Source: Ciconia boyciana (lineage: Eukaryota). From it: 64,000 nt of DNA. The position numbers were made by a program, and so were the translations under genes. Location of the stretch: assembly GCF_034638445.1 (NCBI RefSeq), contig NC_132969.1, positions 319,423-383,422 on the forward strand, read 5' to 3'. Shown in pieces: positions 1 through 64,000 of the stretch. How positions within the stretch are numbered: the stretch's first letter is position 1; each line of letters opens with the position of its first letter. The notes under the pieces are model-generated. The model did not search any database and was not told where the DNA came from. It saw only the letters and a list, made by a program, of their open reading frames with translations.

Positions 1-2950
<2,950 letters not shown>

Positions 2951-3023
2951 TAAGTTCTCCCCCTGCCCTGCCCCACACATTTCACCCCCTTTTTTTAAAT
3001 TTTTTTTTAATTTCTTTTCTGAG

Positions 3024-3095
3024 GCGCGGGACATGCGCACTAACGAGGTGGTGGCGATTAAGAAGATGTCGTACAGCGGGAAGCAATCGAACGAG
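3024..3095 (+). CDS. TAOK2: TAOK2 coding exon 2
   Basis: Acceptor tttctgAG, donor GTGAAG. Translation ARDMRTNEVVAIKKMSYSGKQSNE, including the VAIK lysine. The exon is 72 nt, phase 0. Confidence 0.9.
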
Positions 3096-3188
3096 GTGAA
3101 GAACCGGGCGTTCGGGGTGGGGACCCCGAGCCTTCAGGCCCCACACCTCACCCCCCCACCCCCCGCGCCCCCTATTTCTGCCCCATAG

Positions 3189-3290
3189 AAGTGGCAGGAC
3201 ATCATCAAGGAGGTGAAGTTCCTCCAGAAGCTGAGGCACCCCAACACCATCGAGTACAAGGGGTGCTACCTGCGGGAGCACACCGCCTGG
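3189..3290 (+). CDS. TAOK2: TAOK2 coding exon 3
   Basis: Acceptor ccccatAG, donor GTGAGC. Translation [34 protein letters not shown]. Confidence 0.9.
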
Positions 3291-3299
3291 GTGAGCCTG

Positions 3300-4680
3300 A
3301 CCCATAGGTGTGGGGCGGGGGGCGGTGGGGGGAAGGCGTCGAGACCCACAGATGGGGTTTGGGGGTGTGTTGGGACCCATAGATGGGGGTTTGGACCCGC
3401 AGATGGGGTTTGGGGGTGTGTTGGGACCCATAGATGGGGTTTGGACCCACAGATGGGGTTTTGGGGCGTTGGGGCCCACAGATGGGGTTTTGGGGCGTTG
3501 GGGCCCACAGATGGGGTTTGGGGTGTGTTGGGACCCATAGATGGGGGTTTGGACCCACAGATGGGGTTTTGGGGCGTTGGGGCCCACAGATGGGGTTTGG
3601 GGTGTGTTGGGACCCACAGATGGGGTTTGGGGTGTGTTGGGACCCATAGATGGGGGTTTGGACCCACAGATGGGGTTTTGGGGGCGTTGGGGCCCACAGA
3701 TGGGGTTTGGGGTGTTTTGGGACCCACAGATGGGCGTTGGGGCCCACAGATGGGGTTTTGGGGTGTTGGGGCCCACAGATGGGGGCTTGGACCCATAGAT
3801 GGGGTTTGGGGGCCTTGTGGCCCATAGATGTGGTTTGGTGCTGTTTTGGGACCCATAGATGGGGTTTTGGGGGCCTTGGGACCCACAGATGTGGGGCAGA
3901 AGGGTGTTTTGGGACCTGTAGATGGGGTTTGGGACCCACAGATGGGGTCTTGGGGGGCGTTGGGGCCCACACATGTGGGGCAGGGGTGTGTTGGGACCCA
4001 CAGATGGGGTTTGGGGTGTGTTGGGACCCACAGATGGGGTTTGGGGGTGTGTTGGGACCCACAGATGGGGTTTGGGGTGTTTTGGGACCCATAGATGGGG
4101 GTTTGGACCCACAGATGGGGTTTTGGGGGGTGTTTTGGGACCCACAGATGGGGTTTTGGAGGGCCTTGGGACCCACACATGTGGGGCAGGGGGCATTGAG
4201 GCCCACAGATGGGGTTTGGGGGTGTTTTGGGACCCACAGATGGGGTTTGGGGGTACTTTGGGACCCATAGATGTGGGGCAGGGGGCTGTCAGGACCCACA
4301 GATGAGGTTCGGGACCCATAGATGGAGTTTCAGAGGGGTGTAGGGCCCCATAGATGTGGGGCAGGGGGGCGTTTTGGGACCCGTAGATGGGGTTCAGGAC
4401 CCATAGATGGAGTCTTGGGGGCCTTGGGACCCACAGATGTGGGGCAGAGGGGTGTCAGGACCCACAGATGGGGTTTGGGGATGCTTTGAGACGCATAGGC
4501 GTGGGGCAGGGGTTGTCAGGGCCCATAGGTGTGGGGCAGGGTGGTGTAGGGGCCCATAGGTGTGGGGCAGGGGGCTTTTTGGGACCCATAGATGGAGTTT
4601 TGGGGGGTCTTGGGACCCATAGATGTGGGGCAGGGGGGCGTTGAGACCCCTAGATGTGGGGCAGGGTGCACTTGGGGGGC
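3300..4680. repeat. Minisatellite of about 27-30 bp (gacccacagatggggtttggggtgtgttgg), TAOK2 intron 3
   Basis: Visible direct repetition; the plus strand is G-rich. Confidence 0.9.
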
Positions 4681-4850
4681 ACAAGACCCATAGCTGGGCT
4701 CTGGGGACAGTTCTGGGGTGAGGCAGAACCTACAGCGAGGTCTCGTGTGGGGCAGGGGCTACCCCACGGCCGGGCTATGGGGCCGGGGGCTGCCCCACGG
4801 TGGGACTTGGGGGGCAGATGTGGGGCAGGCGCTGACTCTTCTCCACCCAG

Positions 4851-4896
4851 CTGGCCATGGAGTACTGCCTGGGCTCGGCCTCCGACCTGCTGGAGG
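4851..4896 (+). CDS. TAOK2: TAOK2 coding exon 4
   Basis: Acceptor ccacccAG, donor GTGAGT. Translation [15 protein letters not shown] plus 1 nt (phase 1). Confidence 0.85.
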
Positions 4897-4996
4897 GTGA
4901 GTCGCGGCGCCGTGGGGCAGAGCCGTGGGGCGGTGCCATGGGGCAGCGCCGTGGGGCGCCCCACAGATCCCCCGCTCACCCCCTTTGCCCCCCCAG

Positions 4997-5093
4997 TGCA
5001 TAAGAAGCCGCTGCAGGAGGTGGAGATCGCGGCCATCACCCATGGGGCGCTGCAGGGCCTGGCCTACCTCCACGCCCACAACATGATCCACAG
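4997..5093 (+). CDS. TAOK2: TAOK2 coding exon 5
   Basis: Acceptor ccccccAG, donor GTGCGT. Translation (V)[31 protein letters not shown](R). It ends in phase 2. Confidence 0.85.
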
Positions 5094-5104
5094 GTGCGTG
5101 CCCC

Positions 5105-6133
<1,029 letters not shown>

Positions 6134-6189
6134 TAAGGGGGCGGAGAAAACACTTATGGGGCTCAGCCCCACGGCGGGGCGGGGCCTAA

Positions 6190-6321
<132 letters not shown>

Positions 6322-6382
6322 TAGGGGGCAGCTATGGGGCTGCCCTATATTTTCTGACCCACCCGAGCGCTTCGCCCCATAG

Positions 6383-6476
6383 CGGAGAGAAAACCGCCGC
6401 TCTTCAACATGAACGCGATGAGTGCCTTATACCACATAGCCCAGAACGAATCCCCCGTTCTCCAAGCCAGCCACTG
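6383..6476 (+). CDS. TAOK2: TAOK2 coding exon 8
   Basis: Acceptor ccccatAG, donor GTGAGA. Translation (A)[30 protein letters not shown](W). Confidence 0.9.
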
Positions 6477-6592
6477 GTGAGACCCCACCCCACACATCTA
6501 GGGTGCCCCCCCAATATCTAGGGTGCCCCCCAATATCTAGGGTGCCCCCCCATATCTAGGGTGCCCCCCAACCGCCGTCGATTCATTGTTAG

Positions 6593-6674
6593 GTCAGAAT
6601 ATTTCCGCAATTTCGTGGATTCCTGTCTCCAGAAGATCCCGCTCGATCGTCCCACCTCCGACGTTCTCCTCAAG
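6593..6674 (+). CDS. TAOK2: TAOK2 coding exon 9 (end of kinase domain)
   Basis: Acceptor cattgttAG, donor GTAGAA. Translation (W)[27 protein letters not shown]. Confidence 0.9.
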
Positions 6675-6780
6675 GTAGAACTTCCACGAGGGCCACCAAG
6701 GGTGGGGGTGGGGTGGGGTCCCCAAAATTTTGGGGACACCCCACCCCCCCATAACGTGTCGTTCCCCACCCCCCCCTCAG

Positions 6781-6948
6781 CACCGGTTCCTGCTCCGGGA
6801 ACGTCCCCAGCGGGTGGTCTTGGACCTGATCCAGAGGACCAAGGACGCCGTCAGGGAGCTGGACAACCTCCAGTACCGCAAGATGAAGAAGATCCTCTTC
6901 CAAGAAGCCCCCAACGGACCCGGACCCGAGCCCGGCGAGGAGGAGGAG
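6781..6948 (+). CDS. TAOK2: TAOK2 coding exon 10
   Basis: Acceptor cccccctcAG, donor GTGAGG. Translation [56 protein letters not shown]. The exon is 168 nt. Confidence 0.9.
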
Positions 6949-6959
6949 GTGAGGAAGGC

Positions 6960-9060
6960 TCTGGGGGGTGGGGGGGTGGGGTTCTTGCTGCTCCTCCCCC
7001 GCTGGGGGGGGGTTTTCGGCGACGGCCCGGGGTTCACTTGTGGCTTTTTGGGGAGGGGCTTGGTCAACCTCGTGGGATGTTCTTGAGAAGTTGTTGTGGT
7101 CTTTGGGGGCTTCTCCGCCACTGTGGGACGTCCCCGGGGTCCTCTGTCACCTCCTGGGGTCTGGGCCACCACCGTGGGACGTCCCTGTGGTCCCCTGTCA
7201 CCTCCTGGGGTCTTGGCCACCACCGTGGGACGTTCTCATGAAGTTCTTGTCCCCTTTGGGGTCTTCTCCACCACCGTGGGACGTCCCTGGGTTCCACTTT
7301 GTCCCCTTTGGGGCCTTGGTCAACCTCCTGGTATGTTCTCAAGAAGTTCTTGTGCTCTTTGGGGTCTTGGCCACCACCGTGGGACGTCCCTGTGGTCCCC
7401 TGTCACCTCCTGGGGTCTTGGCCACCACCGTGGGACGTCCCTGGGGTCCTCTGTCACCTCCTGAGGTCTGGGCCACCACCGTGGGACGTCCCTGGGGTCC
7501 TCTGTCACCTCCTGAGGTCTGGGCCACCACCGTGGGACGTCCCTGGGGTCCTGGTTGTCCATTTTGGGGTCTTGGTCACCCCTGTGGCACGTCTCTGTGG
7601 TGGCCACGACCCCAGGAGGTGACAAGGGACCACCATGACACGTTCTCATGGACTTCTTGACTTGTTTGGGGTCTTCTCTACCACCGTGGGACGTCCCTGG
7701 GGTCCTCTGTCACCTCCTGGGGTCTTGGCCACCACCGTGGGACGTTCTCATGAAGTTCTTGTCCCCTTTGGGGTCTTCTCCACCACCGTGGGACGTCCCT
7801 GGGGTCCTGGTTGGCCTCTGAGGTCTTGGCCACCACCGTGGGACGTCCCTGGGGTCCTCGTTGGCCTCTTTGGGGTCTTGGCCACCACCATGGGACATTC
7901 TCATGAAGTTCTTGTCCCCTTTGGGGTCTTCTCCACCACCATGGGACGTCCCTGTGGTCCTCTGTCACCTCCTGAGGTCTTGGCCACCACTGTGGGACGT
8001 TCTCATGAAGTTCTTGTCCCCTTTGGGGTCCTCTCCACCACCGTGGGACGTCCCTGTGGTCCCCTGTCACCTCCTGGGGTCTGGGCCACCACCGTGGGAC
8101 GTCCCTGGGGTCCTCTGTCACCTCCTGGGGTCTGGGCCACCACCGTGGGACGTTCTCATGAAGTTCTTGTCTCCTTTGGGGTCTTGGCCACCACCGTGGG
8201 ACGTCCCTGGGGTCCTGGTTGGCCTCTTTGGGGTCTTGGCCACCACCGTGGGACGTCCCTGGGGTCCTGGTTGGCCTCTGAGGTCTTGGCCACCACCGTG
8301 GGACGTCCCTGGGGTCCTCTGTCACCTCCTGGGGTCTTGGCCACCACCGTGGGACGTTCTCATGAAGTTCTTGTCCCCTTTGGGGTCTTCTCCACCCCCG
8401 TGGGACGTCCCTGGGGTCCTGGTTGTCCATTTTGGGGTCTTGGTCACCCCTGTGGCACGTCTCTGTGGTGGCCACGACCCCAGGAGGTGACAAGGGACCA
8501 CCATGACATGTTCTCATGGACTTCTTGACTTGTTTGGGGTCTTCTCTATCACCGTGGGACATCTCTGTGGTCCTCTGTCACCTTCTGGGGTCTGGGCCAC
8601 CACCGTGGGACATTCTCATGAAGTTCTTGTCCCCTTTGGGGTCTTGGCCACCACCGTGGGACGTCCCTGGGGTCCTCTGTCACCTCCTGGGGTCTGGGCC
8701 ACCACCGTGGGACGTCCCTGGGGTCCTGGTTGGCCTCTTTGGGGTCTTGGCCACCACCGTGGGACGTCCCTGGGGTCCTCGTTGGCCTCTTTGGGGTCTT
8801 GGCCACCACCATGGGACGTTCTCGTGAAGTTCTTATCCCCTTTGGGGTCTTCTCCACCACCGTGGGACGTCCCTGGGGTCCTCTGTCACCTCCTGGGGTC
8901 TGGGCCACCACCGTGGGACGTTCTCATGAAGTTCTTGTCCCCTTTGGGGTCTTCTCCACCCCCGTGGGACGTCCCTGTGGTCCCCTGTCACCTCTTGAGG
9001 TCTTCTCCACCCTCGTGGCACGTTCTGGGGGGGCCTTGTTGTCCCCTTCGGGGTCTTGTC
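6960..9060. repeat. About 51-54-bp minisatellite (ggtcttggccaccaccgtgggacgtccctggggtcctctgtcacctcctgg), TAOK2 intron 10 part 1
   Basis: Direct repetition with a periodic caccaccgtgggacgt core. Confidence 0.85.
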
Positions 9061-10690
9061 CAACCCAACGCCACGTGGTCATGACCGCGTTGTCCCTTTT
9101 GGGGTCCTCATTGACCGCCACGGTCCCTCCCCACGTCCTTGTCCCACCTGGGGTCCCCTTGACGCCCGTGTCACCTCCTTGAGGTCCCCACTGTCCCCTT
9201 GGGGTCCTGTTCACCCCCATGGGCCACCTCTGAGCTCCTCGTTGTCCCCATGGTCCATCTCCATCTTCTCATTGTCCCACCTGGGACCCTGTTTGCTCTG
9301 TGTCACCTCCCTGAGGTCCTCGTTGTCCCCCATGGCCCATCCCCACGTCCTCGTCCCACTTGGGGTCCTCTTTGTCCCCTGTGTCACCTCCCGGAGGTCC
9401 CCACTGTCCCTCCTGGGGTCTTGGCCACCACCGTGGGACGTTCTCATGAATTTCTTGTCCCCTTTGGGGTCTTGGCCACCACCGTGGGACGTCCCTGGGG
9501 TCCTGGTTGGCCTCTGAGGTCTTGGCCACCACCGTGGGACGTCCCTGTGGTCCTCTGTCCCTCCTGAGGTCCTGTTGACCCCATGGAACATCTCCAAGGT
9601 CCTCGTTGTCCCTCCCGAGGTCCCGTTGACCCCATGGAACATCTCCAAGGTCCTCGATGTCCCCCATGGCCCATCCCCACGTCCTTGTCCCACTTGGGGT
9701 CCTCTTTGTCCCCTGTGTCACCTCCCGGAGGTCCCCACTGTCCCTCCCGAGGTCCCGTTGACCCCATGGAACGTCTCCAAGACCTCGATGTCCCCCATGG
9801 CCCATCCCCACATCTTTGTCCCCTGTGTCACCTTCTGGAGGTCCTCATTGTCCCTCCTGAGGTCCTGTTGACCCCATGGAACATCTCCAAGGTCCTCGTT
9901 GTCCTTCCTGAGGTCCTGTTGACCCCATGGAACATCTCCAAGGTCCTCGTTGTCCCCCATGGCCCATCCCCCACATCTTTGTCCCCTGTGTCACCTTCTG
10001 GAGGTCCCCACTGTCCCTCCTGAGGTCCTGTTGACCCCATGGAACATCTCCAAGGTCCTCCTTGTCCCTCCCGAGGTCCTGTTGACCCCATGGAACATCT
10101 CCAAGACCTCGATGTCCCCCATGGCCCATCCCCACATCTTTGTCCCCTGTGTCACCTTCTGGAGGTCCTCGTTGTCCCTCCCGAGGTCCCGTTGACCCCA
10201 TGGAACATCTCCAAGGTCCTCGATGTCCCCCATGGCCCATCCCCACATCTTTGTCCCCTGTGTCACCTTCTGGAGGTCCCCGCTGTCCCTCCTGAGGTCC
10301 CGTTGACCCCATGGAACATCTCCGATCTCCTCGATGTCCCTCCTGAGGTCCCGTTGACCCCATGGAACATCTCCAAGGTCCTCGATGTCCCTCCCGAGGT
10401 CCCGTTGACCCCATGGAACATCTCCAAGGTCCTCGATGTCCCCCATGGCCCATCCCCACATCTTTGTCCCCTGTGTCACCTTCTGGAGGTCCCCACTGTC
10501 CTTCCTGAGGTCCTGTTGACCCCATGGAACATCTCCAAGGTCCTCCTTGTCCCTCCCGAGGTCCCGTTGACCCCATGGAACATCTCCGATCTCCTCGTTG
10601 TCCCTCGTGGCCCATCCCCACGTCCTCCTCCCACTTGGGGTCCCCCTTGTCACCTCCCTGAGGTCCCCACCCCACCGTTGTCCCTTCTCC
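9060..10690. repeat. About 60-bp minisatellite (gtccctcctgaggtcctgttgaccccatggaacatctccaaggtcctcgtt), TAOK2 intron 10 part 2
   Basis: Direct repetition; ORF translations recur (LLTPWNISKVL...). Confidence 0.85.
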
Positions 10691-10699
10691 TTCCCCCAG

Positions 10700-10855
10700 G
10701 AGCCGGAGTCCTTCCTGCAGCGGGCGGGGACGGTGGGCAGCATGGAGAGCAGCCATTCGCTGCCCAGCATGTCCATCAGCGCCTCCAGCCAGAGCAGCAG
10801 CGTCAACAGCTTGGCCGACCCCTCCGAGGAGGAGGAGGAGGAGGAGGAAGAAGAA

Positions 10856-10887
<32 letters not shown>

Positions 10888-10975
10888 GGAGGAAGAGGAA
10901 GGTCCCGAGTTGGCCATGATGCAGGAGGGGGAGCACACCGTCACCTCCAACAGCTCCGTCATCCACCGCTTGCCC
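10700..10975 (+). CDS. TAOK2: TAOK2 coding exon 11 (Ser-rich / poly-Glu region)
   Basis: Acceptor ttcccccAG, donor GTGAGT. Translation [43 protein letters not shown](x about 25)[25 protein letters not shown], matching the human ...[27 protein letters not shown]...[22 protein letters not shown] region. The exon is 276 nt. Confidence 0.9.
10826..10900 (+). repeat. TAOK2: In-exon (GAR)n trinucleotide run encoding about 25 consecutive Glu in TAOK2
   Basis: gaggag...gaagaa... stays in frame within exon 11. The human orthologue has a shorter acidic run at the same position. Confidence 0.85.
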
Positions 10976-10984
10976 GTGAGTTGA

Positions 10985-11900
10985 GGGACAGCGGGAGGTG
11001 GGGCCACCACCGTGGGGACGTCGGGATGGGTTCCACCACCGTGGGGACGTCGGGATGGGTTCCACCACCGTGGGGACGTCGGGATGGGTTCCACCACCGT
11101 GGGGAGGTTCTGAGGTGGGGCCACATGGGGACGTCGGGATGGGTTCCACCACCGTGGGGACGTCGGGATGGGTTCCACCACCGTGGGGACGTCGGGATGG
11201 GTTCCACCACCGTGGGGAGGTTCTGAGGTGGGGCCACATGGGGACGTCGGGATGGGTTCCACCACCGTGGAGACGTCGGGATGGGTTCCACCACCGTGGG
11301 GACGTCAGGATGGGTTCCACCACCGTGGGGAGGTCCTGAAGGTGGGGGCCACCACGGTAGGGAGGTCCTGAGGTGGGGGCCACCACGGTAGGGAGGTCCT
11401 GAGGTGGGGGCCACCACGGTAGGGAGGTCCTGAGGTGGGGGCCACCATGGTAGGGAGGTCCTGAGGTGGGGGCCACCACGGTAGGGAGGTCCTGAGGTGG
11501 GGGCCACCACGGTAGGGAGGTCCTGAGGTGGGGGCCACCACGGTAGGGAGGTCCTGAGGTGGGGGCCACCACGGTAGGGAGGTCCTGAGGTGGGGGCCAC
11601 CACGGTAGGGAGGTCCTGAGGTGGGGGCCACCACGGTAGGGAGGTCCTGAGGTGGGGGCCACCACGGTAGGGAGGTCCTGAGGTGGGGGCCACCACGGTA
11701 GGGGAGGTCCTGAGGTGGGGGCCACCACGGTAGGGAGGTCCTGAGGTGGGGGCCACCACGGTAGGGAGGTCCTGAGGTGGGGGCCACCACGGTAGGGAGG
11801 TCCTGAGGTGGGGGCCACCACGGTAGGGAGGTCCTGAGGTGGGGGCCACCACGGTAGGGAGGGTCCGAGGTGGGGGCCACCACTATGGGGACGTCCAGAT
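10985..11900. repeat. Two adjacent 28-31-bp minisatellites (ccaccaccgtggggacgtcgggatgggtt, then gtgggggccaccacggtagggaggtcctgag)
   Basis: Direct repetition starting immediately after the TAOK2 exon 11 donor. Confidence 0.85.
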
Positions 11901-14900
11901 GGGTTCCATCACCGTAGGGAGACCCTAAGATTTGGGGCCACCACCGTAGGGAGGTTCTGAGGTGGGGCCATCACCGTAGGGACATCCGGATGGGTTCCAC
12001 CACCGCAGGGAAGGTCTAAAGTTTGGGTCCGCCACCCTAGGGAGGCCTTGATGTGTGGGTCCATCATCGTAGAGATGTTCTGATGGGTCCCACCACCATA
12101 AGAAGGTTGTAAAGCGTGGGTCTACCACCATAGGAAGGTCTTGAGATGGGGCCACCACCATAAGAAGGTTCTAAAGCCTGGGTTTAGCACCTTGAGAAGG
12201 TCCTGAGATGGGGCCACCACCATAAGAAGGTTCTAAAGCCTGGGTTTAGCACCATAGGAAGGTCCTGAGATGGGGCCACCACTATAAGAAGGTTCTAAAG
12301 CATGGGTTTAGCATCATAGGAAGGTCTTGAGATGGGGCCACCACCATAAGAAGGTTCTAAAGCCTGGGTTTAGCACCTTGAGAAGGTCCTGAGATGGGGC
12401 CACCACCATAAGAAGGTTCTAAAGCCTGGGTTTAGCACCATGGCAAGGTCCTGAGATGGGGCCACCACCATAAGAAGGCTCTAAAGCCTGGGTTTAGCAC
12501 CTTGAGAAGGTCCTGAGATGGGGCCACCACCATAAGAAGGTTCTAAAGCCTGGGTTTAGCACCTTGAGAAGGTCCTGAGATGGGGCCACCACCATAAGAA
12601 GGTTCTAAAGCCTGGGTTTAGCACCTTGAGAAGGTCCTGAGATGGGGCGACCACCACAAGAATGTTCTAAAGCCTGGGTTTAGCACCATGGCAAGGTCTT
12701 GAGATGGGGCCACCACCATAAGAAGCTTCTAAAGCCTGGGTTTAGCACCTTGAGAAGGTCCTGTGATGAGGCCACCACCGCAAGAACGTTCTAAAGCCTG
12801 GGTTTAGCGCCATAGGAAGGTCTTGAGATGGGGCCACCAGCATAAGAAGCTTCTAAAGCCTGGGTTTAGCACCTTGAGAAGGTCGTGAGATGGGGCCACC
12901 ACCATAAGAAGGTTCTAAAGCCTGGGTTTAGCACCTTGAGAAGGTCTTGAGATGGGGCCACCACCATAAGAAGGTTCTAAAGCCTGGGTTTAGCACCATA
13001 GGAAGGTCTTGAGATGGGGCCACCACCATAAGAAGGTTCTAAAGCCTGGGTTTAGCACCTTGAGAAGGTGCTGAGATGGGGCCACCACCATAAGAAGGTT
13101 GTAAAGCCTGGGTTTAGCACCTTGAGAAGGTCCTGAGATGGAGCCACCACCATAAGAAGGTTCTAAAGCCTGGGTTTAGCACCATAGGAAGGTCCTGAGA
13201 TGGGGCCACCACCATATGGAGGTTCTAAAGCCTGGGTTTAGCACCTTGAGAAGGTCCTGAGATGGGGTCACCACCATAAGAAGGTTCTAAAGCCTGGGTT
13301 TAGCACCTTGAGAAGGTCTTGAGATGGGGCCACCAGCATAAGAAGGTTCTAAAGCCTGGGTTTAGCACCTTGAGAAGGTCCTGAGATGGGGCCACCACCA
13401 TAAGAAGGTTGTAAAGCCTGGGTTTAGCACCTTGAGAAGGTCCTGAGATGGGGCCACCACCATAAGAAGCTTCTAAAGCCTGGGTTTAGCACCTTGAGAA
13501 GGTCCTGAGATGGGGCCACCACCATAAGAAGGTTCTTAAAGCCTGGGTTTAGCACCTTGAGAAGGTCCTGAGATGGGGCCACCACCATAAGAAGGTTCTA
13601 AAGCCTGGGTTTAGCACCTTGAGAAGGTGCTGAGATGGGGCCACCACCATAAGAAGGTTCTAAAGCCTGGGTTTAGCACCTTGAGAAGGTGCTGAGATGG
13701 GGCCACCACCAAAAGAAGGTTCTAAAGCCTGGGTTTAGCACCTTGAGAAGGTCTTGAGATGGAGCCACCACCAAAAGAAGGTTCTAAAGCCTGGGTTTAG
13801 CACCTTGAGAAGGTCGTGAGATGGGGCCACCACCATAAGAAGGTTCTAAAGCCTGGGTTTAGCACCTTGAGAAGGTCCTGAGATGGGGCCACCACCATAA
13901 GAAGGTTCTAAAGCCTGGGTTTAGCACCTTGAGAAGGTCGTGAGATGGGGCCACCACGAAAAGAAGGTTGTAAAGCCTGGGTTTAGCACCTTGAGAAGGT
14001 GCTGAGATGGGGCCACCACCATAAGAAGGTTCTAAAGCCGGGGTTTAGCACCATGGCAAGGTCTTGAGATGGGGCCACCACCATAAGAACGTTCTAAAGC
14101 CTGGGTTTAGCACCTTGAGAAGGTCCTGAGATGGGGCCACCACCATAAGAAGGTTGTAAAGCCTGGGTTTAGCACCTTGAGAAGGTCCTGAGATGGGGCC
14201 ACCACCATAAGAAGGTTCTAAAGCCTGGGTTTAGCACCTTGAGAAGGTCCTGAGATGGGGCCACCACCATAAGAAGGTTCTAAAGCCTGGGTTTAGCACC
14301 TTAGGAAGGTCCTGAGATGGGGCCACCACCATAAGAAGGTTCTAAAGCCTGGGTTTAGCACCTTGAGAAGGTCCTGAGATGGGGCCACCACCATAAGAAG
14401 GTTCTAAAGCCTGGGTTTAGCACCTTAGGAAGGTCCTGAGATGGGGCCACCACCATAAGAAGGTTCTAAAGCCTGGGTTTAGCACCTTGAGAAGGTCCTG
14501 AGATGGGGCCACCACCATAAGAAGGTTCTAAAGCCTGGGTTTAGCACCTTAGGAAGGTCCTGAGATGGGGCCACCACCATAAGAAGGTTCTAAAGCCTGG
14601 GTTTAGCACCTTGAGAAGGTGCTGAGATGGGGCCACCAGCATAAGAAGGTTCTAAAGCCTGGGTTTAGCACCTTGAGAAGGTCCTGTGATGGGGCCACCA
14701 CCATAAGAAGGTTCTAAAGCCTGGGTTTAGCACCTTAGGAAGGTCCTGAGATGGGGCCACCACCATAAGAAGGTTCTAAAGCCTGGGTTTAGCACCTTGA
14801 GAAGGTCCTGAGATGGGGCCACCACCATAAGAAGGTTCTAAAGCCTGGGTTTAGCACCTTAGGAAGGTCCTGAGATGGGGCCACCACCATAAGAAGGTTC

Positions 14901-17440
14901 TAAAGCCTGGGTTTAGCACCTTGAGAAGGTGCTGAGATGGGGCCACCAGCATAAGAAGGTTCTAAAGCCTGGGTTTAGCGCCATAGGAAGGTCCTGAGAT
15001 GGGGCCACCACCATAAGAAGGTTCTAAAGCCTGGGTTTAGCACCTTGAGAAGGTCCTGTGATGGGGCCACCACCGCAAAAACGTTCTAAAGCCTGGGTTT
15101 AGCACCTTGAGAAGGTCTTGAGATGGGGCCACCACCATAAGAAGCTTCTAAAGCCTGGGTTTAGCACCTTGAGAAGCTCGTGAGATGGGGCCACCACCAT
15201 AAGAAGGTTCTAAAGCCTGGGTTTAGCACCTTGAGAAGGTCCTGAGATGGGGCCACCACCAAAAGAATGTTCTAAAGCCTGGGTTTAGCACCATGGCAAG
15301 GTCTTGAGATGGGGCCACCACCATAAGAAGGTTCTAAAGCCTGGGTTTAGCACCTTAGGAAGGTCCTGAGATGGGGCCACCACCATAAGAAGGTTCTAAA
15401 GCCTGGGTTTAGCACCTTGAGAAGGTCTTGAGATGGAGCCACCAGCATAAGAACGTTCTAAAGCCTGGGTTTAGCACCTTGAGAAGGTCCTGAGATGGGG
15501 CCACCACCATAAGAAAGTTCTAAAGCCTGGGTTTAGCACCTTGAGAAGGTCCTGAGATGGGGCCACCACGAAAAGAAGGTTCTAAAGCCTGGGTTTAGCA
15601 CCTTGAGAAGGTGCTGAGATGGGGCCACCACCATAAGAAGGTTCTAAAGCCTGGGTTTAGCACCTTGAGAAGGTCCTGAGATGGGGCCACCACCATAAGA
15701 AGGTTCTAAAGCCTGGGTTTAGCACCTTGAGAAGGTCTTGAGATGGGGCCACCACCATAAGAAGGTTCTAAAGCCTGGGTTTAGCACCTTGAGAAAGTCT
15801 TGAGATGGGGCCACCACCATAAGAAGGTTCTAAAGCCTGGGTTTAGCACCATGGCAAGGTCTTGAGATGGGGCCACCACCATAAGAAGGTTCTAAAGCCT
15901 GGGTTTAGCACCTTGAGAAGGTGCTGAGATGGGGCCACCACCAAAAGAAGGTTCTAAAGCCTGGGTTTAGCACCTTGAGAAGGTCTTGAGATGGAGCCAC
16001 CACCAAAAGAAGGTTCTAAAGCCTGGGTTTAGCACCTTGAGAAGGTCGTGAGATGGGGCCATGAAGCGAGAAGAAGGTTCTAAGAAGGTTCTAAAGCCTG
16101 GGTTTAGCACCTTGAGAAGGTCGTGAGATGGGGCCACCACCATAAGAAGGTTCTAAAGCCTGGGTTTAGCACCTTGAGAAGGTCGTGAGATGGGGCCACC
16201 ACGAAAAGAAGGTTGTAAAGCCTGGGTTTAGCACCTTGAGAAGGTGCTGAGATGGGGCCACCACCATAAGAAGGTTCTAAAGCCGGGGTTTAGCACCATG
16301 GCAAGGTCTTGAGATGGGGCCACCACCATAAGAACGTTCTAAAGCCTGGGTTTAGCACCTTGAGAAGGTCCTGAGATGGGGCCACCACCATAAGAAGGTT
16401 GTAAAGCCTGGGTTTAGCACCTTGAGAAGGTCCTGAGATGGGGCCACCACCATAAGAAGGTTCTAAAGCCTGGGTTTAGCACCTTGAGAAGGTCCTGAGA
16501 TGGGGCCACCACCATAAGAAGGTTCTAAAGCCTGGGTTTAGCACCTTAGGAAGGTCCTGAGATGGGGCCACCACCATAAGAAGGTTCTAAAGCCTGGGTT
16601 TAGCACCTTGAGAAGGTCCTGAGATGGGGCCACCACCATAAGAAGGTTCTAAAGCCTGGGTTTAGCACCTTAGGAAGGTCCTGAGATGGGGCCACCACCA
16701 TAAGAAGGTTCTAAAGCCTGGGTTTAGCACCTTGAGAAGGTCCTGAGATGGGGCCACCACCATAAGAAGGTTCTAAAGCCTGGGTTTAGCACCTTAGGAA
16801 GGTCCTGAGATGGGGCCACCACCATAAGAAGGTTCTAAAGCCTGGGTTTAGCACCTTGAGAAGGTGCTGAGATGGGGCCACCAGCATAAGAAGGTTCTAA
16901 AGCCTGGGTTTAGCGCCATAGGAAGGTCCTGAGATGGGGCCACCACCATAAGAAGGTTCTAAAGCCTGGGTTTAGCACCTTGAGAAGGTCCTGTGATGGG
17001 GCCACCACCGCAAAAACGTTCTAAAGCCTGGGTTTAGCACCTTGAGAAGGTCTTGAGATGGGGCCACCACCATAAGAAGGTTCTAAAGCCTGGGTTTAGC
17101 ACCTTGAGAAGGTCCTGAGATGGGGCCACCACCAAAAGAATGTTCTAAAGCCTGGGTTTAGCACCATGGCAAGGTCTTGAGATGGGGCCACCACCATAAG
17201 AAGGTTCTAAAGCCTGGGTTTAGCACCTTGAGAAGGTCTTGAGATGGAGCCACCAGCATAAGAACGTTCTAAAGCCTGGGTTTAGCACCTTGAGAAGGTC
17301 CTGAGATGGGGCCACCACCATAAGAAAGTTCTAAAGCCTGGGTTTAGCACCTTGAGAAGGTCCTGAGATGGGGCCACCACGAAAAGAAGGTTCTAAAGCC
17401 TGGGTTTAGCACCTTGAGAAGGTCCTGAGATGGGGCCACC
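11900..17440. repeat. Homogeneous 61-bp satellite (cctgggtttagcaccttgagaaggtcctgagatggggccaccaccataagaaggttctaaag), about 90 copies, TAOK2 intron 11
   Basis: The register shifts by 1 nt per 60-nt line over 5.5 kb, giving a 61-bp period. It is AT-richer than its surroundings, and no ORF of 60 aa or more occurs across the block in the supplied track. Confidence 0.9.
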
Positions 17441-17546
17441 ACCGCAGGGACGACCCCCTGCGGGTCCCCTCCGCGGGGCGGGGCGGGGCGGTGGGAAGAC
17501 TCCCTCCCCGTTGCTCCACCCCCCTCCCCTTCCCCATCTCCCGCAG

Positions 17547-17897
17547 CCCCCCGACGGCCTCTACGCCCTTCCCCCCCCTCCCCCCCCTCCCCTCCCCCCG
17601 CCGCCCTTCCCCGCTTCTCCCCTCCCCCACCCCTTCTCCACCATCCGCCCCGCCGCCTCGGTGACGCGGCAGCAGCGGGCGCGGGAGCGGGAGGCGGCGT
17701 CGCGGGAGCAGCTCAGCGGGTACCAGCGCATGCGGCGCCAGCACCAGAAGCAGCTCCTGGGCCTGGAGCAGCGCCTGCGCGCCGAGCTGGCCGACCACCG
17801 CCTGCGCCTCGACCGCGAGCTGGAGAGCCAGCGCCTGGCCGCCGCCGCCGAGGCCGACAAGCTGGCCCGGAGGCACCAGGCCATCTTCGAGAAGGAG
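17547..17897 (+). CDS. TAOK2: TAOK2 coding exon 12 (Pro-rich linker and start of coiled-coil region)
   Basis: Acceptor tctcccgcAG, donor GTGGGC. Translation [117 protein letters not shown]. Compare human ...[26 protein letters not shown]...AEKLARRHQAIGEKE. The exon is 351 nt. Confidence 0.9.
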
Positions 17898-17899
17898 GT

Positions 17900-19260
17900 G
17901 GGCGGGGCTTGAGGGGGTGGGAGGGGCTTGGGGGTGGGGCTGGGGGGAGGGTGGGGTTTGGGGGGGGTTGGGGAGCGTCGGCCCCAGAGGACCTTGAGGT
18001 GGCCAGGGGTACCAGGGCATGTCTGAGAAGGGGGTGGGAGGGGCTTAAGGAGTGTGGGAGGGGCTTGAGGGGGTGGGAGGGGCTTGAGGGGGTGGGGCTT
18101 GGGGGGGAAGGGGGTGGGGTGGGGAGCATCGGCCCCAGAGGACCTTGAGGTGGCCGGGAGGCACCAGGGCAGCTCTGAGAAGGAGGTGGGAGGGCTTGAG
18201 GGGTGGGAGGGGCTTGAGGGGGTGGGAGGGCTTGGGGGGTGGGGCTGGGGGAGAGGGGGTGGGGGTGGGGAGGGTCGGCCCGGAGGACCTTGAGGTGGCC
18301 GGGAGGTACCAGGATGGCTTGGGGAAGGAGGTGGGAGGGGCTAAAGGGGTGGGGGAGGGGCTAAAGGGGTGGGGGAGGGGCTTGGGTGGGAGGGGCTTGA
18401 GGGGGTGGGGCTGGGGGGAAGGGGGTGGGGGTGGGGAGCGTCGGCCCCAGAGGACCTTGAGGTGGCCAGGGGTACCAGGGCATCTCTGAGAAGGAGGTGG
18501 GAGGGGCTTGAGGAGTGTGGGAGGGGCTTGAGGGGGTGGGAGGGGCTTGAGGGGTGGGGCTTGGGGGGAAGGGGGTGGGGGTGGGGAGGGTCGGCCCCAG
18601 AGGACCTTGAGGTGGCTGGGAGGCACCAGGGCAGCTTCAAGAAGGAGGTGGGAGGGGCTTGAGGGGTGGGAGGGGCTTGGGGGTGGGGCTTGGGGGGAAG
18701 GGGGTGGGGAGGGTCGGCCCCAGAGGACCTAGAGGTGGCCAGGAGGTACCAGGGCAGCTTCGAGAAGGGGTGGGCGGGGCTTGAGGGGGTGGGAGGGGCT
18801 TAATGGGGTGGGAGGGGCTTGAGGGGGTGGGGCTTGGGGGGGGGGGAGGGTCGGCCCCAGAGGACCTTGAGGTGGCCAGGAGGTATCAGGGCATGGCTTG
18901 GGGAAGGAGGTGGGAGGGGCTTGAGGGGGTGTGGGAGGGGCTTGAGGGGGTGGGAGGGGCTTGAGGGGGTGGGAGGGGCTTGAGGGGTGGGGCTGGGGGA
19001 GAGGGGGTGGGGGTGGGAGCGTCGGCCCCAGAGGACCTTGAGGTGGCCGGGAGGCACCAGGGCATCTCTGAGAAGGGGTGGGAGGGGCTTGAGGGGTGGG
19101 GCTGGGGGGAGCAGCTGGCCAGGATGCCTTCCATGAGCAGGTGGGCGGGGCTTGAGGCGGTGGGAGGGGCTTGAGAAGGAGGTGTGGCTGGGTGGGAGGA
19201 GCTTTGAGGGGGAGTGGGTGGGGTTGTGGGCGGAGCCAGAACGGGGTGTGGCTTCAGGGG
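17900..19260. repeat. G-rich tandem repeat (gggcttgagggggtgggagg / tcggccccagaggaccttgaggtggccaggaggtaccagggca) with about 150-200-bp higher-order unit, TAOK2 intron 12
   Basis: The cggccccagaggaccttgaggtggcc motif recurs about 8 times. Confidence 0.8.
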
Positions 19261-19499
19261 CTGAGTGAGACCGGGGGCAGGGCCTAAGGGGCGGGGTCAC
19301 CCCTCGGGGGGCAGGGGTCACCCCTCGGGGGGCGTGTCCCAAGGCACAAGGGGGCGTGGCTACCGATGTGCTGCTGCTTCCCTAAAGGCCATAGACCCCG
19401 GGGGGGGGGGGGGGGGCGGGTGTTTGGGCTCGGTGGGCAGGGCCTGCGAGGGCGTGGCGGCCCTGCCCACTGACCCCGCCCCTCCGGCCCCGCCCTTAG

Positions 19500-19628
19500 G
19501 CCAAGGTGGCGTTGGGGGAGGAGAAGAAGTTCCAGCAGCACATCCTGGGCCAGCAGAAGAAGGAGCTGGGCAACCTGCTGGAGGCCCAGCGGCGGCACTA
19601 CAAACTGCGCAAGGAGCAGCTCAAGGAG
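19500..19628 (+). CDS. TAOK2: TAOK2 coding exon 13
   Basis: Acceptor cgcccttAG, donor GTGGGG. Translation [43 protein letters not shown]. Confidence 0.9.
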
Positions 19629-19639
19629 GTGGGGACCCC

Positions 19640-20760
19640 CGGGACCCCCAAATCCCCCCCACCCCCCTCGTACCCCCAACCCTCCCCCCAACCCCTCCCC
19701 ACCCCCAGCGACCCCCAAATCCCCCCCAACCCCTCCCCAACCCTCCCCCTCGACCCCCATTCCCTCCCCCTCGTACCCCCATTCCCTCCCCTCCAACCCC
19801 TCCCCACCCCAGCGACCCCCAAATCCCCCAGCCCCCCATATCCCCATTCCTCCCCCCCAACCCCTCCCCATCCCCCAGGGACCCCCAAATCCCCCACCCC
19901 CCCATATCCCTATTTCCTCCCCTCCAACCCCTCCCCATCCTCTAGGGACCCCAAATCCCCCCACCCCCCCATATCCCTATTTCCTCCCCCAACCCTCCCC
20001 ACCCCCAGCGACCCCCAAATCCCCCCCCCATATCCCCATTCCCTCCCCCAACCCCTCCCCACCCTCAGCGACCCCAAATCCCCCAGCCCCTCATCTCCCC
20101 ATTCCTCCCCTCCAACCCCTCCCCATCCCCTAGGGACCCCAAATCCCCCTCGTACCCCCATTCCCTTCCTCCAACCCTCCCCACCCCCAGCGACCCCCAA
20201 ATCCCCCCCCATCTCCCCATTCCCTCCTCCAACCCCTCCCCACCCCCAGCGACCCCAAATCCCCCTCATCTCCCCATTCCCTCCCCTCCAACCCCTCCCC
20301 ACCCCCAGCGACCCCCAAATCCCCCTTGTACCCCCATTCCCTCCTCCAACCCCTCCCCACCCCCAGCGACCCCCAAATCCCCCTCATCTCCCCATTCCCT
20401 CCCCCCAACCCCTCCCCACCCCCAGCGACCCCCAAATCTCCCCCATCTCCCCATTCCCTCCCCCAACCCCTCCCCACCCTCAGCGACCCCAAATCCCCCC
20501 ACCCCCTCATCTCCCCATTCCCTCCTCCAACCCCTCCCCACCCCCAGCGACCCCAAATCTCCCCTTGTACCCCCATTCCCTCCTCCAACCCCTCCCCACC
20601 CCAGCGACCCCCAAATCCCCCCTCGTACCCCCATTCCCTCCTCCAACCCCTCCCCATCCCCTAGGGACCCCAAATCCCCCCACCCCCATCTCCCCATTCC
20701 CTCCCCTCCAACCCCTCCCCACCCCCAGCGACCCCCAAACTCACCCCCGCCCCTTTACCC
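19640..20760. repeat. C-rich repeat of about 60 bp (cccctccccacccccagcgacccccaaatcccc...catctccccattccctcc), TAOK2 intron 13
   Basis: Periodic cccagcgacccccaaatcc. The plus-strand ORFs are Pro-rich artefacts. Confidence 0.8.
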
Positions 20761-20785
20761 CCCCCCGCCCCGCGCCGTGGGGCAG

Positions 20786-20989
20786 GAGCTGCAGGAGAAC
20801 CCCAGCACGCCCAAGCGGGAGAAGCAGGAGCGGCTGCTGCGGCAGAAGGAGACGCTGCAGCAGCTGCAGGCGGAGGAGGAGGCCGCGCTGCTCTGCCGCC
20901 AGCGCCAGTACTTCGACCTCCAGTGCCGCCAGTACAAGCGCAAGATGTTACTGGCCCGCCACAACCTCGACCAGGATCTGCTGCGGGAG
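20786..20989 (+). CDS. TAOK2: TAOK2 coding exon 14
   Basis: Acceptor gtggggcAG, donor GTGAGG. Translation [68 protein letters not shown]. The exon is 204 nt. Confidence 0.9.
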
Positions 20990-20999
20990 GTGAGGGGGG

Positions 21000-21900
21000 A
21001 GGGGAGGGGAGGGGGTGGGGGGCGGAGGAGGGTCGAGGGGGTGGGGGAAGGGGTTAGGGGGGGGTTTTATGGGGGTGGGGAAGGGTTTAGGGGAGGTTAG
21101 GAGGGTCACTGGGGGGTGGGGAAGGGGTTAGGAAGGCTTTTATGGGGGTGGGGAAGGGTTATGGGGGGTTAGGAGGGTCACTGGAGGGGTGGGGAAGGGT
21201 TTAGGGAGGTTAGGAAGGTTTTTATGGGGGTGGGGAAGGGTTAGGAGGGTCACTGGGGGGTGGGGAAGGGTTTGGAGGGGTTAGGAGGGTCACTGGAGGG
21301 GTGGGGGAGGGGTTAGGGGGCTTTATGGGGGTGGGGAAGGGTTATGGGGGTTAGGAGGGTCACTGGAGGGGTGGGGAAGGGTTAGGGGGTTTTATGGGGG
21401 TGGGGAAGGGTTTAGGGGGGTTAGGAGGGTCACTGGGGGTGGGGAAGGGTTAGGGGGTTTTATGGGGGTGGGGAAGGGTTTAGGAGGGGTTAGGAGGGTC
21501 ACTGGGGGGTGGGGAAGGGTTAGGGGGCTTTTATGGGGGTGGGGAAGGGTTTAGGAGGGGTTAGGAGGGTCACTGGGGGGGTGGGGAAGGGTTAGGGGGC
21601 TTTTATGGGGGTGGGGAAGGGTTATGGGGGGTTAGGAGGGTCACTGGAGGGGTGGGGAAGGGGTTAGGGGGGTTAGGAAGGTTTTTATGGGGGTGGGGAA
21701 GGGTTAGGAGGGTCACTGGAGGGGTGGGGGAGGGTTAGGGGGCTTTTATGGGGGTGGGGAAGGGTTATGGGGGGTTAGGAGGATCACTGGGGGTGGGGAA
21801 GGGGTTGGGGGGGGGTTAGGGGTTTTATGGGGGTGGGGAAGGGCTTACAGGGGGTTAGGAGGGTCACTGGGGGGTGGGGAGGGTTCAGGGGGTCCCTGGA
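21000..21900. repeat. G-rich repeat of about 60 bp (ggggtggggaagggttaggagggtcactgga...), TAOK2 intron 14
   Basis: Direct repetition. Each unit contains one isolated GGTTAGGG but no tandem telomeric hexamers. Confidence 0.8.
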
Positions 21901-23460
21901 GGGGTGGGGAAGGGTTTGGGGGGTTAGGAGAGTCCCTGGGGCTATGGGGCAGGGAGTCCCTGAATCTATGGGGCAGGGCTGTGGGGCTCCTAGCAGGCGA
22001 TAAGGGGTCTCCGGGGCTATGGGGCATCTATGGGGCAGGGGAGTCCCTGAATCTATGGGGCAGGGCTGTGGGGCTCCTAGCAGGTGATAAGGGGGTCTCT
22101 GGGCCATGGGGCATCTATGGGGCAGGGGCCTCCTTGAATCTGTGGGGCAGGGCTAGGGGTGTCCTAGCAGGTGATAAGGGGGTCTCTGGGGCTATGGGGC
22201 ATCTATGGGGTAGGGGGTTTCTTGAATCTATGGGGCAGGGCTGTGGGGCTCCTAGCAGGTGATGAAGGGGTCCCTGAATCTATGGGGCAGGGGAGTCTCT
22301 GGGGCTATGGGGCATCTATGGGGCAGGGAGGTGCCTAAATTTTTGGGGCAGGGCTGTGGGTCTCCTAGCAGGTGGTAATGGGGTCCCTGAAGCTATGGGG
22401 CATCTATGGGGCAGGGAGTTCCCTGGGGCTATGGGGCAGGGTTGTAGGTATTGGAGGAGGTGATGAGGGGGGTCCCTGAATCTATGGGGCAGGGGGTTCC
22501 CTGGGGCTATGGGGCAGGGCTGTGGGGCTCTTAGCAGGCAATAAGGGGGTCTCTGGGCTATGGGGCATCTATGGGGCAGGGGCTTCCTTGAATCTATGGG
22601 GCAGGGCTGTGGGGCTCCTAGCAGGCGATAAGGGGGTCTCCGGGGCTATGGGGCATCTATGGGGCAGGGGAGTCCCTGAATCTATGGGGCAGGGCTGTGG
22701 GGCTCCTAGCAGGTGATAAGGGGGTCTCTGGGCCATGGGGCATCTATGGGGCAGGGGCCTCCTCGAATCTGTGGGGCAGGGCTAGGGGTGTCCTAGCAGG
22801 TGATAAGGGGGTCTCTGGGGCTATGGGGCATCTATGGGGTAGGGGGTTTCTTGAATCTATGGGGCAGGGCTGTGGGGCTCCTAGCAGGTGATGAAGGGGT
22901 CCCTGAATCTATGGGGCAGGGGAGTCTCTGGGGCTATGGGGCATCTATGGGGCAGGAGGTGCCTAAATTTTGGGGCAGGGCTGTGGGTCTCCTAGCAGGT
23001 GGTAATGGGGTCCCTGAAGCTATGGGGCATCTATGGGGCAGGGAGTTCCCTGGGGCTATGGGGCAGGGTTGTAGGTATTGGAGGAGGTGACGAGGGGTCC
23101 CTGAATCTATGGGGCAGGGGTTCCCTGGGGCTATGGGGCAGGGCTGTGGGGCTCTTAGCAGGCAATAAGGGGTCTCTGGGCTATGGGGCATCTATGGGGC
23201 AGGGGCTTCCTTGAATCTATGGGGCAGGGCTGTGGGGCTCCTAGCAGGCGATAAGGGGGTCTCTGGGGCTATGGGGCATCTATGGGGCAGGGGAGTCCCT
23301 GAATCTATGGGGCAGGGCTATGGGGCTCCTAGCAGGCGATAAGGGGGGCTATGGGGCATCTATGGGGCAGGGGAGTCCGTGAATCTATGGGGCAGGGCTG
23401 TGGGGCTCCTAGCAGGCGATAAGGGGGGCTATGGGGCATCTATGGGGCAGGGGCCTCCTC
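21900..23460. repeat. Tandem repeat with about 175-bp sub-units inside an about 630-bp higher-order unit (ctatggggcagggctgtggggctcctagcaggcgataaggg...)
   Basis: ORFs at 22522 and 22697 are 175 nt apart with near-identical translations. Longer blocks recur at about 22061 and 22681. Confidence 0.8.
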
Positions 23461-23559
23461 GAATCTGTGGGGCAGACCCTATGGGACACCCCACACCCCC
23501 CGGGGTGCAGAGGGGGCAGCGGCGGGGGGGGGGCACGGACCCGCTCCCCTCCCCCCTCA

Positions 23560-24360
23560 GTGGGGCAGCACCCATGGGTCCCTCCCCTCCCCCCCCCTCC
23601 CTGCTTTCTCTCCCTTCTCTTTCTGTGTTTTCCTTTTTTTGTTTGGTTTTGGGGGTTTTGGGGTTTTTTGGTTTTTGTTTGTTTGGTTTTGGGGGTTTTT
23701 GGGTTTTTTTGTTGTTTTGGGGGTTTTTTTGTTTGTTTTCTTTGGTTTTTTGGGTTTCTTTTGGGTTTTTTGTTTGTTTTTGTTTATGGGGGGTTTTGTT
23801 TTCTTTTTTTTTGCTTTTTGGGGTTTTTTGGGTTTTTTGTTTTCTTTGGGTTTTTTCTTTTTTTTTGTTTTCTTTGGGGTTTTTTTGTTTTTTGTTTATG
23901 GGTTTTTTGGGGATTTTTTGGGGTTTCTTTGGGTTTTTTTTAATGTTTTTTTGTTTTTTGGGTTTTTATTTGTTTTTCTTGTTTTCTTTGGTTTTTTGCG
24001 TTTCTTTGAGGTTCTTGTTTGGGTTTTTATGGGTTTTTGGTTTGGTTTTTTTTATTTTCTTTACTTTTTTTGTTTCTTTTTGGTTTTTTTTTTTGTTGGG
24101 TTGGTTTTTTATGGGTTTTGGGGCGGTTTTTTTGCTTTCTTTTTGGTTTTTTTGTTGTTTTCTTTCGTTTTTTTTACGTTTCTTCGGTGGTTTTGTTTGT
24201 TTGTTTCTTTTTTTATGGGTGTTTTTATTTTTTTTCCCTTTTCACGTTTTTTCTCTGTTTCTCTGGTTTTGGGGCGCTCTTCTCCCGTTCCCTTTGTTTC
24301 CTTCTTCGCTTTTGTTCCTTTTTTTCCCTTTTTCCTTTTTATTTTTTGTTTGCTTTGCTC
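23560..24360. repeat. T/G-rich low-complexity tract (ttttgggggttttttgg variants)
   Basis: Composition; the plus-strand ORFs are Phe/Leu/Gly artefacts. Confidence 0.8.
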
Positions 24361-24900
24361 TTTCTGGGTTTTTTTTATTATTATTATTCCCCCCCTGCTC
24401 CCCCCTCCCCCCCCTCCCTTTTCCCCCCCTTTCTGCCCCCTCCCCTTTCTGCCCCCTTTCTCCCCCTTCTCCCTCCCCCTTCTCCCTCCCCCTTATCTCC
24501 CCCTTATCTCCCCCTTATCTCCCCCTTATCTCCCCCCTTATCTCCCCCCTTATCTCCCCCTTATCTCCCCCCTTATCTCCCCCTTATCTCCCCCCTTATC
24601 TCCCCCTTATCTCCCCTTATCTCCCCCTCCTTATCCCCCCTCCTTATCCCCCCCTCCTTATCCCCCCTTCTCCCCCCTTCTCCCCCTTTCTCTCCCCCCT
24701 TCTCTCCCCCTCCTCTCTCCCCCTCCTCCCCCTCCCCCTTCTCCCCCTCCCCTCCTCCCCCTCTTCCCCACCCCCTCCCCCCATCTTTCTCACCCCCCTT
24801 CTGACCTCCCTTCTCCCCCTTTCTCCCCCCTCTGCCTTCCTCCCCCCATCCTCCCCCTTCCCCCCTTCCTCCCCCCTTCTCCCCCCTCCCCCTCCCCTAC
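24360..24900. repeat. C/T-rich microsatellite (cccttatctcc)n and variants immediately upstream of TAOK2 exon 15
   Basis: Perfect iterations of ccccttatctcc; a polypyrimidine tract several hundred nt long ends at the exon 15 acceptor. Confidence 0.85.
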
Positions 24901-24938
24901 CCCCTCCCCCCTCCCGGAGGGGAAAAGCAACCCCGCAG

Positions 24939-25178
24939 GAACTCACCAAAAAACAGACGCAGAAGGATCTGGAATGCGCCACGCTGCTGCGGCACCACGA
25001 GGCCACGCGCCAGCTGGAGACGCGGCACCTGGCCGCCCTGCACCGCACCCGCGCCGACCTCGCCCGCTGCCAGCACCAGAGCGAGCTGGCCCACCAGCGC
25101 GACTACAACCGCCGCCGCCACCAGGACCTGCGCCAAAAGCACGCCGCCCAGCTCCGCCAGCAGCCCAAACGCCTCCGA
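24939..25178 (+). CDS. TAOK2: TAOK2 coding exon 15 (beta/short-isoform splice form)
   Basis: Acceptor aaccccgcAG, GT donor (gtaggt) at 25179. Translation ELTKKQTQKDLECATLLRHHEATRQLETRHLAALHRTRADLARCQHQSELAHQRDYNRRRHQDLRQKHAAQLRQQPKRLR. Compare human DLNKKQTQKDLECALLLRQHEATRELELRQ...RQKHAAQVRQQPKSLK. The exon is 240 nt, phase 0. Confidence 0.85.
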
Positions 25179-26018
25179 GTAGGTGCCGCCGACGCCGGGG
25201 GCGGCCGCGTCGCCGCCGCCGTGGCCGCCGCCGTTTTCCCCCGCTGCCTCTGCTCCCTCCTGGCCCTGGTCCTCGCCCTCCGCCCCGCCTTCCCCTCCCT
25301 CCTCTTCCTCCTCGCCGCCCTTTGGGTCCAAAAACGCGGCGTCGGGGGCTTCCTCTTGGCCCTCGAGTGCGGCGCCGCCGCCTCCGCCCTGGCCTACGCC
25401 CTCCTCCCCCCCGGCGGCCCCTTCGCGGGGGTCCCCTTCCCGGCCCTGGCGGCGGCGGGGGGCGCGGCGGCCGTTTTGGGGCTCAGCGCCCGCCGCCGCC
25501 GCTTCTACGTCCCCGTCATCCTCCTGGCCTCGCAGCTCTTCGCCTCCCCCTGGCTCTTCCTGCCCCTCTACCTCGCCGGCGTCTGCGCCCGCGCCCTCTT
25601 CGGGGACCTCCCCCGCCGCGCCCAGCGCCTCTGGCTCCGGGGGGTCCTGGCCCTGCCCCCCTCCCTTTTCGGGGTGCTCTTGCGCTCGGGCCTGGCCTCC
25701 GAGCGCCGCCTCTTCCGCCTCTTCCCCAAAACCAACAAGGGGGGGTTCCGCTCCCGCCTGCCCATCCCCCAGCGGGGGGCTCGGCCCCTCCCCCCCTCCC
25801 CCCGCCGCTGCTTCTCCGCCCTCAAGCGCCGCCTCCTCGCTTTGGGGGGACGCTTGGCCCCTTTGGCCCGCCCTTTTTTTTTGGGGGGGCGGCCCCGCCC
25901 GCCCCCCAGTCGTATCCCCCGCCCTGCCCCCCGCGCCCCTTTTGCCGCAGCCCCGCCCCGGGGGGGCGACGACGACGGCGCCCGGGGTCCCCCCGCCCCG
26001 CGGCGCCCGTGGAGGTGA
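25179..26018 (+). CDS. TAOK2: Probable alternative terminal coding extension of TAOK2 exon 15 (TAOK2-alpha-like read-through tail)
   Basis: When the 25179 donor is not used, the frame stays open for 279 codons to a stop at 26016-26018. The sequence is non-repetitive and hydrophobic: ...VFPRCLCSLLALVLALRPAFPSLLFLLAALWVQKRGVGGFLLALECGAAASALAYALLPPGG...FYVPVILLASQLFASPWLFLPLYLAGVCARALFGDLP...GVLALPPSLFGVLLRSGLASERRLFRLFPKTNKGG.... By analogy, the long human TAOK2 isoform arises by read-through at the same exon, and UniProt annotates helical TM segments within its C-terminal part. This identification is inference. Confidence 0.45.
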   Translation, partial: VGAADAGGGRVAAAVAAAVFPRCLCSLLALVLALRPAFPSLLFLLAALWVQKRGVGGFLLALECGAAASALAYALLPPGGPFAGVPFPALAAAGGAAAVLGLSARRRRFYVPVILLASQLFASPWLFLPLYLAGVCARALFGDLPRRAQRLWLRGVLALPPSLFGVLLRSGLASERRLFRLFPKTNKGGFRSRLPIPQRGARPLPPSPRRCFSALKRRLLALGGRLAPLARPFFLGGRPRPPPSRIPRPAPRAPFAAAPPRGGDDDGARGPPAPRRPWR

Positions 26019-26099
26019 CGGCGGCCCACGGGGCCGCGGCCCCGGCTGCACCCAGGCACTACGGACCCCCTCCTCCCCGGCAGGGTCTCGGGGACCCCC

Positions 26100-27360
26100 T
26101 CCCCCTTTGGGCTCGGGGACCCCCTTTTGGTTTTGGGGACCAACCCAAGGGGAGCTGAGATCCCCCTTTGGGGCTCGGGGACACCCCCCCCTCTTGTTTT
26201 GGGGACCCCCCCTTGTTTTGGGGACCCCCCCTTTCTTTTGGGGACCCCCCCGTTTGGGGCTGAGGACCCCCCCGTTTGGGGCCAGGGACCCCCCCCTTTT
26301 GGCCTCAGGGACCCCCCGTTTGGGGCTGAGGACCCCCCCTTTGGTTTTGGGGACCCCCTTGGCCTCAGGGACCCCCCCTTTTTGGGGACCTCCCAAGGGG
26401 GGCTGAGACCCCCCCCCTTGGCCTCGGGGACCCCCCCCTTTTGGTTTTGGGGACCCCCCCAAGGGGGGTTGAGATCCCCCATTTGGGGCTGAAGACCCCC
26501 CTCTTTTTTTGGGGGGACCCCCCCCTTGGCTCGGGGACCCCCCCTTTGTTTTGGGGACCCCCCCCTTGCCATTGGGGACCCCCCCTTGGGGACTGACTCC
26601 CTCGGGGACCCCCTCTTTGGGGGGGGGGGAGCTCCCCCCCAAAGCTTTTGGGGTCCCCCCCAGGCTTTTGGGGTCCCCCCAATAACTTCAGGGTCCCCCC
26701 CCAAGGATTTGGGGTCCCCCCCAGGGGTTAGGGACCCCCCCCCGCTTTTGGGGTCCCCCCATGGGGTTTGGGTCCCCCAAAAGCTTTAGGGACCCCCCCC
26801 CAGGCTTTTGGGGACCCTCCCAGGCTTTTGGGGTCCCCCCCTGGGCTTTGGGTCCCCCCCAAAAGCTTTGGGGTCCCCCCAAGGGATTAAGAATCCCCCC
26901 CAAGGGGTTTGGGGTCCCCCCATGGGGTTTGGGGTCCCCCTGGGTTTTGGGGTCCCCCCCCAGATTTGGGCTCCCCAAAAAAACTTTGGGGTCCCCCCCC
27001 AGGATTTTGGGGTCCCCCCAGGGTCCCCCCCCATGGGGGTTTGGGGTCCCCTCTGGGTTTTGGGGTCCCCCCCATGGGGGTTTGGGGTCCCCCCAAAAAA
27101 ACTTTGGGGTCCCCCCCTTGGGGTTTGGGTCCCCCCCGGGTTTTGGGGCCCCCCCAAAGTTTTGGGGTCCCCCCCACATTTGGGCTCCCCCAAAAAACTT
27201 TGGGCCCCCCCCCCCCGGGCTTTGGGTCCCCCCCCAGGGGGTTTTGGGGTCCCCCCCCAGGATTTTGGGGTCCCCCCCTTGGGGTTTGGGTCCCCCCCCG
27301 GGTTTTGGGGTCCCCCCCAAGTTTTGGGGTCCCCCCCGGTGTTGGGGTGCGGGGGGGGGG
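26100..27360. repeat. 13-16-bp repeat (ttggggtccccccaaggg / tttggggaccccccc)
   Basis: Alternating G-runs and C-runs with short T-runs. The same family recurs at 46450-47200. Confidence 0.8.
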
Positions 27361-27419
27361 GGGCTCCTGTTGGCTGTTTTGTGTTAAATACATTATTTAA
27401 ACCCAAGGGCACCCTTGGC

Positions 27420-30400
27420 ACCTCTCCGGGGTTTTATTTCGGGGAGGGCGGGGGCACCCATGGGTGCTGGGGGCACCCATGGGTGCCGGGGTGGCGTGGG
27501 GGGCACCCGTGGGTGCTGGGGTCACCCATGGGTGGGGGAATGCAATGCCAGGGGCACCCGTGGGTGCTGGGGTCACCCATGGGTGCTGGGGTGTCCTGGG
27601 GGGGCACCCATGGGTGCTAGGGCCACCCATGGGTGCTGGGGTGTTCTGGGGGGCACCATGAGCATGGCCCATGGGTACTAGGAGCCACCCATGGGTGGGG
27701 GGGCACCCGATGGGTGTTGGGGGCACCCATGGGTGCTGGGGTGTCCTGGGGGGCATCCATGGGTGCTAGGGCCACCCATGTGTGGGGGAGTGCAATGGGG
27801 GGCACCCGATGGGTGTTGGGGTCACCCATGGGTGCTGGGGTGTCCTGGGAAGCACCTATGGGTGCTGGGGTCACCCATGGGTGGGGGACACAATGCGGGG
27901 GCACCCATGGGTGGGGAGTGCAGTGAGGGGGCACCCATGGGTGCTGGGGTCACCCATGGGTGGGGGGACGGGATGGGGGGCAGTCACCCCGTGGGTGCTG
28001 AGGTCACCTATGGGTGGGGGACACGATGCAGGGGTCACCCATGGGTGCTGGGGCAACTCTGTGGGTGCTGGTGTCACCCATGGGTGGGGGACGGGATGGG
28101 GGGTCACCCCGTGGGAGCCAGGGTCACCCATGGGTGCTGGTGTCACCCATAGGTGGGGGGACACAACGGGGGGCACCCATGGGTGCTGGGGGCACCCATG
28201 GGTGAGGGGGCGGGGTGGGGGGGGATCACCCCATGGGTGCCAGGGTCACCCTATGGGTGCTGGTGTCACCCATAGGTGGGGCAGTGCAATGGGGGGGTCA
28301 CCCATGGGTGCTGGGGTCACCCTATAGATGGTGGGATGGGATGGAGGGGTCACCCCATGGGTGATGAGGTCACCCAAGGGTGGTGGGACACGATGGGGGG
28401 GTCTTCACCCAAGGACAGGGATGCAATAGGGGGGTCACCCATGGGTGCTGAGATCACCCAGGGGTGCTGAGATCACCCAGGGTTGGTGGGACATGGTTTG
28501 GGGTCACCCACGGGTGCTGAGATCACCCAGGGTTGGTGGGACACGGTTTGGGGTCACCCATGGGTGCTGAGATCACCCAGGGTTGGTGGGACACGATTTG
28601 GGGTCACCCACGGGTGCTGAGATCACCCACGGGTGCTGAGATCACCCAGGGTTGGTGGGACATGGCTTGGGGCTCATCTATGGGTCGTGAGATCACCCAC
28701 GGGTGCTGAGATCAGCCAGGGTCGATGGGACGCAACGTGGGGCTCATCCATGGGTGCTGAGGTCACCCATGGGTGGTGGGACATGGTTTGGGGCTCATCC
28801 ATGGGTTGTGAGGTCACCCATGGGTGCTGAGATCACCCATGGGTGGTGGGACACGATTTAGGGTCACCCATGGGTGCTGAGATCACCCATGGTCGATGGG
28901 ACACGATTCGGGGTCACTCATGGGTGCCGAGATCAGCCAGGGTTGGTGGGACACGATTCGGGGTCACCCATGGGTTGTGAGATCACCCACGGGTGCCGAG
29001 ATCACCCAGGGTTGGTGGGACATAGTTTGGGGCTCACCCATGGGTGCTGAGATCAGCCAAGGTTGATGGGACGCAACGTGGGGCTCATCCATGGGTCATG
29101 AGATCACCCATGGGTGCTGAGATCACCCAGGGTTGGTGGGACGCAATGTGGGGCTCATCCATGGGTGCTGAGATCACCCAAGGGTGGTGGGACATGGTTT
29201 GGGGCTCATCCATGGGTCGTGAGATCACCCATGGGTGCTGAGATCACCCAGGGTTGGTGGGACATGGTTTGGGGCTCACCCATGGGTGCTGAGATCAGCC
29301 AAGGTTGATGGGACGCAATGTGGGGCTCATCCATGGGTCGTGAGATCACCCATGGGTGCTGAGATCACCCAGGGTTGGTGGGACACGATTTAGGGTCACC
29401 CGTGGGTGCTGAGATCACCCATGGTCGATGGGACACGATTCGGGGTCACCCATGGGTGCTGAGATCACCCAGGGTTGGTGGGACACAATGTGGGGTTCAT
29501 CCATGGGTGCTGAGATCACCCAAGGGTGGTGGGACATGGTTTGGGGCTCATCCATGGGTCGTGAGATCACCCATGGGTGCTGAGATCACCCACGGGTGGT
29601 GGGACATGATTTGGGGTCACCCATGGGTTATGAGATCACCCATGGGTGCTGAGATCACCCAGGGTTGGTGGGACACGATTTGGGGTCACCCACGGGTGCT
29701 GAGATCACCCAAGGTCGATGGGACGCAACGTGGGGCTCATCCATGGGTGCTGAGATCACCCAAGGGTGGTGGGACACGATTTGGGGCTCATCTATAGGTC
29801 ATGAGATCACCCATGGGTGCTGAGATCACCCATGGGTGGTGGGACATGATTTGGGGTCACCCATGGGTGCTGAGATCGCCTGTGGGTCGTGAGATCACCC
29901 ATGGGTGCTGAGATCACCCAGGGTTGGTGGGACACGATTTGGGGCTCATCTATAGGTCATGAGATCACCCATGGGTGCTGAGATCACCCATGGGTGGTGG
30001 GACATGATTTGGGGTCACCCATGGGTTATGAGATCACCCATGGGTGCTGAGATCACCCAGGGTTGGTGGGACACGATTTGGGGTCACCCACGGGTGCTGA
30101 GATCACCCAAGGTCGATGGGACGCAACGTGGGGCTCATCCATGGGTGCTGAGATCACCCATGGGTGGTGGGACATGATTTGGGGTCACCCATGGGTGCTG
30201 AGATCACCCATGGTTGATGGGACACGATTTGGGGTCACCCATGGGTGCTGAGATCACCCAGGGTTGGTGGGACACGATTTGGGGCTCATCTGTGGGTTGT
30301 GAGATCACCCATGGGTGCTGAGATCACCCAAGGTTGATGGGACGCAACGTGGGGCTCATCCATGGGTCGTGAGATCACCCATGGGTGCTGAGATCACCCA

Positions 30401-31300
30401 GGGTTGGTGGGACGCAACGTGGGGCTCACCCATGGGTGCTGAGATCACCCATGGGTGCTGGGACATGATTTGGGGTCACCCATGGGTTATGAGATCACCC
30501 ATGGGTGCTGAGATCACCCAGGGTTGGTGGGACACGATTTGGGGTCACCCATGGGTCGTGAGATCACCCATGGGTCATGAGATCACCCATGGGTGCTGAG
30601 ATCACCCAGGGTTGGTGGGACGCAACGTGGGGCTCATCCATGGGTGCTGAGATCACCCAGGGTTGGTGGGACACGATTTGGGGTCACCCATGGGTGCTGA
30701 GATCACCCAGGGTTGGTGGGACACGATTTGGGGCTCATCTGTGGGTTGTGAGATCACCCATGGGTGCTGAGATCACCCAGGGTTGGTGGGACATGATTCG
30801 GGGTCACCCATGGGTGCTGAGATCAGCCAGAGTTGGTGGGACGCAACGTGGGGCTCATCCATGGGTGCTGAGATCACCCATGGGTGGTGGGACACGATTT
30901 GGGGCTCATCTATAGGTCATGAGATCACCCATGGGTGCTGAGATCACCCATGGGTGGTGGGACATGATTTGGGGTCACCCATGGGTGCTGAGATCGCCTG
31001 TGGGTCGTGAGATCACCCATGGGTGCTGAGATCACCCAGGGTTGGTGGGACACGATTTGGGGCTCATCTATAGGTCATGAGATCACCCATGGGTGCTGAG
31101 ATCACCCAGGGTTGGTGGGACACGATTCGGGGCTCACCCATGGGTCTTGAGATCACCCATGGGTGCTGAGATCACCCATGGGTGGTGGGGCATGATTTGG
31201 GGTCACCCATGGGTGCTGAGATCACCTGTGGGTCGTGAGATCACCCATGGGTGCTGAGATCACCCAAGGTTGATGGGACACGATTCGGGGTCACCCACGG
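27420..31300. repeat. Minisatellite (gagatcacccatgggtgctga / ggttggtgggacacgatttggggtcaccca) with units of about 18-30 bp and higher-order structure, TAOK2 intron 15
   Basis: Conspicuous direct repetition over 3.9 kb. The first about 1 kb (27420-28450) is a diverged variant (cacccatgggtgctgggg). Confidence 0.85.
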
Positions 31301-31428
31301 GTGCCGAGATCACCCACGGGTGGTGGGACACGACGGGTGGCCACCGCAGTACCCCCCACCCCCCACCCCCACCCCCCCGCCCCTCCCCCAGGCGTGGCTA
31401 ACGCCCCTCCCCCTCTCGGCGGGCGCAG

Positions 31429-31641
31429 CGCGAGGAGCTGCAGCTGAAGAAGCAGTTCCAGGCCAGCTGCAAGGCGCGGGCGCGGCACTACAAGGCCCTG
31501 CGGAGCCACCTCCTGGAGGGCGCGGCCAAGGGGCAGCGCAAGGCGCTGCTGCAGCGCCTGAAGGCCGAGCGGACGCGGGAGTTGGCCGTCCTGGCCGAGC
31601 AGTACGAGCACAGCGTCGGGGAGATGCTCTCCAGCCAGGCC
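31429..31641 (+). CDS. TAOK2: TAOK2 coding exon 16
   Basis: Acceptor ggcgcAG, donor GTAGGT. Translation [71 protein letters not shown]. Compare human [30 protein letters not shown]...AILAEQYDQSISEMLSSQA. The exon is 213 nt. Confidence 0.9.
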
Positions 31642-31644
31642 GTA

Positions 31645-33300
31645 GGTGGGGAGGGGGGGAGGGGGGTGGGGTGGTGGGGGTGGAGGAGGAGGTGGAGGTG
31701 ATGGTGGTGGTGGTGGTGGTGGGGCTGGTGGTGGAGGTGGTGGAGGTGGTGATGGTGGGGGTGGAGGAGGTGGAGGTGATGGAGGTGTTGGTGGGGCTGG
31801 TGGTGGTGATGGTGGAGGTGGTGGGGCTGGTGGTGGTGGAGGTGAGGATGGTGGTGGAGGTGGTGGAGGTGGTGATGGTGGGGGTGGAGGAGGTGGAGGT
31901 GATGGAGGTGGAGGTGATGGTGGTGGTGGTGGGGCTGGTGGTGGTGATGGTGGAGGTGGTGATGGTGGGGGTGGAGGAGGTGGTGGGGCTGGTGGTGGAG
32001 GTGGAGGTGATGGTGGTGGAGGTGGTGGGGCTGGTGGTGGTGGAGGTGAGGGTGGTGGTGGAGGAGGTGGAGGTGATGGTGGTGGAGGTGGTGGGGCTGG
32101 TGGAGGTGATGGTGGGGCTGGTGGGGGTGGTGGTGATGGTGGTGGTGGAGGAGGTGGAGGTGAGGGTGGGGGTGGTGATGGTGGAGGTGGAGGTGATGGT
32201 GGGGCTGGTGGAGGTGGTGGTGGAGGTGGTGATGGTGGGGGTGGAAGAGGTGGAGGTGATGGTGGTGATGGTGGAGGTGGTGGGGCTGGTGGGTGGAGGT
32301 GGTGATGGTGGGGTTGGTGGCAATGGTGGTGGTGGAGGAGGTGAGGGTGGTGGTGGTGGGGGTGGAGGAGGTGGAGGTGATGGAGGTGGAGGTGGTGGGG
32401 CTGGTGGTGGTGGTGGTGGCGGAGGTGGTGGAGGTGGTGATGGAGGTGGAGGTGATGGTGGGGCTGGTGGAGGTGGTGGTGATGGTGGGGGTGGTGGTGA
32501 TGGTGATGGAGATGGTGGTGGTGATGGTGGAGGTGGTGATGGAGGTGATTGTGGTGGGGGGGAGGGGGAGGTGGGTGCAGATGATGGTGGAGGTGATGGA
32601 GGTGATGGTGGTGATGGTGATGGAGGTGGTGGGGGTGGTGATGGTGGAGGTGAGGGTGGTGGAGATGATGGAGGTGGAGGTGATGGTGGGGGTGGTGGCG
32701 ATGGTGGGGGTGGAGGTGGTGGAGGTGGTGATGATGGTGGAGGTGGTGATGATGGTGGAGGTGGTGGCAGAGATGATGGAGATGGGGGTGGTGGTGGAGG
32801 TGGTGATGATGATGGAGATCGTGATGATGATGGAGGTGGTGGAGGTGGGGGTGGAGGTGGTGATGGAGGTCGTGGTGGTGGGGAGGTCTGGAGGGTGGTG
32901 GAGGTGGTGATGATCGAGGTGGTGGTGAGGGTGGAGGTGAGGGGGGTGGAGGTGATGATGATGGAGGTGGTGGTGGTGGAGGAGGAGGAGGTGGTGGTGG
33001 GGAGGTGAGGTGGTGATGGTGTTGGGGGAGGTGGTGGTGGAGAAGGAGGTGGGGGTGATGGTGGGGGAGGTGATGGGGAGGAGGTGGTGATGGTGGGGTG
33101 GTGGTGATGATGGTGATGGAGATGGTGGTGGTGATGGTGGAGGTGGTGATGGAGGTGATTGTGGTGGGGGTGAGGGGAGGTGGTGGTGAAGGTGGTGGGG
33201 AGGTGATTGTGCTGGGGGTGGTGATGGACATGGTGGGGGTGATGGGGGGGGGTGGTGTGGAGATGATGGAGGAGGTGGTGGTGGAGGTGACGGAGGTGAT
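31645..33300. repeat. Hexamer microsatellite (GGTGGA/GGTGAT/GGTGGG)n
   Basis: Near-pure GGTGRW iterations over 1.6 kb. This explains the poly-Gly (+) and poly-Pro/His (-) ORFs. The plus strand is G-rich. Confidence 0.9.
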
Positions 33301-34740
33301 TGTGGTGGTGGGGAGGAGAAGGCAACAGGGGGATTTGATGGGGAGGGGAGGACCTGATGGGGACGTGAGAACCCAGCGGGGACCCAATGGGGACCCGAGG
33401 ACCCAAGAGGGACTCGATGGGGACACAAGGACCCAACAGGGCCATGGGGACCCATCGGGGACTTGATGGGGACGTTGAGGACCCAACGAGGACCAGTAGA
33501 TGCGTGGGGAACCCAACGGGGACCCAACAGGGCCATGGGGACCCAACGGGGACTTGATGGGGACGTGAGGACCCAACGGGGACCAGTAGATGCGTGGAGG
33601 AACCCAATGGGACCCAACGGGCCCCACCAGGGACACGAGGACCCAACGGGGACTTGATGGGGACGTGGGGACCCGATGGGGACCAGCAGATGCGTGGGGG
33701 ACCCAACGGGACCCAACAGGGACATGACGGGGACGTGAGGACCCAACGGGGACCAGCAGGGACTTGAAGACCCACCAGGGACTTGATGGGGACATCACGA
33801 GGACATGAGGACCCAACAGGGCCATGGGGACCCATCGGGGACTTGATGGGGACGTTGAGGACCCAACGGGGACCAGTAGATGCGTGGGGAACCCAACGGG
33901 GACCCAACAGGGCCATGGGGACCCAACGGGGACTTGATGGGGACGTGAGGACCTAATGGGGACCCACGGATGCGTAGGGGACGCAATGGGGACCCGACGG
34001 GGACTTGATGGGGACATCACGAGGACCCAACAGGGACCCACAGATGTGTGGGGAACCCAATGGGACCCAACGGGGACGTGAGGACCCCACGGGACCCAAC
34101 GGGGACTTGATGGGGACATCACAGGGATGTGAGGACCCAACAGGGCCATGGGGACCCATCGGGGACTTGATGGGGACGTTGAGGACCCAACGGGGACCAG
34201 TAGATGTTTGGGGAACTCAACGGGACCCAACGGGGACTTGATGGGACACGAGGACCTAACGGGGACCAACGGGGACATGGGGACCTGATGGGGACGTGAG
34301 GACCCTACGGGGACCCGATGGGGACCTGGGGGGGACATGGGGACCCAATGGGGACCCACAGATGTGTGGGGAACCCAATGGGACCCGACGGGGACATGAC
34401 GGGGACGTGAGGACCCCACAGGACCCAACGGGGACTTGATGGGGACATCACGAGGACATGAGGACCCAACAGGGACCCACAGATGTGTGGGGAACCCAAT
34501 GGGACCCGACAGGGACATGACGGGGACAGGGGGACCCAATGGTGCCCAACAGATGCGTAGGGACCCAACGGGGACCCAATGGGGACCCAACGGGGACATG
34601 GGGACCCAATGGGGATCAATGGGCACCCAAGAGGGTCCCAAGAGGGAGGTGGGGACCCAATGGGGACCCAGAGACTCACGGGGGACCCAATGGAGACCCA
34701 GTGGGGACCTAAGAGGAACCTACAGCCCCACAGGGACCCA
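33300..34740. repeat. About 60-bp minisatellite (gacccaacggggacttgatggggacgtgaggacccaacggggaccagtagatgcgtgggga)
   Basis: Direct repetition. Confidence 0.8.
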
Positions 34741-35040
34741 CCAGGGACCTGGGGACCTCCTGGGGACCCCCGGGAGCCCCTCAAGTGCCTGGGAAGCCAC
34801 CAGAGATGGGGATGGGACCTCCGGGAGCCCCTCGGCTGCCTGGGAAGCCACCAGAGATGGGGATGGGACCCCCAGGAGCCCCTCAAGTGCCTGGGAAGCC
34901 ACCAGAGATGGGGATGGGACCCCCAGGAGCCCCTCAAGTGCCTGGGAAGCCACCAGAGATGGGGATGGGACCCCCAGGAGCCCCTCAAGTGCCTGGGAAG
35001 CCACCAGAGATGGGGATGGGACCTCCAGGAGCCCCTCAAG
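34740..35040. repeat. Perfect 60-bp tandem repeat x5 (cccctcaagtgcctgggaagccaccagagatggggatgggacccccaggagc)
   Basis: Five near-identical copies about 100 nt upstream of TAOK2 exon 17. Confidence 0.9.
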
Positions 35041-35164
35041 TGCCCAAGAACCTACCAGGGCCCATCCAGGGCCACGTCCCCTCCTCAAGAGAAGCAGAGT
35101 TATGGGGTGGTGAGTTTTGGGGGACCCCCACCTCATCCCCACCCCACCCCTCTTCATCCCCCAG

Positions 35165-35347
35165 CTCCGATTGGACGAGACGCAAGAGGCGGAGTACCAG
35201 GTGCTGCGCTTGCAGCTGCAGCAGGAGCTGGAGCTCCTCAACGCCTACCAGAGCAAGATCAAGATGCACACGGAGGCCCAGCAGGAACGGGAGCTCAAGG
35301 ACCTGGAGCAACGCGTCTCCATCCGCCGCGCCCTCCTCGAGCAGCGG
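35165..35347 (+). CDS. TAOK2: TAOK2 coding exon 17
   Basis: Acceptor tcatcccccAG, donor GTACGG. Translation [61 protein letters not shown]. The exon is 183 nt. Confidence 0.9.
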
Positions 35348-35349
35348 GT

Positions 35350-38300
35350 ACGGGGGCGGGGGGGGGGACACGGACACATTTCGGGGGGTCTCGGGCCTCC
35401 CGGCGCTGAGGTGGGGACAGGTTTGGGGTTCCCCAAGGGAGATTTGGGGGGGTTTGGAGCTCCCCAAGGGGGATTTTGATGGTTTCAGGGCTGCCCCGAG
35501 GGGGATCATGGAGGTTTCGGGGCTCCCCAAGGGGATTGTGGTGGTTTCGGGGTTCCCCTCAGGGATTGTGGGGTTTGGGGCTCTCCCAAGGGGATTGTGG
35601 GGGTTTGGGAGTCCCCAGGGGGAGATTTTGTGGTTTTGGGGATCCCCCATTGGTTTTGTAGTAGTTTCGGGGCTCCCCAAGGGGGATTATGGAGGTTTCG
35701 GGGCTCCCCAAGGCAGATTATGGGGGTTTTGGGGTTCCCCTCAGGGACTGTGGTGGTTTTGGGGCTCCCCAAGGGGATTGTGGGGGTTTCAGGGCTCCCC
35801 CGAGGGGGATTATGGAGGTTTCGGGGCTCCGCAAGGGGGATTGTGGTGGTTTTGGGGATCCCCCATGGGGTTTGTGGTAGTTTCAGGGCTCCCCCACAGG
35901 GATTTTGGGGCACCCCAAGGGGGATTGTGGTGGTTTTGGGGTTCCCCAAGGGGATTGTGGGGATTTGGGGGTCCCCAAGGGAAATTTGGTGGTTTTGGGG
36001 GTCCTCCATGGGGATCGTGGTAGTTTCAGGGCCCCCCCACAGGGATTTTGGGGCTCCCCAAGGGAGATTTGGCTGGGTTTGGAGCTCCCCAAGGGGGATT
36101 TTGATGGTTTCAGGGCTGCCCCGAGGGGGATTATGGAGGTTTCGGGGCTCCCCAAGGAGGTTTCGGGGTTCCCCTCAGGGACTGTGGGGGTTTGGGGCTC
36201 TCCCAGGGGATTGTGGGGGTTTGGGAGTCCCCAGGGGGAGATTTTGTGGTTTTGGGGATCCCCCATGGGTTTTGTAGTAGTTTCGGGGCTCCCCAAGGGG
36301 GATTATGGAGGTTTCGGGGCTCCCCAAGGCAGATTATGGGGGTTTTGGGGTTCCCCTCAGGGACTGTGGTGGTTTTGGGGCTCCCCAAGGGGATTGTGGG
36401 GGTTTCAGGGCTCCCCCAAGGGGGATTATGGAGGTTTCGGGGCTCCGCAAGGGGGATTGTGGTGGTTTTGGGGATCCCCCATGGGGTTTGTGGTAGTTTC
36501 AGGGCTCCCCCGTGGGGATTTTGGGGCTCCCCAAGGCAGATTATGGAGGTTTTGGGGTTCCCCTCAGGGACTGTGGTGGTTTTGGGGCTCCCCAAGGGGA
36601 TTGTGGGGGTTTCAGGGCTCCCCCGAGGGGGATTATGGAGGTTTTGGGGCTCCGCAAGGGGGATTGTGGTGGTTTTGGGGATCCCCCATGGGGTTTGTGG
36701 TAGTTTCAGGGCTCCCCCACAGGGATTTTGGGGCTCCCCAAGGGGGATTATGGAGGTTTCAGGGCTCCCCAAGGGAGATTATGGAGGTTTTGGGGTTCCC
36801 CTCAGGGACTGTGGTGGTTTTGGGGCTCCCCCAAGGGGGATTGTGGGGATTTGGGGGTTCCCCTCAGGGATTGTGGGGGTTTGGGAGTCCCCAAGGAGAG
36901 ATTTTGGTGGTTTTGGGGATCCCCCATGGGGTTTGTGGTAGTTTCAGGGCTTCCCCACAGGGATTTCGGGGCTCCCCAAGGGGGATTGTGGTGGTTTGGG
37001 GGTCCCCAAGGTGGGATTTTGGTGGTTTCAGGGCTCCTCAGAGGGATTTGGGAGTTTCAGGGTTCCCCAAAGGGGCTCGTGGGGGTTTTGAGGCTCCCCA
37101 GAGGGCTTTTGGGGTTCTTCAAGGAGGATTTTGGGGGTTTCAGGGCTCCCCAAAGGCGTTTGGGGGTTTCAGGCCTCCCCAGAGGGATTTTGGGGTTCTT
37201 CAGAAGGATTTTGGGGGTTTCAGGGCTCCCCAAAGGGGCTTGTGGAGGTTTCAGGGTTCCCCAAAGGCATTTGGGAGTTTTGGGGCTCCCCAGAGGGATT
37301 TTGGGGTTCTTCAAGCAGGATTTGGTGGTTTCAGGGCTCCCCAAAGGCATTTGGGAGTTTCAGGGCTCCCCCTGGGGGTTTTGGGGATCCCCAAAAGGAT
37401 TTGGGAGTTTTGGGGTTCCCCAAAGTGGCTCATGGGGTTTCGGGGCTCCCCAGAGGGCTTTTGGGGTTCTTCAGAAGGATTTTGGGGGTTTCAGGCCTCC
37501 CCAGAGGGATTTTGGGGTTCTTCAAGCAGGATTTTGGGGGTTTTGGGGCTCCCTGAAGTGGCTCGTGGGGTTTTCAGGGCTCCCCAAAGGGATTTGGGAG
37601 TTTCAGGGCTCCCCAGGGGGATTTTGGGGTTCTTCACAAGGATTTTGGGGGTTTCAGGGCTCCCCACGGATATTTTGGGGTTCTTCAAGCAGGATTTGGG
37701 GGTTTCGGGGCTCCCCAAAGGGATTTGGGAGTTTCGGGGCTCCCCAGAAGGATTTTGGGGTTCTTCAGGAGGATTTTGGGAGTTTTGGGGCTCCCCAGAG
37801 GGATTTTGGGGTTCTTCAGGAGGATTTTGGGAGTTTCGGGGCTCCCCAGAGGGATTTTGGGGTTCTTCAGAAGGATTTTGGGAGTTTCAGGGCTCCCCAG
37901 GGGTATTTTGGGGTTCTTCAAGCAGCATTTGGGGGTTTCGGGGCTCCCCAAAGGGATTTGGGAGTTTCGGGGCTCCCCAGAGGGATTTTGGGGTTCTTCA
38001 GAAGGATTTTGGGAGTTTCAGGGCTCCCCAGAGGGATTTTGGGGCTCTTCAGAAGGATTTTGGGGGTTTCAGGGCTCCCCAGGGGTATTTTGGGGTTCTT
38101 CAAGTAGGATTTGGGGGTTTGGGGGCTCCCCAAAGGCATTTGGGAGTTGCGGGGCTCCCCAGAGGGATTTCGGGGTTCTTCACAAGGATTTTGGGAGTTT
38201 CAGGGCTCCCCAGAGGGATTTTGGGGCTCTTCAGAAGGATTTTGGGGGTTTCAGGGCTCCCCAGGGGTATTTTGGGGTTCTTCAAGCAGCATTTGGGGGT

Positions 38301-39300
38301 TTCCGGCCTCCCCAGAGGGATTTCGGGGTTCTTCACAAGGATTTTGGGAGTTTCAGGGCTCCCCAGAGGGATTTTGGGGCTCTTCAAGTAGGATTTGGGG
38401 GTTTGGGGGCTCCCCAAAGGCATTTGGGAGTTTCAGGGCTCCCCAGAGGGATTTTGGGGTTCTTCAAGCAGCATTTGGGGGTTTCCGGCCTTCCCAGAGG
38501 GATTTTGGGGTTCTTCACAAGGATTTTGGGAGTTTCAGGGCTCCCTGTAGGGGTTTTTGGGGCTCCTCAAAGGGATTTGGGAGTTTCAGGGCTCCCCAGA
38601 GGGATTTTGGGGTTCTTCAGAAGGATTTTGGGAGTTTCGGGGCTCCCCAGAGGGATTTTGGGGTTCTTCAAGCAGCATTTGGGGTTTCGGGGCCCCCCAG
38701 AGCGATTTTGGGGTTCTTCAGAAGGATTTTGGGAGTTTTGGGGCTCCCCAGAGGGATTTCGGGGTTCTTCACAAGGATTTTGGGAGTTTCAGGGCTCCCC
38801 AGAGGGATTTTGGGGCTCTTCAGAAGGATTTTGGGAGTTTCGGGGCTCCCCAGGGGTATTTTGGGGTTCTTCAAGCAGGATTTGGGGGTTTCGGGGCTCC
38901 CCAGAGGGATTTTGGGGTTCTTCAGGAGGATTTTGGGAGTTTCGGGGCTCCCCAGAGGGATTTTGGGGTTCTTCAAGCAGCATTTGGGGGTTTCAGGGCT
39001 CCCCAAAGGGATTTGGGAGTTTCAGGGCTCCCCAGAGGGATTTTGGGGTTCTTCAGGAGGATTTTGGGAGTTTCGGGGCTCCCCAGAGGGATTTTGGGGT
39101 TCTTCAGGAGGATTTTGGGAGTTTCGGGGCTCCCCAGAGGGATTTTGGGGTTCTTCAGAAGGATTTTGGGAGTTTCGGGGCTCCCCAGAGGGATTTTGGG
39201 GTTCTTCAAGCAGCATTTGGGGGTTTCCGGCCTCCCCAGGGCGATTTTGGGGTTCTTCAAGCAGCATCTGGGGGTTTCCAGGCCTCCCCGTGCGCCTTTC
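35350..39300. repeat. Minisatellite family of about 21/60 bp (ggggctccccaagggggattatggaggtttc; gggattttggggttcttcagaaggattttgggagtttcggggctccccaga), TAOK2 intron 17
   Basis: 4 kb of direct repetition. It explains the 828-aa, 665-aa and similar plus-strand ORFs. Confidence 0.85.
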
Positions 39301-39408
39301 GGTGGTTTCCAGCCCCCCCATCCCCCCTCATTCCCCCTCCCCTGGGCGGGGGAGGGGAGGGGGAGGGGGGGGGTGGCGTCACCCCGCTTTTTGGGGTTCA
39401 CCCCGCAG

Positions 39409-39813
39409 ATCGAGGAGGAGATGCTGGCGCTGCAGGCGGAACGTTCCGAGCGCATCCGGGGGCTGCTGGAACGCCACGCCCGCGAGATCGAGGCCTTCGA
39501 CGCCGAGAGCCTGCGCCTGGGCTTCAGCGGGATGGCTTTGGGGGGGCTGCCCCCCCCCGCCCCTCCCCCGCTGCCCCGCCCCTCCCGCCCCGTCCCCCGC
39601 AGCGGCTCCCATTGGACCCACGGCCCCCCCGACGCTCGCCGACAGCCCCCGCTCCTCGCCCCGCCCCCCTCTTTCGGCGGGGTCCTCCCAACCGGCGGGG
39701 GCGCCCTCCCCCCCCGCGATAGCCCCCAACCCCCGCGGAGGGGAGGGGGGGGAGGGGGAGTAGAGGGGGCGGCCCCCCACCTCCTCAATGGAGCCCATTT
39801 CCCCTATTCCTGA
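39409..39813 (+). CDS. TAOK2: TAOK2 coding exon 18 (terminal, with stop)
   Basis: Acceptor caccccgcAG. Translation [46 protein letters not shown]...[12 protein letters not shown]...[13 protein letters not shown] followed by TGA at 39811-39813. Compare the human end ...HILNGSSHFYS. Summed exon lengths give a 999-aa product in a consistent frame across all 18 exons. Confidence 0.9.
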
Positions 39814-40195
39814 AAGATTGGGGGGGGGGGGGTCTTGAAACCGACATTTGGGGTTTTTCGGGGGGGCCTGAAACCGCCGCTTGGGGAGGGGAGGGGGCCC
39901 CGAAACTGCCCCTCGGATGGGGGGTGGGGGACCCCGAAACCGCCATTTGGGGTCATTTTGGGGGAGGGGGCTTGAAACCGACGCTGGGGGTGGGGTGGGG
40001 GTGGGGGGGGCTTGAAACCGCCCCTTGGGCTCATCATGGGGGGCCCCCAACCCGCCGCAGCGCCAAGCCCCGCCCCCCCGGCGCCAAGCCCCGCCCTCCG
40101 TGCCAAGCCCCGCCCCCCAGTGCCAAGCCCCGCCTCCCCAGCCCGTTTTTTTAACGGGGGGGGGGAGGGGATAATTAACGAGATGTAACGAGAAT

Positions 40196-40201
40196 AATAA
40201 A
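40196..40201 (+). other. TAOK2: AATAAA polyadenylation signal, probable TAOK2 3-prime end
   Basis: aataAATAAAtgagg lies about 380 nt downstream of the TAOK2 stop. It is the only canonical hexamer between the TAOK2 stop and the CDIPT promoter. Confidence 0.55.
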
Positions 40202-40204
40202 TGA

Positions 40205-40647
40205 GGATGGTGATGACGTCACTGGCTCCGCCCACTTTGCGACGCGCCGAGGGGAGGGGAGGGGCCAGGAGGCCGAGGGGCGGGGCAGGAGGGCGTTAAT
40301 GAGGGGGGCTCATTAAGGGGTCGGGGAGGCCTGGGGGTGGGCGGGGTTAAATTACCTGCGTCATTAATTATTCATGCGGTTAATTATTAATTAACCGCCC
40401 CGTTGTCACGGCAACCGCGGGTGGGGGGGGGTGAGGCCTACTCGGGGTGGCCGCGGGGGATGCCGGGAAGCGCCGCCATGTTTGGAGTGGGCGGGTCCGC
40501 GCGTCGCTGATTGGTAGCGGCGGGGAGAGGAGGGGGCGGGCGCGGGGTCGTGCGCCTGCGCGGGGAGGTGCCGCTTCCTGTATCCCGTGGCCCCGGCCGG
40601 TCTTAAAGGAGCCGCGGCGGCTTTTGGGGGCCCGGGGGTGCGGGGCG
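40205..40647 (+). promoter_or_regulatory. CDIPT: CDIPT promoter / 5-prime UTR CpG island
   Basis: A perfect CRE TGACGTCA sits at 40214-40221 and GC boxes at ggctccgccc (40224-40233) and gaggggcggggc (about 40275). An inverted repeat TTAATGAG(gggggg)CTCATTAA lies at 40296-40316 and a TAATTA/TTAATTAA cluster at 40360-40396. The sequence is GC-rich up to the CDIPT ATG at 40648. Confidence 0.55.
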
Positions 40648-40693
40648 ATGGCGGGCGGCGAGAACGTCTTCCTCTTCGTGCCCAACCTCATCG
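40648..40693 (+). CDS. CDIPT: CDIPT coding exon 1
   Basis: Context ggcgATGg. Translation MAGGENVFLFVPNLI(G); compare human MPDENIFLFVPNLIG. Donor GTGAGG. Confidence 0.9.
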
Positions 40694-40694
40694 G

Positions 40695-41290
40695 TGAGGG
40701 ACTGGGAGGGACTGGGGGATACTGGGAGGGACTGGGAGGGGACTGGGGGATACTGGGAGGGACTGGGGGGACTGGGAGGGGACTGGGGGTCACTGGGAAG
40801 GGCAGGGGGGCGGTTTTGGGGGCTCTGGGGGGTTTGGGGTGGTGGGGGGGACTGGGAGGGGACTGGGGGACTGGGGGATACTGGGAGGGATTGGGGGATA
40901 CTGGGAGGGACTGGGAGGGACTGGGGGTCACTGGGAAGGGCGGGGGGCGGTTTTGGGGGCTCTGGGGGGTTTGGGGTGGTGGGGGGACTGGGAGGGGACT
41001 GGGAGGGACTGGGGGATACTGGGAGGGACTGGGAGGGATTGGGGGATACTGGGAGGGACTGGGAGGGGACTGGGGGTCACTGGGAGGGACTGGGGGACTG
41101 GGAAGGGCAGGGGGCGTTTTGGGGGGGGATTTGGGGGGTTGGGGTGATGGGGGGACTGGGGGATACTGGGAGGGACTGGGAGGGGACTGGGGTTACTGGG
41201 AGGGGACTGGGGGTCACTGGGAGGCACTGGGGGATACTGGGAGGCACTGGGGAGGACTGGGAGGGACTGGGGGGCGATGGTGGACAGGGG
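40695..41290. repeat. About 21-bp repeat (gggactgggaggggactgggggatactgggag), CDIPT intron 1 part 1
   Basis: Direct repetition. Related to the arrays at 44420-45170 and 59800-61780 (the actggga family). Confidence 0.8.
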
Positions 41291-42060
41291 TGCGGCGGGG
41301 GTAATGGGGCTATACTGGGCCGTACTGGGCCATACTGGGAATGGCACCGGGGGCGTGTATTGGGGTCTCTAGGGGTTCGGGGGTGCTGGGCCATACTGGG
41401 CCTTACTGGGCCATACTGGGCCATACTGGGAATGGCACCGGGGCGTGTATTGGGGTCTCTAGGAGTTCGGGGGGTGCTGGGCCATACTGGGCCATACTGG
41501 GAATGGCACCGGGGGCATGTATTGGGGTCTTTGGGGGGTCAGGGGGCGCTGGGCCTTACTGGGCCTTACTGGGCCATACTGGGCATGGCAGTGAGGGCGT
41601 GTGTTGGGGTCTCTGGGGGGTCAGGGGCGCTGAGCCATACTGGGCCTTACTGGGCCATACTGGGCCATACTGGGAATGGCACCGGGGGTGTGTATTGGGG
41701 TCTCTGGGGGTTCAGGGGGGCGCTGGGCCATACTGGGCCTTACTGGGCCATACTGGGCATGGCAGTGAGGGCGTGTGTTGGGGTCTCTGGGGGTCAGGGG
41801 CGCTGAGCCATACTGGGCCTTACTGGGCCATACTGGGCCATACTGGGAATGGCACCGGGGGCGTGTGTTGGGGTCTCTGGGGGTTCGGGGGGGTGCTGGG
41901 CCTTACTGGGCCTTACTGGGCCATACTGGACATGGCACCGAGGGCATCTGTTGGGGTCTCTGGGGGGTCGGGGGGCGCTGGGCCTTACTGGGCCATACTG
42001 GGCCATACTGGGCATGGCAGCGAGGGCGTGTGTTGGGGTCTGCGGGGGGGGCGGGGGTGC
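41290..42060. repeat. Higher-order repeat of about 175 bp built from ccatactgggccttactggg / aatggcaccgggggcgtgtattggggtctctgggggttcgggg
   Basis: The recurring aatggcaccggggg motif and identical ORF translations. Confidence 0.8.
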
Positions 42061-42084
42061 CCCGGGGCTTTGGGTGACCCCCAG

Positions 42085-42219
42085 GCTACGCCCGCCTGGC
42101 GCTGGCCGCTGTCTCCTTCTACCTGATGCCGCGGCAGCCGGGGCCGGCGGCCGCCTGCTACGCCCTGAGCGGGCTGATGGACGCCGTCGACGGGCACGTG
42201 GCCCGGCTGCTGGGCCAGG
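42085..42219 (+). CDS. CDIPT: CDIPT coding exon 2
   Basis: Acceptor gacccccAG, donor GTGGGC. Translation (G)YARLALAAVSFYLMPRQPGPAAACYALSGLMDAVDGHVARLLGQ(G); compare human YARIVFAIISFYFMP...LSGLLDAFDGHAARALNQG. Confidence 0.9.
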
Positions 42220-42224
42220 GTGGG

Positions 42225-43050
42225 CGGGGCCGGGGGCGGGGCCTCGGCAGGGCGGGGCTTGGCAGGGTGGGGCCCCGGGGAGGGGGGTGGGGGTATAGGG
42301 GTGGGGAAGGGGAGCAGGGGCTTGGAGAGGGGTGGGGCTTGGGGAGGGGTGGGGCTTAGGAAGGAGGCGGGGCCCAGGTGCATATGGGGGTGGGGTTAGG
42401 GGAGGGCGTTGCAGCTCTGGGGGCGGGGCTTGGCAGGGTGGGGCCCGGGGGAGGGGGGTGGGGGTATAGGGGTGGGGAAGGGGAGGGGTGGGGCTTGGGA
42501 GGGGTGGGGCTTAGGAAGGAGGCGGGGCCCAGGTGCATATGGGGGTGGGGATAGGGGAGGTGTGGTGTGAGTCTGGGGGCAGGGCTTGGGGAGGGGCGGA
42601 GCTGAAGGGCGGAGCTTGGGGAGGGGCAGGGCCCGGGGCATGTGGGGACGGGGGGTGTGGTGGTGCAGCTTGAAGGGCGGGGCTTGTGAGGGTGGGGCTT
42701 GGCAGGGGCGGGGCTTGGGGAGGGGTGGGGCTTGGGGAGGGGCGGGGTCCGGGGCGATGATGTATGGGGGAGGGAAGGGGATAGGCGATGTCTGGGGGCG
42801 GGGCTTGGGGCGTGGTCACAGAGAGGGGGCGGAGCTCCAACTTCCTCCCCATGGAAGAGGCGGGGCCCACCCCCAAGTCCCCACCCGCAGTGGGCGTGGC
42901 TGACCCTTAGCCCCGCCCCTCGGCCGGGCGCCGCGCTGGACATTGCCCCATGGCGGGAGCGGGGGGGGGGGGTGTCCTGCCCCATAGCGGCTCCCTGCCC
43001 CGCCCCCGGTGGTCCCGCCCCCCCGTGGGCGTGGCTGAGCCTTGTCCCCG
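42225..43050. repeat. G-rich repeat (ggggcttggggaggggtgggg; about 155-bp higher-order unit), CDIPT intron 2
   Basis: aggaggcggggcccaggtgcatatgggggtgggg recurs at about 42361 and 42519. Confidence 0.75.
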
Positions 43051-43057
43051 CCCCCAG

Positions 43058-43211
43058 GCTCGCGGCTGGGCGCCATGCTGGACATGCTGACGGACCGGCT
43101 CTCCACCATGTGCCTCCTGCTCAACCTGGCCCTGCTCTACCCCGCCGCCGCCCCCCTCTTCCAGCTCAGCATGGCCCTCGACGTGGCCAGCCATTGGCTG
43201 CACATGCACTG
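43058..43211 (+). CDS. CDIPT: CDIPT coding exon 3 (CDP-alcohol phosphatidyltransferase motif region)
   Basis: Acceptor cgcccccAG, donor GTGGGC. Translation (G)SRLGAMLDMLTDRLSTMCLLLNLALLYPAAAPLFQLSMALDVASHWLHMH; compare human TRFGAMLDMLTDRCSTMCLLVNLALLYPGATLFFQISMSLDVASHWLHLH. Confidence 0.9.
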
Positions 43212-43214
43212 GTG

Positions 43215-44170
43215 GGCGGGGCTTGCGGGGGCGGGGCGTGCTGGGGGGCGGGGCCTCGGCGGGGTAAGGGGGGGCTGGGATCAGGGGCTGCCCTGGGGGG
43301 GGTGTGTGTGTCTGGGCGAGGGGCGGGGCTTGATGGGGAGGGGCGGGGCTTGGGGAGGGGGCGGGGCTTGGGGACCCTGGGATATGGGGGGCTGCACTGG
43401 AAGGAAAGGGAGGGGGCGTGGTCTGGGGAGGGGGCGGGGTTTGGGAGGGGCGGGGCTTGGGGACCCTGGGATATGGGGGGCTGCACTGAAAGGAAAGGGG
43501 GGCGTGGTCTGGGGAGGGGCGGGGTTTGGGGAGGGGGCGGGGCTTGGGGACCCTGGGATATGGGGGGCTGCACTGAAAGGAAAGGGTGGGGGCGTGGTCT
43601 GGGTGAGGGGGCGGGGCTTGATGGGGAGGGGCGGGGCTTGGGGACCCTGGGATATGGGGGGCTGCACTGAAAGGAAGGGGGCGTGGTCTGGGCGAGGGGG
43701 CGGGGCTTGTAGAGGGGGCGGGGCTTGGGGACCCTGGGATATGGAGTGGTCTGGGCGAGGGGCGTGGTCTGGTCTCAGGGTGTGGTCTGGGCGAGGGGCG
43801 GGGCCTGGGGTAAAGGCGGGGCTTGGGGATGGGGTGGGGCTTGGGAAGGGGAGGAGCCTGGGGTAGGGTGTGCAGTGGGGGTGGAGCTTATCCTCGGAGG
43901 CGTGGCCTTATCCTCGGGGTGGGGCCTTATCCTGGGGGCGGAGTGTTATACTTGGGGCGGGGTCTTATCCTGGGGGCGGGACCTTACCCTTGGAGGTGTG
44001 GCCTTATCCTCGGGGGCAGGGCCTTATCCTCGGGGGCGGGGCCAGCTGTCTATACCTTGGGGGGGGTGATGTGTGTTTCTCCCCTCCTCCCCCGGGTGGG
44101 GCGTGGCCGTGGGTGGGGCCGGTGGCGGGGGTGTGGCCGCGTGGGCGTGTCCTCGCCTGACCCCGCCCCC
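43215..44170. repeat. About 105-bp repeat x5 (ggggaccctgggatatggggggctgcactgaaaggaaaggg) followed by a 16-bp repeat x8 (gccttatcctcggggg), CDIPT intron 3
   Basis: Direct repetition. Confidence 0.8.
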
Positions 44171-44178
44171 TCCGGCAG

Positions 44179-44260
44179 CACCACCCTGCAGGGAGGGGAG
44201 AGCCACAAGGCGGTGGGGGGGGAGGTGCACCCCCTCCTGCGGCTGTACTACGGCTCCAGG
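44179..44260 (+). CDS. CDIPT: CDIPT coding exon 4
   Basis: Acceptor ctccggcAG, donor GTGAGT. Translation (C)TTLQGGESHKAVGGEVHPLLRLYYGSR; compare human SSVVRGSESHKMIDLSGNPVLRIYYTSR. Confidence 0.85.
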
Positions 44261-44337
44261 GTGAGTGGGGAGGGGAGGGGGTGGGGGTGGGGGAGGGGGT
44301 GACCTCCCGCCCCCCCTTGACCCGCCCTCCCCCCCAG

Positions 44338-44419
44338 CCCCTCCTGTTCCTGCTCTGCGCCGGCAACGAGGGGTTTTACTGCTGCCTCTACCTGCTGCAC
44401 TTCGGGGAGGGGCCGCCCG
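44338..44419 (+). CDS. CDIPT: CDIPT coding exon 5
   Basis: Acceptor ctcccccccAG, donor GTGAGG. Translation PLLFLLCAGNEGFYCCLYLLHFGEGPP; compare human PALFTLCAGNELFYCLLYLFHFSEGPL. Confidence 0.9.
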
Positions 44420-45170
44420 GTGAGGGACTGGGGGGACTGGGACGGACTGGGAGGGGACTGGAGGGACTGGGAGGGGACTGAGGGGACTGGGGGGACTGGG
44501 GGGACTGGGAGGGAACTGGGGGTACTGGGGGGCTGGGAGGGAACTGGGGGGCTGGGAGGGGAACTGGGGGGACTGGGAGGGGACTGGGAGGGGAACTGGG
44601 GGGACTGGGAGGGGAACTGGGGGGACTGGGAGGGGCTGGGAGGGGCGGGGAGGGGAACTGGGGGACTGGGAGGGAACTGGGGAGGACTAGGGAGGGACTG
44701 GAGGGGAACTGGGGGGGACTGGGAGGGACTGGGAGGGACTGGGGGGACTGGGAGGGACTGGGGAGGGACTAGGGGTCACTGGGAGGGGACTGGGAGGGAG
44801 TGGGAGGAACTGGGAGGGATTTGGGGGGAACTGGGGGGCACCGGGTGGATCCGGGGTTGATTGCGATGGGGTGGGGGGGAACTGGGAGGGGACTGGGGGT
44901 CACTGGGGGGAAACTGGGAGGGACTGGGGGAACTGGGAGGGGAACTGGGGGGACTGGGAGGGGAACTGGGGGGGACTGGGAGGGGCTGGGAGGGGACTAG
45001 GGGTCACTGGGAGGGGACTGGGAGGGACTGGCGGGAACTGGGAGGGATTTGGGGGGAACTGGGGGCACCGGGTGGATCCGGGGTCGATTGCGACGGGCGG
45101 GGGGGAACTGGGGGCACTGGGGGGCACCGGTTGGAACTGGGAGAGACTGGGAGATAGCGGGGCGGGGGAG
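44420..45170. repeat. About 21-bp repeat (gggactgggaggggaactgggg), CDIPT intron 5
   Basis: Direct repetition filling the whole intron. Confidence 0.85.
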
Positions 45171-45200
45171 GGAGGTGCTGAGCCCTCCCTCCCCCCCCAG

Positions 45201-45352
45201 TGCTGCCGGGGGGGCCGGGGCTGTTCCGGGCCGGGCTCTGGCTGGGGACCCCCCTGGCCGCGCTCAAGGGGGGGCTGAACCTGCTGCAGCTGGGGGGGGC
45301 CGCCCGCCGCCTGGCCGCCATCGACGCCGCCCAGCGCCCCAAAAGCAGCTGA
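45201..45352 (+). CDS. CDIPT: CDIPT coding exon 6 (terminal, with stop)
   Basis: Acceptor cccccccAG. Translation (V)LPGGPGLFRAGLWLGTPLAALKGGLNLLQLGGAARRLAAIDAAQRPKSS followed by TGA at 45350-45352. The six exons sum to 651 nt, giving 216 aa (human CDIPT is 213 aa). Confidence 0.9.
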
Positions 45353-45387
45353 GGCCCCGCCCCTCCCCCACCCCCCCACTGCACCCC

Positions 45388-45393
45388 AATAAA
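45388..45393 (+). other. CDIPT: AATAAA polyadenylation signal of CDIPT
   Basis: ccccAATAAAccggg lies 36 nt after the CDIPT stop. Confidence 0.6.
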
Positions 45394-45449
45394 CCGGGCT
45401 GCTGCCCAGCCCCCCCTCTCTCCGCCCTCCCCCCCCCAAACCCCCCGTG

Positions 45450-46450
45450 CTTTGAGTGTTCAGGGGTGGGAGGGGGGGGAGGGGCAGCGCCGGAAGGGGG
45501 AGGGGAAAGCACTTGGGGAGGGGAAAGCTCTTGGGGGAGGGGCAGCGCCGAAAGGGGGAGGGGCGGCACTCGGGGGGGGAAGGGGAAAGCTCTTGGGGAG
45601 AGGGGAAAGCTCTTGGGGGAGGGGCACCGCCAAAAGGGGGAGGGGCGGCACTCGGGGGGAGGGAAAGCTCTTGGGGGGAGGGGCACCGCCAAAAGGGGGA
45701 GGGGCAACCACTTGGGGAGGGGAAAGCTCTTGGGGAGAGGGGCAGCGCCGAAAGGGGGAGGGGCGGCACTCGGGGGGAGGGGCAACCACTTGGGGGAGGG
45801 GAAAGCTCTTGGGGAAGGAGCGGCACTCGGGGGAGGGGCACCGCCTGGGGAGGGGAAACCCTTGGGGAGGGGCAATCCGTTCGGGGAGGGGCAACGCCTT
45901 CGGAAAGGGGACACCCCAAAATGGGGGAGGGGCAACTCTGGGGGAGGAAACTCCTTGGGGAGGGGCAGCGCCTTCGGAGATGGGACACCCACAAAATGGG
46001 GAGGGGCAACGCCTTGGGGAGGGAAAATCTTGGGGAGGGGCAACACGTTGGGGGAGGGGCACCCCCAAAATGGGGAGGGGCAACGCCTTGGGGAGGGGCA
46101 CCCCTTTGGGGAGGGGCAGCGCCTTCGGAGATGGGACACCCACAAAATGGGGAGGGGCAACCCCTTGGTGGGAGGGGCAACGCCGTGGGGAGGGAAAATC
46201 TTGGGGAAGGGGCAACCTCTTGGGGAGGGGCAGCACGTTGGGGGAGGGCAAGCCCTTGGGGGAGGGGCAGCGTCTTCGGAGATGGGACACCCACAACATG
46301 GGGAGGGGCAACCCCTTGGTGGGAGGGGCAACGCGTTGGGGGAGGGGCACCCCAAAATGGGGAGGGGCAACGCCTGTGGGGGAGGGGCAACGCCTTGGGG
46401 GAGGAGGGGTTGTGTGGGGGCAGGGGGGCCAGGGATCCCTCCCCCCCCCA
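45450..46450. repeat. About 40-bp repeat (ggaggggcaacgccttggggaggg / ggagatgggacacccacaaaatgg) downstream of CDIPT
   Basis: Direct repetition in the CDIPT-PRRT2 convergent intergenic region. Confidence 0.8.
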
Positions 46451-47200
46451 ATTTTGGGGCTCCCCAGCAGTTGCGGGGGGAGGGGTCCCCAAATGGACTC
46501 CCCTAGAGGGGAGGGGCCCTGAAAGGGGGAGGGGCCGAGGGGGTGTGACGCTGGAGGGGAGGGGATCCCTCCCCCCAAATTTGGGGGCTCCTCTCCATGC
46601 AGCAGCCTTTATTGCCATGCGCCGATACAAACCAGGGACCCCCCAAAACACCCCCTCCCCCACCCCCAAAATCTTCCCCACCCCCACCCCATTTGACCCC
46701 CCAAATTTTCGGGGGGACCCCAACCCCCACCCCCTTTTCAAGCACACCCCCCCAGCGTGCGACAGGGTCCCCTCCCCCCACAAAAACCGTGCAAAAATCC
46801 CGGGGGGACACCCCCAAATTTCGGGGGGACCCCCCCAAATTTAAAGGGGCCCCCCAAATGAGGGGACCCCCCAAAACAGGGCCGCCCCCTCCCCCAATAA
46901 CAGTCAGGGTGGGGGTGGGGGTGAATTGGGGAGGGGCGGTAAAGTGGGGGCCACACCCCCCCAAATTTTGGGGGTTCAGGCAGGCAGAGGGGGCCCCCAT
47001 TTCAGGACAGACGGACGGGGGGGTCCCCCAAAATTGGGGGAGGGGCAGGTGGATGTTGCCCCTCCCCCTTTTTGTTTCGGGGGGTCCCCCAATTTTGGGG
47101 GTGCAGGCTGACGTCACCCCCCTTTTTTTGGTCGGAAGGGGGTCCCCCGATTTTGGGGTGCAGCGGGCGTGGGGCCCCCCGGCTCCAGGACGGACGGACG
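46450..47200. repeat. Short-unit repeat (ggggtccccccaaattttgg family)
   Basis: Alternating C-run/G-run/T-run units, the same family as 26100-27360. Confidence 0.7.
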
Positions 47201-49090
47201 GACGGCGGGGGAGGGGGTCCTCACTGAAAAACTGGGGGGGAGGGAAGGTCAGGTTGGGGGAGGGGCAGGGATTTGGGGGTCCCCGATGTTTGGGGGGCCC
47301 CACGGGGGTGGGGGGGGTACCTGGGGGGAGGGGTTTTGGGGTCCCATAGGGGATTTGGGGGCCCCAGGGATTGGGGGGGTCGGGGGGCAGGGGGGTTGGG
47401 GGGCCCCAGGGGGGTTGGGGTCCCATGGGGGGTTGGGGGGGGCAGGGATTGGGGAGGGGCAGGGGCTTTTAGGGGCCCAGGGGGTTTGGGGGTCCCCGAT
47501 GTTGTGGGGGGTGGGGGTGGTTTGGGGGGTGGGGGATGGGGGCTTTGGGGGGGTGGGGGAGGTTTGGGGGGTTGTTTGCGGGGGTGTTTTGGGGGCTGTT
47601 TTGGGGGGCGTTTGGGGGGTGGGGGTGTTTGGGGGTGGGGGTGTTTTGGGGGGCTGTTTTGGGGGTTCAGGGGGTTTGGGGGTGGGGGTGTTTTTGGGGG
47701 CTGTTTTGGGGGTTCGGGGGTTTGGGGGGTGGGGGTGTTTTGGGGGTGGGGGTGTTTTGGGGGGCTGTTTTGGGGGGTCTGGGGTTTTGGGGGTTTTGGG
47801 GGTGGGGGCTGTTTTGGGGGCTGTTTTGGGGGTCCTGGGGGGTTGGGGGGTGTTTTGGGGGTTGGGGGGATGTTTGCGGGGCGTTTGGGGGTGTGGGGGT
47901 GTTTTTGGGGGGCTGTTTTGGGGGTTCGGGGTTTGGGGGGTGGGGGTGTTTTGGGGGTGGGGGTGTTTTTGGGGGGCTCTTTTGGGGGGGTCTGGGGTTT
48001 GGGGGTTCTGGGGGGTTGGGGGGTGTTTTTGGGGGCTGTTTTGGGGGGTTCTGGGGTTTGGGGGGTTTGGGGGGGTGTTTGGGGGTGGGGGGTGTTTTTA
48101 GGGGGCTGGTTTGGGGGTTCTGGGGTTTTGGGGGGTGGGGGTGTTTTGGGGAGCTGGTTTGGGGGTTCAGGGGGTTGGGGGGTGGGGGCTGTTTGGGGGA
48201 GCTATTTTGGGGGTTCTGGGGGGTTGGGGAGTGTTTTGGGGGTTCGGGGGTTTTGGGGGGTTTGCGGGGGTGGGGGTGTTTTGGGGGTGGGGGGTGTTTT
48301 GGGGGCTGGTTTGGGGTTCTGGGGGAGTTAGGGGGTGGTTGGGGGTGTTTTTGGGGGGCTGTTTTGGGGGGTCTGGGGTTTTGGGGGTTTTGGGGGGTGG
48401 TGGCTGTTTTGGGGGGCTGTTTTGGGGGTCCTGGGGGTTGGGGGGTGTTTTGGGGGGTTGGGGGATGTTTGCGGGGGCGTTTGGGGGGTGGGGGTGTTTT
48501 TGGGGGGCTGTTTTGGGGGTTCGCGGGGTTGGGGGTTTGGGGGGTGGGGGTGTTTTGGGGGTGGGGGTGTTGGGGGGCTGTTTTGGGGGTTCTGGGGTTT
48601 GGGGGGTGGGGGTGTTTTGGGGGCTGGTTTGGGGGTTCTGGGGGGTTGGGGGTTTGGGGGGTGGGGTGTTTTGGGGGGCTATTTTGGGGGTTCTGGGGTT
48701 TGGGGGTGTTTTGGGGGTGGGGGTGTTTTTGGGGGGCTGTTTTGGGGAGTGTTTTTGGGGGTTTGGGGTTTGGGGGTGGAGGTGTTTGGGGTGGGGGGGT
48801 GTTTTGGGGCTGGTTTGGGGTTCTGGGGTTTTGGGGGTGGGGTGTTTTGGGGGGCTGGTTTGGGGGTTCGGGGGGTTGGGGGTTTGGGGGTGGGGGTGTT
48901 TTGGGGGCTATTTTGGGGGTTCTGGGGGTTGGGGGGTGTTTGGGGGGCTGTTTTTGGGGGTTCAGGGGGTTTGGGGGTTGGGGGGTGGGGGTGTTTGGGG
49001 GTGGGGGTGTTTTGGGGGCTGGTTTGGGGGTTGGGGGGTGTTTGGGGGCTGTTTTGGGGGTTCTGGGGGTGGGGGTGGGGGTGGTTTCGG
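47200..49090. repeat. G/T-rich minisatellite (gggggtgttttgggggctgttttgggggttctgggg)
   Basis: 1.9 kb of direct repetition abutting the PRRT2 donor at 49108. It is C/A-rich on the PRRT2 sense strand. Confidence 0.85.
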
Positions 49091-49108
49091 GGGGTGGGGC
49101 GCACTCAC

Positions 49109-49241
49109 CGCCGAAGTTGATGGCGCAGGAGGCGGCGAGGAGCAGGGCCCCCCCCAGCAGGGCCACCCCCGCCAGCAGCTTGGCCACGCGGCCCAGGCGC
49201 CGGGCGCCCTCCACGTCCCCCTGCTGCCGGCTGTGCCGCGG
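49109..49241 (-). CDS. PRRT2: PRRT2 coding exon (second dispanin/CD225 transmembrane helix)
   Basis: Minus-strand acceptor tccggcAG and donor GTGAGT (plus-strand gcactcac at 49101-49108). Translation [44 protein letters not shown](G). Compare human PRRT2 [44 protein letters not shown]. The exon ends in phase 1, so a short terminal coding exon (human VYK-stop) should lie downstream but could not be placed inside the C/A-rich repeats. Confidence 0.75.
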
Positions 49242-49244
49242 CTG

Positions 49245-50300
49245 CCGGACCCACGGCTGACCCACGGCTGCCCCACGGCTGCCCCCCGGCGCCCCACGGC
49301 CGCCCCACGGCCGCCCACACCCAAGCCGTGGCCCAGCCCCGGTGGGTCTCCCAGCCGGCCCGGGCTGACCCACGGCTCGCCCGCGGGCGCTGCCCCATAG
49401 CTGCCCCACGGATACCCCGCGCTGACCCGTAGCTGCCCCACGGACACCCCATGCTGACCCATAGCTGACCCACGGACACCCCACGGCTGCCCCACGGACA
49501 CCACGTGCTGACCCATGGCTGCCCCACGGACACCCCATGCTGACCCATAGCTGCCCCACGGACACCCCACGGCTGCCCCACGGACACCACGTGCTGACCC
49601 ATGGCTGCCCCACGGACACCCCATGCTGACCCATAGCTGACCCACGGACACCCCACGGCTGCCCCACGGACACTCCACGCTGCCCCATGGCTGCCCCACA
49701 GCCACCTTGCACTGACCCACAGCCAACCTACACTGACCCATAGCTGCCCCAGACACCCCACGCTGACCCACGGACATCCCATGCTGCCGTATAGCTGCCC
49801 CACGGCTGCCTCACAGCAGCTGCCCCACAGCTGCCCCACAGCCACCCTGCACTGACCCACAGCCAACCTACACTGACCCACAGCTGCCCCACGGCCATCC
49901 CACACTGACCCACGGCAGCTGCCCCACGGACACCCCATGCTGACCCATAGCTGCCCCATGGACACCCCACGCTGACCCACAGCTGCCCCACAGACACCCC
50001 ATGCTGACCCATAGCTGCCCCACAGACATCCCACACTGACCCGTAGCTGCCCCACAGCTGCCCTATGGCTAACCTATGCTGACCCACAGCTGCCCACGGC
50101 CATCCCACACTGACCCACGGCAGCTGCCCCACGGACACCCCACGCTGACCCATAGCTACCCCACGGCTGCCCCACAGCCATCCCATGCTCACCCACAGCT
50201 GCCGACCCACGGCAGCTGCCCCACGGCAACCAACCCACAGCTGCCCCACTGCTCACCCACGGTTGCCCCACAGCCACCCCACACTGACCCATAGCTGCCC
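49245..50300. repeat. About 32-bp minisatellite (ctgccccacggacaccccatgctgacccatag), PRRT2 intron
   Basis: Direct repetition starting directly at the PRRT2 exon acceptor. Confidence 0.85.
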
Positions 50301-52800
50301 CACGGCCACCCCATGGCCAACCCACGGCTGACCCACAGCCACAGCGTGCCCCACACTGCACCCCATTGCGGCATGCGCTGTGCCCCATTTTACCCCCCGC
50401 TGTGCCCCATTGCACCCCACACCCTACCCATTATCCCACCCTCTGCCCCATAGCCTGCCCCACAGCCCACCCCATAGCCCCATAGCACCCCACGCCACAC
50501 CCCATTGCACCCCAGCACCCGCCCCATTGCACCCCGCACCTTGCCCCACAGCCCCCCACCCTCTGCCCCATTGTGTCATGCACTGCGCCCCATTGCACCC
50601 CCATTACCCCCACACTCTGCCCCACAGCCCGCCCCACAGCCTGCCCCAGAGCCCCATAGCACCACACCCCATTGCAGCCCAGCGCCCGCCCACAGCCCCC
50701 CACCCTCTGCCTGATAGCATCCCCTGCCCCATAGCTCCGCCCCATAGCCTGCCCCATAGCACCACACGCCATTGCTCCCCACCCTCTACCCCATAGCCCC
50801 CCCATTACCCCCCTTCTGCCCCACAGCCTGCTGCACATCCCGCCCCACATCCTGCCCCATGGCAACCCTCTCCCTGACCCATTACACCCCCACCCTGTGC
50901 TCCACTTCCCCATTCCCCCCACCCTCTGCCCCATAGCCCGCCGCCCCATTCCCCCTTCCGCCCCACATCCCACCCCACACCCTGCCCCACATCCCGCCCC
51001 ATAGCACCCCTCTCCCTACCCCATTCCCCCACCCTGCACCCCATTCCCCCATTCCCCTCATATCCCCCCCATTCGCCCCCTTCCGCCCACATCCCCCACG
51101 TCCCACCCCACACCCCGTCCCACGCCCACCCCACATCCCACCCCACATCCCGCCCCATAGCACCCCCTCCCTACCCCATTCCCCGCCCACCCTGCACCCC
51201 ATTCCTCCCCATATCCCCCCCATTCCCCCCTTCCACCCCACATCCCCCCCACGTCCCACCCCACACCCTGCCCCACAGCACCCCCTCCCTACCCCATTCC
51301 CCCCCACCCTGCACCCCATTCCCCCCCATATCCCCCCATTCCCCTCTTCCGCCCCACATCCCCCCCACATCCCACCCCACACCCCCCATGCCCCACCCCA
51401 CATCCCACCCCACATCCCGCCCCATAGCACCCTCCCTACCCCATTCCCCCCCCACCCTGCACCCCTTTCCCCCCATATCCCCCCCCATTCCCCCCTTCCA
51501 CCCCACATCCCCCCACGTCCCACCCCACACCCTGCCCCACACCCCACCCCACATCCCACCCCACATCCCGCCCCATAGCACCTCCCTCCCTACCCCATTC
51601 CCCACCCACCCTGCACCCCATTCCCCCCTTCCCCCCATATCCCCCCATTCCCCCTTCCGCCCCACATCCCCCCACATCCCGCCCCACACCCTGCCCCACA
51701 TCCCGCCCCATAGCACCCCCTCCCTACCCCATTCTCTGCCCACCCTGCACCCCATTCCCCCTTCCCCCCCATATCCCCCCCATTCCCCCCCACATCCCCC
51801 CCCACGTCCCGCCCCACACCCTGCCCCACACCCTGCCCCACATCCCGCCCCATAGCACCCCCTCCCTACCCCATTCCCCGCCCACCCTGCACCCCATTCC
51901 CCCCTTCCCCCCATATCCCCCCCATTCCCCCCACATCCCCCCCCCACGTCCCGCCCCACACCCTGCCCCACACCCTGCCCCACATCCCGCCCCATAGCAC
52001 CCCCCTCCCTACCCCATTCCCCGCCCACCCTGCACCCCATTCCCCCCTTCCCCCCATATCCCCCCCATTCCCCCCCACATCCCCCCCACGTCCTGCCCCA
52101 CACCCTGCCCCACACCCTGCCCCACATCCCGCCCCATAGCACCCCCTCCCTACCCCATTCCCCGCCCACCCTGCACCCCATTCCCCCTTCCCCCCATATC
52201 CCCCCCATCTCCCCTCACATCCCCCCCACGTCCCGCCCCACACCCTGCCCCACATCCCGCCCCATAGCACCCCCTCTCCCTACCCCATTCCCCCCACCCT
52301 GCACCCCATTCCCTTCCTCCCCCCATATCCCCTCCTTCCGCCCCACATCCCTCCCCACGTCCCGCCCCACACCCTGCCCCACACCCTGCCCCACATCCCG
52401 CCCCATAGCACCCCTCCCTACCCCATTCCCGCCCACCCTGCACCCCATTCCCCCTTCCCCCATATCCCCCATTCCCCTCACATCCCCCCCCACGTCCCGC
52501 CCCACACCCTGCCCCACATCCCGCCCCATAGCACCCCTCCCTACCCCATTCCCCCCACCCTGCACCCCATTCCCCCCTTCCCCTCATATCCCCTTCCGCC
52601 CCCACATCCCTCCCCACGTCCCGCCCCACACCCTGCCCCACACCCTGCCCCACATCCCGCCCCATAGCACCCCCCCCTCCCTACCCCATTCCCCGCCCAC
52701 CCTGCACCTCATTCCCCTTCCCCTCATATCCCCCATTCCCCTCACATCCCCCCTCACGTCCCGCCCCACACCCTGCTCCCACACCCTGCCCCACATCCTC
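50300..52800. repeat. C-rich higher-order repeat of about 140 bp (ccccacatcccgccccatagcaccccctccctaccccattccccgcccaccctgcaccccattcccc...), PRRT2 intron
   Basis: catagcaccc recurs at about 140-bp intervals from 51400 to 52700. The array ends at the PRRT2 GTGAGG donor (52802). Confidence 0.85.
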
Positions 52801-52802
52801 AC

Positions 52803-53566
52803 CATCAGGGCGTAGACGAAGGCCACGATGTTGATGGGCCAGACGGGGCAGAAGCAGGCCAGCGCCGCCAGCAGGACGTAGCTCGGTGGCTTCGCCCCCC
52901 CTGGGGACCCCCCCGGGGGTGACCCCTCCCCTCAGTGCCCCCCCCGCCCCCCCATTTTCTTGGGGACCCCCCTCCACTGGCACCGTCACCGGGGGGGGCT
53001 GGGGGGCGGTTGGGGGCTGGGGGGGTGGGGTGGGGGCTGGGGGTCCTGGGGGCTGCTGGGGGCTGGGGGGGGCTTGGGGGCACTTGGGGGCTGGGGGGCT
53101 TGGGGGGCTGGGGGTCCTGGGGAGGTTGGGGGCTGGGGGGTGGGGTGGGGGGGGGGGTCCTGGGGGCGGGTGGGGCTGGGGGGGTTGGGGGGTCTTGGGG
53201 GCAGAGGGGGGTCTTTAGGGTCGGGGAGGGGCTGGGGCTTCCTGGGGCAGTTGGGGGCTGGGGGGTTGGGGTCCTGGGGGTGGTTGGGGGCTGGGGGGCG
53301 GTGGGGGATCTCTGGGGCCCTGGGGTCCTGGGGGCTGCTGGGGGCTGGGGGGCTGGGGGTCTTGGGGGGCAGAGGGGGTCCCCAAGATTCTGGGGCTCCT
53401 GGGGGGCTGGGGGCTGGGGGGCTGGGGGAGGGTCCTCGGGGTGGCGGGGGTGGGGGTGGGGCTGGGGGCTCGGGGGGTTGGGGGTGGGGAGGGGCTTTTG
53501 GGGTGCCGGGGGTCCCGGGGGAGTCGCCGGGGGTTCGGTCTCGGCCGTCCTGGGGGTCTCCGCCAT
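52803..53566 (-). CDS. PRRT2: PRRT2 large 5-prime coding exon (Pro-rich N-terminus and first transmembrane helix), with frame disruptions
   Basis: Minus-strand Kozak ccaccATGg with ATG at 53566-53564. It is preceded by acceptor cccctcccccAG (exon starts at about 53593). The exon ends with ...[32 protein letters not shown] followed by a GTGAGG donor (plus-strand cctcac at 52797-52802). Compare human ...[30 protein letters not shown]. The ATG frame reads [36 protein letters not shown].... The transmembrane helix is in a different frame. The exon is 764 nt, not a multiple of 3, so at least two frame changes occur in G/C homopolymer tracts around 52880-52990. Confidence 0.6.
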
Positions 53567-53727
53567 GGTGGGGAGGGGAGAGGGGGTTCAGGGCTGGGGG
53601 AGGGGCGTGGGGTGAGGGGGGGGGGGAAGCCAGGGGTCTGGCCCCCCCCTCCCCCAAGAGAGGTTCCCATCCCCCACCTGCAGCCCCCGGGGGAGGGGCG
53701 GGGGAGGTGGGGAGGGGGGGTCTTTAC

Positions 53728-54000
53728 CTGAAGCGGCGTCGTGGGCGGTTCCCGCGTGGGGCCGTGACGGGTGGGGGAGGGCGGCGTGGGGGAGGGGGAG
53801 GGTCGGGGGTGGGGGTGGGGGAGGGTCGGGATGGAGGGGCTGGAGAGAGGGGCCGGAGGGCCGGAGGGCGGCTGGGGGAGGGGCGAGGGGGGAGGAGGGC
53901 TGCGGCGGGGAGGGGCGGGGGAGGGGGAGGGGCGAGGGGGTGGGCGGGGAGGGGGAGCCCCTCCCCCTCCCCCCATTCTGGGAAGCGGTTGAGCAGAGCC
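53728..54000 (-). promoter_or_regulatory. PRRT2: PRRT2 5-prime non-coding exon end and CpG-rich promoter
   Basis: A minus-strand donor ...cgccgcttcAG/GTAAAG (plus-strand ctttac at 53722-53727) lies about 135 nt upstream of the coding-exon acceptor. This is the same layout as human PRRT2 (non-coding exon 1, ATG in exon 2). The GC-rich, G-run-dense sequence continues upstream. The TSS was not determined. Confidence 0.45.
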
Positions 54001-56340
54001 GGGAGGTGGGGGAGGGGTTAATGGGGGAGGGGAAGGGGGAGGGGAGGACTTGTCCACAGCCCCTCCCCACCCCCGTGCAGGGCCCCTCGCCCGCCCGGAT
54101 CGGGCCCGGCTCCAACCCTGACCTCATCCCCGGGCAAGTGGCCAGGGCCAATGGTTGCCCGGAGCTCTGGGTGGCCCCCCCCGGGGTTTGGGTGCCCCCC
54201 CCCCCAAAAGGGGCAGGGTGGGGGAGGGGCCCCCCAACCCCCAACCGTCTGGACCCCGTGACCCCAACCCCCCGGGGATGCGGCTTCACCGTCGACTCGT
54301 GGAGACGTCGGCCAATCGGGGGTGGGGGAGGGGTTAATGGGGTGGGGAGGGGCAGGGCGGGGAGGGGCAGGGTGGGGAGGGGCCACCCAACCACCTGGAC
54401 CCCACGACCCCCAGCCCCACGGAGACGTGGTGACCCCCAACCCCCGGGAGATGTGGCTTCACCCTTGGTTCATGGAGACGTCGGCCAATCGGGGCGGGGG
54501 GAGGGGTTAATGGGGCTGGGGGAGGGGTTAATGGGGTGGGGAGGGGCAGGGTGGGGAGGGGCCTCCCAACCCCCCTTCAGATGGACCCTGTGACCCCAAA
54601 CCCCTGGAGATGTGGTGACCCCCAACCCCCCGGAGATGCGGCTTCACCCTTGGTTCATGGAGACGTCGGCCAATCAGGAGGTGGGGGGAGGGGTTAATGG
54701 GGGCTGGGGGAGGGGTTAATGGGGGAGGGGCCCCCAACCCCCATTCAGATGGACCCCGTGACCCCCAGCCCCACGGAGATGTGGTGACCCCCAACCCCAT
54801 GGAGACGTGGTGACCCCCAACCCCCGGAGATGTGGCTTCACCCTTGGTTCATGGAGACGTCGGCCAATTGGGGGTTGGGGAGGGGTTAATTGGGGCTGGG
54901 GAGGAGTTAATGGGGGTGGGGGAGGGGTTAATGGGGGTGGGGAGGGGCCCCCAACCCCCATTCAGATGGACCCTGTGACCCCCAACCCCCCGGAGATGCG
55001 GCTTCACCCTTGGTTCATGGAGACGTCGGCCAATTGGGGGGCTGGGGGAGGGGTTAATTGGGGCTGGGGAGGGGTTAATGGGGGGTGGGGAGGGGCAGGG
55101 TGGGGAGGGGCTCCCAACCCCCATTCAGATGGACCCCGTGACCCCCAGCCCCATGGAGACGTGGTGACCCCCAACCCCCCGGAGATGCGGCTTCACCCTT
55201 GGTTCATGGAGACGTTGGCCAATCAGGAGGTGGGAGGAGCTGTTAATGGGGGCTGCGGGAGGGGTTAATGGGGGAGGGGCCTCCCAACCACCTGGACCCC
55301 ACAACCCCCAGCCCCATGGAGACGTGACAACCCCGACCCCTGGAGACGTGGTGACCCCCAACCCCCCGGAGATGTGGCTTCACCCTTGGTTCATGGAGAC
55401 GTCGGCCAATCAGGGGGCTGGGGGAGGGGTTAATTTGGGCTGGGGAGGGGTTAATGGGGGTGGGGGAGGGGCAGGGTGGGGAGGGGCTCCACAACCCCCA
55501 TTCAGATGGACCCTGTGACCCCAAACCCTCTGGAGATGCGGCTTCACCCTTGGTTCATGGAGATGTTGGCCAATCAGGGGGCTGGGGGAGGGGTTAAGGG
55601 GGTGGGGAGGGGCAGGGTGGGGGAGGGGCCTCCCAACCCCCATTCAGATGGACCCCGTGACCCCCAGCCCCACGGAGACGTGGTGACCCCCAGCCCCACG
55701 GAGACGTGGTGACCCCCAACCCCCCGGAGATGCGTCTTCACCCTTGGTTCATGCAGACGTCGGCCAATCAGGGGGCTGGGGGAGGGGTTAATTGGGGCTG
55801 GGGGAGGGGTTAATGGGGGAGGGGCCTCCCAACCACCTAGACCCCACAACCCCAGCCCCACGGAGACGTGGTGACCCCCAACCCCATGGAGATGTGGTGA
55901 CCCCCAACCCCCGGAGATGCGTCTTCACCCTTGGTTCATGCAGACGTCGGCCAATCAGGGGCTGGGGGAGGGGGTTAATTGGGGCTGGGGAGGGGTTAAT
56001 GGGGGAGGGGCCTCCCAACCACCTAGACCCCACAACCCCCAGCCCCACGGAGACGTGGTGACCCCCAGCCCCATGGAGACGTGGTGACCCCCAACCCCCC
56101 GGAGATGTGGCTTCACCCTTGGTTCATGGAGACGTCGGCCAATCAGGGGCTGGGGAGGGGTTAATTGGGGGTGGGGAGGGGTTAATGGGGGAGGGGCCCC
56201 CCAACCCCCATTCAGATGGACCCCGTGACCCCCAGCCCCACGGAGACGTGGTGACCCCCAACCCCATGGAGATGTGGTGACCCCCAACCCCCCGGAGATG
56301 CGTCTTCACCCTTGGTTCATGCAGACATCGGCCAATCAAA
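54000..56340. repeat. About 185-bp tandem repeat x about 12 carrying GGCCAATCAG (CCAAT box) and GGTTAATGGGG motifs
   Basis: The unit ...ggagatgcggcttcacccttggttcatggagacgtcggccaatcagg...ggggttaatgggg...cccattcagatggaccccgtgacccccagccccacggagacgtggtgacccccaacccc... recurs at about 54270, 54455, 54640, 54830, 55010, 55190, 55375, 55545, 55735, 55915, 56105 and 56295. It lies between the PRRT2 5-prime end and the FReD 3-prime end. Confidence 0.85.
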
Positions 56341-56347
56341 ACGGGGC

Positions 56348-56353
56348 TTTAAT
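56348..56353 (-). other. ATTAAA polyadenylation-signal variant of the FReD gene
   Basis: Plus-strand tttaat equals minus-strand ATTAAA, about 80 nt downstream of the FReD stop. Confidence 0.35.
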
Positions 56354-56429
56354 CACCAGCGGTGGGGGGGAGGGGGATGGGATGGGGTGGGGGGAGGGGA
56401 GGGGGGGGGGAGGGGCCGCAGGGAGCCCC

Positions 56430-56677
56430 TCAGAGCCTCCGGATCTTCATCTCGCTCTTCTTGAGGGAGTAGTAGAAGCCCTTCCACTGGGCCCAGTTGA
56501 TGCCGTTGGCGTAGGAGAGGTGGGCGCCCCCCAGGTAGAAGCCGTTGAGGTTGGAGAAGTGGCAGCTCTTGAACCACCAGGCGCCGGAGGAGAGGGCGGC
56601 GCAGTTCTGGACGTAAAGGTCCTGGTCCCGGTCGAAGGTGGAGAATTTTTGACCGTTGTGGTAGCTGAGGGAATCGC
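56430..56677 (-). CDS. FReD (ficolin/angiopoietin-like fibrinogen C-terminal domain) gene, terminal coding exon
   Basis: Minus-strand acceptor ctccAG. Translation (G)[81 protein letters not shown] followed by TGA (plus-strand tca at 56430-56432). Compare ficolin [20 protein letters not shown]...[26 protein letters not shown]...[26 protein letters not shown]. Confidence 0.8.
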
Positions 56678-56689
56678 CTGGAGGATGGG

Positions 56690-57800
56690 GGAGGAGGAGA
56701 TGGGGGGCACGCGGGGCTTGCGGTGGCCTGGTGGCCCTCCATCGTGGCCTCCGTTGGCCTGGTGGCCCTCCCCATGGTTCACATTGGCTTGGTGGACCCC
56801 CATCGTGGCCTCCGTTGGCCTGGTGGCCCCTCCCCATGGGTGATGTTGGCCTGGTGGCCCCTCCCAATGCCCCACAGTGACCTGGTGGCCCTCCATCATG
56901 GCCTCTGTTGGCCTGGTGGCCCCTCCCCATGGCCCACGTTGGCCTGGTGGCCCCCCATCGTGGCCTCCGTTGGCCTGGTGGCCCCTCCCCATGGGTGATG
57001 TTGGCCTGGTGGCCCTCCATCATGGCCTCTGTTGGCCTGGTGGCCCCTCCCCATGGTTCACAATGGCCTGGTGGCCCCCCATCATGGCTTCCATTGGCCT
57101 GGTGGCCCCTCCCCATGTTTGATGTTGGCCTGGTGGCCCCTCCCCATGGCCCACAGGGACCTGGTGGCCCTCCATCATGGCCTCCGTTGGCTTGGTCTCC
57201 CCTCCCCATGGTTGATGTTGGCCTGGTGGCCCTCCATCATGGCTTCCGTTGGCCTGGTGGCCCTCCCCATGGCTCACATTGGCTTGGTGGCCCCCCATCG
57301 TGGCCTCCGTTGGCTTGGTGTCCCCTCCCCATGGCCCACATTGGCTTGGTGGCCCCCCATCGTGGCCTCCGTTGGCTTGGTGTCCCCTCCCCATGGCCCA
57401 CGTTGGCCTGGTGGCCCTCCATCATGGCTTCCGTTGGCCTGGTGGCCCCTCCCCATGGTTGATGTTGGCCTGGTGGCCCCCCATCGTGGCCTCCGTTGGC
57501 TTGGTGGCCCCTCCCCATGGCCCATGTTGGCCTGGTGGCCCTCCATCATGGCCTCCGTTGGCCTGGTGGCCCTCCCCATGGTTGAGGTTGGCCTGGTGAC
57601 CCTCCATCATGGCCTCCGTTGGCTTGGTGTCCCCTCCCCATGGCCCACGTTGGCCTGGTGGCCCTCCATCATGGCTTCCGTTGGCCTGGTGGCCCCTCCC
57701 CATGGTTGATGTTGGCCTGGTGGCCCTCCATCATGGCTTCCGTTGGCCTGGTGGCCCCTCCCCATGACCCACGGTGACCTCGTGTCCCCTCCCCATGCCC
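56690..57800. repeat. Minisatellite (ggcctccgttggcctggtggcccctccccatggttcacattggcttggtggccccccatcgtgg), first part of the FReD last intron
   Basis: Direct repetition. The minus-strand translation is GPPGQ-containing but is not a Gly-X-Y collagen repeat. Confidence 0.85.
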
Positions 57801-58500
57801 CTCCTTGACCTGCTGCCCCTCCCCATGGTTCACGTTGACCCATCTCCCTCTCCCCATTGGCCACCTTGACCCACAACCCCCTCCCCATTGGCTACCTTGA
57901 CCTGCTGCCCCTCCCCATTGGCCACCTTGACCCACAACCCCCTCCCCATTGGCTACCTTGACCTACAACCCCTCCCCATTGGCCACCTTGACCTGGTGCC
58001 GCTCCCCATGCCCCACCTTGACCCACAACCCCTCCCCATGCCCCACCTTGACCCACAACCCCTCCCCATTGGCTACTTTGACCCTCTCCCCCTCCCCATT
58101 GGCTACCTTGACCTGCTGCCCCTCCCCATTGGCCACCTTGACCCACAACCCCCTCCCCATTGGCTGCCTTGACCCACAACCCCTCCCCATTGGCTACCTT
58201 GACCTGCTGCCCCTCCCCATTGGCCACCTTGACCCACAACCCCCTTCCCATTGGCTACCTTGACCCACAACCCCCTCCCCATTGGCCACCTTGACCGGTG
58301 CCCCTCCCCATGCCCCACCTTGACCCACAACCCCTCCCCATTGGCTACCTTGACCTGCTGCCCCTCCCCATTGGCTGCCTTGACCCACAACCCCTCCCCA
58401 TTGGCCACCTTGACCCAATAACCCTCCCCACCCCCACCTTGCCCCACCTCCCCTTCCCCACCCCCACCTTCCCCTCCCCACCCTCCCCTCAACCTCCCCC
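57800..58500. repeat. About 31-bp minisatellite (cttgacccacaacccctccccattggctac), each unit with an ATTGG/CCAAT core
   Basis: About 20 iterations; the plus strand is C-rich. Confidence 0.85.
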
Positions 58501-58607
58501 CTCCCCTTCCCCTCACCCCGGCCTGCATTCCCCCCTCCCCTCCCCTCGCCCTCCCCGCCGCGGGGCCGCCGTGGGGCGGCCGTGGGGCGCCCCCCAAGCG
58601 TCCTCAC

Positions 58608-58790
58608 CCGCCCCGCCATCGACGAAGCTCCCCACGTGGAGGGTGTAGCCGTCCTCCTCGGCGCTGACGGCGTGGGGCGAGAGGGCGAAGGAGCCGTAGG
58701 TGGCGGCCGCCGTGTTGTTCTCAAAGTCCTCCAGCTCCACCCGCAGCTCGTAGCGGCCTTGCAGGGTCAGCAGGTGCAGGGCCTGCAGGC
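58608..58790 (-). CDS. FReD gene coding exon (penultimate)
   Basis: Minus-strand acceptor cacccccAG and donor GTGAGG. Translation (G)LQALHLLTLQGRYELRVELEDFENNTAAATYGSFALSPHAVSAEEDGYTLHVGSFVDGGA(G). Compare ficolin [56 protein letters not shown]. The exon is 183 nt with phases consistent with its neighbours. Confidence 0.8.
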
Positions 58791-58799
58791 CTGGGGGTG

Positions 58800-59760
58800 T
58801 GGGGCAGGTGTGGGGCAGGGGTGGGGCAGGGGGTGGGGCGTGGGGCGGGGGGTTTGGGGCAGGGGGTGGGGCGGGGCTGTGGGGCGGGGTGAGGTGGGAT
58901 GGTGGGCATGGTGGGCAGGATGTGGGGCGCTGCGTGGGTGGGATGTGGGGCAGAGGGGAGTGTGTGGGGCGGGGTGTGGGGTGGGGTGTGGGGAGGGGGT
59001 TTGGGGCAGGGGTGGGGCGGGGGTGGGACACGGTGAGGTGGGATGGTGGGCACACGGTGGGCAGGATGTGGGGCAGAGGGGAGTGTGTGGGGCGGAGTGT
59101 GGGGCGGGGTGTGGGGCGGGGTGTGGGGCAGGGTGTGGGGCAGGGGGTTTGGGGCAGGGGGTGGGGCGGGGCTGTGGGGCGGGGTGAGGTGGGATGGTGG
59201 GCACACGGTGGGCAGGATGTGGGGCAGAGGGGAGGGTGTGGGGCGGGGTGTGGGGCAGGAGGTGGGGCAGGGGAGTTTGGGGCAGGGTGTGGGGCGGGGG
59301 TTTGGGGCAGGGGGTGGGGCAGGGGCTGTGGGGCGGGGTGAGGTGGGATGGTGGGCACACGGTGGGCAGGATGTGGGGCGCTGTGTGGGTGGGATGTGGG
59401 GCAGAGGGGAGGGAGTGGGGCTGGGTGTGGGGGGGATGTGGGGTAGGGTGTGGGGCAGGGTGTGGGGCAGGGGGGTTTGGGGCAGGGGGTGGGGCGGGGG
59501 TGTGGGGCAGGGTGAGGTGGGATGTTGGGCATGGTGGGCAGGATGTGGGGCGCTGCGTGGGTGGGATGTGGGGCACAGAGGAGGGAGTGGGGCTGGGTGT
59601 GGGGCAGGGTGTGGGGCAGGTGTGGGGTGGGGTGTGGGGGGTGTGGGGCAGGGTATGGGGCAGGTGTGGGGCAGGTGTGGGGGGGATGTGGGGCAGGGTG
59701 TGGGAGGGATGTGGGGCAGGGTGTGGGGAGATGTGGGGCAGGGTGTGGGGCAGGGTGTGG
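58800..59760. repeat. 11-mer based repeat (gtgtggggcag / gggtggggcgg) with about 120-bp higher-order units, FReD intron
   Basis: Direct repetition. Confidence 0.85.
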
Positions 59761-59799
59761 GGCGGGCCGAGGGGATGAGCTGGACGAAGGGATGGAGAG

Positions 59800-61780
59800 G
59801 AAGCAATGGGGGCTGACGGAGACCCAGGACTGGGGGGGTAACTGGGACATACTGGGGGAAACTGGGGGATACTGGGGGTAACTGTGCCATACTGGGGGAT
59901 ACTGGGGGATACTGGGAGGTACTGGGGGATACTGGGGGATCCTGGGGATACTGGGAGGTACTGGGAGGTGCTGGGAGGTGCTGGGGGGTACCTGTGCCAT
60001 ACTGGGGGTTAACTGGGAGATACTGGGGGATACTGGGAGGTACTGGGGGATCCTGGGGGATCCTGGGAGGTACTGGGGGATACTGGGGGATACTGGGAGG
60101 TACTGGGAGGTACTGGGGGATACTGGGAGATACTGGGAGGTGCTGGGGGGTACCTGTGCCATACTGGGGGGTTAACTGGGAGATACTGGGGGATACTGGG
60201 AGGTACTGGGGGATACTGGGGGGTACCTGTGCCATACTGGGGGGTTAACTGGGAGATACTGGGGGATACTGGGAGATACTGGGGGATCCTGGGGGATCCT
60301 GGGAGGTACTGGGGGATACTGGGAGGTACTGGGAGGTACTGGGGGATACTGGGAGATACTGGGAGGTGCTGGGGGGTACCTGTGCCATACTGGGGGTTAA
60401 CTGGGAGATACTGGGGGATACTGGGAGGTACTGGGGGATACTGGGGGGTACCTGTGCCATACTGGGGGTTAACTGGGAGATACTGGGGGATACTGGGAGG
60501 TACTGGGGGATCCTGGGGGATCCTGGGAGGTACTGGGGGATACTGGGGGATACTGGGAGATACTGGGAGGTGCTGGGGGGTACCTGTGCCATACTGAGGG
60601 GTTAACTGGGAGATACTGGGGGATACTGGGAGGTACTGGGGGATACTGGGGGATCCTGGGAGGTACTGGGAGGTGCTGGGGGGGTACCTGTGCCATACTG
60701 GGGGGTTAACTGGGAGATACTGGGGGATACTGGGAGGTACTGGGGGATACTGGGAGGTACTGGGGCAGGGATGAGCTGGGCAAGGGGATGAAGGGATGGG
60801 AGGTGATGGAGACCCAGGACTGGGGGGTAACTGGGACGTACTGGGGGTTAACTGGGAGATACTGGGGGCTACTGGGGGATCCTGGGGGCTACTGGGAGTT
60901 ACTGGGAGGTACTGGGGGATCCTGGGAGATACTGGGGGATACTGGGAGGTACTGGGAGGTACTGGGGGATACTGGGGGGGTACCTGTGCCATACTGGGGG
61001 TTAACTGGGAGATACGGGGGCTACTGGGAGGTACTGGGGGATCCTGGGGGATACTGGGAGGTACTGGGGGATACTGGGAGGTACTGGGGCAGGGATGAGC
61101 TGGGCAAGGGGATGAAGGGATGGGAGGTGATGGACACCCAGGACTGGGAGGGGGGGTAACTGGGATGTACTGGGGGTTAACTGGGAGATACTGGGGGATA
61201 CTGGGAGGTACTGGGGGATACTGGGGGGTACCTGTGCCATACTGGGGGTTAACTGGGAGGTACTGGGGGATACTGGGAGGTACTGGGGCAGGGATGAGCT
61301 GGGCAAGGGGATGAAGGAATGGGAGGTGATGGAGACCCAGGACTGGGGGGGGTAACTGTGCCGTACTGGGGGTTAACTGGGAGATACTGGGGGATACTGG
61401 GGGCTACTGGGGGCTACTGGGGGATACTGGGAGATACTGGGAGTTACTGGGAGGTACTGGGGGATCCTGGGAGATACTGGGGGATACTGGGAGGTACTGG
61501 GAGGTACTGGGGGATACTGGGGGGTACCTGTGCCATACTGGGGGGTTAACTGGGAGATACTGGGGGCTACTGGGAGGTACTGGGGGATACTGGGGGATAC
61601 TGGGAGGTACTGGGAGATACTGGGAGGTACTGGGGCAGGGATGAGCTGGGCAAGGGGATGAAGGGATGGGAGGTGATGGAGACCCAGGACTGGGGGGGGG
61701 GGGTAACTGTGCCGTACTGGGGGGTTAACTGGGGGCTACTGGGGGCTACTGGGGGCTACTGGGGGCTACTGGGTGGCCCT
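59800..61780. repeat. 12-mer family (gggatactggga / ggtactggggga) with about 250-300-bp higher-order repeat, FReD intron
   Basis: Direct repetition; ORF translations recur (e.g. 59994, 60229, 60366). Confidence 0.85.
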
Positions 61781-61793
61781 CACCGAGCCAGTA

Positions 61794-61890
61794 CTCGCCG
61801 TCGGCGCGCCCGAAGCCGAGCCGGTAATCGTTCCAACCCCGGAAAAAACTGACGGAGCCGTTGAAACGCTTCTGGAAAACCTGAAATTAT
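61794..61890 (-). CDS. FReD gene coding exon
   Basis: Minus-strand acceptor ataatttcAG and donor GTGAGG. Translation [32 protein letters not shown](G); compare ficolin [33 protein letters not shown]. The exon is 97 nt. Confidence 0.8.
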
Positions 61891-61966
61891 GGGGGGGGGG
61901 GGCAGAAGCTGGAATCAGGGGGTCCCCGGCGGGGGAGGGGCGGGGGAGGGGCGGGGGGAGGGGTAC

Positions 61967-64000
<2,034 letters not shown>

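What the first reader, a model, noticed from the sequence alone, without database searches (positions are those of the whole stretch)
25179..26018. Read-through of the TAOK2 exon 15 donor gives a 279-codon hydrophobic tail (TAOK2-alpha-like isoform)
Immediately 3-prime of exon 15 the frame stays open for 840 nt in non-repetitive sequence. It encodes several long hydrophobic Leu/Ala/Phe-rich segments (SLLALVLAL..., LLFLLAALW..., FYVPVILLASQLFASPWLFLPLYLAGVCA..., GVLALPPSLFGVLL...) separated by basic patches. In human, the long TAOK2 isoform is produced by the same kind of read-through at the equivalent exon, and UniProt annotates helical transmembrane segments within its C-terminal part. Finding an open, non-repetitive, membrane-protein-like continuation at the homologous position argues that the alternative isoform is conserved in this lineage. 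It also explains this unique island inside a repeat-filled intron.
Basis: partly seen in the sequence, partly recalled or inferred. Interest (0 to 1): 0.55.

Follow-up and report, generated by a model that had tools for sequence, protein, structure and literature searches.

The report
TAOK2 long-isoform membrane tail, conserved
The open frame that continues past this TAOK2 exon is the true counterpart of the membrane-anchoring tail of the long human TAOK2 isoform, so it is an ordinary conserved alternative gene end, notable only for having lost its usual long linker.

Summary
Frame 25179..26018 (+) is 279 sense codons plus TGA, directly continuing the exon that ends at 25178.

Its openness alone means nothing here. 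The stretch is 78% G+C, 24% of composition-matched shuffles stay open, and three of the six frames have no stop.

Homology settles it. The translation matches TAO2 long-isoform tails of turtles (E 1e-46), a passerine bird, caecilians, sharks, teleosts and mammals. A profile comparison with mammalian tails gives probability 100%, E 3e-43, aligned to the last residue (…PWR*).

The modules described for human TAOK2-alpha are in register:
- a ~120-residue block of six hydrophobic helices
- a helix at the position of the human amphipathic helix
- an SxIP motif (SRIP)
- a basic end

In every homologue that contains the junction, the donor GT is read as Val (…QQPKxLK/R-V…). Human variant nomenclature shows the same contiguity.

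The alternative beta exons (31429-31641, 35165-35347, 39409-39813) are also present, so both isoforms are encoded.

What differs: the 129-228-residue acidic linker is reduced to about 20 residues, and no canonical poly(A) signal follows the tail. Expression could not be tested.

This is a new member of a known kind, of low to moderate interest.

The parts
24939..25178 (+).
   Evidence: tblastn with caecilian TAO2 X1 gives 66% identity over 80 aa. The acceptor ...ccccgcag|GAACTC is read from the sequence.
25179..25184 (+). 5' splice donor GTAGGT. It is used for the beta isoform and read through as Val-Gly for the alpha isoform.
   Evidence: Sequence. Every homologue that contains the junction has V at this position after ...LK/R. 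Context CGA|GTAGGT departs from the consensus at -1 and +4 (own reading of the sequence).
25179..26018 (+). Alpha-specific coding extension: 279 codons plus TGA (26016-26018), with no Met codon
   Evidence: Homology.
25179..25238 (+). Remnant linker of about 20 residues (VGAADAGGGRVAAAVAAAVF), where other vertebrates have 129-228 residues
   Evidence: Alignment A1 and the length table.
25218..25586 (+). Hydrophobic multi-helix block (tail residues 14-136), equivalent to human residues 941-1066, the six transmembrane helices sufficient for ER targeting
   Evidence: Mapping through alignment A1. Hydropathy. AlphaFold2 helices 8-34, 38-53, 55-75, 86-105, 110-120, 124-142 at low confidence. Human data in PMC8699727.
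25599..25769 (+). Most conserved block of the tail (residues 141-197): RRAQRLWLR...PPSLF...ERRLFRLFPKTNKGGFRSRLPIP. FPKTNKGGFRSRLP is at 25722-25763.
   Evidence: Invariant or near-invariant columns from sharks to mammals. This is the highest-pLDDT part of the model, 71-80. It is the only block significant in direct BLASTP against the mammalian tail.
25800..25880 (+). Candidate amphipathic helix (residues 208-234, PRRCFSALKRRLLALGGRLAPLARPFF), counterpart of human 1146-1162
   Evidence: AlphaFold2 helix 208-234. Human 1146-1162 aligns to residues 215-222. The amphipathic character was not computed.
25908..25919 (+). SxIP motif (SRIP within PPPSRIPRP), counterpart of the human EB1-binding TRIP 1192-1195
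   Evidence: P-S-R-x-P nearly invariant. Function in human.
25920..26015 (+). Proline- and arginine-rich C-terminal end finishing ...RRPWR, counterpart of the human microtubule-binding 1196-1235. Net charge is only about +4 (7 R, 3 D).
   Evidence: The same ...PWR* end occurs in turtle, caecilian, mammal and teleost sequences and, in a shifted frame, in Vidua.
26019..27420 (+). Presumed 3' UTR of the alpha transcript, mostly about 20-nt G4/C7-type tandem repeats (26101-27337). The only poly(A)-signal variants are AATACA (27387) and TTTAAA (27396), in the only AT-rich spot of the intron.
   Evidence: The 3' end is inferred, not shown.
31429..31641 (+). First beta-specific exon ([11 protein letters not shown]...SSQA)
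   Evidence: Splice sites read.
35165..35347 (+). Second beta-specific exon ([12 protein letters not shown]...LLEQR)
   Evidence: tblastn gives 79% identity. Splice sites read.
39409..39813 (+). Terminal beta exon (IEEEMLALQ...NGAHFPYS*) with AATAAA at 40196-40201

Best explanation
This is the alpha-specific part of a composite terminal exon of a TAOK2 orthologue, probably in a bird.

Proposed mechanism. When the donor at 25179 is spliced to 31429, the mRNA encodes the soluble coiled-coil beta C-terminus. When the donor is not used, and the transcript is presumably cleaved and polyadenylated inside the intron, translation runs on from ...QQPKRLR through Val-Gly for 279 codons.

What the added tail contains:
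- a remnant linker of about 20 residues
- a block of about 120 residues forming six hydrophobic helices
- a strongly conserved juxtamembrane block (LFRLFPKTNKGGFRSRLP)
- a helix at the position of the human amphipathic helix
- an SRIP (SxIP) motif
- a Pro/Arg-rich end, ...RRPWR

By homology with human TAOK2-alpha, this tail would embed the kinase in the ER membrane and link it to microtubules and EB proteins.

Shown here: the frame, the gene context, full-length homology, module-by-module correspondence, and the presence of both alternative 3' ends.

Inferred: that the read-through mRNA is made in this species, where it ends, the membrane topology, and ER and microtubule binding.
For: Gene identity:
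- All TAOK2 coding exons from ATG 2783 onward are mapped.
- The kinase domain scores best against solved TAO2 (678 bits) ahead of TAO3 (605 bits).
- The beta exons are present.

Homology of the tail:
- Lepidochelys kempii: E 1e-36.
- The full HMMER scan of 1.8 billion proteins found only 12 hits. At least the top nine are TAO2-type tails: turtle-like 1e-46, Vidua chalybeata TAO2-like 2e-43, caecilian TAO2 X1 2e-24, sharks, a mammalian tail 5e-7 and teleost TAO2 X1.
- hhalign of sauropsid against mammalian tails: probability 100%, E 3.4e-43, 270 columns, running to the C-terminus.

Architecture:
- The junction V is conserved.
- The exon and the tail are contiguous in the turtle-like contig L002.
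- Human HGVS equivalences c.2811dup = c.2232+579dup and c.2551del = c.2232+319del show the same contiguity.

Modules:
- Lengths are conserved: hydrophobic block 115 residues against 115-120 in most homologues (two cartilaginous-fish sequences align shorter, 76 and 103), block end to FPK 47 against 47-52 (41 in the Vidua model), SxIP and end present.

Constraint:
- The frame is kept over 274 aligned codons since the split from turtles.
- dN/dS is 0.45-0.48. GC3 is 91%.

Dependence on upstream exons:
- Neither the tail nor the preceding exon has a Met codon, so the tail can be translated only as a continuation of TAOK2.

Function in human: PMC8699727.
Against: - There is no transcript evidence for this species.
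- No AATAAA or ATTAAA lies on the + strand between the stop and the next exon. Only the weak variants AATACA and TTTAAA occur, about 1.37 kb downstream.
- dN/dS of about 0.45 shows only moderate constraint.
- The AlphaFold2 model is of low confidence (pLDDT 59.8, pTM 0.29), and no dedicated transmembrane predictor was available.
- The C-terminal segment is much less basic (+4) than the mammalian microtubule-binding segment (10 R, no acidic residue).
- The linker with the otherwise conserved RGxADGC motif is missing.
Confidence: 0.85

Rival explanations
1. Homologous relic. The tail descends from the ancestral TAOK2-alpha exon extension but is no longer expressed or needed in this lineage. It stays open only because stop codons are rare at 78% G+C.
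For: - Openness carries no weight here.
- There is no canonical poly(A) signal.
- The linker and its conserved motif are lost, and the C-terminal basic character is reduced.
- dN/dS is not very low.
- The Vidua copy shows a frameshift before the C-terminal module in its assembly.
Against: - A neutral sequence would have accumulated frameshifting indels. The frame is instead colinear with turtle, caecilian and mammalian tails from residue 16 to the final PWR, and the stop is at the homologous position.
- The best-conserved motifs are intact.
- GC3 far exceeds GC2, as expected for coding sequence.
- dN/dS is below 1 in two comparisons.
Confidence: 0.1
2. Chance open frame in a GC-rich intron, with hydrophobic-looking translation caused by C/T/G-rich codons (Leu, Ala, Pro, Gly).
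For: 24% of shuffles remain open, and overlapping ORFs of 370-840 aa exist in other frames and on the other strand. Pfam finds nothing in the tail.
Against: The database-wide hits are essentially confined to TAO2 tails, with E down to 1e-46. The profile-profile comparison gives E 3e-43. The other frames have no Pfam match.
Confidence: 0.01
3. An independent gene or promoter. The hydrophobic protein is made from its own transcript inside the TAOK2 intron, or from the 581-aa ORF on the opposite strand.
For: A long ORF exists on the minus strand at 24897..26642.
Against: The tail and the upstream exon contain no Met codon. Homologues are annotated as one polypeptide with the kinase and coiled coil. 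The minus-strand ORFs have no family match and are expected at this composition.
Confidence: 0.02

Closest known systems
Human and mouse TAOK2-alpha (long isoform, 1235 aa; transcript NM_016151), an ER-anchored kinase that tethers ER to microtubules (PMC8699727)
   Same: - Same host gene and same exon junction. The shared part ends ...QQPKxLK/R, and the donor GT is read as Val (residue 745 in human numbering).
- Same order of modules: six hydrophobic helices, the FPKTNKxGFRSR block, a helix at the amphipathic-helix position, SxIP, and an end in PWR.
- Homology extends to the last residue.
   Different: - The linker between junction and membrane block is about 20 residues instead of about 200, and the conserved RGxADGC motif is gone.
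- FPK-to-SxIP is 61 residues against 76, and SxIP-to-end is 36 against 44.
- The C-terminal segment has net charge about +4 (7 R, 3 D), against 10 R and no acidic residue in the mammalian sequence.
- Outside one block, direct pairwise similarity to mammals is not significant.
TAO2 'isoform X1' gene predictions in other non-mammalian vertebrates: caecilians XP_033800693 and XP_029462827, teleost XP_071777646, white shark XP_041038136, and a Lepidochelys kempii partial product
   Same: Same read-through tail. The closest full matches are 47-53% identical for turtle-type sequences and about 38% for caecilian.
   Different: All of them keep a long acidic linker. They are automated predictions and have not been studied experimentally.
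Vidua chalybeata 'TAO2-like' XP_053789224 (contig JAPVQZ010000092.1)
   Same: It has the closest tail, 60% identity over 192 codons. The downstream neighbour is the same CDP-alcohol phosphatidyltransferase gene. Its C-terminal PPPPSRIPRPAPR...RRPWR* is nearly identical to the window's.
   Different: - In that assembly the C-terminal module is in a +1 frame, so the gene model ends early.
- No counterpart of the junction exon, of the three upstream coiled-coil exons queried, or of the beta exons was found in the 35.6 kb read.
- Its kinase domain is only 71% identical to the window's.
TAOK2-beta (1049 aa), TAOK1 and TAOK3 C-termini
   Same: Same kinase and coiled-coil body. The window also encodes the beta ending.
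   Different: These endings are soluble coiled coil plus low-complexity sequence. According to PMC8699727 they lack the hydrophobic block.

Membership tests
TAOK2-alpha (long, membrane-anchored isoform of TAOK2) | The host gene is the TAOK2 orthologue: kinase domain, coiled-coil exons and beta-type alternative ending | tested here: met
   Exons are mapped from ATG 2783 to 39813. The best solved relative is TAO2 at 678 bits, against TAO3 at 605.
TAOK2-alpha (long, membrane-anchored isoform of TAOK2) | The tail is the in-frame continuation of the shared exon through its 5' splice site (phase 0, GT read as Val) | tested here: met
   Sequence and translation. Junction ...LK/R-V occurs in caecilian, shark, teleost and mammalian sequences. 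The two parts are contiguous in L002.
TAOK2-alpha (long, membrane-anchored isoform of TAOK2) | Sequence homology of the tail to the mammalian alpha tail | tested here: met
   phmmer gives E 4.7e-7 database-wide to the mammalian P0009. hhalign gives probability 100%, E 3.4e-43, 270 columns. P0009 carries no source name. It was identified as mammalian TAOK2-alpha because the published human coordinates fit it exactly and from my own recollection of the human sequence.
TAOK2-alpha (long, membrane-anchored isoform of TAOK2) | Multi-pass hydrophobic block (six predicted transmembrane helices, human 941-1066) | tested here: met
   Human 941-1066 maps to tail residues 14-136. Hydropathy peaks reach 1.6-2.2. 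Six helices are modelled in that span (low confidence). The number and topology of true membrane spans were not established, because no TMHMM or DeepTMHMM was available.
TAOK2-alpha (long, membrane-anchored isoform of TAOK2) | Amphipathic helix after the membrane block (human 1146-1162) | tested here: inconclusive
   A helix is modelled at residues 208-234, and residues 215-222 align to the human segment. The hydrophobic moment was not computed, and this region is shortened.
TAOK2-alpha (long, membrane-anchored isoform of TAOK2) | SxIP motif in a basic, proline-rich context (EB1 binding) | tested here: met
   SRIP at residues 244-247, in columns that are nearly invariant across vertebrates. 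Binding itself cannot be tested here.
TAOK2-alpha (long, membrane-anchored isoform of TAOK2) | Basic microtubule-binding C-terminal segment ending ...PWR | tested here: inconclusive
   The homologous segment and the ...RRPWR* end are present. Net charge is only about +4, against 10 R and no acidic residue in the mammalian sequence.
TAOK2-alpha (long, membrane-anchored isoform of TAOK2) | Long acidic linker with the RGxADGC motif between the junction and the membrane block. This is a common feature of the homologues, not a functional requirement established in the literature read here. | tested here: not met
   20 residues here against 129-228 elsewhere, and the motif is absent.
TAOK2-alpha (long, membrane-anchored isoform of TAOK2) | The read-through mRNA is made and polyadenylated within the intron | not testable with these tools
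   No RNA data were available. There is no AATAAA or ATTAAA in 26019-31428 on the + strand, only AATACA at 27387 and TTTAAA at 27396.

The most novel reading that the evidence does not exclude
In this (probably avian) lineage the ER-anchoring tail of TAOK2 is kept in a minimal form. The whole 130-230-residue acidic linker and its conserved RGxADGC motif are deleted, so the coiled coil sits about 20 residues from the membrane block, and the microtubule-binding end is much less basic.

If this form is expressed, two things would follow. The linker would be dispensable for the anchor function. The invariant core, dating back to the ancestor of jawed vertebrates, would be the six-helix block plus the uncharacterised RLWLR...LFxLFPKTNKGGFRSRLPVP block. 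That block is the best-conserved part of the tail and is not among the named modules in the passages of the human study that I read.
Probability: 0.55. Interest if true: 0.35.

Novelty: new member of a known kind. Interest (0 to 1): 0.25.

Why it matters
TAOK2 is a dosage-sensitive gene of the human 16p11.2 autism region. Its alpha and beta isoforms are reported to do different things: alpha is ER-anchored, binds microtubules and acts in neuronal migration, while beta acts on synapses and translation.

This work shows that the alpha-specific tail, its read-through mode of production and its stop position are shared from sharks to mammals. They are also present in this very GC-rich, repeat-filled locus. 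That gives a natural deletion map of the tail: the linker is dispensable, while the six-helix block, the FPKTNKGGFRSR block and the SxIP motif are kept.

There are two practical points. Gene models in such loci are unreliable; the Vidua prediction translates repeats and misses the true C-terminus. ORF length is also useless as evidence at this base composition.

Otherwise the feature is an expected orthologue of a known isoform.

Tried and rejected
- **Pfam on the tail, and on the exon plus tail:** no family. The tail has no Pfam model, so this says nothing either way.
- **PDB sequence search with the tail:** nothing meaningful.
- **Word-indexed protein search with the tail alone:** only two turtle-type hits. 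It missed the 60%-identical Vidua protein, because low-complexity words saturate the candidate list. The profile search returned mostly teleosts.
- **Third search, with the mammalian tail:** no named mammalian entry. The mammalian identity of P0009 therefore rests on coordinate fit to the literature and on my memory of the human sequence.
- **The look-up of encoding contigs for P0004:** nothing on record. P0017 worked.
- **L002 as possible transcript evidence:** it holds no upstream exon next to the junction exon. It is therefore genomic or unspliced and gives no evidence of expression.
- **Chance ORF:** rejected.
- **Minus-strand or other-frame genes:** rejected.
- **Large inverted repeat in the presumed 3' UTR:** none found.
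- **Rfam on the whole window:** no match.
- **Bacterial promoter and terminator scan:** not applicable to a vertebrate gene, and ignored.
- **AlphaFold2 model:** too low in confidence for a fold search, so none was run.
- **Literature search for TAOK2 among 'missing' bird genes:** nothing found.
Full report
**Observation**

The sequence at 25179..26018 on the + strand is 279 sense codons followed by TGA. It is in frame with the preceding exon, which ends ...AAQLRQQPKRLR at 25178. The first six bases, GTAGGT, form a 5' splice-site motif and translate as Val-Gly.

The stretch is free of tandem repeats, while arrays fill 21037-24915 and 26101-31333. 'Unique island in a repeat-filled intron' is therefore correct.

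**Is it more than chance?**

The open frame by itself is not.
- The 840 nt are 78% G+C.
- 24% of mononucleotide or first-order Markov shuffles have no stop in 279 codons.
- Three of the six frames have no stop in this stretch.
- ORFs of 370-840 aa overlap it in other frames and on the other strand.
- ORFs of 150-680 aa are everywhere in the window.

What does exceed chance is codon periodicity (GC at codon positions 1/2/3 = 78/64/91%) and homology.

**Gene context**

tblastn with a caecilian TAO2 isoform X1 maps a full TAOK2 gene on the + strand. It runs from the initiator ATG at 2783, through the kinase exons (2783-6915) and the coiled-coil exons (17634-17888, 19530-19628, 20783-20983), to the exon at 24939-25178. 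The assembled kinase domain scores best against solved rat/human TAO2 (678 bits), ahead of TAO3 (605 bits).

The exons of the alternative beta ending lie downstream:
- 31429-31641
- 35165-35347
- 39409-39813, ending ...NGAHFPYS*, with good acceptor and donor sites and AATAAA at 40196

The hits of 63-79% identity with E about 1e-25 stand on their own. Splicing 25178^31429 gives ...KRLR|[11 protein letters not shown] in phase 0.

**Homology of the tail**

The word-indexed search found two turtle-type proteins (E 2e-41 and 1e-36; one is from Lepidochelys kempii).

The exhaustive HMMER scan of 1.84 billion representatives found 12 proteins in all. At least the top nine are TAO2-type tails:
- a turtle-like sequence (1e-46)
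- Vidua chalybeata 'TAO2-like' (2e-43; 60% identity)
- caecilian TAO2 isoform X1 (2e-24)
- two sharks and an electric ray
- bowfin TAO2
- a mammalian tail recovered from an environmental data set (P0009, 5e-7)
- teleost TAO2 isoform X1

Direct BLASTP of the window tail against the mammalian tail is significant only over the FPKTNK block (E 8e-9). A profile of sauropsid tails against a profile of mammalian tails gives probability 100%, E 3.4e-43 over 270 columns. It covers window residues 16-279 and runs to the final residue of the mammalian protein.

**Architecture is shared**

In every homologue that contains the junction, the sequence reads ...QQPK[SC]LK-V[GRS]..., so the donor GT is read as Val. 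In a turtle-like genomic contig (L002) the junction exon (465-707) and the tail (ending at 2618-2621) are one uninterrupted frame.

For human, a clinical genetics paper lists NM_016151.4:c.2811dup as identical to NM_004783.4:c.2232+579dup, and c.2551del as identical to c.2232+319del (PMC13479925). This is possible only if the alpha coding sequence is the direct continuation of the shared exon into the beta intron after codon 744. Another paper states that the isoforms share residues 1-745 and are 1235 and 1049 aa long (PMC11014455). In human transcript numbering the composite exon is exon 16, not 15. That is only a difference in counting.

**Modules**

The human study of TAOK2-alpha (PMC8699727) reports:
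- six predicted transmembrane helices (941-1066), sufficient for ER targeting
- an amphipathic helix (1146-1162)
- an SxIP motif (TRIP, 1192-1195) needed for EB1/plus-end association
- a microtubule-binding end (1196-1235)

With an offset that sets the last residue of P0009 to 1235, these coordinates fall exactly on the hydrophobic block, on LLARFWALCKGWNWRLA, on SRIP and on the basic end of P0009. The junction Val becomes residue 745.

Through the alignment they map to the window as follows:

| Human module | Window tail residues | Window nt |
|---|---|---|
| Six TM helices, 941-1066 | 14-136 | 25218-25586 |
| Amphipathic helix, 1146-1162 | 215-222, within a modelled helix 208-234 | 25800-25880 (whole helix) |
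| SxIP, 1192-1195 | 244-247 (SRIP) | 25908-25919 |
| Microtubule-binding end, 1196-1235 | 248-279 | 25920-26015 |

An AlphaFold2 model built with 20 homologues is of low confidence (pLDDT 59.8, pTM 0.29). It places six helices in residues 8-142, further short helices to 181, a long helix at 208-234 and a disordered end. That is the same outline as described for human. I did not use the model for fold searching.

Module lengths are conserved in most homologues, apart from two cartilaginous-fish sequences that align shorter over the hydrophobic block and the shortened Vidua model:
- hydrophobic block: 115 residues against 115-120
- block end to FPK: 47 against 47-52
- FPK to SxIP: 61 against 64-91
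- SxIP to end: 36 against 38-63

The best-conserved segment from sharks to mammals is the juxtamembrane block RLWLR...PxxF...ERxLFxLFPKTNKGGFRSRLPVP. It is not among the named modules in the passages of the human paper that I read.

**Constraint**

The frame is colinear with a turtle-like tail over 274 codons and with the Vidua tail over 192 codons. Nei-Gojobori dN/dS is 0.45 and 0.48, which is moderate purifying selection. dS is probably distorted by the extreme GC3.

The stop codon is at the homologous position (...PWR*) in window, turtle, caecilian, teleost and mammalian sequences. In Vidua the same PPPPSRIPRPAPR...RRPWR* is present but shifted by +1 in the assembly.

Neither the tail nor the junction exon contains a Met codon. 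The tail can therefore be translated only as part of TAOK2.

**What differs**

The linker between the junction and the first hydrophobic helix is about 20 residues (VGAADAGGGRVAAAVAAAVF). It is 129 residues in caecilian, 153-219 in sharks, about 203 in mammal and 211-228 in teleosts. The acidic region with the widely conserved RGxADGC motif is missing.

The C-terminal segment has 7 Arg and 3 Asp (net about +4). The mammalian segment has 10 Arg and no acidic residue.

No AATAAA or ATTAAA lies on the + strand between the stop and the next exon. The only poly(A)-signal variants, AATACA at 27387 and TTTAAA at 27396, sit in the only AT-rich spot of the whole interval, between two different repeat arrays. 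That is my candidate for the alpha 3' end, giving a 3' UTR of about 1.4 kb made mostly of 20-nt repeats. It is an inference only.

The donor context CGA|GTAGGT departs from the consensus at -1 and +4. This could favour read-through, but that is speculation.

**Mechanism proposed**

This is a composite terminal exon in which splicing at 25179 competes with intronic cleavage and polyadenylation.
- Splicing gives the soluble beta form.
- Read-through gives an alpha form in which kinase and coiled coil are followed almost directly by a multi-helix membrane anchor, a conserved juxtamembrane block, a helix at the position of the human amphipathic helix, an EB-binding SxIP motif and a Pro/Arg-rich end.

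By homology this is an ER-embedded kinase that couples ER membrane to microtubules. The sequence facts are shown here. Expression, topology and binding are inferred.

**Rivals**

- **Homologous but disused relic (about 0.1).** It is favoured only by the missing canonical poly(A) signal, the lost linker and the modest dN/dS. The preserved frame, motifs and stop argue against it.
- **Chance ORF.** Excluded.
- **Independent gene or opposite-strand gene.** Excluded by the absence of Met codons, the single-polypeptide homologues and the lack of any family match in other frames.

**Lineage**

The source species is not given. Three observations suggest a bird or a close relative:
- The closest tail is that of a passerine (60% identity, against about 50% for turtles).
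- GC3 is extreme.
- The downstream neighbour is a CDP-alcohol phosphatidyltransferase gene in the same order and orientation as on the Vidua contig.

**Novelty and score**

TAOK2-alpha, its mode of production and its membrane tail are known in mammals. Automated annotation already lists equivalent 'isoform X1' proteins in other vertebrates. This is a new, previously undescribed member of that kind.

Two features go modestly beyond the expected: the near-complete loss of the linker, and the conclusion that the tail is ancestral to jawed vertebrates, with an uncharacterised block as its most conserved part.

Interest is 0.25.

Noticed in passing
window 2783-40201 (+): The window holds a complete TAOK2 gene. 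It runs from ATG 2783 to the beta stop at 39811-39813 and AATAAA at 40196. Introns are largely made of tandem arrays. The region between residues ~322 and ~437 of the protein was only partly mapped (one hit at 10907-10975).
   Followed up: partly
window 42081-45343 (+), AATAAA at 45388: Four exon-like tblastx matches (70-91% identity) to the CDP-alcohol phosphatidyltransferase (PF01066) gene that follows TAO2-like on the Vidua chalybeata contig. The gene order TAOK2 then this gene is shared. From memory, it is not the human 16p11.2 order.
   Followed up: partly
window 58513-60162 (-): A minus-strand ORF carries a fragment matching the Pfam Fibrinogen_C domain (E 3.5e-7, 30.7 bits, above the 22-bit cut-off). 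This suggests an exon of a fibrinogen-domain gene on the other strand.
   Followed up: no
L001 (Vidua chalybeata JAPVQZ010000092.1) 23133-23900: The Gnomon model XP_053789224 ends ...FWGFFPSIPEVF*. The conserved C-terminus PPPPSRIPRPAPR...RRPWR* lies just downstream in the +1 frame, which points to an assembly indel or a real frameshift. The model also translates about 300 residues of repeats between the kinase and the tail.
   Followed up: partly
L001 whole locus (35.6 kb): tblastn found no counterpart of the junction exon, of the three upstream coiled-coil exons queried, or of the three beta exons. Only about 3.9 kb separate the tail from the next gene. The Vidua kinase domain is just 71% identical to the window's, while the window's kinase exons are mostly 85-97% identical to caecilian. 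Either the passerine gene is degenerate or fast-evolving, or the assembly is collapsed.
   Followed up: partly
window 27450-31333: About 3.9 kb of tandem repeats with periods of 19, 50, 70 and 120 nt. They are built around the 12-nt perfect palindrome CACCCATGGGTG (unit TCACCCATGGGTGCTGAGA...) and fill most of the intron between the alpha tail and the first beta exon.
   Followed up: no
window 26101-27337: The presumed alpha 3' UTR consists of about 20-nt repeats. The core is GGGGACCCCCC in 26101-26589 and switches to GGGGTCCCCCC in 26633-27337. No long inverted repeat was detected.
   Followed up: partly
tail residues 141-197 (window 25599-25769): The most conserved part of the tail from sharks to mammals is RLWLR...LFxLFPKTNKGGFRSRLPVP. 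It lies between the hydrophobic block and the amphipathic helix. The passages of the human functional study that I read assign it no function.
   Followed up: partly
whole window: Because of the 60-78% G+C content, mechanical ORFs of 150-880 aa occur in several frames on both strands. Examples are 23379..26018 (+, 879 aa) and 24897..26642 (-, 581 aa). ORF length is not usable as evidence of coding anywhere in this window.
   Followed up: yes
protein P0014 (ENA, 189 aa): A database protein joins a bacterial response-regulator receiver domain (PF00072) to a 99%-identical fragment of the mammalian TAOK2-alpha tail. It is most likely a chimeric metagenome contig caused by host-DNA contamination.
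   Followed up: no

What the first reader, a model, noticed from the sequence alone, without database searches (positions are those of the whole stretch)
39813..53600. Collapsed and rearranged 16p11.2 block: TAOK2 stop to CDIPT ATG is 0.8 kb; MVP, PAGR1, SEZ6L2, ASPHD1, KCTD13 and TMEM219 are absent
In human the order is PRRT2(+) PAGR1 MVP CDIPT(-) SEZ6L2 ASPHD1 KCTD13 TMEM219 TAOK2(+), spanning about 180 kb. Here TAOK2(+) is followed after 835 bp by CDIPT(+). PRRT2(-) lies convergent about 3.7 kb beyond the CDIPT polyA site. The convergent CDIPT/PRRT2 arrangement is kept, but the two intervening human genes are missing. TAOK2 is inverted relative to CDIPT compared with human, and four genes are missing between them. 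Either these genes were lost or relocated in this lineage, or they reside elsewhere on the same small chromosome.
Basis: partly seen in the sequence, partly recalled or inferred. Interest (0 to 1): 0.5.

Follow-up and report, generated by a model that had tools for sequence, protein, structure and literature searches.

The report
Ancestral TAOK2–CDIPT–PRRT2 gene order in a bird
The tight TAOK2–CDIPT–PRRT2 arrangement in this bird sequence is real, but fish, frogs, turtles and other birds share it, so it is the old vertebrate gene order and the human 16p11.2 order is the rearranged one.

Summary
TAOK2(+) ends at 39813 and an intact six-exon CDIPT(+) starts at 40648, 834 bp later. PRRT2(-) is convergent downstream. 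No trace of MVP, PAGR1, SEZ6L2, ASPHD1, KCTD13 or TMEM219 is in the interval or the window.

One number is wrong. PRRT2 has an 11-nt terminal exon at 47231-47221, so the two stop codons are 1.87 kb apart, not 3.7 kb.

The interpretation has the evolutionary direction backwards. TAOK2(+)->CDIPT(+) is also found in bowfin, Xenopus, a sea turtle, emu and cormorant. CDIPT(+)->PRRT2(-) without MVP or PAGR1 is found in turtle, gecko and cormorant. In the turtle, TMEM219 lies just upstream of TAOK2. Echidna already has the human-like CDIPT/MVP pair. So this order predates tetrapods and mammals are the derived state. The six genes were never between these genes in this lineage.

Published work reports KCTD13 as lost in all birds, SEZ6L2 as kept in Neoaves, and MVP as present in chicken and turkey.

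What is bird-specific is compaction plus tandem-repeat-filled introns: 81% of the window is tandem repeat, the known signature of avian dot chromosomes. This is ordinary and of low interest.

The parts
2783..39813 (+). TAOK2 coding region, about 16 exon matches. The last exon is 39409-39813 and the stop is at 39811-39813. The last intron, 35348-39408, is 95% tandem repeat.
   Evidence: tblastn with recalled human TAOK2. Pfam Pkinase E=2.7e-64. Closer to TAO2 than TAO1. Repeat cover.
39814..40647 (.). TAOK2-CDIPT spacer of 834 bp. It holds the probable TAOK2 3'UTR with AATAAA at 40196-40201. Promoter-like sequence for CDIPT follows at once: TGACGTCA at 40214-40221, a GC box, and CpG observed/expected of about 1 from 40314.
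   Evidence: Sequence and CpG statistics. Six-frame Pfam scan gives 0 families. The promoter role is an inference.
40648..45352 (+). CDIPT: six coding exons, 216 aa, intact ORF, all introns GT/AG. AATAAA at 45388.
   Evidence: Gene model. Pfam CDP-OH_P_transf. 93% identical to Phalacrocorax carbo CDIPT.
45353..47220 (.). CDIPT-PRRT2 convergent spacer, 1868 bp between stop codons and 57% tandem repeat. It holds the 3'UTRs of both genes. The minus-strand poly(A) signal is at 46613.
   Evidence: Six-frame Pfam scan gives 0 families.
47221..53566 (-). PRRT2. Exons are 53566-52803 (Pro-rich N-terminus plus TM1), 49241-49109 (TM2) and 47231-47221 (VFQ plus stop). The MAETPR... ORF is out of frame with the TM1 segment across G-runs near 52895-52990.
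   Evidence: tblastn. Exon model and splice sites. Pfam CD225 E=1.2e-19. The mini-exon was found through cormorant L001.
56430..62090 (-). MFAP4-like fibrinogen-domain gene, the next gene beyond PRRT2. It lies outside the finding's interval but belongs to the conserved bird order.
   Evidence: ORFs. Pfam Fibrinogen_C E=5.7e-46. The best solved-structure match is MFAP4, 297 bits against 183 for FIBCD1. The same neighbour occurs in cormorant and emu.

Best explanation
The window carries the ancestral bony-vertebrate gene order ...TMEM219(+) TAOK2(+) CDIPT(+) PRRT2(-)..., here on a GC-rich, repeat-laden avian microchromosome. The genes are functional neighbours with very short spacers. The TAOK2 poly(A) signal lies about 450 bp before the CDIPT ATG, and CDIPT and PRRT2 terminate towards each other.

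The human order PRRT2-PAGR1-MVP-CDIPT-SEZ6L2-ASPHD1-KCTD13-TMEM219-TAOK2 is the derived state and arose on the mammalian stem. One inversion of the SEZ6L2..TAOK2 block, with a breakpoint in the TAOK2-CDIPT spacer, would reproduce the human CDIPT-to-TAOK2 order and all strands. PAGR1 and MVP must also have come to lie between PRRT2 and CDIPT. MVP was already next to CDIPT in monotremes.

Shown here: the gene models, and the shared order across fish, frog, reptiles and birds. Taken from the literature: KCTD13 is lost in birds. Inferred: the single-inversion path, and the position of SEZ6L2, ASPHD1 and TMEM219 in this species.
For: Gene models and identities.

Same order in independent public assemblies:
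- Cormorant L001: kinase(+), CDIPT(+), CD225(-), a fibrinogen-domain gene(-); colinear with the window by blastn.
- Emu L006: TAOK2(+), a 1195-bp gap, CDIPT(+), Fibrinogen_C(-).
- Hawksbill turtle L007: TMEM219(+), TAOK2(+), CDIPT(+).
- Green turtle L002: CDIPT(+), CD225(-) 3 kb downstream.
- Gecko L003: CDIPT(+), CD225(-).
- Xenopus laevis L004/L005: TAOK2(+), 5 kb, CDIPT(+).
- Bowfin L011: TAOK2(+), 4.6 kb, CDIPT(+), then MAZ(+).

Mammalian state: echidna L009 has CDIPT(+) convergent with MVP(-).

Fate of the 'missing' genes: KCTD13 is listed as missing in all birds, and SEZ6L2 as missing only in Galliformes and Anseriformes (PMC12954441 suppl. tables 2B/2D). No bird KCTD13 was among the best 120 hits. 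MVP sequences are known from chicken and turkey (PMC3762200).
Against: The human order and strands come from established annotation that I recalled, not from data fetched here. Only the echidna CDIPT/MVP pair was checked.

In echidna nothing identifiable was found within 10 kb upstream of CDIPT, so the date of the TAOK2 inversion within mammals is open.

The gecko locus shows no TAOK2 exon within 10 kb upstream of CDIPT. A zebra-shark TAO2-like gene is followed by a WD40 gene rather than CDIPT, but it cannot be assigned to TAO2 or TAO1.

The location of MVP and PAGR1 in non-mammals is unknown.

A 2019 transcript study lists contigs assigned to KCTD13 in birds (PMC6321700). This conflicts with the 2026 claim of loss.
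Confidence: 0.85

Rival explanations
1. Lineage-specific collapse: the ancestor of this bird had the human-like order. Deletions and an inversion then removed or relocated six genes and brought TAOK2, CDIPT and PRRT2 together.
For: The spacers are much shorter than in other vertebrates: 834 bp against 4.6-9.5 kb. Birds have lost some 16p11.2 genes such as KCTD13, DOC2A and CORO1A. A small reptile gene between TAOK2 and CDIPT is missing in birds.
Against: The same adjacency and orientation occur in bowfin, Xenopus, turtles, emu and cormorant. TMEM219 is upstream of TAOK2 in turtle, not between TAOK2 and CDIPT.
Confidence: 0.04
2. Assembly artefact: the contig is chimeric, or repeats were collapsed, so genes that really lie between TAOK2, CDIPT and PRRT2 were dropped.
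For: 81% of the window is tandem repeat. Two genes, PRRT2 and the MFAP4-like gene, show apparent frameshifts at G-runs, which suggests local sequence errors. The cormorant assembly of the same locus is clearly compressed and lacks the last TAOK2 exon.
Against: The window has no N. The two junction spacers contain unique sequence with poly(A) signals and promoter-like motifs. Three independent bird assemblies and the non-bird assemblies give the same order.
Confidence: 0.03
3. Paralogous region: the kinase is TAOK1 or TAOK3, or the block is an ohnologous copy. Comparison with human 16p11.2 would then be invalid.
For: TAOK family members are very similar in the kinase domain and the coiled coil. 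For the emu fragment and the shark gene, TAO2 and TAO1 scores are close.
Against: The whole-gene comparison favours TAO2, and the TAOK2-type C-terminal motif [15 protein letters not shown] is present. The neighbours are CDIPT and PRRT2, both 16p11.2 genes. The turtle has TMEM219 upstream, as in human.
Confidence: 0.02

Closest known systems
Human/mouse 16p11.2 BP4-BP5 gene block (KIF22-MAZ-PRRT2-PAGR1-MVP-CDIPT-SEZ6L2-ASPHD1-KCTD13-TMEM219-TAOK2-HIRIP3...)
   Same: Orthologous TAOK2, CDIPT and PRRT2. CDIPT and PRRT2 point towards each other in both. TMEM219 precedes TAOK2 on the same strand in turtle, as it does in human.
   Different: In mammals TAOK2 is on the opposite strand to CDIPT, with four genes in between, and PAGR1 and MVP lie between PRRT2 and CDIPT. 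Here the three genes are direct neighbours within 14 kb. The human order is taken from established annotation, which I recalled. Only echidna CDIPT/MVP was verified.
Annotated cormorant locus (Phalacrocorax carbo GCA_963921805.1, OY997631.1:693177-718762) and emu locus (GCA_036370855.1, CM072418.1:29598-53423)
   Same: Same genes, order and strands, including the MFAP4-like gene beyond PRRT2. Colinear with the window by blastn.
   Different: The cormorant assembly is compressed and lacks the last TAOK2 exon. In emu PRRT2 is not annotated and gives only a weak match, E=0.12.
Avian dot-chromosome genes with intronic 'sequence stuttering' (Hron et al. 2026, PMC12954441). That paper's supplementary tables assign the lost 16p11.2 genes KCTD13 and SEZ6L2 to chicken chr38.
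   Same: GC is 65% and 81% of the window is tandem repeat. Arrays are confined between exons and start within a few bases of splice sites. This matches the published description.
   Different: The paper describes chicken. This window comes from a Neoaves species close to cormorants. TAOK2, CDIPT and PRRT2 are not mentioned in that paper.

Membership tests
Conserved (ancestral) TAOK2-CDIPT-PRRT2 microsynteny | The three genes are the true orthologues | tested here: met
   TAO2 beats TAO1 in score and identity. CDIPT is 93% identical to cormorant CDIPT and 64% to turtle CDIPT. The CD225 domain gives PRRT2-type matches in turtle and cormorant.
Conserved (ancestral) TAOK2-CDIPT-PRRT2 microsynteny | Same order and strands in sister lineages and in outgroups to birds | tested here: met
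   Cormorant, emu, two turtles, gecko (CDIPT-PRRT2 only), Xenopus and bowfin (TAOK2-CDIPT).
Conserved (ancestral) TAOK2-CDIPT-PRRT2 microsynteny | The alternative (human) order is restricted to one derived clade | tested here: inconclusive
   Echidna has CDIPT convergent with MVP. The human order itself is recalled. Marsupials, coelacanth and lungfish could not be fetched (one search failed).
Lineage-specific gene loss or rearrangement in this bird | The arrangement differs from that of close relatives and outgroups | tested here: not met
   Identical arrangement in all the sauropsid, amphibian and fish loci fetched.
Lineage-specific gene loss or rearrangement in this bird | The 'missing' genes are absent from the genome of the lineage | tested here: inconclusive
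   KCTD13: no bird hit among the best 120, and reported lost in all birds, but bird transcript contigs were assigned to it in 2019. SEZ6L2 is reported as kept in Neoaves. MVP is known from chicken and turkey. A chicken transcript contig in the PMC6321700 supplement has bovine PAGR1 as its best protein match (68% over 63 aa), although the table labels it INO80E. TMEM219 and ASPHD1 in birds were not resolved. The source genome was not available.
Avian dot-chromosome 'stuttering' region | High GC, with introns dominated by local tandem arrays that abut exons | tested here: met
   GC is 64.8%. Tandem repeats cover 81% of the window and 82-96% of most introns. Arrays of GAGGGACTGG start 3 nt after the donors of CDIPT exons 1 and 5.
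Avian dot-chromosome 'stuttering' region | Location on a dot chromosome, and intron length that varies within the population | not testable with these tools
   The origin of the window is not given. The literature assigns the lost 16p11.2 genes KCTD13 and SEZ6L2 to chicken chr38.
Assembly chimera | Junctions unsupported by other assemblies, or gaps at the junctions | tested here: not met
   No N in the window. Colinear with the cormorant and emu loci.

The most novel reading that the evidence does not exclude
The core gene order of the human 16p11.2 autism/obesity CNV region is a mammalian novelty. One inversion with a breakpoint in the short TAOK2-CDIPT spacer flipped the SEZ6L2-ASPHD1-KCTD13-TMEM219-TAOK2 block, and PAGR1-MVP came to lie between PRRT2 and CDIPT, before monotremes split off. 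Non-mammalian models of the CNV would then have a different regulatory neighbourhood. Separately, birds may have deleted a small, uncharacterised reptile gene of about 300 aa that lies between TAOK2 and CDIPT in turtles and gecko.
Probability: 0.45. Interest if true: 0.3.

Novelty: already known. Interest (0 to 1): 0.1.

Why it matters
It matters mainly as a caution. A difference from the human gene map is not evidence of an event in the lineage being read, and the direction of change needs outgroups. Here the bird keeps the old order and mammals are the rearranged ones.

It also shows that claims of 'absent gene' on avian GC-rich microchromosomes need care. Some 16p11.2 genes are reported as truly lost in birds (KCTD13). 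Others are merely elsewhere or hard to assemble. This window itself shows apparent homopolymer frameshifts in two genes.

For people who use chicken, frog or fish to model the 16p11.2 CNV, the different neighbourhood of TAOK2, CDIPT and PRRT2 is a minor practical point.

Tried and rejected
1. Two of the twelve contig look-ups returned nothing: Mauremys KCTD13 and coelacanth CDIPT. I therefore have no turtle KCTD13 neighbourhood and no coelacanth locus.

2. The protein I hoped was a bird KCTD13 (P0279) lies on a contig whose assembly I recall as a shark genome. There it sits downstream of a kinase that gave no TAOK2 match, so it says nothing about birds.

3. The zebra-shark 'TAO2-like' locus cannot be assigned to TAO2 or TAO1. 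I did not use it for the direction of change.

4. The recalled human TMEM219 probe did not detect the turtle TMEM219 exon, and Pfam matches that probe only at residues 11-71. The negative tblastn result for TMEM219 in the window is therefore weak. Only the last exon of turtle TMEM219 was in reach, too short for a homologue search.

5. tblastx of the turtle TAOK2-CDIPT spacer gave mostly proline-rich noise. It also found a CR1-type reverse-transcriptase fragment, which probably inflates the annotated 292-aa 'gene'.

I scanned only the two intergenic gaps, with stops masked.

7. Phrase searches for the printed human gene order failed, and no paper describing this synteny was found.

8. I checked the lower-GC stretch at 12-16 kb inside TAOK2 for a nested gene or transposon ORF and found none.


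Full report
**What the window is.** The 64-kb window is 64.8% G+C and contains no N. Tandem repeats cover 81% of it. The CDIPT protein it encodes is 93% identical to that of the great cormorant. Identity falls to 76-88% in other birds listed, 64-66% in turtles and about 60-64% in mammals, frogs and fish. The source is therefore a bird close to cormorants that is not itself in the protein collection.

**The gene models.**
- TAOK2(+) runs from the ATG at 2783 to a stop at 39811-39813. Its kinase domain is confirmed by Pfam. The whole gene is closer to TAO2 than to TAO1: 71.5% against 60.5% identity and 1358 against 1130 summed bits.
- CDIPT(+) has six coding exons between 40648 and 45352. All introns are GT/AG, the ORF is an intact 216 aa, and AATAAA lies 36 nt after the stop. 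Pfam finds CDP-OH_P_transf.
- The TAOK2 stop to CDIPT ATG spacer is 834 nt. It contains AATAAA at 40196, followed at once by TGACGTCA, a GC box and CpG-rich sequence. I read this, by inference only, as the TAOK2 3' end abutting the CDIPT promoter.
- PRRT2(-) encodes its CD225 domain at 52883-52803 and 49241-49109.

**One correction to the observation.** The PRRT2 exon at 49241-49109 ends in a GT donor in phase 1, so a further exon must follow. The cormorant annotation ends at an acceptor followed by TG TTT CAG TGA. The window has the same element once, at 47236-47221, where 0.01 matches are expected by chance. It encodes VFQ plus the stop. The CDIPT and PRRT2 stop codons are therefore 1868 bp apart. 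A minus-strand poly(A) signal sits at 46613, about 1.2 kb from the CDIPT signal.

**Are the six human genes absent?** Within this window, yes, as far as these tests reach.
- Recalled human MVP, PAGR1, KCTD13, TMEM219 and ASPHD1 sequences give no tblastn hit in the window. The MVP probe hits the echidna MVP control.
- Apart from MVP, which was not scanned, these probes each match their own Pfam family, so they are usable. The TMEM219 probe matches only at residues 11-71 and missed a turtle TMEM219 exon, so that negative is weak.
- An HMM built from fetched KCTD13 orthologues finds the shark control and nothing in the window.
- Six-frame Pfam scans of both intergenic gaps return no family. SEZ6L2 was tested only in this way.
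- The introns are 82-96% tandem repeat, except the two shortest CDIPT introns.
- The flanks do not hold the genes either. Positions 1-2700 are a tandem array with a period of about 290 bp. Beyond PRRT2 lies an MFAP4-like gene on the minus strand.

**Is the arrangement peculiar to this lineage?** No. I fetched the DNA and called genes around CDIPT, TAOK2 and KCTD13 orthologues in other species.
- Cormorant: kinase(+), CDIPT(+), CD225(-), then the fibrinogen-domain gene(-). The locus is colinear with the window.
- Emu: TAOK2(+), 1195 bp, CDIPT(+), Fibrinogen_C(-).
- Hawksbill turtle: TMEM219(+), TAOK2(+), 9.5 kb, CDIPT(+).
- Green turtle: CDIPT(+), then PRRT2(-) 3 kb downstream.
- Gecko: CDIPT(+), then a CD225 gene(-).
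- Xenopus laevis, two assemblies: TAOK2(+), 5 kb, CDIPT(+).
- Bowfin: TAOK2(+), ending ...[15 protein letters not shown]...SNGSHLSYS, then 4.6 kb, CDIPT(+), then a MAZ-type zinc-finger gene(+).
- Echidna, by contrast, has CDIPT(+) convergent with MVP(-), which is the human pairing.

A ray-finned fish, a frog, reptiles and both major bird branches share the tail-to-head TAOK2-CDIPT pair. The parsimonious reading is that this order predates tetrapods and that mammals carry the derived order.

**How the human order could arise (inference).** Write the human block with CDIPT on the plus strand. This gives HIRIP3(+) TAOK2(-) TMEM219(-) KCTD13(+) ASPHD1(-) SEZ6L2(+) CDIPT(+) MVP(-) PAGR1(-) PRRT2(-). 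Inverting TAOK2..SEZ6L2 then gives ...TMEM219(+) TAOK2(+) CDIPT(+). That matches the turtle for every gene I could see. One inversion with a breakpoint in the TAOK2-CDIPT spacer, plus the arrival of PAGR1-MVP between CDIPT and PRRT2, would therefore suffice. The human order itself comes from established annotation that I recalled. The left half of the predicted ancestral order was not observed.

**What happened to the 'missing' genes in birds?**
- The KCTD13 search returned orthologues from mammals, turtles, lizards, tuatara, salamanders, coelacanth, lungfish, sturgeon and sharks. It returned no bird KCTD13, although bird KCTD10 and TNFAIP1 paralogues were listed.
- Hron et al. [quoted passage not shown] They list SEZ6L2 as missing in Galliformes and Anseriformes but not in Neoaves (PMC12954441).
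- An earlier transcript study lists contigs assigned to KCTD13. It also lists a chicken contig, labelled INO80E in the table, whose best protein match is bovine PAGR1 (PMC6321700). The KCTD13 loss is therefore reported rather than settled.
- MVP sequences from chicken and turkey were used in a published MVP phylogeny (PMC3762200).
- ASPHD1 has few sauropsid entries in one published table (PMC8449477). I could not interpret that further.
- The source genome was not available, so the status of TMEM219, ASPHD1, SEZ6L2, MVP and PAGR1 in this species remains untested.

**What is bird-specific.** The spacer between TAOK2 and CDIPT shrinks from 4.6-9.5 kb in bowfin, frog and turtle to 0.8-1.2 kb in birds. 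Almost every intron is filled with local tandem arrays that begin within a few bases of the splice sites. This matches the 'sequence stuttering' described for chicken dot chromosomes (PMC12954441). Without the repeats, the 13.8-kb interval would be under 4 kb.

**Rivals.**
- A chimeric or collapsed contig is unlikely. Independent assemblies agree and the junction spacers are unique sequence.
- A paralogous block is unlikely, given the TAO2 assignment and the CDIPT, PRRT2 and TMEM219 neighbours.
- A lineage-specific collapse is contradicted by the outgroups.

**Verdict.** The 'collapsed and rearranged' reading reverses the direction of evolution. The locus is an ordinary, conserved piece of vertebrate synteny on a repeat-rich avian microchromosome. 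The same order is already present in public annotations of other birds, turtles, frogs and fish. Interest is low.

Noticed in passing
window 40696-41271 and 44422-45065 (also 59841-61635): The same 10-mer array (GAGGGACTGG, about 58 and 63 copies) starts exactly 3 nt after the GT donors of CDIPT exon 1 (which ends at 40693) and exon 5 (which ends at 44419). A related ACTGGGGGAT array of 174 copies lies in the MFAP4-like gene. Overall 81% of the window is tandem repeat. This looks like the 'sequence stuttering' described for chicken dot chromosomes, here in a Neoaves species.
   Followed up: partly
window 47221-47236 (-): An 11-nt terminal coding exon of PRRT2 (AG|TT TTT CAG TGA, giving VFQ plus stop). 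It is conserved with the cormorant annotation and easy to miss. It halves the apparent CDIPT-PRRT2 distance.
   Followed up: yes
window 52895-52990 (-): The PRRT2 N-terminal ORF (MAETPR..., from 53566) is out of frame with the TM1-coding segment. The shift falls among several G-runs of about 7 or 8 bases. In cormorant the two parts are in one frame. It is either a homopolymer error in the assembly or a real frameshift.
   Followed up: partly
window 56430-62090 (-), frameshift near 62064-62069: An MFAP4-like gene is the conserved neighbour of PRRT2 in the window, cormorant and emu. Human MFAP4 is on chromosome 17 (recalled). The segments DCQDVYAGG and [10 protein letters not shown]... are in different frames across a G-run, whereas emu reads through in one frame. 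This is a second apparent frameshift in the window.
   Followed up: partly
L007 31806-31940; L002 7973-8098; L003 7347-7484: Turtles and a gecko have an annotated gene of about 300 aa, with no Pfam match, between TAOK2 and CDIPT. Its terminal exon is conserved (...CPSRQGGPGKFLSKAT...SDSNTDQSE...). No counterpart was found in the window, cormorant, emu, Xenopus, bowfin or echidna loci. Its identity is unknown. The turtle gene span also contains a CR1-type reverse-transcriptase fragment.
   Followed up: partly
window 40196-40260: The TAOK2 poly(A) signal (AATAAA, 40196) is followed within 20 nt by a palindromic CRE-like TGACGTCA (40214-40221) and a GC box. The CDIPT promoter seems to begin where TAOK2 ends.
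   Followed up: no
window 1-2700: The stretch upstream of the first TAOK2 coding exon is a tandem array with a period of about 290 bp. No TMEM219 exon or obvious promoter is visible, so the TAOK2 5' exon and promoter probably lie outside the window.
   Followed up: no
L006 13826-16018 (emu): PRRT2 is not annotated between CDIPT and the MFAP4-like gene in emu. tblastn gives only a weak TM1-like match at 14810-14854 (E=0.12). PRRT2 may be degraded, highly diverged or poorly assembled in emu.
   Followed up: no
L011 15801-20139 (bowfin): In bowfin a MAZ-type C2H2 zinc-finger gene follows CDIPT on the same strand, with no PRRT2 between them. The PRRT2/MAZ side of the block therefore also differs between fish and tetrapods.
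   Followed up: no
L001 1-10000 (cormorant): The cormorant assembly holds TAOK2 in a much shorter span than the window does. It contains a 200-N gap, and the last TAOK2 exon was not detectable. This shows how poorly the locus assembles in birds.
   Followed up: no

Follow-up and report, generated by a model that had tools for sequence, protein, structure and literature searches.

Length errors in the coding exons of genome assemblies have been described in systems close to the one treated here. In bird genes, false indels are concentrated in first coding exons that are GC-rich, and false introns follow from them (Kim et al. 2022, PMC9516821). Nanopore (ONT) consensus sequences keep indels in homopolymers, with frameshifts as the outcome (Sereika et al. 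2022, PMC9262707), and ONT deletion errors are more frequent where G-quadruplex motifs lie (Weissensteiner et al. 2023, PMC10519405). Homopolymers also slip in vivo, as in human PRRT2, where as many as 80% of mutation carriers have c.649dupC, which lies in a C9 run by G4 (PMC11250761). We analyzed a window of 64,000 nt, the term being used for the whole stretch of DNA under study, in which a first-pass annotation had noticed a PRRT2 exon with conserved text in three reading frames. A homology search assigned the three frames separately, and that observation was thereby upheld; we refer to them as frame A (the ATG frame), frame B (+1), and frame C (+2).

Identity and organization of the stork locus

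The gene is PRRT2 of the oriental stork, which codes for a neuronal membrane protein of the CD225 family, and the interval 53566..52803 is its real first coding exon (table 1). The first helix together with exon 3 matched the Pfam family PF04505 (CD225) at E=1e-19, scoring 70.8 bits where 27.1 is the cut-off. Both the CFCP.WP.NIVAF helix of the domain and its 14-residue loop were present, and its invariant columns were visible in the alignment. The best-matching relatives carried the name PRRT2 (stork 100%, cormorant 82%, then lizard, turtle, and coelacanth). TRARG1/TUSC5 and TMEM233 were considered as alternatives, and the matches to the paralogue TRARG1 scored below those to PRRT2. When the segments 53566-53528, 52925-52803, 49241-49109, and 47231-47221 were joined, they gave exactly the protein XP_072705172.1 of Ciconia boyciana; thus, the window is that assembly, or a sequence identical to it. 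The gene structure was also kept: the junction that follows ...YALM is in phase 0, exon 3 has 133 nt, and the last exon is 3 codons long. PRRT2 was adjoined by CDIPT and TAOK2, the exons of the latter occupying 2783..35476 on the plus strand, and the stork window was collinear with the cormorant locus (L001), with CDIPT on one side. This neighborhood agrees with the gene order at human 16p11.2. Two further protein searches found no bird PRRT2 in the protein collection beyond those of the stork and the cormorant and a partial one of Accipiter.

Table 1. Features of the stork PRRT2 locus (positions in the window; slashes mark splice boundaries)
Feature	Position	Strand	Details
PRRT2 first coding exon	53566..52803	minus	ATG to phase-0 GTGAGG donor; 764 nt, 3n+2
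Start codon and 13-residue N-terminus, frame A	53528..53566	minus	ccaccATGg context; ATG at 53566-53564
Proline-rich low-complexity region	52990..53527	minus	64% C; repeat units 7-28 nt; frame A open throughout
RefSeq-implied "intron" (XP_072705172.1)	52926..53527	minus	602 nt, 3n+2; donor CCG/GCGACT, acceptor GAGGGGAG/GGG
A-to-B switch interval	53214..52990	minus	bounds: frame-B stop and VTV start
Longest C runs in the A-to-B interval	C11 53157-53147; C8 53072-53065; C8 52998-52991; C7 53184-53178; C7 53025-53019	minus	
Frame-B motif segment, 23 residues	52939..53007	minus	VTVTVE..PQENG, sauropsid and sarcopterygian PRRT2 motif
Canonical G-quadruplex motif	52923..52953	minus, coding strand	G7 C G8 CACTGA G4 A G4
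B-to-C switch interval	52931..52895	minus	37 nt; last frame-C stop TGA 52934-52932; AKPPSY starts at 52895
Second G4-type motif	52914-52895	minus	within the B-to-C interval
Frame C, 31 residues, first CD225 membrane helix	52803..52895	minus	Pfam CD225; dN/dS 0.12 vs cormorant
Intron 2	49242..52802	minus	GTGAGG...CGGCAG, 3561 nt; occupied by G-rich minisatellites
PRRT2 exon 3	49109..49241	minus	133 nt; phase-0 start; ends INFG plus 1 nt; CGGCAG acceptor, GTGAGT donor
Last coding exon	47221..47231	minus	completes Val, then Phe-Gln-stop

The first coding exon held 23 G or C runs of at least 6, the longest of which was C11. Its C-rich part (64% C up to 52991) was followed by a G-rich linker of 95 nt (56% G) and then by ordinary coding sequence for the helix, which ended in ...GCC CTG ATG at 52803, directly before the GTGAGG donor on the minus strand. 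The exon had been described as 764 nt long (3n+2) with an ATG frame open for 254 codons, and we confirmed this as 253 sense codons followed by a TGA at 52807-52805. Within the proline-rich region, frame B contained a single stop, TAA at 53217-53215. Frame C ended in phase 0 at the exon end, and the earlier claim that the first helix lies in the third frame and is spliced in phase 0 to the next exon was borne out both by the CD225 match and by the phase-0 start of exon 3. Exon 3 of the stork was intact, including a G8 run that is in frame.

Between stork and cormorant, dN/dS was 0.12 for the first helix (TM1) and 0.26 for the last 78 codons as a whole, which places this C-terminal part under purifying selection; GC3 was 0.95. 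The start codon, the stop codon, and the true splice sites were intact, introns 2 and 3 being GT-AG, and the frame offsets were the sole defects of the gene, with a dN/dS of 0.26 and not near 1. Because of this ratio, the intact splice sites, and the lack of stops in the appropriate frames, a long-standing pseudogene is unlikely. The first-pass annotation had invoked systematic homopolymer length errors rather than pseudogenes; its dismissal of an old pseudogene stands on these data, and the error cause is put forward below as the probable one only.

Reading frames of the first coding exon and the intervals between them

The long open ATG frame is by itself no evidence of coding, because 21% of composition-matched shuffles, used as a control, were likewise stop-free over 254 codons. 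The evidence for frame A came from its beginning: MAETPRTAE(N) and the ccaccATGg context were nearly identical in the cormorant DNA (L001 6172), and the stork N-terminus resembled the reptile PRRT2 start, MSDDAE(T/K)KE.PP.

The full-length proteins of a squamate from Logan (P0048) and the turtle Emydura (P0049), along with those of lungfish and bichir, shared a fixed architecture. An acidic, proline-rich N-terminus leads to (T)VTVTVE..(G)PQENG(D/E)A..L.GG, which is followed by SKSASLxDL...NGGPR...GSQVHLAG..GSPRPSLSRQPS and then by EKPRDY and the helix. The VTV..E..GPQENG motif was conserved in turtles, lizards, lungfish, and bichir. An HMM of this motif was built from six non-bird sequences and scanned against six frames of the window and of the cormorant locus, 159,420 residues in all. 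The sole positive match was stork frame B at 53007..52939, and the runner-up was the homologous site of the cormorant. In the isolated 206-nt segment, frame B scored 17.3 bits and the other two frames scored below 0; none of 4000 shuffles, each read in 3 frames, reached the frame-B score, the maximum being 10.0 bits. The motif directly follows the proline-rich region in the stork, the same place that it takes in the full-length reptile proteins (P0048 and P0049). The human GPGVEGGEGTQ that had been proposed as the counterpart of the frame-B text is probably wrong, the counterpart being the reptile VTVTVE..PQENG; the searches brought up no mammalian PRRT2.

Four differences between stork and cormorant fell within the VTV codons. 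Read directly from the alignment, two of them were third-position changes and two were conservative in frame B, whereas all four were nonsynonymous in frame A. The dS between the two birds was 0.32; at this distance an untranslated motif of 40 nt would be expected to decay, and the survival of the frame-B text thus argues for its translation. We conclude from these comparisons that the stork lineage translates frame B or did so until very recently, and a path from A to B to C with two switches is the best reading of the exon. The alignment of the partial translations with bird and reptile PRRT2 proteins, as recommended with the original description, yielded three homologous pieces in three frames and confined the switches to bounded intervals rather than exact positions.

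The bounds were set by stop codons: the frame-B stop at 53217-53215, and two frame-C stops at 52988-52986 and 52934-52932. The A-to-B interval contained eleven C runs of at least 6 (C11, two C8, two C7, and six C6). The B-to-C interval contained, in order, G4, G4, C5, G7 (52914-52908), C4, and G7 (52901-52895), and it overlapped two G-quadruplex-type motifs. Apart from short spacers, the permitted intervals consisted of C or G runs. Each switch corresponds to one extra base or two missing ones, giving a net +2 or -1 nt. In the alignment, stork frame B stayed in phase with the helix frame of the cormorant through GGA GGG G.C.CC CCC GGG GGG GTC, after which the stork had one extra nucleotide (TCCCCA-G7 vs TCCGT-G7 in the cormorant); this comparison points to 52906..52895 as the likely site of the second switch. 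Both switches had been placed in G or C runs of 7 or more near 52895-52990. This fits the second switch, which is confined to an interval with two G7 runs, but not the first, which can lie anywhere in 53214..52990, so that the C8 at 52998-52991, close to the earlier placement at about 52990, is one possible site among the eleven runs.

Micro-introns had also been left as an option. At the second switch a spliceosomal intron is excluded, since the interval measures only 37 nt. At the first switch, boundaries were sought for an intron of at least about 50 nt with a length of 3n+1; the C-rich region held one GT, and all AG downstream of it lay at most 30 nt away. Two further ways of locating the first switch were given up. 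Frame tracking by A or T at third positions was very clean in the helix (0-1 of 19), but the best frame drifted in the proline-rich region of both stork and cormorant, probably because its repeat units are 7-8 nt long. The phase of internal exact repeats of at least 15 nt was uninformative, with offsets mod 3 split 10/6/10.

Explanations for the frame switches

We regard two or more homopolymer miscalls in a nanopore-based assembly as the probable origin of the frame switches, with a probability of roughly 0.65. The exon of the living bird would then be read in a single frame from the start through the proline-rich region, VTV..PQENG, and a short G-rich linker into the first helix. The assembly would carry at least two length discrepancies, one in a C run in 53214..52990 and the other in the cluster of G runs and G-quadruplex motifs in 52931..52895, and both would be consensus errors. 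According to its publication, the C. boyciana assembly was produced from PromethION ONT reads with NextDenovo, NextPolish (with ONT reads), and 3D-DNA, followed by short-read correction. The contig that carries XP_072705172.1 measures 912,000 bp, a multiple of 1 kb, as is typical of 3D-DNA output. Short-read correction would fail at a locus that is extremely GC-rich, homopolymer-dense, and G4-prone. The RefSeq pipeline then linked the start codon to the helix through a GC-AG "intron" of 602 nt, which gives a 101-aa model about 200 codons short. The window presumably comes from this published assembly, and the frame discrepancies are, on our reading, errors rather than mutations and exactly two in number. 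We infer the error cause from the ONT-based assembly, from the error literature cited above, and from a G7-for-G6 break in the cormorant, described below.

Several observations speak against two miscalls, among them the one-frame reading of the cormorant and its lack of QEN, both described below. Two +1 shifts need two over-calls or two 2-nt under-calls, whereas ONT reads typically err by under-calling a single base; moreover, the G8 of stork exon 3 is in frame, and run errors are therefore not universal. In the neighboring genes CDIPT and TAOK2, a coarse tblastn search with human queries found no obvious frame break within exons. The indel content of the minisatellites was tried as a proxy for assembly error and dropped as uninformative, stork and cormorant being about equal.

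An alternative that we consider unlikely needs a single error. It supposes that one base is missing from the assembly within 52931..52895, for instance in a G7 or G4 run, that the true exon has 765 nt, and that frame A passes straight into frame C; the frame-B motif would be the untranslated relic of an older, real frameshift common to the cormorant. Frame A is indeed open across the exon, and one inserted base would convert it into an ORF of 255 codons. The cormorant has just such an arrangement, in which the same ATG is joined to the helix by an uninterrupted 288-codon ORF (GDGVARGGSPRARGGG...GGAKPPSY) with no shift, and at the VTV DNA this ORF corresponds to stork frame A. In addition, the stretch from GGTGACGGTG to GCGAAG is 8 nt longer in the stork than in the cormorant, which one added base would turn into an in-frame 9 nt, and ONT errors most often consist of one base under-called at a G4 or homopolymer site (PMC9262707, PMC10519405). 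A single error nevertheless leaves unexplained why the frame-B text is intact in comparison with reptile, lungfish, and bichir at a dS of 0.32; the frame-A text at this place matches no conserved PRRT2 segment, and the four VTV-codon substitutions in frame A, all nonsynonymous, also stand against it.

Nor is the cormorant assembly a safe standard. Its exon 3 reads CAGC-G7-ACG, whereas G6 is required by the conserved frame. The intron contains ten tandem copies of the segment formed by the acceptor and the initial 45 nt of this exon, nine of which have G6, and the cormorant RefSeq model also threads around the break. We therefore ceased to treat the cormorant as a gold standard. An in-frame outcome, moreover, would arise 1 in 3 times by chance when the sequence is nearly stop-free. 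The QEN codons are not conserved in the cormorant, which has RGP in their place. Its one-frame reading may reflect either two compensating errors, or a true frame change together with the loss of QEN, or a frame B that is unused in these birds.

Real germline indels are quite unlikely in our assessment. They would mean that PRRT2 was recently inactivated in the stork lineage, or that the sequenced haplotype of an endangered, inbred bird carries loss-of-function slippage alleles. The in vivo slippage known from the human gene makes this conceivable for an exon so rich in long runs, C11 among its 23, and the paper that published the stork assembly includes a section on the mutational load of the species. 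The gene showed no other lesion, however: the start, the three true splice sites, and both helix exons were intact, selection was maintained (dN/dS 0.26), and the motif was undecayed. A gene would not usually begin to decay by two independent frameshifts while free of nonsense and splice lesions. The prior is also far higher for an ONT homopolymer error than for the fixed loss of a conserved synaptic gene.

It is very unlikely that the RefSeq structure is real, that is, that an internal intron of about 600 nt (an exitron) is removed, that the 101-aa short isoform is functional, and that the frame of the skipped part is irrelevant. XP_072705172.1 does map exactly onto the window with a GC-AG gap of 602 nt (3n+2). 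The Ensembl model of the lizard Podarcis (P0003) skips in a similar way, passing from MSDDAEKNEAPPEQ directly to DLSRQAS..., some 20 residues ahead of the helix. Direct repeats of ACCCCCGG, 614 nt apart (3n+2), lie on either side of the skipped region. The donor of the gap is a weak GC site, and its G-rich acceptor has no pyrimidine tract (table 1), whereas the true introns have GTGAG and C/T-rich acceptors. The structure is not conserved either, the cormorant RefSeq model having another start and other junctions. Skipping would leave the conservation of the frame-B motif unexplained, and gene predictors are known to invent introns across frameshifts (PMC9516821). The 602-nt "intron" is probably a workaround of the gene model.

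We see only a slim chance that the exon is frame-robust, its C- and G-rich part being nearly stop-free in all three frames so that real frameshifts were tolerated and later compensated. If this were true, stork and cormorant would read the same ancestral DNA in different frames (GDGVARGGSPR in the cormorant), and the stork assembly would be correct; its allele would have lost function very recently or would be rescued by an internal splice. Recoding, by which the ribosome or RNA polymerase would change frame at G and C runs of a correctly assembled genome, is extremely improbable: the coincidence of the shifts with homopolymers is its sole link, two +1 events would be needed in one exon, +1 recoding in vertebrates is, to our knowledge, essentially restricted to antizyme, and transcriptional slippage requires long A or T runs.

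The practical consequence concerns annotation. The RefSeq PRRT2 of the stork (101 aa) is probably some 200 residues too short, and that of the cormorant is distorted too. Any comparative or selection study built on these models, or one in which bird PRRT2 counts as truncated or lost, would be misled. If the miscall reading holds, frame-breaking homopolymer errors persist in long-read assemblies at GC-extreme, minisatellite-rich regions of bird microchromosomes.

Comparison with described systems

Within the PRRT2 family, the stork locus shares the proline-rich N-terminus, the VTV..PQENG motif, and the CDIPT and TAOK2 neighbors, and, as in the PRRT2 proteins XP_072705172.1 (stork) and XP_064331505.1 (Phalacrocorax carbo), its CD225 domain is interrupted in phase 0 behind ...A(F/V)xYA(L/V)M. 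It differs in that the proline-rich part is much expanded and built of short C-rich repeats, in that the assembled exon is out of frame, and in the mid-region of about 70 aa (SKSASLxDL...GSPRPSLSRQPS), which is present from bichir to turtles and missing from both birds. An HMM of this mid-region had no significant match in six frames of the stork window and of cormorant L001. Its absence looks specific to these two birds on the sequences compared and is not against orthology. Two frame-A look-alikes, "GGSPR" read as the motif GSPRPSLSR and "GGPR" read as NGGPR, were dropped; since no frame gave a match to the HMM of the mid-region, the "GGSPR" is a chance resemblance. It may also be observed that in stork and cormorant PRRT2 the mid-region ending in GSPRPSLSRQPS was seemingly lost while the proline-rich part grew.

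The human mutation c.649dupC (PMC11250761) concerns the same gene and the same proline-rich exon, and it too is a frameshift at a C run beside G runs. It is, however, a proven disease-causing germline mutation, whereas the evidence in the stork favors an artifact, and the runs are not positionally homologous. With the ONT error systems (PMC9262707, PMC10519405), the stork locus has in common that its frame changes are confined to intervals composed of G4 motifs and of C or G runs 6-11 long, although ONT errors are most commonly of another type than its two +1 shifts. The likeness to the cases of Kim et al. (2022, PMC9516821) extends to the GC-rich first coding exon, the indels of non-3n length, and the nonbiological intron that keeps the frame. 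Their cases came from older Sanger or Illumina assemblies compared with VGP assemblies of the same individual, whereas the stork is represented by one long-read assembly, and its "intron" is 602 nt long rather than 1-2 nt. Taken together, these comparisons place the stork exon as a case of a known gene and a known artifact class, and it is most likely an ordinary artifact of assembly and annotation.

Homopolymer length and repeat content around PRRT2

In the homologous PRRT2 locus of the cormorant (Phalacrocorax carbo), intron 2 carries ten tandem copies of the exon-3 acceptor together with the first ~45 nt of the exon. The G run was G6 in nine of these intronic copies and G5 in the other; the true exon-3 copy has G7, and the conserved frame is broken there. 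We proposed that this G7 is probably a +1 homopolymer error, present in the cormorant assembly too. In the stork, PRRT2 is flanked by TAOK2 and CDIPT exons, and a coarse tblastn comparison across the window revealed no obvious within-exon frame break in either gene. The non-exonic sequence of the window is nearly all minisatellite. Across the whole length of the window, 180 arrays reached a TRF score of 200 or more; these include a TAOK2 intron array of 86 copies of a 62-bp unit (51% GC), and G-rich 142/284-bp repeats fill PRRT2 intron 2.

Positions of features in the stork window and the cormorant PRRT2 locus
Feature	Sequence	Positions	Strand
TAOK2 exons (kinase domain and coiled-coil parts)	stork	2783..35476	+
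CDIPT exons	stork	42084..45343	+
Minisatellite (examples)	stork	12082..17443, 50769..52798, 54258..56338	
G-quadruplex-type motifs	stork	52953..52923, 52914..52895	minus (coding)
8-nt direct repeat ACCCCCGG	stork	53534..53527, 52920..52913	
PRRT2 intron 2 and exon 3	cormorant	7396..8917	

Sequence context of the second frame change

The G-quadruplex-type motifs of the coding strand coincide exactly with the required site of the second frame change, and the strand opposite the C-rich, Pro-rich region has dense G-quadruplex potential. The two copies of ACCCCCGG are separated by 614 nt (3n+2), and a deletion or template switch between them would put the start-codon frame into the frame of the first CD225 membrane helix. 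From the QENG motif to this helix, both birds have only ~25 G-rich codons. A PRRT2 segment of ~70 aa (SKSASLxDL...NGGPR...GSQVHLAG..GSPRPSLSRQPS), kept from bichir and lungfish to frogs, lizards, and turtles, was absent from this part of the stork (52990..52895) and cormorant (6880..6945) sequences.

Annotated models and a possible short isoform

The RefSeq structures of PRRT2 disagree between the two birds (stork 53527..52926; cormorant 6001..9714): the stork model retains the conserved start and takes out 602 nt via a weak GC-AG junction, whereas the cormorant model begins at another ATG (6001), leaves out most of the Pro-rich region, and bypasses the exon-3 break by threading. In the Ensembl/UniRef PRRT2 model of the lizard Podarcis muralis (P0003), MSDDAEKNEAPPEQ is joined straight to DLSRQAS..., ~20 residues upstream of the helix. 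Thus, a real internal splice (exitron) yielding a short PRRT2 isoform may exist in sauropsids, as the skip in the lizard model is similar to that in the stork RefSeq model.

What the first reader, a model, noticed from the sequence alone, without database searches (positions are those of the whole stretch)
54000..56340. 185-bp tandem array in which every unit carries an NF-Y-type CCAAT box and GTTAATG motifs, sitting at the PRRT2 promoter side
About 12 head-to-tail units each contain ggcttcacccttggttcatggagacgtcGGCCAATCAGg, a textbook RRCCAATSR core. Each unit also holds two copies of ggGGTTAATGGgg. The array starts only about 250 bp upstream of the inferred PRRT2 5-prime exon and ends about 90 bp downstream of the FReD stop. 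A promoter-proximal array of a dozen CCAAT boxes could act as a transcription-factor sink or enhancer-like element. It could equally be a species-specific satellite with a fortuitous motif. The GTTAATG motif is also present as the inverted repeat TTAATGAG...CTCATTAA in the CDIPT promoter (40296-40316).
Basis: seen in the sequence. Interest (0 to 1): 0.5.

Follow-up and report, generated by a model that had tools for sequence, protein, structure and literature searches.

The report
Amplified MFAP4 3'-flank minisatellite in stork
The 185-bp repeat with a CCAAT box in every unit is real, but it is a lineage-specific tandem amplification of the sequence just after the MFAP4 gene's poly(A) signal, the kind of local repeat expansion that fills bird dot chromosomes, and comparison with other birds gives no sign that it is a dedicated PRRT2 regulatory element.

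Summary
The array is real. It spans 54258-56345, with 11 full units of 164-194 bp and one 49-bp truncated unit. Every unit carries GGCCAAT, and 10 of 12 fit RRCCAATSR. Most units hold two GGGGTTAAT motifs.

The window is avian, almost certainly Oriental stork, and 81% of it is tandem repeat (31 arrays of 300 bp or more). The neighbouring MFAP4 intron array has 17 consensus CCAAT boxes.

Orthologous loci from nine other bird species show that the unit is the amplified 3' flank of MFAP4. The truncated unit next to MFAP4 holds the gene's ATTAAA poly(A) signal, followed by TTGATTGGCC. The GTTAAT motif is the reverse complement of ATTAAC, a decayed copy of that signal.

The module occurs in six other Neoaves with different amplifications:
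- pigeon: 175 bp, about 25 copies
- cuckoo: about 3 units
- finch: 134 bp, 4.6 copies
- crane: two units plus a 21-bp CCAAT piece, 16 copies
- curlew: a 25-bp CCAAT-less piece, 174 copies
- cormorant: one copy

Parrots, goose and emu lack it. Pigeon and cuckoo keep it although PRRT2 is absent there. PRRT2 has its own conserved promoter block (54097-54133) with a separate CCAAT.

Verdict: an ordinary "sequence stuttering" minisatellite, with NF-Y sites as inherited by-products. Function is not excluded but is unsupported. Low interest.

The parts
54258..56345 (.). Tandem array of 11 full units (164-194 bp: u01 54277-54449, u02 54450-54634, u03 54635-54828, u04 54829-54994, u05 54995-55183, u06 55184-55370, u07 55371-55534, u08 55535-55728, u09 55729-55915, u10 55916-56103, u11 56104-56296) plus the truncated u12 56297-56345. 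A degenerate half-unit lies at about 54205-54276.
   Evidence: TRF; unit alignment A1; core-motif search with shuffles; pairwise unit identity of 87-99% counting substitutions only, with the edge unit u01 the most divergent.
54310..56336 (+). Twelve GGCCAAT boxes, one per unit, starting at 54310, 54483, 54668, 54862, 55028, 55217, 55404, 55568, 55762, 55949, 56137 and 56330. On the gene (minus) strand they read (C/T)TGATTGGCC, a Y-box type sequence.
   Evidence: 10 of 12 fit RRCCAATSR. They are orthologous to the TTGATTGGCC that follows the MFAP4 poly(A) signal in pigeon, cuckoo, curlew, cormorant and crane.
56348..56353 (-). ATTAAA, the inferred MFAP4 poly(A) signal. It lies 76 nt after the stop and 8 nt before the first TTGATTGGCC. 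It is the only ATTAAA or AATAAA in the 3' UTR.
   Evidence: Sequence. A hexamer at the same position (45-76 nt after the stop) occurs in nine other species: ATTAAA in pigeon, cuckoo, curlew, cormorant and crane; AATAAA in finch, goose and emu. No transcript evidence.
56430..56678 (-). MFAP4 (the FReD gene) last coding exon; stop codon at 56430-56432.
   Evidence: tblastn gives 90% identity to human MFAP4. The C-terminal 175 aa are 97% identical to pigeon and cuckoo MFAP4-like proteins.
54097..54133 (-). Conserved non-coding block upstream of PRRT2 (GGATCGGGCCCGGCTCCAACCCTGACCTCATCCCCGG on the plus strand); the likely PRRT2 core promoter or regulatory element.
   Evidence: Alignments A3 and A4 with cormorant, crane and emu.
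54146..54152 (+). Lone GGCCAAT outside the array, 15 nt from the conserved block; a candidate genuine PRRT2 promoter CCAAT box.
   Evidence: CCAAT sits at the same position in crane; cormorant has CCAGG and emu has CCAAA there.
53728..53790 (-). 3' part of the PRRT2 5' non-coding exon, ending in the splice donor CAG|GTAAAG (GT at 53727-53726 on the minus strand).
   Evidence: Conserved in cormorant and crane (A3). TSS not mapped.
53564..53566 (-). PRRT2 start codon ([13 protein letters not shown]...).
   Evidence: Identical to the N-terminus of the annotated Ciconia boyciana PRRT2, P0121.

Best explanation
The array is a locus-specific minisatellite, made by local tandem amplification of the DNA just downstream of the MFAP4 poly(A) signal. 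On avian dot chromosomes this process has been called "sequence stuttering".

In the ancestor of Neoaves this 3' flank was a module of about 140-190 bp. Read on the gene strand it ran: A(A)TTAAA, a C-run, TTGATTGGCC(AAGG), ...GGTGGAG..CATCTCC, GGGGTTGGTGG repeats, GGGTCT.G.AGGTCA..CCCCTCCCC.

In the stork lineage the whole module was copied head to tail, by unequal exchange, replication slippage or gene conversion, to about 12 copies. These now fill the entire spacer between the MFAP4 cleavage site and PRRT2's conserved promoter block.

The MFAP4-proximal truncated copy keeps a working ATTAAA signal. The CCAAT box in each unit is the inherited reverse complement of TTGATTGGCC.

The dozen NF-Y-type sites are therefore a by-product of amplification, not something assembled for PRRT2. 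They may well bind NF-Y if the chromatin is open.

Shown: the array, its orthology, its anchoring at the MFAP4 3' end, and lineage-specific amplification of different sub-segments. Inferred: the poly(A) signal assignment, the amplification mechanism, and the absence of a selected function for the multiplicity.
For: 1. Repeat background. TRF covers 81% of the window in 31 blocks of 300 bp or more, and the adjacent MFAP4 intron array (56724-58514) carries 17 RRCCAATSR matches, so CCAAT arrays are not special to the promoter side.

2. Orthologous array in pigeon. Directly after the MFAP4 stop, pigeon has a 175-bp unit in about 23-25 copies with the same block order, about 65% identical to the window array by blastn.

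3. Other Neoaves.
- Cuckoo has about 3 units.
- Darwin's finch has a 134-bp unit in 4.6 copies, with CCAAT decayed to GGTTGG in several units.
- Crane has 2 units plus a 21-bp CCAAT-bearing piece in 16 copies, of which only 6-8 keep CCAAT.
- Curlew has one head, then a CCAAT-less 25/51-bp piece in 174 copies.
- Cormorant has one copy plus a C-rich microsatellite.

4. Alignment A2 of the poly(A) signal and its downstream sequence lines up the signal, the C-run, TTGATTGGCC, CATCTCC and GGGGTTGGTGG in five species.

5. Proximal AATTAAA against internal AATTAAC is seen in pigeon, cuckoo and the window.

6. PRRT2 is absent between MFAP4 and CDIPT in pigeon, cuckoo and parrots, yet pigeon and cuckoo have the units. 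Goose and emu have PRRT2 sequence but no unit.

7. PRRT2 has its own conserved upstream block and its own CCAAT.

8. There is no copy of the unit elsewhere in the window.

9. Units are 87-99% identical to each other, with the edge unit most divergent and keeping ancestral bases shared with cuckoo, as expected for concerted evolution.

10. Literature. PMC12954441 describes imperfect local tandem expansions of tens to hundreds of bases in dot-chromosome genes. It reports that they expanded independently in different species and that intergenic DNA is also affected.
Against: - The proximal TTGATTGGCC is intact in five species besides the window and differs by one base in cuckoo, including the two species with a single copy. 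That is more conservation than about 65% background identity predicts, so the ancestral single element probably has a function (a downstream polyadenylation element or an NF-Y site). Its copies could share that function.
- CCAAT-bearing segments were amplified in most lineages, and selection for multiplicity cannot be excluded.
- CpG is not depleted relative to GpC in the array (71 against 77), so a hypomethylated, open state is possible.
- I had no transcript, chromatin or binding data.
- I could not make a genome-wide copy count.
Confidence: 0.7

Rival explanations
1. The array is a copy-number-dependent NF-Y enhancer or upstream promoter element, of the ABO-minisatellite type. Each Y-box binds NF-Y, and the cluster opens chromatin and boosts or buffers transcription of PRRT2 (immediately downstream on the same strand) or of MFAP4.
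For: - 10 of 12 boxes fit RRCCAATSR, and on the gene strand they read CTGATTGGCC, matching the published Y-box motif CTGATTGG(T/C)(T/C).
- The proximal box is conserved in Neoaves, including single-copy species.
- Stork, pigeon and crane all carry multiplied CCAAT segments.
- The array abuts PRRT2's conserved promoter block.
- A precedent exists: the ABO upstream minisatellite with CBF/NF-Y motifs, where four repeats drive more transcription than one (PMC2988417, citing Kominato 1997 and Yu 2000).
Against: - The copy number next to PRRT2 is 1 in cormorant, 12 in the window, and 0 in goose and emu.
- The largest array (pigeon, about 25 copies) sits between two convergent 3' ends with no PRRT2.
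- In crane and finch many copies have lost the CCAAT pentamer, which NF-Y strictly needs.
- Curlew amplified a piece without CCAAT.
- CCAAT is no better conserved than the other blocks of the internal units.
Confidence: 0.13
2. The array is a termination and insulation spacer. Repeated poly(A)-site-like modules (a hexamer followed by GU/G-rich sequence) downstream of MFAP4 pause RNA polymerase II and prevent read-through into the closely spaced PRRT2 promoter, or into convergent CDIPT in pigeon and cuckoo.
For: - The array starts 8 nt after the inferred poly(A) signal, and each unit is a copy of that region.
- The gene-strand sequence after the signal is G/U-rich (TTGATTGG, GGGGGGTTGGGGG).
- The ancestral MFAP4-PRRT2 spacer is very short, about 200 bp in emu, a situation where termination elements matter.
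- G-rich elements downstream of poly(A) sites, and in short tandem intergenic regions, are linked to pausing and termination (PMC8972054, PMC3145960).
Against: - Internal hexamers read ATTAAC, which to my knowledge is not a functional poly(A) signal variant.
- The GGGGAGGGG (MAZ-type) motifs and all 24 G4 motifs lie on the plus strand, which is antisense to both genes. The cited work stresses Gs on the transcribed-sense strand.
- GGGGAGGGG occurs 142 times across the window, so it is not specific to this spacer.
- Copy number ranges from 1 to 25 between species.
Confidence: 0.1
3. The unit is a genome-wide dispersed or centromeric satellite, or a fragment of a transposable element, that happens to lie here.
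For: None found. I could not run a genome-wide copy count.
Against: - No copy occurs elsewhere in the 64-kb window beyond G-run matches.
- In the other bird loci examined, the unit lies only directly after the MFAP4 stop, at the syntenic position.
- An exact-match scan of metagenome contigs for the core found 0.
- No Rfam family comes near its gathering score.
Confidence: 0.03

Closest known systems
"Sequence stuttering" on avian dot chromosomes (PMC12954441, Genome Biol Evol 2026)
   Same: - A GC-rich, gene-dense, tandem-repeat-saturated setting (81% of the window).
- Imperfect tandem blocks of tens to hundreds of bases.
- Local origin from formerly unique sequence.
- A different structure in each species' orthologous region.
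- That paper notes that intergenic DNA is also affected.
   Different: - That paper focuses on introns and exons; this case is an intergenic 3' flank.
- Here the seed sequence can be traced across Neoaves, and it contains the upstream gene's poly(A) signal and a Y-box.
- The window's chromosome class is not known directly. The pigeon orthologue lies on a 490-kb chromosome, and the annotated Ciconia PRRT2 on a 912-kb record.
ABO gene upstream 43-bp minisatellite enhancer binding CBF/NF-Y (Kominato et al. 1997 J Biol Chem 272:25890; the 43-bp unit length is from my own knowledge, the rest as cited in PMC2988417)
   Same: A tandem array upstream of a gene in which each unit carries a CCAAT-factor motif, with variable copy number.
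   Different: ABO binding and copy-dependent enhancer activity were shown experimentally; nothing is shown here. The ABO units are much shorter. The comparative data here argue against a conserved link to the downstream gene.
G-rich / MAZ pause elements between closely spaced tandem genes (C2-factor B; short tandem intergenic regions, PMC8972054)
   Same: A short spacer between a poly(A) site and the next promoter on the same strand, rich in G4NG4 motifs.
   Different: The GGGGAGGGG motifs are on the antisense strand here and are ubiquitous in the window. The spacer has been inflated to 2 kb by repeats.
Ordinary vertebrate minisatellites (VNTRs)
   Same: Head-to-tail units, internal sub-repeats, higher-order variants, divergent edge units, and copy-number change between lineages.
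   Different: The unit (about 185 bp) is at the long end for a minisatellite. Within-species polymorphism is untested.

Membership tests
Locus-specific minisatellite / tandem array | Head-to-tail copies of a unit, more than chance would give | tested here: met
   TRF period 185-187, about 11-12 copies. The core matches 11 times against 0 in 100 shuffles.
Locus-specific minisatellite / tandem array | Confined to one locus rather than dispersed | tested here: inconclusive
   Absent from the rest of the window, and found only at the syntenic MFAP4 3' end in other birds. A whole-genome count is not possible with these tools.
Locus-specific minisatellite / tandem array | Copy number varies between lineages or individuals | tested here: met
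   Between species: 1 (cormorant, curlew), about 3 (cuckoo), 4.6 (finch), 12 (window), about 25 (pigeon). Within-species variation was not testable.
Avian dot-chromosome sequence stuttering | Region saturated with local imperfect tandem expansions | tested here: met
   81% TRF coverage, 31 blocks of 300 bp or more.
Avian dot-chromosome sequence stuttering | Repeat derives from local, formerly unique sequence, and differs between species' orthologous regions | tested here: met
   The unit is the MFAP4 3' flank (A2). Different segments are amplified in crane, curlew, cormorant, pigeon and stork.
Avian dot-chromosome sequence stuttering | Lies on a dot microchromosome | tested here: inconclusive
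   The pigeon orthologue is on a 490-kb chromosome record, the cormorant orthologue on 1.56 Mb, and the annotated Ciconia PRRT2 on a 912-kb record. The window's own chromosome is not given.
NF-Y-binding minisatellite enhancer (ABO type) | A consensus CCAAT box in each unit | tested here: met
   12 of 12 units have CCAAT; 10 of 12 fit RRCCAATSR.
NF-Y-binding minisatellite enhancer (ABO type) | NF-Y occupancy and copy-number-dependent enhancer activity | not testable with these tools
   No ChIP, ATAC or reporter data are available.
NF-Y-binding minisatellite enhancer (ABO type) | Conserved association with the gene it regulates | tested here: not met
   The array is present where PRRT2 is absent (pigeon, cuckoo). 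It is single-copy or absent where PRRT2 is present (cormorant, goose, emu).
Poly(A) site / 3'-end module of MFAP4 | A canonical hexamer at a conserved position after the stop, followed by a U/GU-rich element | tested here: met
   ATTAAA at 56348-56353, the only such hexamer in the 3' UTR. A hexamer sits 45-76 nt after the stop in nine other species, followed in six Neoaves by TT(G/A)ATTGGCC. This holds for the proximal unit only; internal units read ATTAAC.
Poly(A) site / 3'-end module of MFAP4 | A mapped mRNA 3' end | not testable with these tools
   The one transcript-like contig recovered (L008) stops 63 nt after the stop codon, before any hexamer.
CpG-island promoter | CpG observed/expected above 0.6 | tested here: not met
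   The array scores 0.31 against 0.87 for the CDIPT promoter. However, GpC o/e in the array is also only 0.34, so strand-segregated G and C runs distort the measure.
HNF1 / CREB site cluster | A GTTAATNATTAAC palindrome, or TGACGTCA / a TGACG half-site | tested here: not met
   Only GTTAAT half-motifs are present. There are 0 TGACG or CGTCA in any unit; GACGTC is flanked by A and G.
Structured RNA gene | A match to an Rfam family at its gathering score | tested here: not met
   The best hit is 31.5 bits against a gathering score of 84; all hits are GC-hairpin miRNA models.

The most novel reading that the evidence does not exclude
The TTGATTGGCC Y-box a few bases after the MFAP4 poly(A) signal is a functional, NF-Y-bound element conserved across Neoaves. 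Its repeated amplification (stork 12 copies, pigeon about 25, crane about 16) would then create copy-number-variable NF-Y platforms that tune expression of the flanking genes (PRRT2 or MFAP4). That would be an avian counterpart of the ABO minisatellite enhancer, and an example of "sequence stuttering" generating regulatory variation.
Probability: 0.12. Interest if true: 0.5.

Novelty: new member of a known kind. Interest (0 to 1): 0.25.

Why it matters
The main value is as a caution. In avian dot-chromosome sequence, almost every spacer and intron is a tandem array, so any motif present in the seed sequence will appear as a regular "cluster of binding sites". Motif multiplicity there is not evidence of regulatory design.

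The locus is also a clean worked example of how such arrays arise. One traceable 3'-flank module, containing a poly(A) signal and a Y-box, was amplified in a different way in each of seven bird lineages, while the copy next to the gene kept a working signal.

If the minority reading were true, it would show repeat expansion creating copy-number-variable NF-Y platforms next to a neuronal disease-gene orthologue (PRRT2).

Tried and rejected
- Rfam scan of 53500-56700 at a permissive E-value: only sub-threshold GC-hairpin miRNA models.
- Exact-match scan of metagenome contigs for the 30-nt core: 0 hits. This collection is not expected to hold bird DNA, so the result carries little weight.
- CpG observed/expected as a methylation proxy: inconclusive, because G and C are strand-segregated and GpC is equally low.
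- Looking for the same-species locus: the annotated Ciconia boyciana PRRT2 (P0121) is not on record for a contig look-up, and so is Lagopus MFAP4. Copy-number polymorphism could therefore not be checked.
- A Logan transcript-like contig (L008) was fetched to map the MFAP4 3' end, but it stops before the poly(A) signal.
- I first read the lone CCAAT at 54146 as a 13th degenerate unit, because it is 164 bp from the last one. I rejected this after alignment with crane, cormorant and emu showed it belongs to PRRT2's conserved upstream block.
- BLASTN of the PRRT2 5' region against goose gave no alignment.
- The CDIPT-promoter TTAATGAG/CTCATTAA inverted repeat was checked as a possible relative of the unit. 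The unit's only matches outside the array are G-run matches, and none lies at the CDIPT promoter.
- The phage, plasmid and E. coli collections and the protein-structure tools are irrelevant to this question and were not used.
Full report
**1. The observation**

TRF reports a 185-187-bp array at 54258-56338. GGCCAAT occurs at 54310, 54483, 54668, 54862, 55028, 55217, 55404, 55568, 55762, 55949, 56137 and 56330, spaced 164-194 bp apart. A 36-nt core around it matches 11 times with at most 3 mismatches. It matches 0 times in 100 dinucleotide-preserving shuffles, and nowhere else in the window.

Aligning the units (A1) gives 11 full units and a 49-bp truncated twelfth at the right end. The first 40 columns (GATGYGGCTTCACCCTTGGTTCATGGAGACGTCGGCCAAT) are nearly invariant. 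The remainder is built from two variable-copy sub-repeats: GGGGAGGGGTTAATGGGGCT (1-3 copies) and GGAGAYGTGGTGACCCCCARCCCCA (1-3 copies).

Ten of the 12 boxes fit RRCCAATSR. TTAAT occurs 0-3 times per unit, usually twice, and about a third of the copies read GTTAATT rather than GTTAATG. Units are 87-99% identical counting substitutions only. The PRRT2-side edge unit is the most divergent.

The one correction of substance is that the array starts near 54258, not 54000.

**2. Context**

tblastn with human sequences recalled from memory places three genes:
- CDIPT on the plus strand (40660-45343).
- PRRT2 on the minus strand (ATG 53566, transmembrane exons at 52880-52797 and 49238-49110).
- MFAP4, the "FReD" gene, on the minus strand, with its stop at 56430-56432.

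The array therefore lies downstream of MFAP4 and upstream of PRRT2, and all three sit on the same transcriptional strand.

The window is avian. The MFAP4 C-terminus is 97% identical to pigeon and cuckoo proteins. All three coding pieces of the annotated Ciconia boyciana PRRT2 match the window exactly. The source is therefore almost certainly the Oriental stork.

TRF covers 81% of the 64 kb, in 31 blocks of 300 bp or more. The array next door, in the last MFAP4 intron (56724-58514), has 17 RRCCAATSR matches, more than the array in question. A random 185-bp unit of this composition contains RRCCAATSR with probability 0.038 and a bare CCAAT with probability 0.41. With 31 arrays in the window, a CCAAT-bearing array is not remarkable in itself.

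**3. What the unit is**

I fetched the orthologous locus from nine other bird species. Their state, read downstream of the MFAP4 stop, is:

| Species (locus) | What follows the MFAP4 stop |
|---|---|
| Pigeon (L001) | 175-bp unit, about 23-25 copies, same block order, about 65% identical to the window array |
| Cuckoo (L002) | about three units in a 700-bp spacer |
| Darwin's finch (L007) | 134-bp unit, 4.6 copies |
| Crane (L010) | two full units, then a 21-bp CCAAT-bearing piece (GAAGACCTTGGGCCAAYCAAC) in 16 copies; only 6-8 keep CCAAT |
| Curlew (L004) | one head, then a 25/51-bp piece without CCAAT in 174 copies (4.3 kb) |
| Cormorant (L009), the closest relative with this gene order | one copy, then a C-rich microsatellite |
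| Parrots (L005, L006), goose (L003), emu (L011) | no unit |

Alignment A2 lines up five species over the poly(A) hexamer, a C-run, TT(G/A)ATTGGCC(AAGG), GGTGGAG..CATCTCC and GGGGTTGGTGG. The unit is therefore the MFAP4 3' flank.

In every species the hexamer sits 45-76 nt after the stop. It is ATTAAA in six Neoaves and AATAAA in finch, goose and emu. In the window it is at 56348-56353 on the minus strand, it is the only such hexamer in the 3' UTR, and it lies 8 nt before the first TTGATTGGCC.

In pigeon, cuckoo and the window, the proximal copy reads A(A)TTAAA while the internal copies read AATTAAC. The "CCAAT box" is the reverse complement of the TTGATTGGCC that follows it. The published Y-box motif is CTGATTGG(T/C)(T/C) (PMC7226217). 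That NF-Y is the factor binding it is from my own knowledge.

**4. Relation to PRRT2**

PRRT2 is not found between MFAP4 and CDIPT in pigeon, cuckoo or parrots. Yet pigeon has the largest array, and it sits between two convergent 3' ends. Where PRRT2 is present, the copy number is 1 in cormorant, 0 in goose and 0 in emu.

PRRT2 also has conserved upstream sequence of its own. There is a 5' exon ending in CAG|GTAAAG (window 53728 upward). There is also a block, GGATCGGGCCCGGCTCCAACCCTGACCTCATCCCCGG, at 54097-54133 that is conserved as far as emu. Fifteen bases beyond that block lies a lone CCAAT (54148-54152), which crane has at the same position (A3 and A4). This lone box, not the array, is the better candidate for a PRRT2 promoter CCAAT.

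In emu the distance from the MFAP4 signal to that block is only about 200 bp. In the stork the array has inflated this spacer to about 2.2 kb.

**5. Mechanism and function**

The best-supported reading is local tandem amplification, of the kind recently named "sequence stuttering" on avian dot chromosomes. That phenomenon consists of imperfect blocks of tens to hundreds of bases, of local origin, that expand independently in different species and also affect intergenic DNA (PMC12954441).

Three points favour a mutational process over selection for many CCAAT boxes:
- Each lineage amplified a different piece of the same module.
- CCAAT has decayed in many crane and finch copies.
- The edge unit keeps ancestral bases shared with cuckoo.

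Birds evolve slowly, so about 65% identity between orders does not by itself require constraint. That is an inference from general knowledge of avian substitution rates.

One thing does look constrained. The proximal TTGATTGGCC is intact in five species besides the window and differs by one base in cuckoo, including the two single-copy species. The single ancestral element probably has a function, either as a downstream polyadenylation element or as an NF-Y site. I cannot tell which.

**6. Rival readings**

*NF-Y platform or enhancer (ABO type).* The precedent is the ABO upstream minisatellite with CBF/NF-Y motifs and copy-number effects. This reading remains possible, but the comparative pattern above does not support it.

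*Termination spacer.* This is suggested by the very short ancestral spacer and by work on G-rich elements in short tandem intergenic regions (PMC8972054). Against it:
- The internal hexamers read ATTAAC.
- All 24 G4 motifs and the GGGGAGGGG motifs lie on the plus strand, antisense to both genes.
- GGGGAGGGG occurs 142 times in the window.

*Dispersed satellite.* This finds no support. No RNA family matches. HNF1 and CREB sites are not present as such. CpG statistics are uninformative.

**7. Verdict**

This is a real array, correctly described. It is a new member of a known kind: a lineage-specific minisatellite made from the MFAP4 poly(A)-site flank. Its regular NF-Y-type motifs are inherited rather than assembled. 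Interest is low.

The residual novelty is the conserved Y-box just after a poly(A) signal, and the unusually clear trace of how one seed sequence stuttered differently in seven bird lineages.

Noticed in passing
window 52797-53566 (minus strand): PRRT2's large coding exon does not read through in one frame. The ATG frame, a middle stretch ([10 protein letters not shown], similar to human GEKQENG) and the transmembrane-exon frame are three different frames. The annotated Ciconia boyciana PRRT2 is only 101 aa and splices out the whole proline-rich region. This could be homopolymer indels in the assembly, or real decay of the proline-rich part.
   Followed up: partly
L001 24838-29351; L002 13382-14089; L005 14436-15421; L006 4124-5138: No PRRT2 transmembrane exon is found between MFAP4 and CDIPT in pigeon, cuckoo and two parrots. 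It is found there in the stork window, cormorant, crane and goose, and in diverged form in emu. This suggests loss or relocation of PRRT2 in several Neoaves lineages, or assembly gaps.
   Followed up: partly
window 54097-54152: A non-coding block, GGATCGGGCCCGGCTCCAACCCTGACCTCATCCCCGG, is conserved from stork to emu, followed by a lone CCAAT shared with crane. It is the likely PRRT2 core promoter or regulatory element.
   Followed up: yes
window 56724-58514: The last MFAP4 intron is a 30/31/62-bp array whose units carry ATTGGCC on the plus strand, giving 17 RRCCAATSR matches on the minus strand. Pigeon's last intron holds GGGTCAATGG in 50 copies at the corresponding place. The two may be related.
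   Followed up: no
L005 14436-15400 and L006 4124-5100: In two parrots the MFAP4-CDIPT spacer is a 33-bp array, CCGCCAAACAGCGCCCCCTGCTGCTGACA. Its core, AGCGCCCCCTGCTG, resembles the CTCF consensus (resemblance from memory, not scored).
   Followed up: no
window 40140-40520: The CDIPT upstream region contains an AT-rich island inside very GC-rich DNA. It holds a perfect CRE TGACGTCA (40214-40221), the inverted repeat TTAATGAG/CTCATTAA (40296-40316), a near-palindromic GGTTAATTATTAATTAACC (40378-40396) and ATTGG (40510-40514). CpG o/e there is 0.87.
   Followed up: no
window 12082-17443: A 62-bp unit is repeated 86 times at 93% identity (5.4 kb). Its GC content is only 51% and its CpG o/e is 0.08, which differs from the rest of the window.
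   Followed up: no
L004 7062-11371; L010 18707-19034: Curlew expanded a 25/51-bp piece of the MFAP4 3' flank to 174 copies. Crane expanded the 21-bp CCAAT piece to 16 copies, with about half decayed to CCAAC.
   Followed up: yes
window 54258-56338: All 24 canonical G-quadruplex motifs in the array are on the plus strand, antisense to MFAP4 and PRRT2; none are on the minus strand. That is 11.5 per kb, against 6.6 per kb on that strand window-wide.
   Followed up: no
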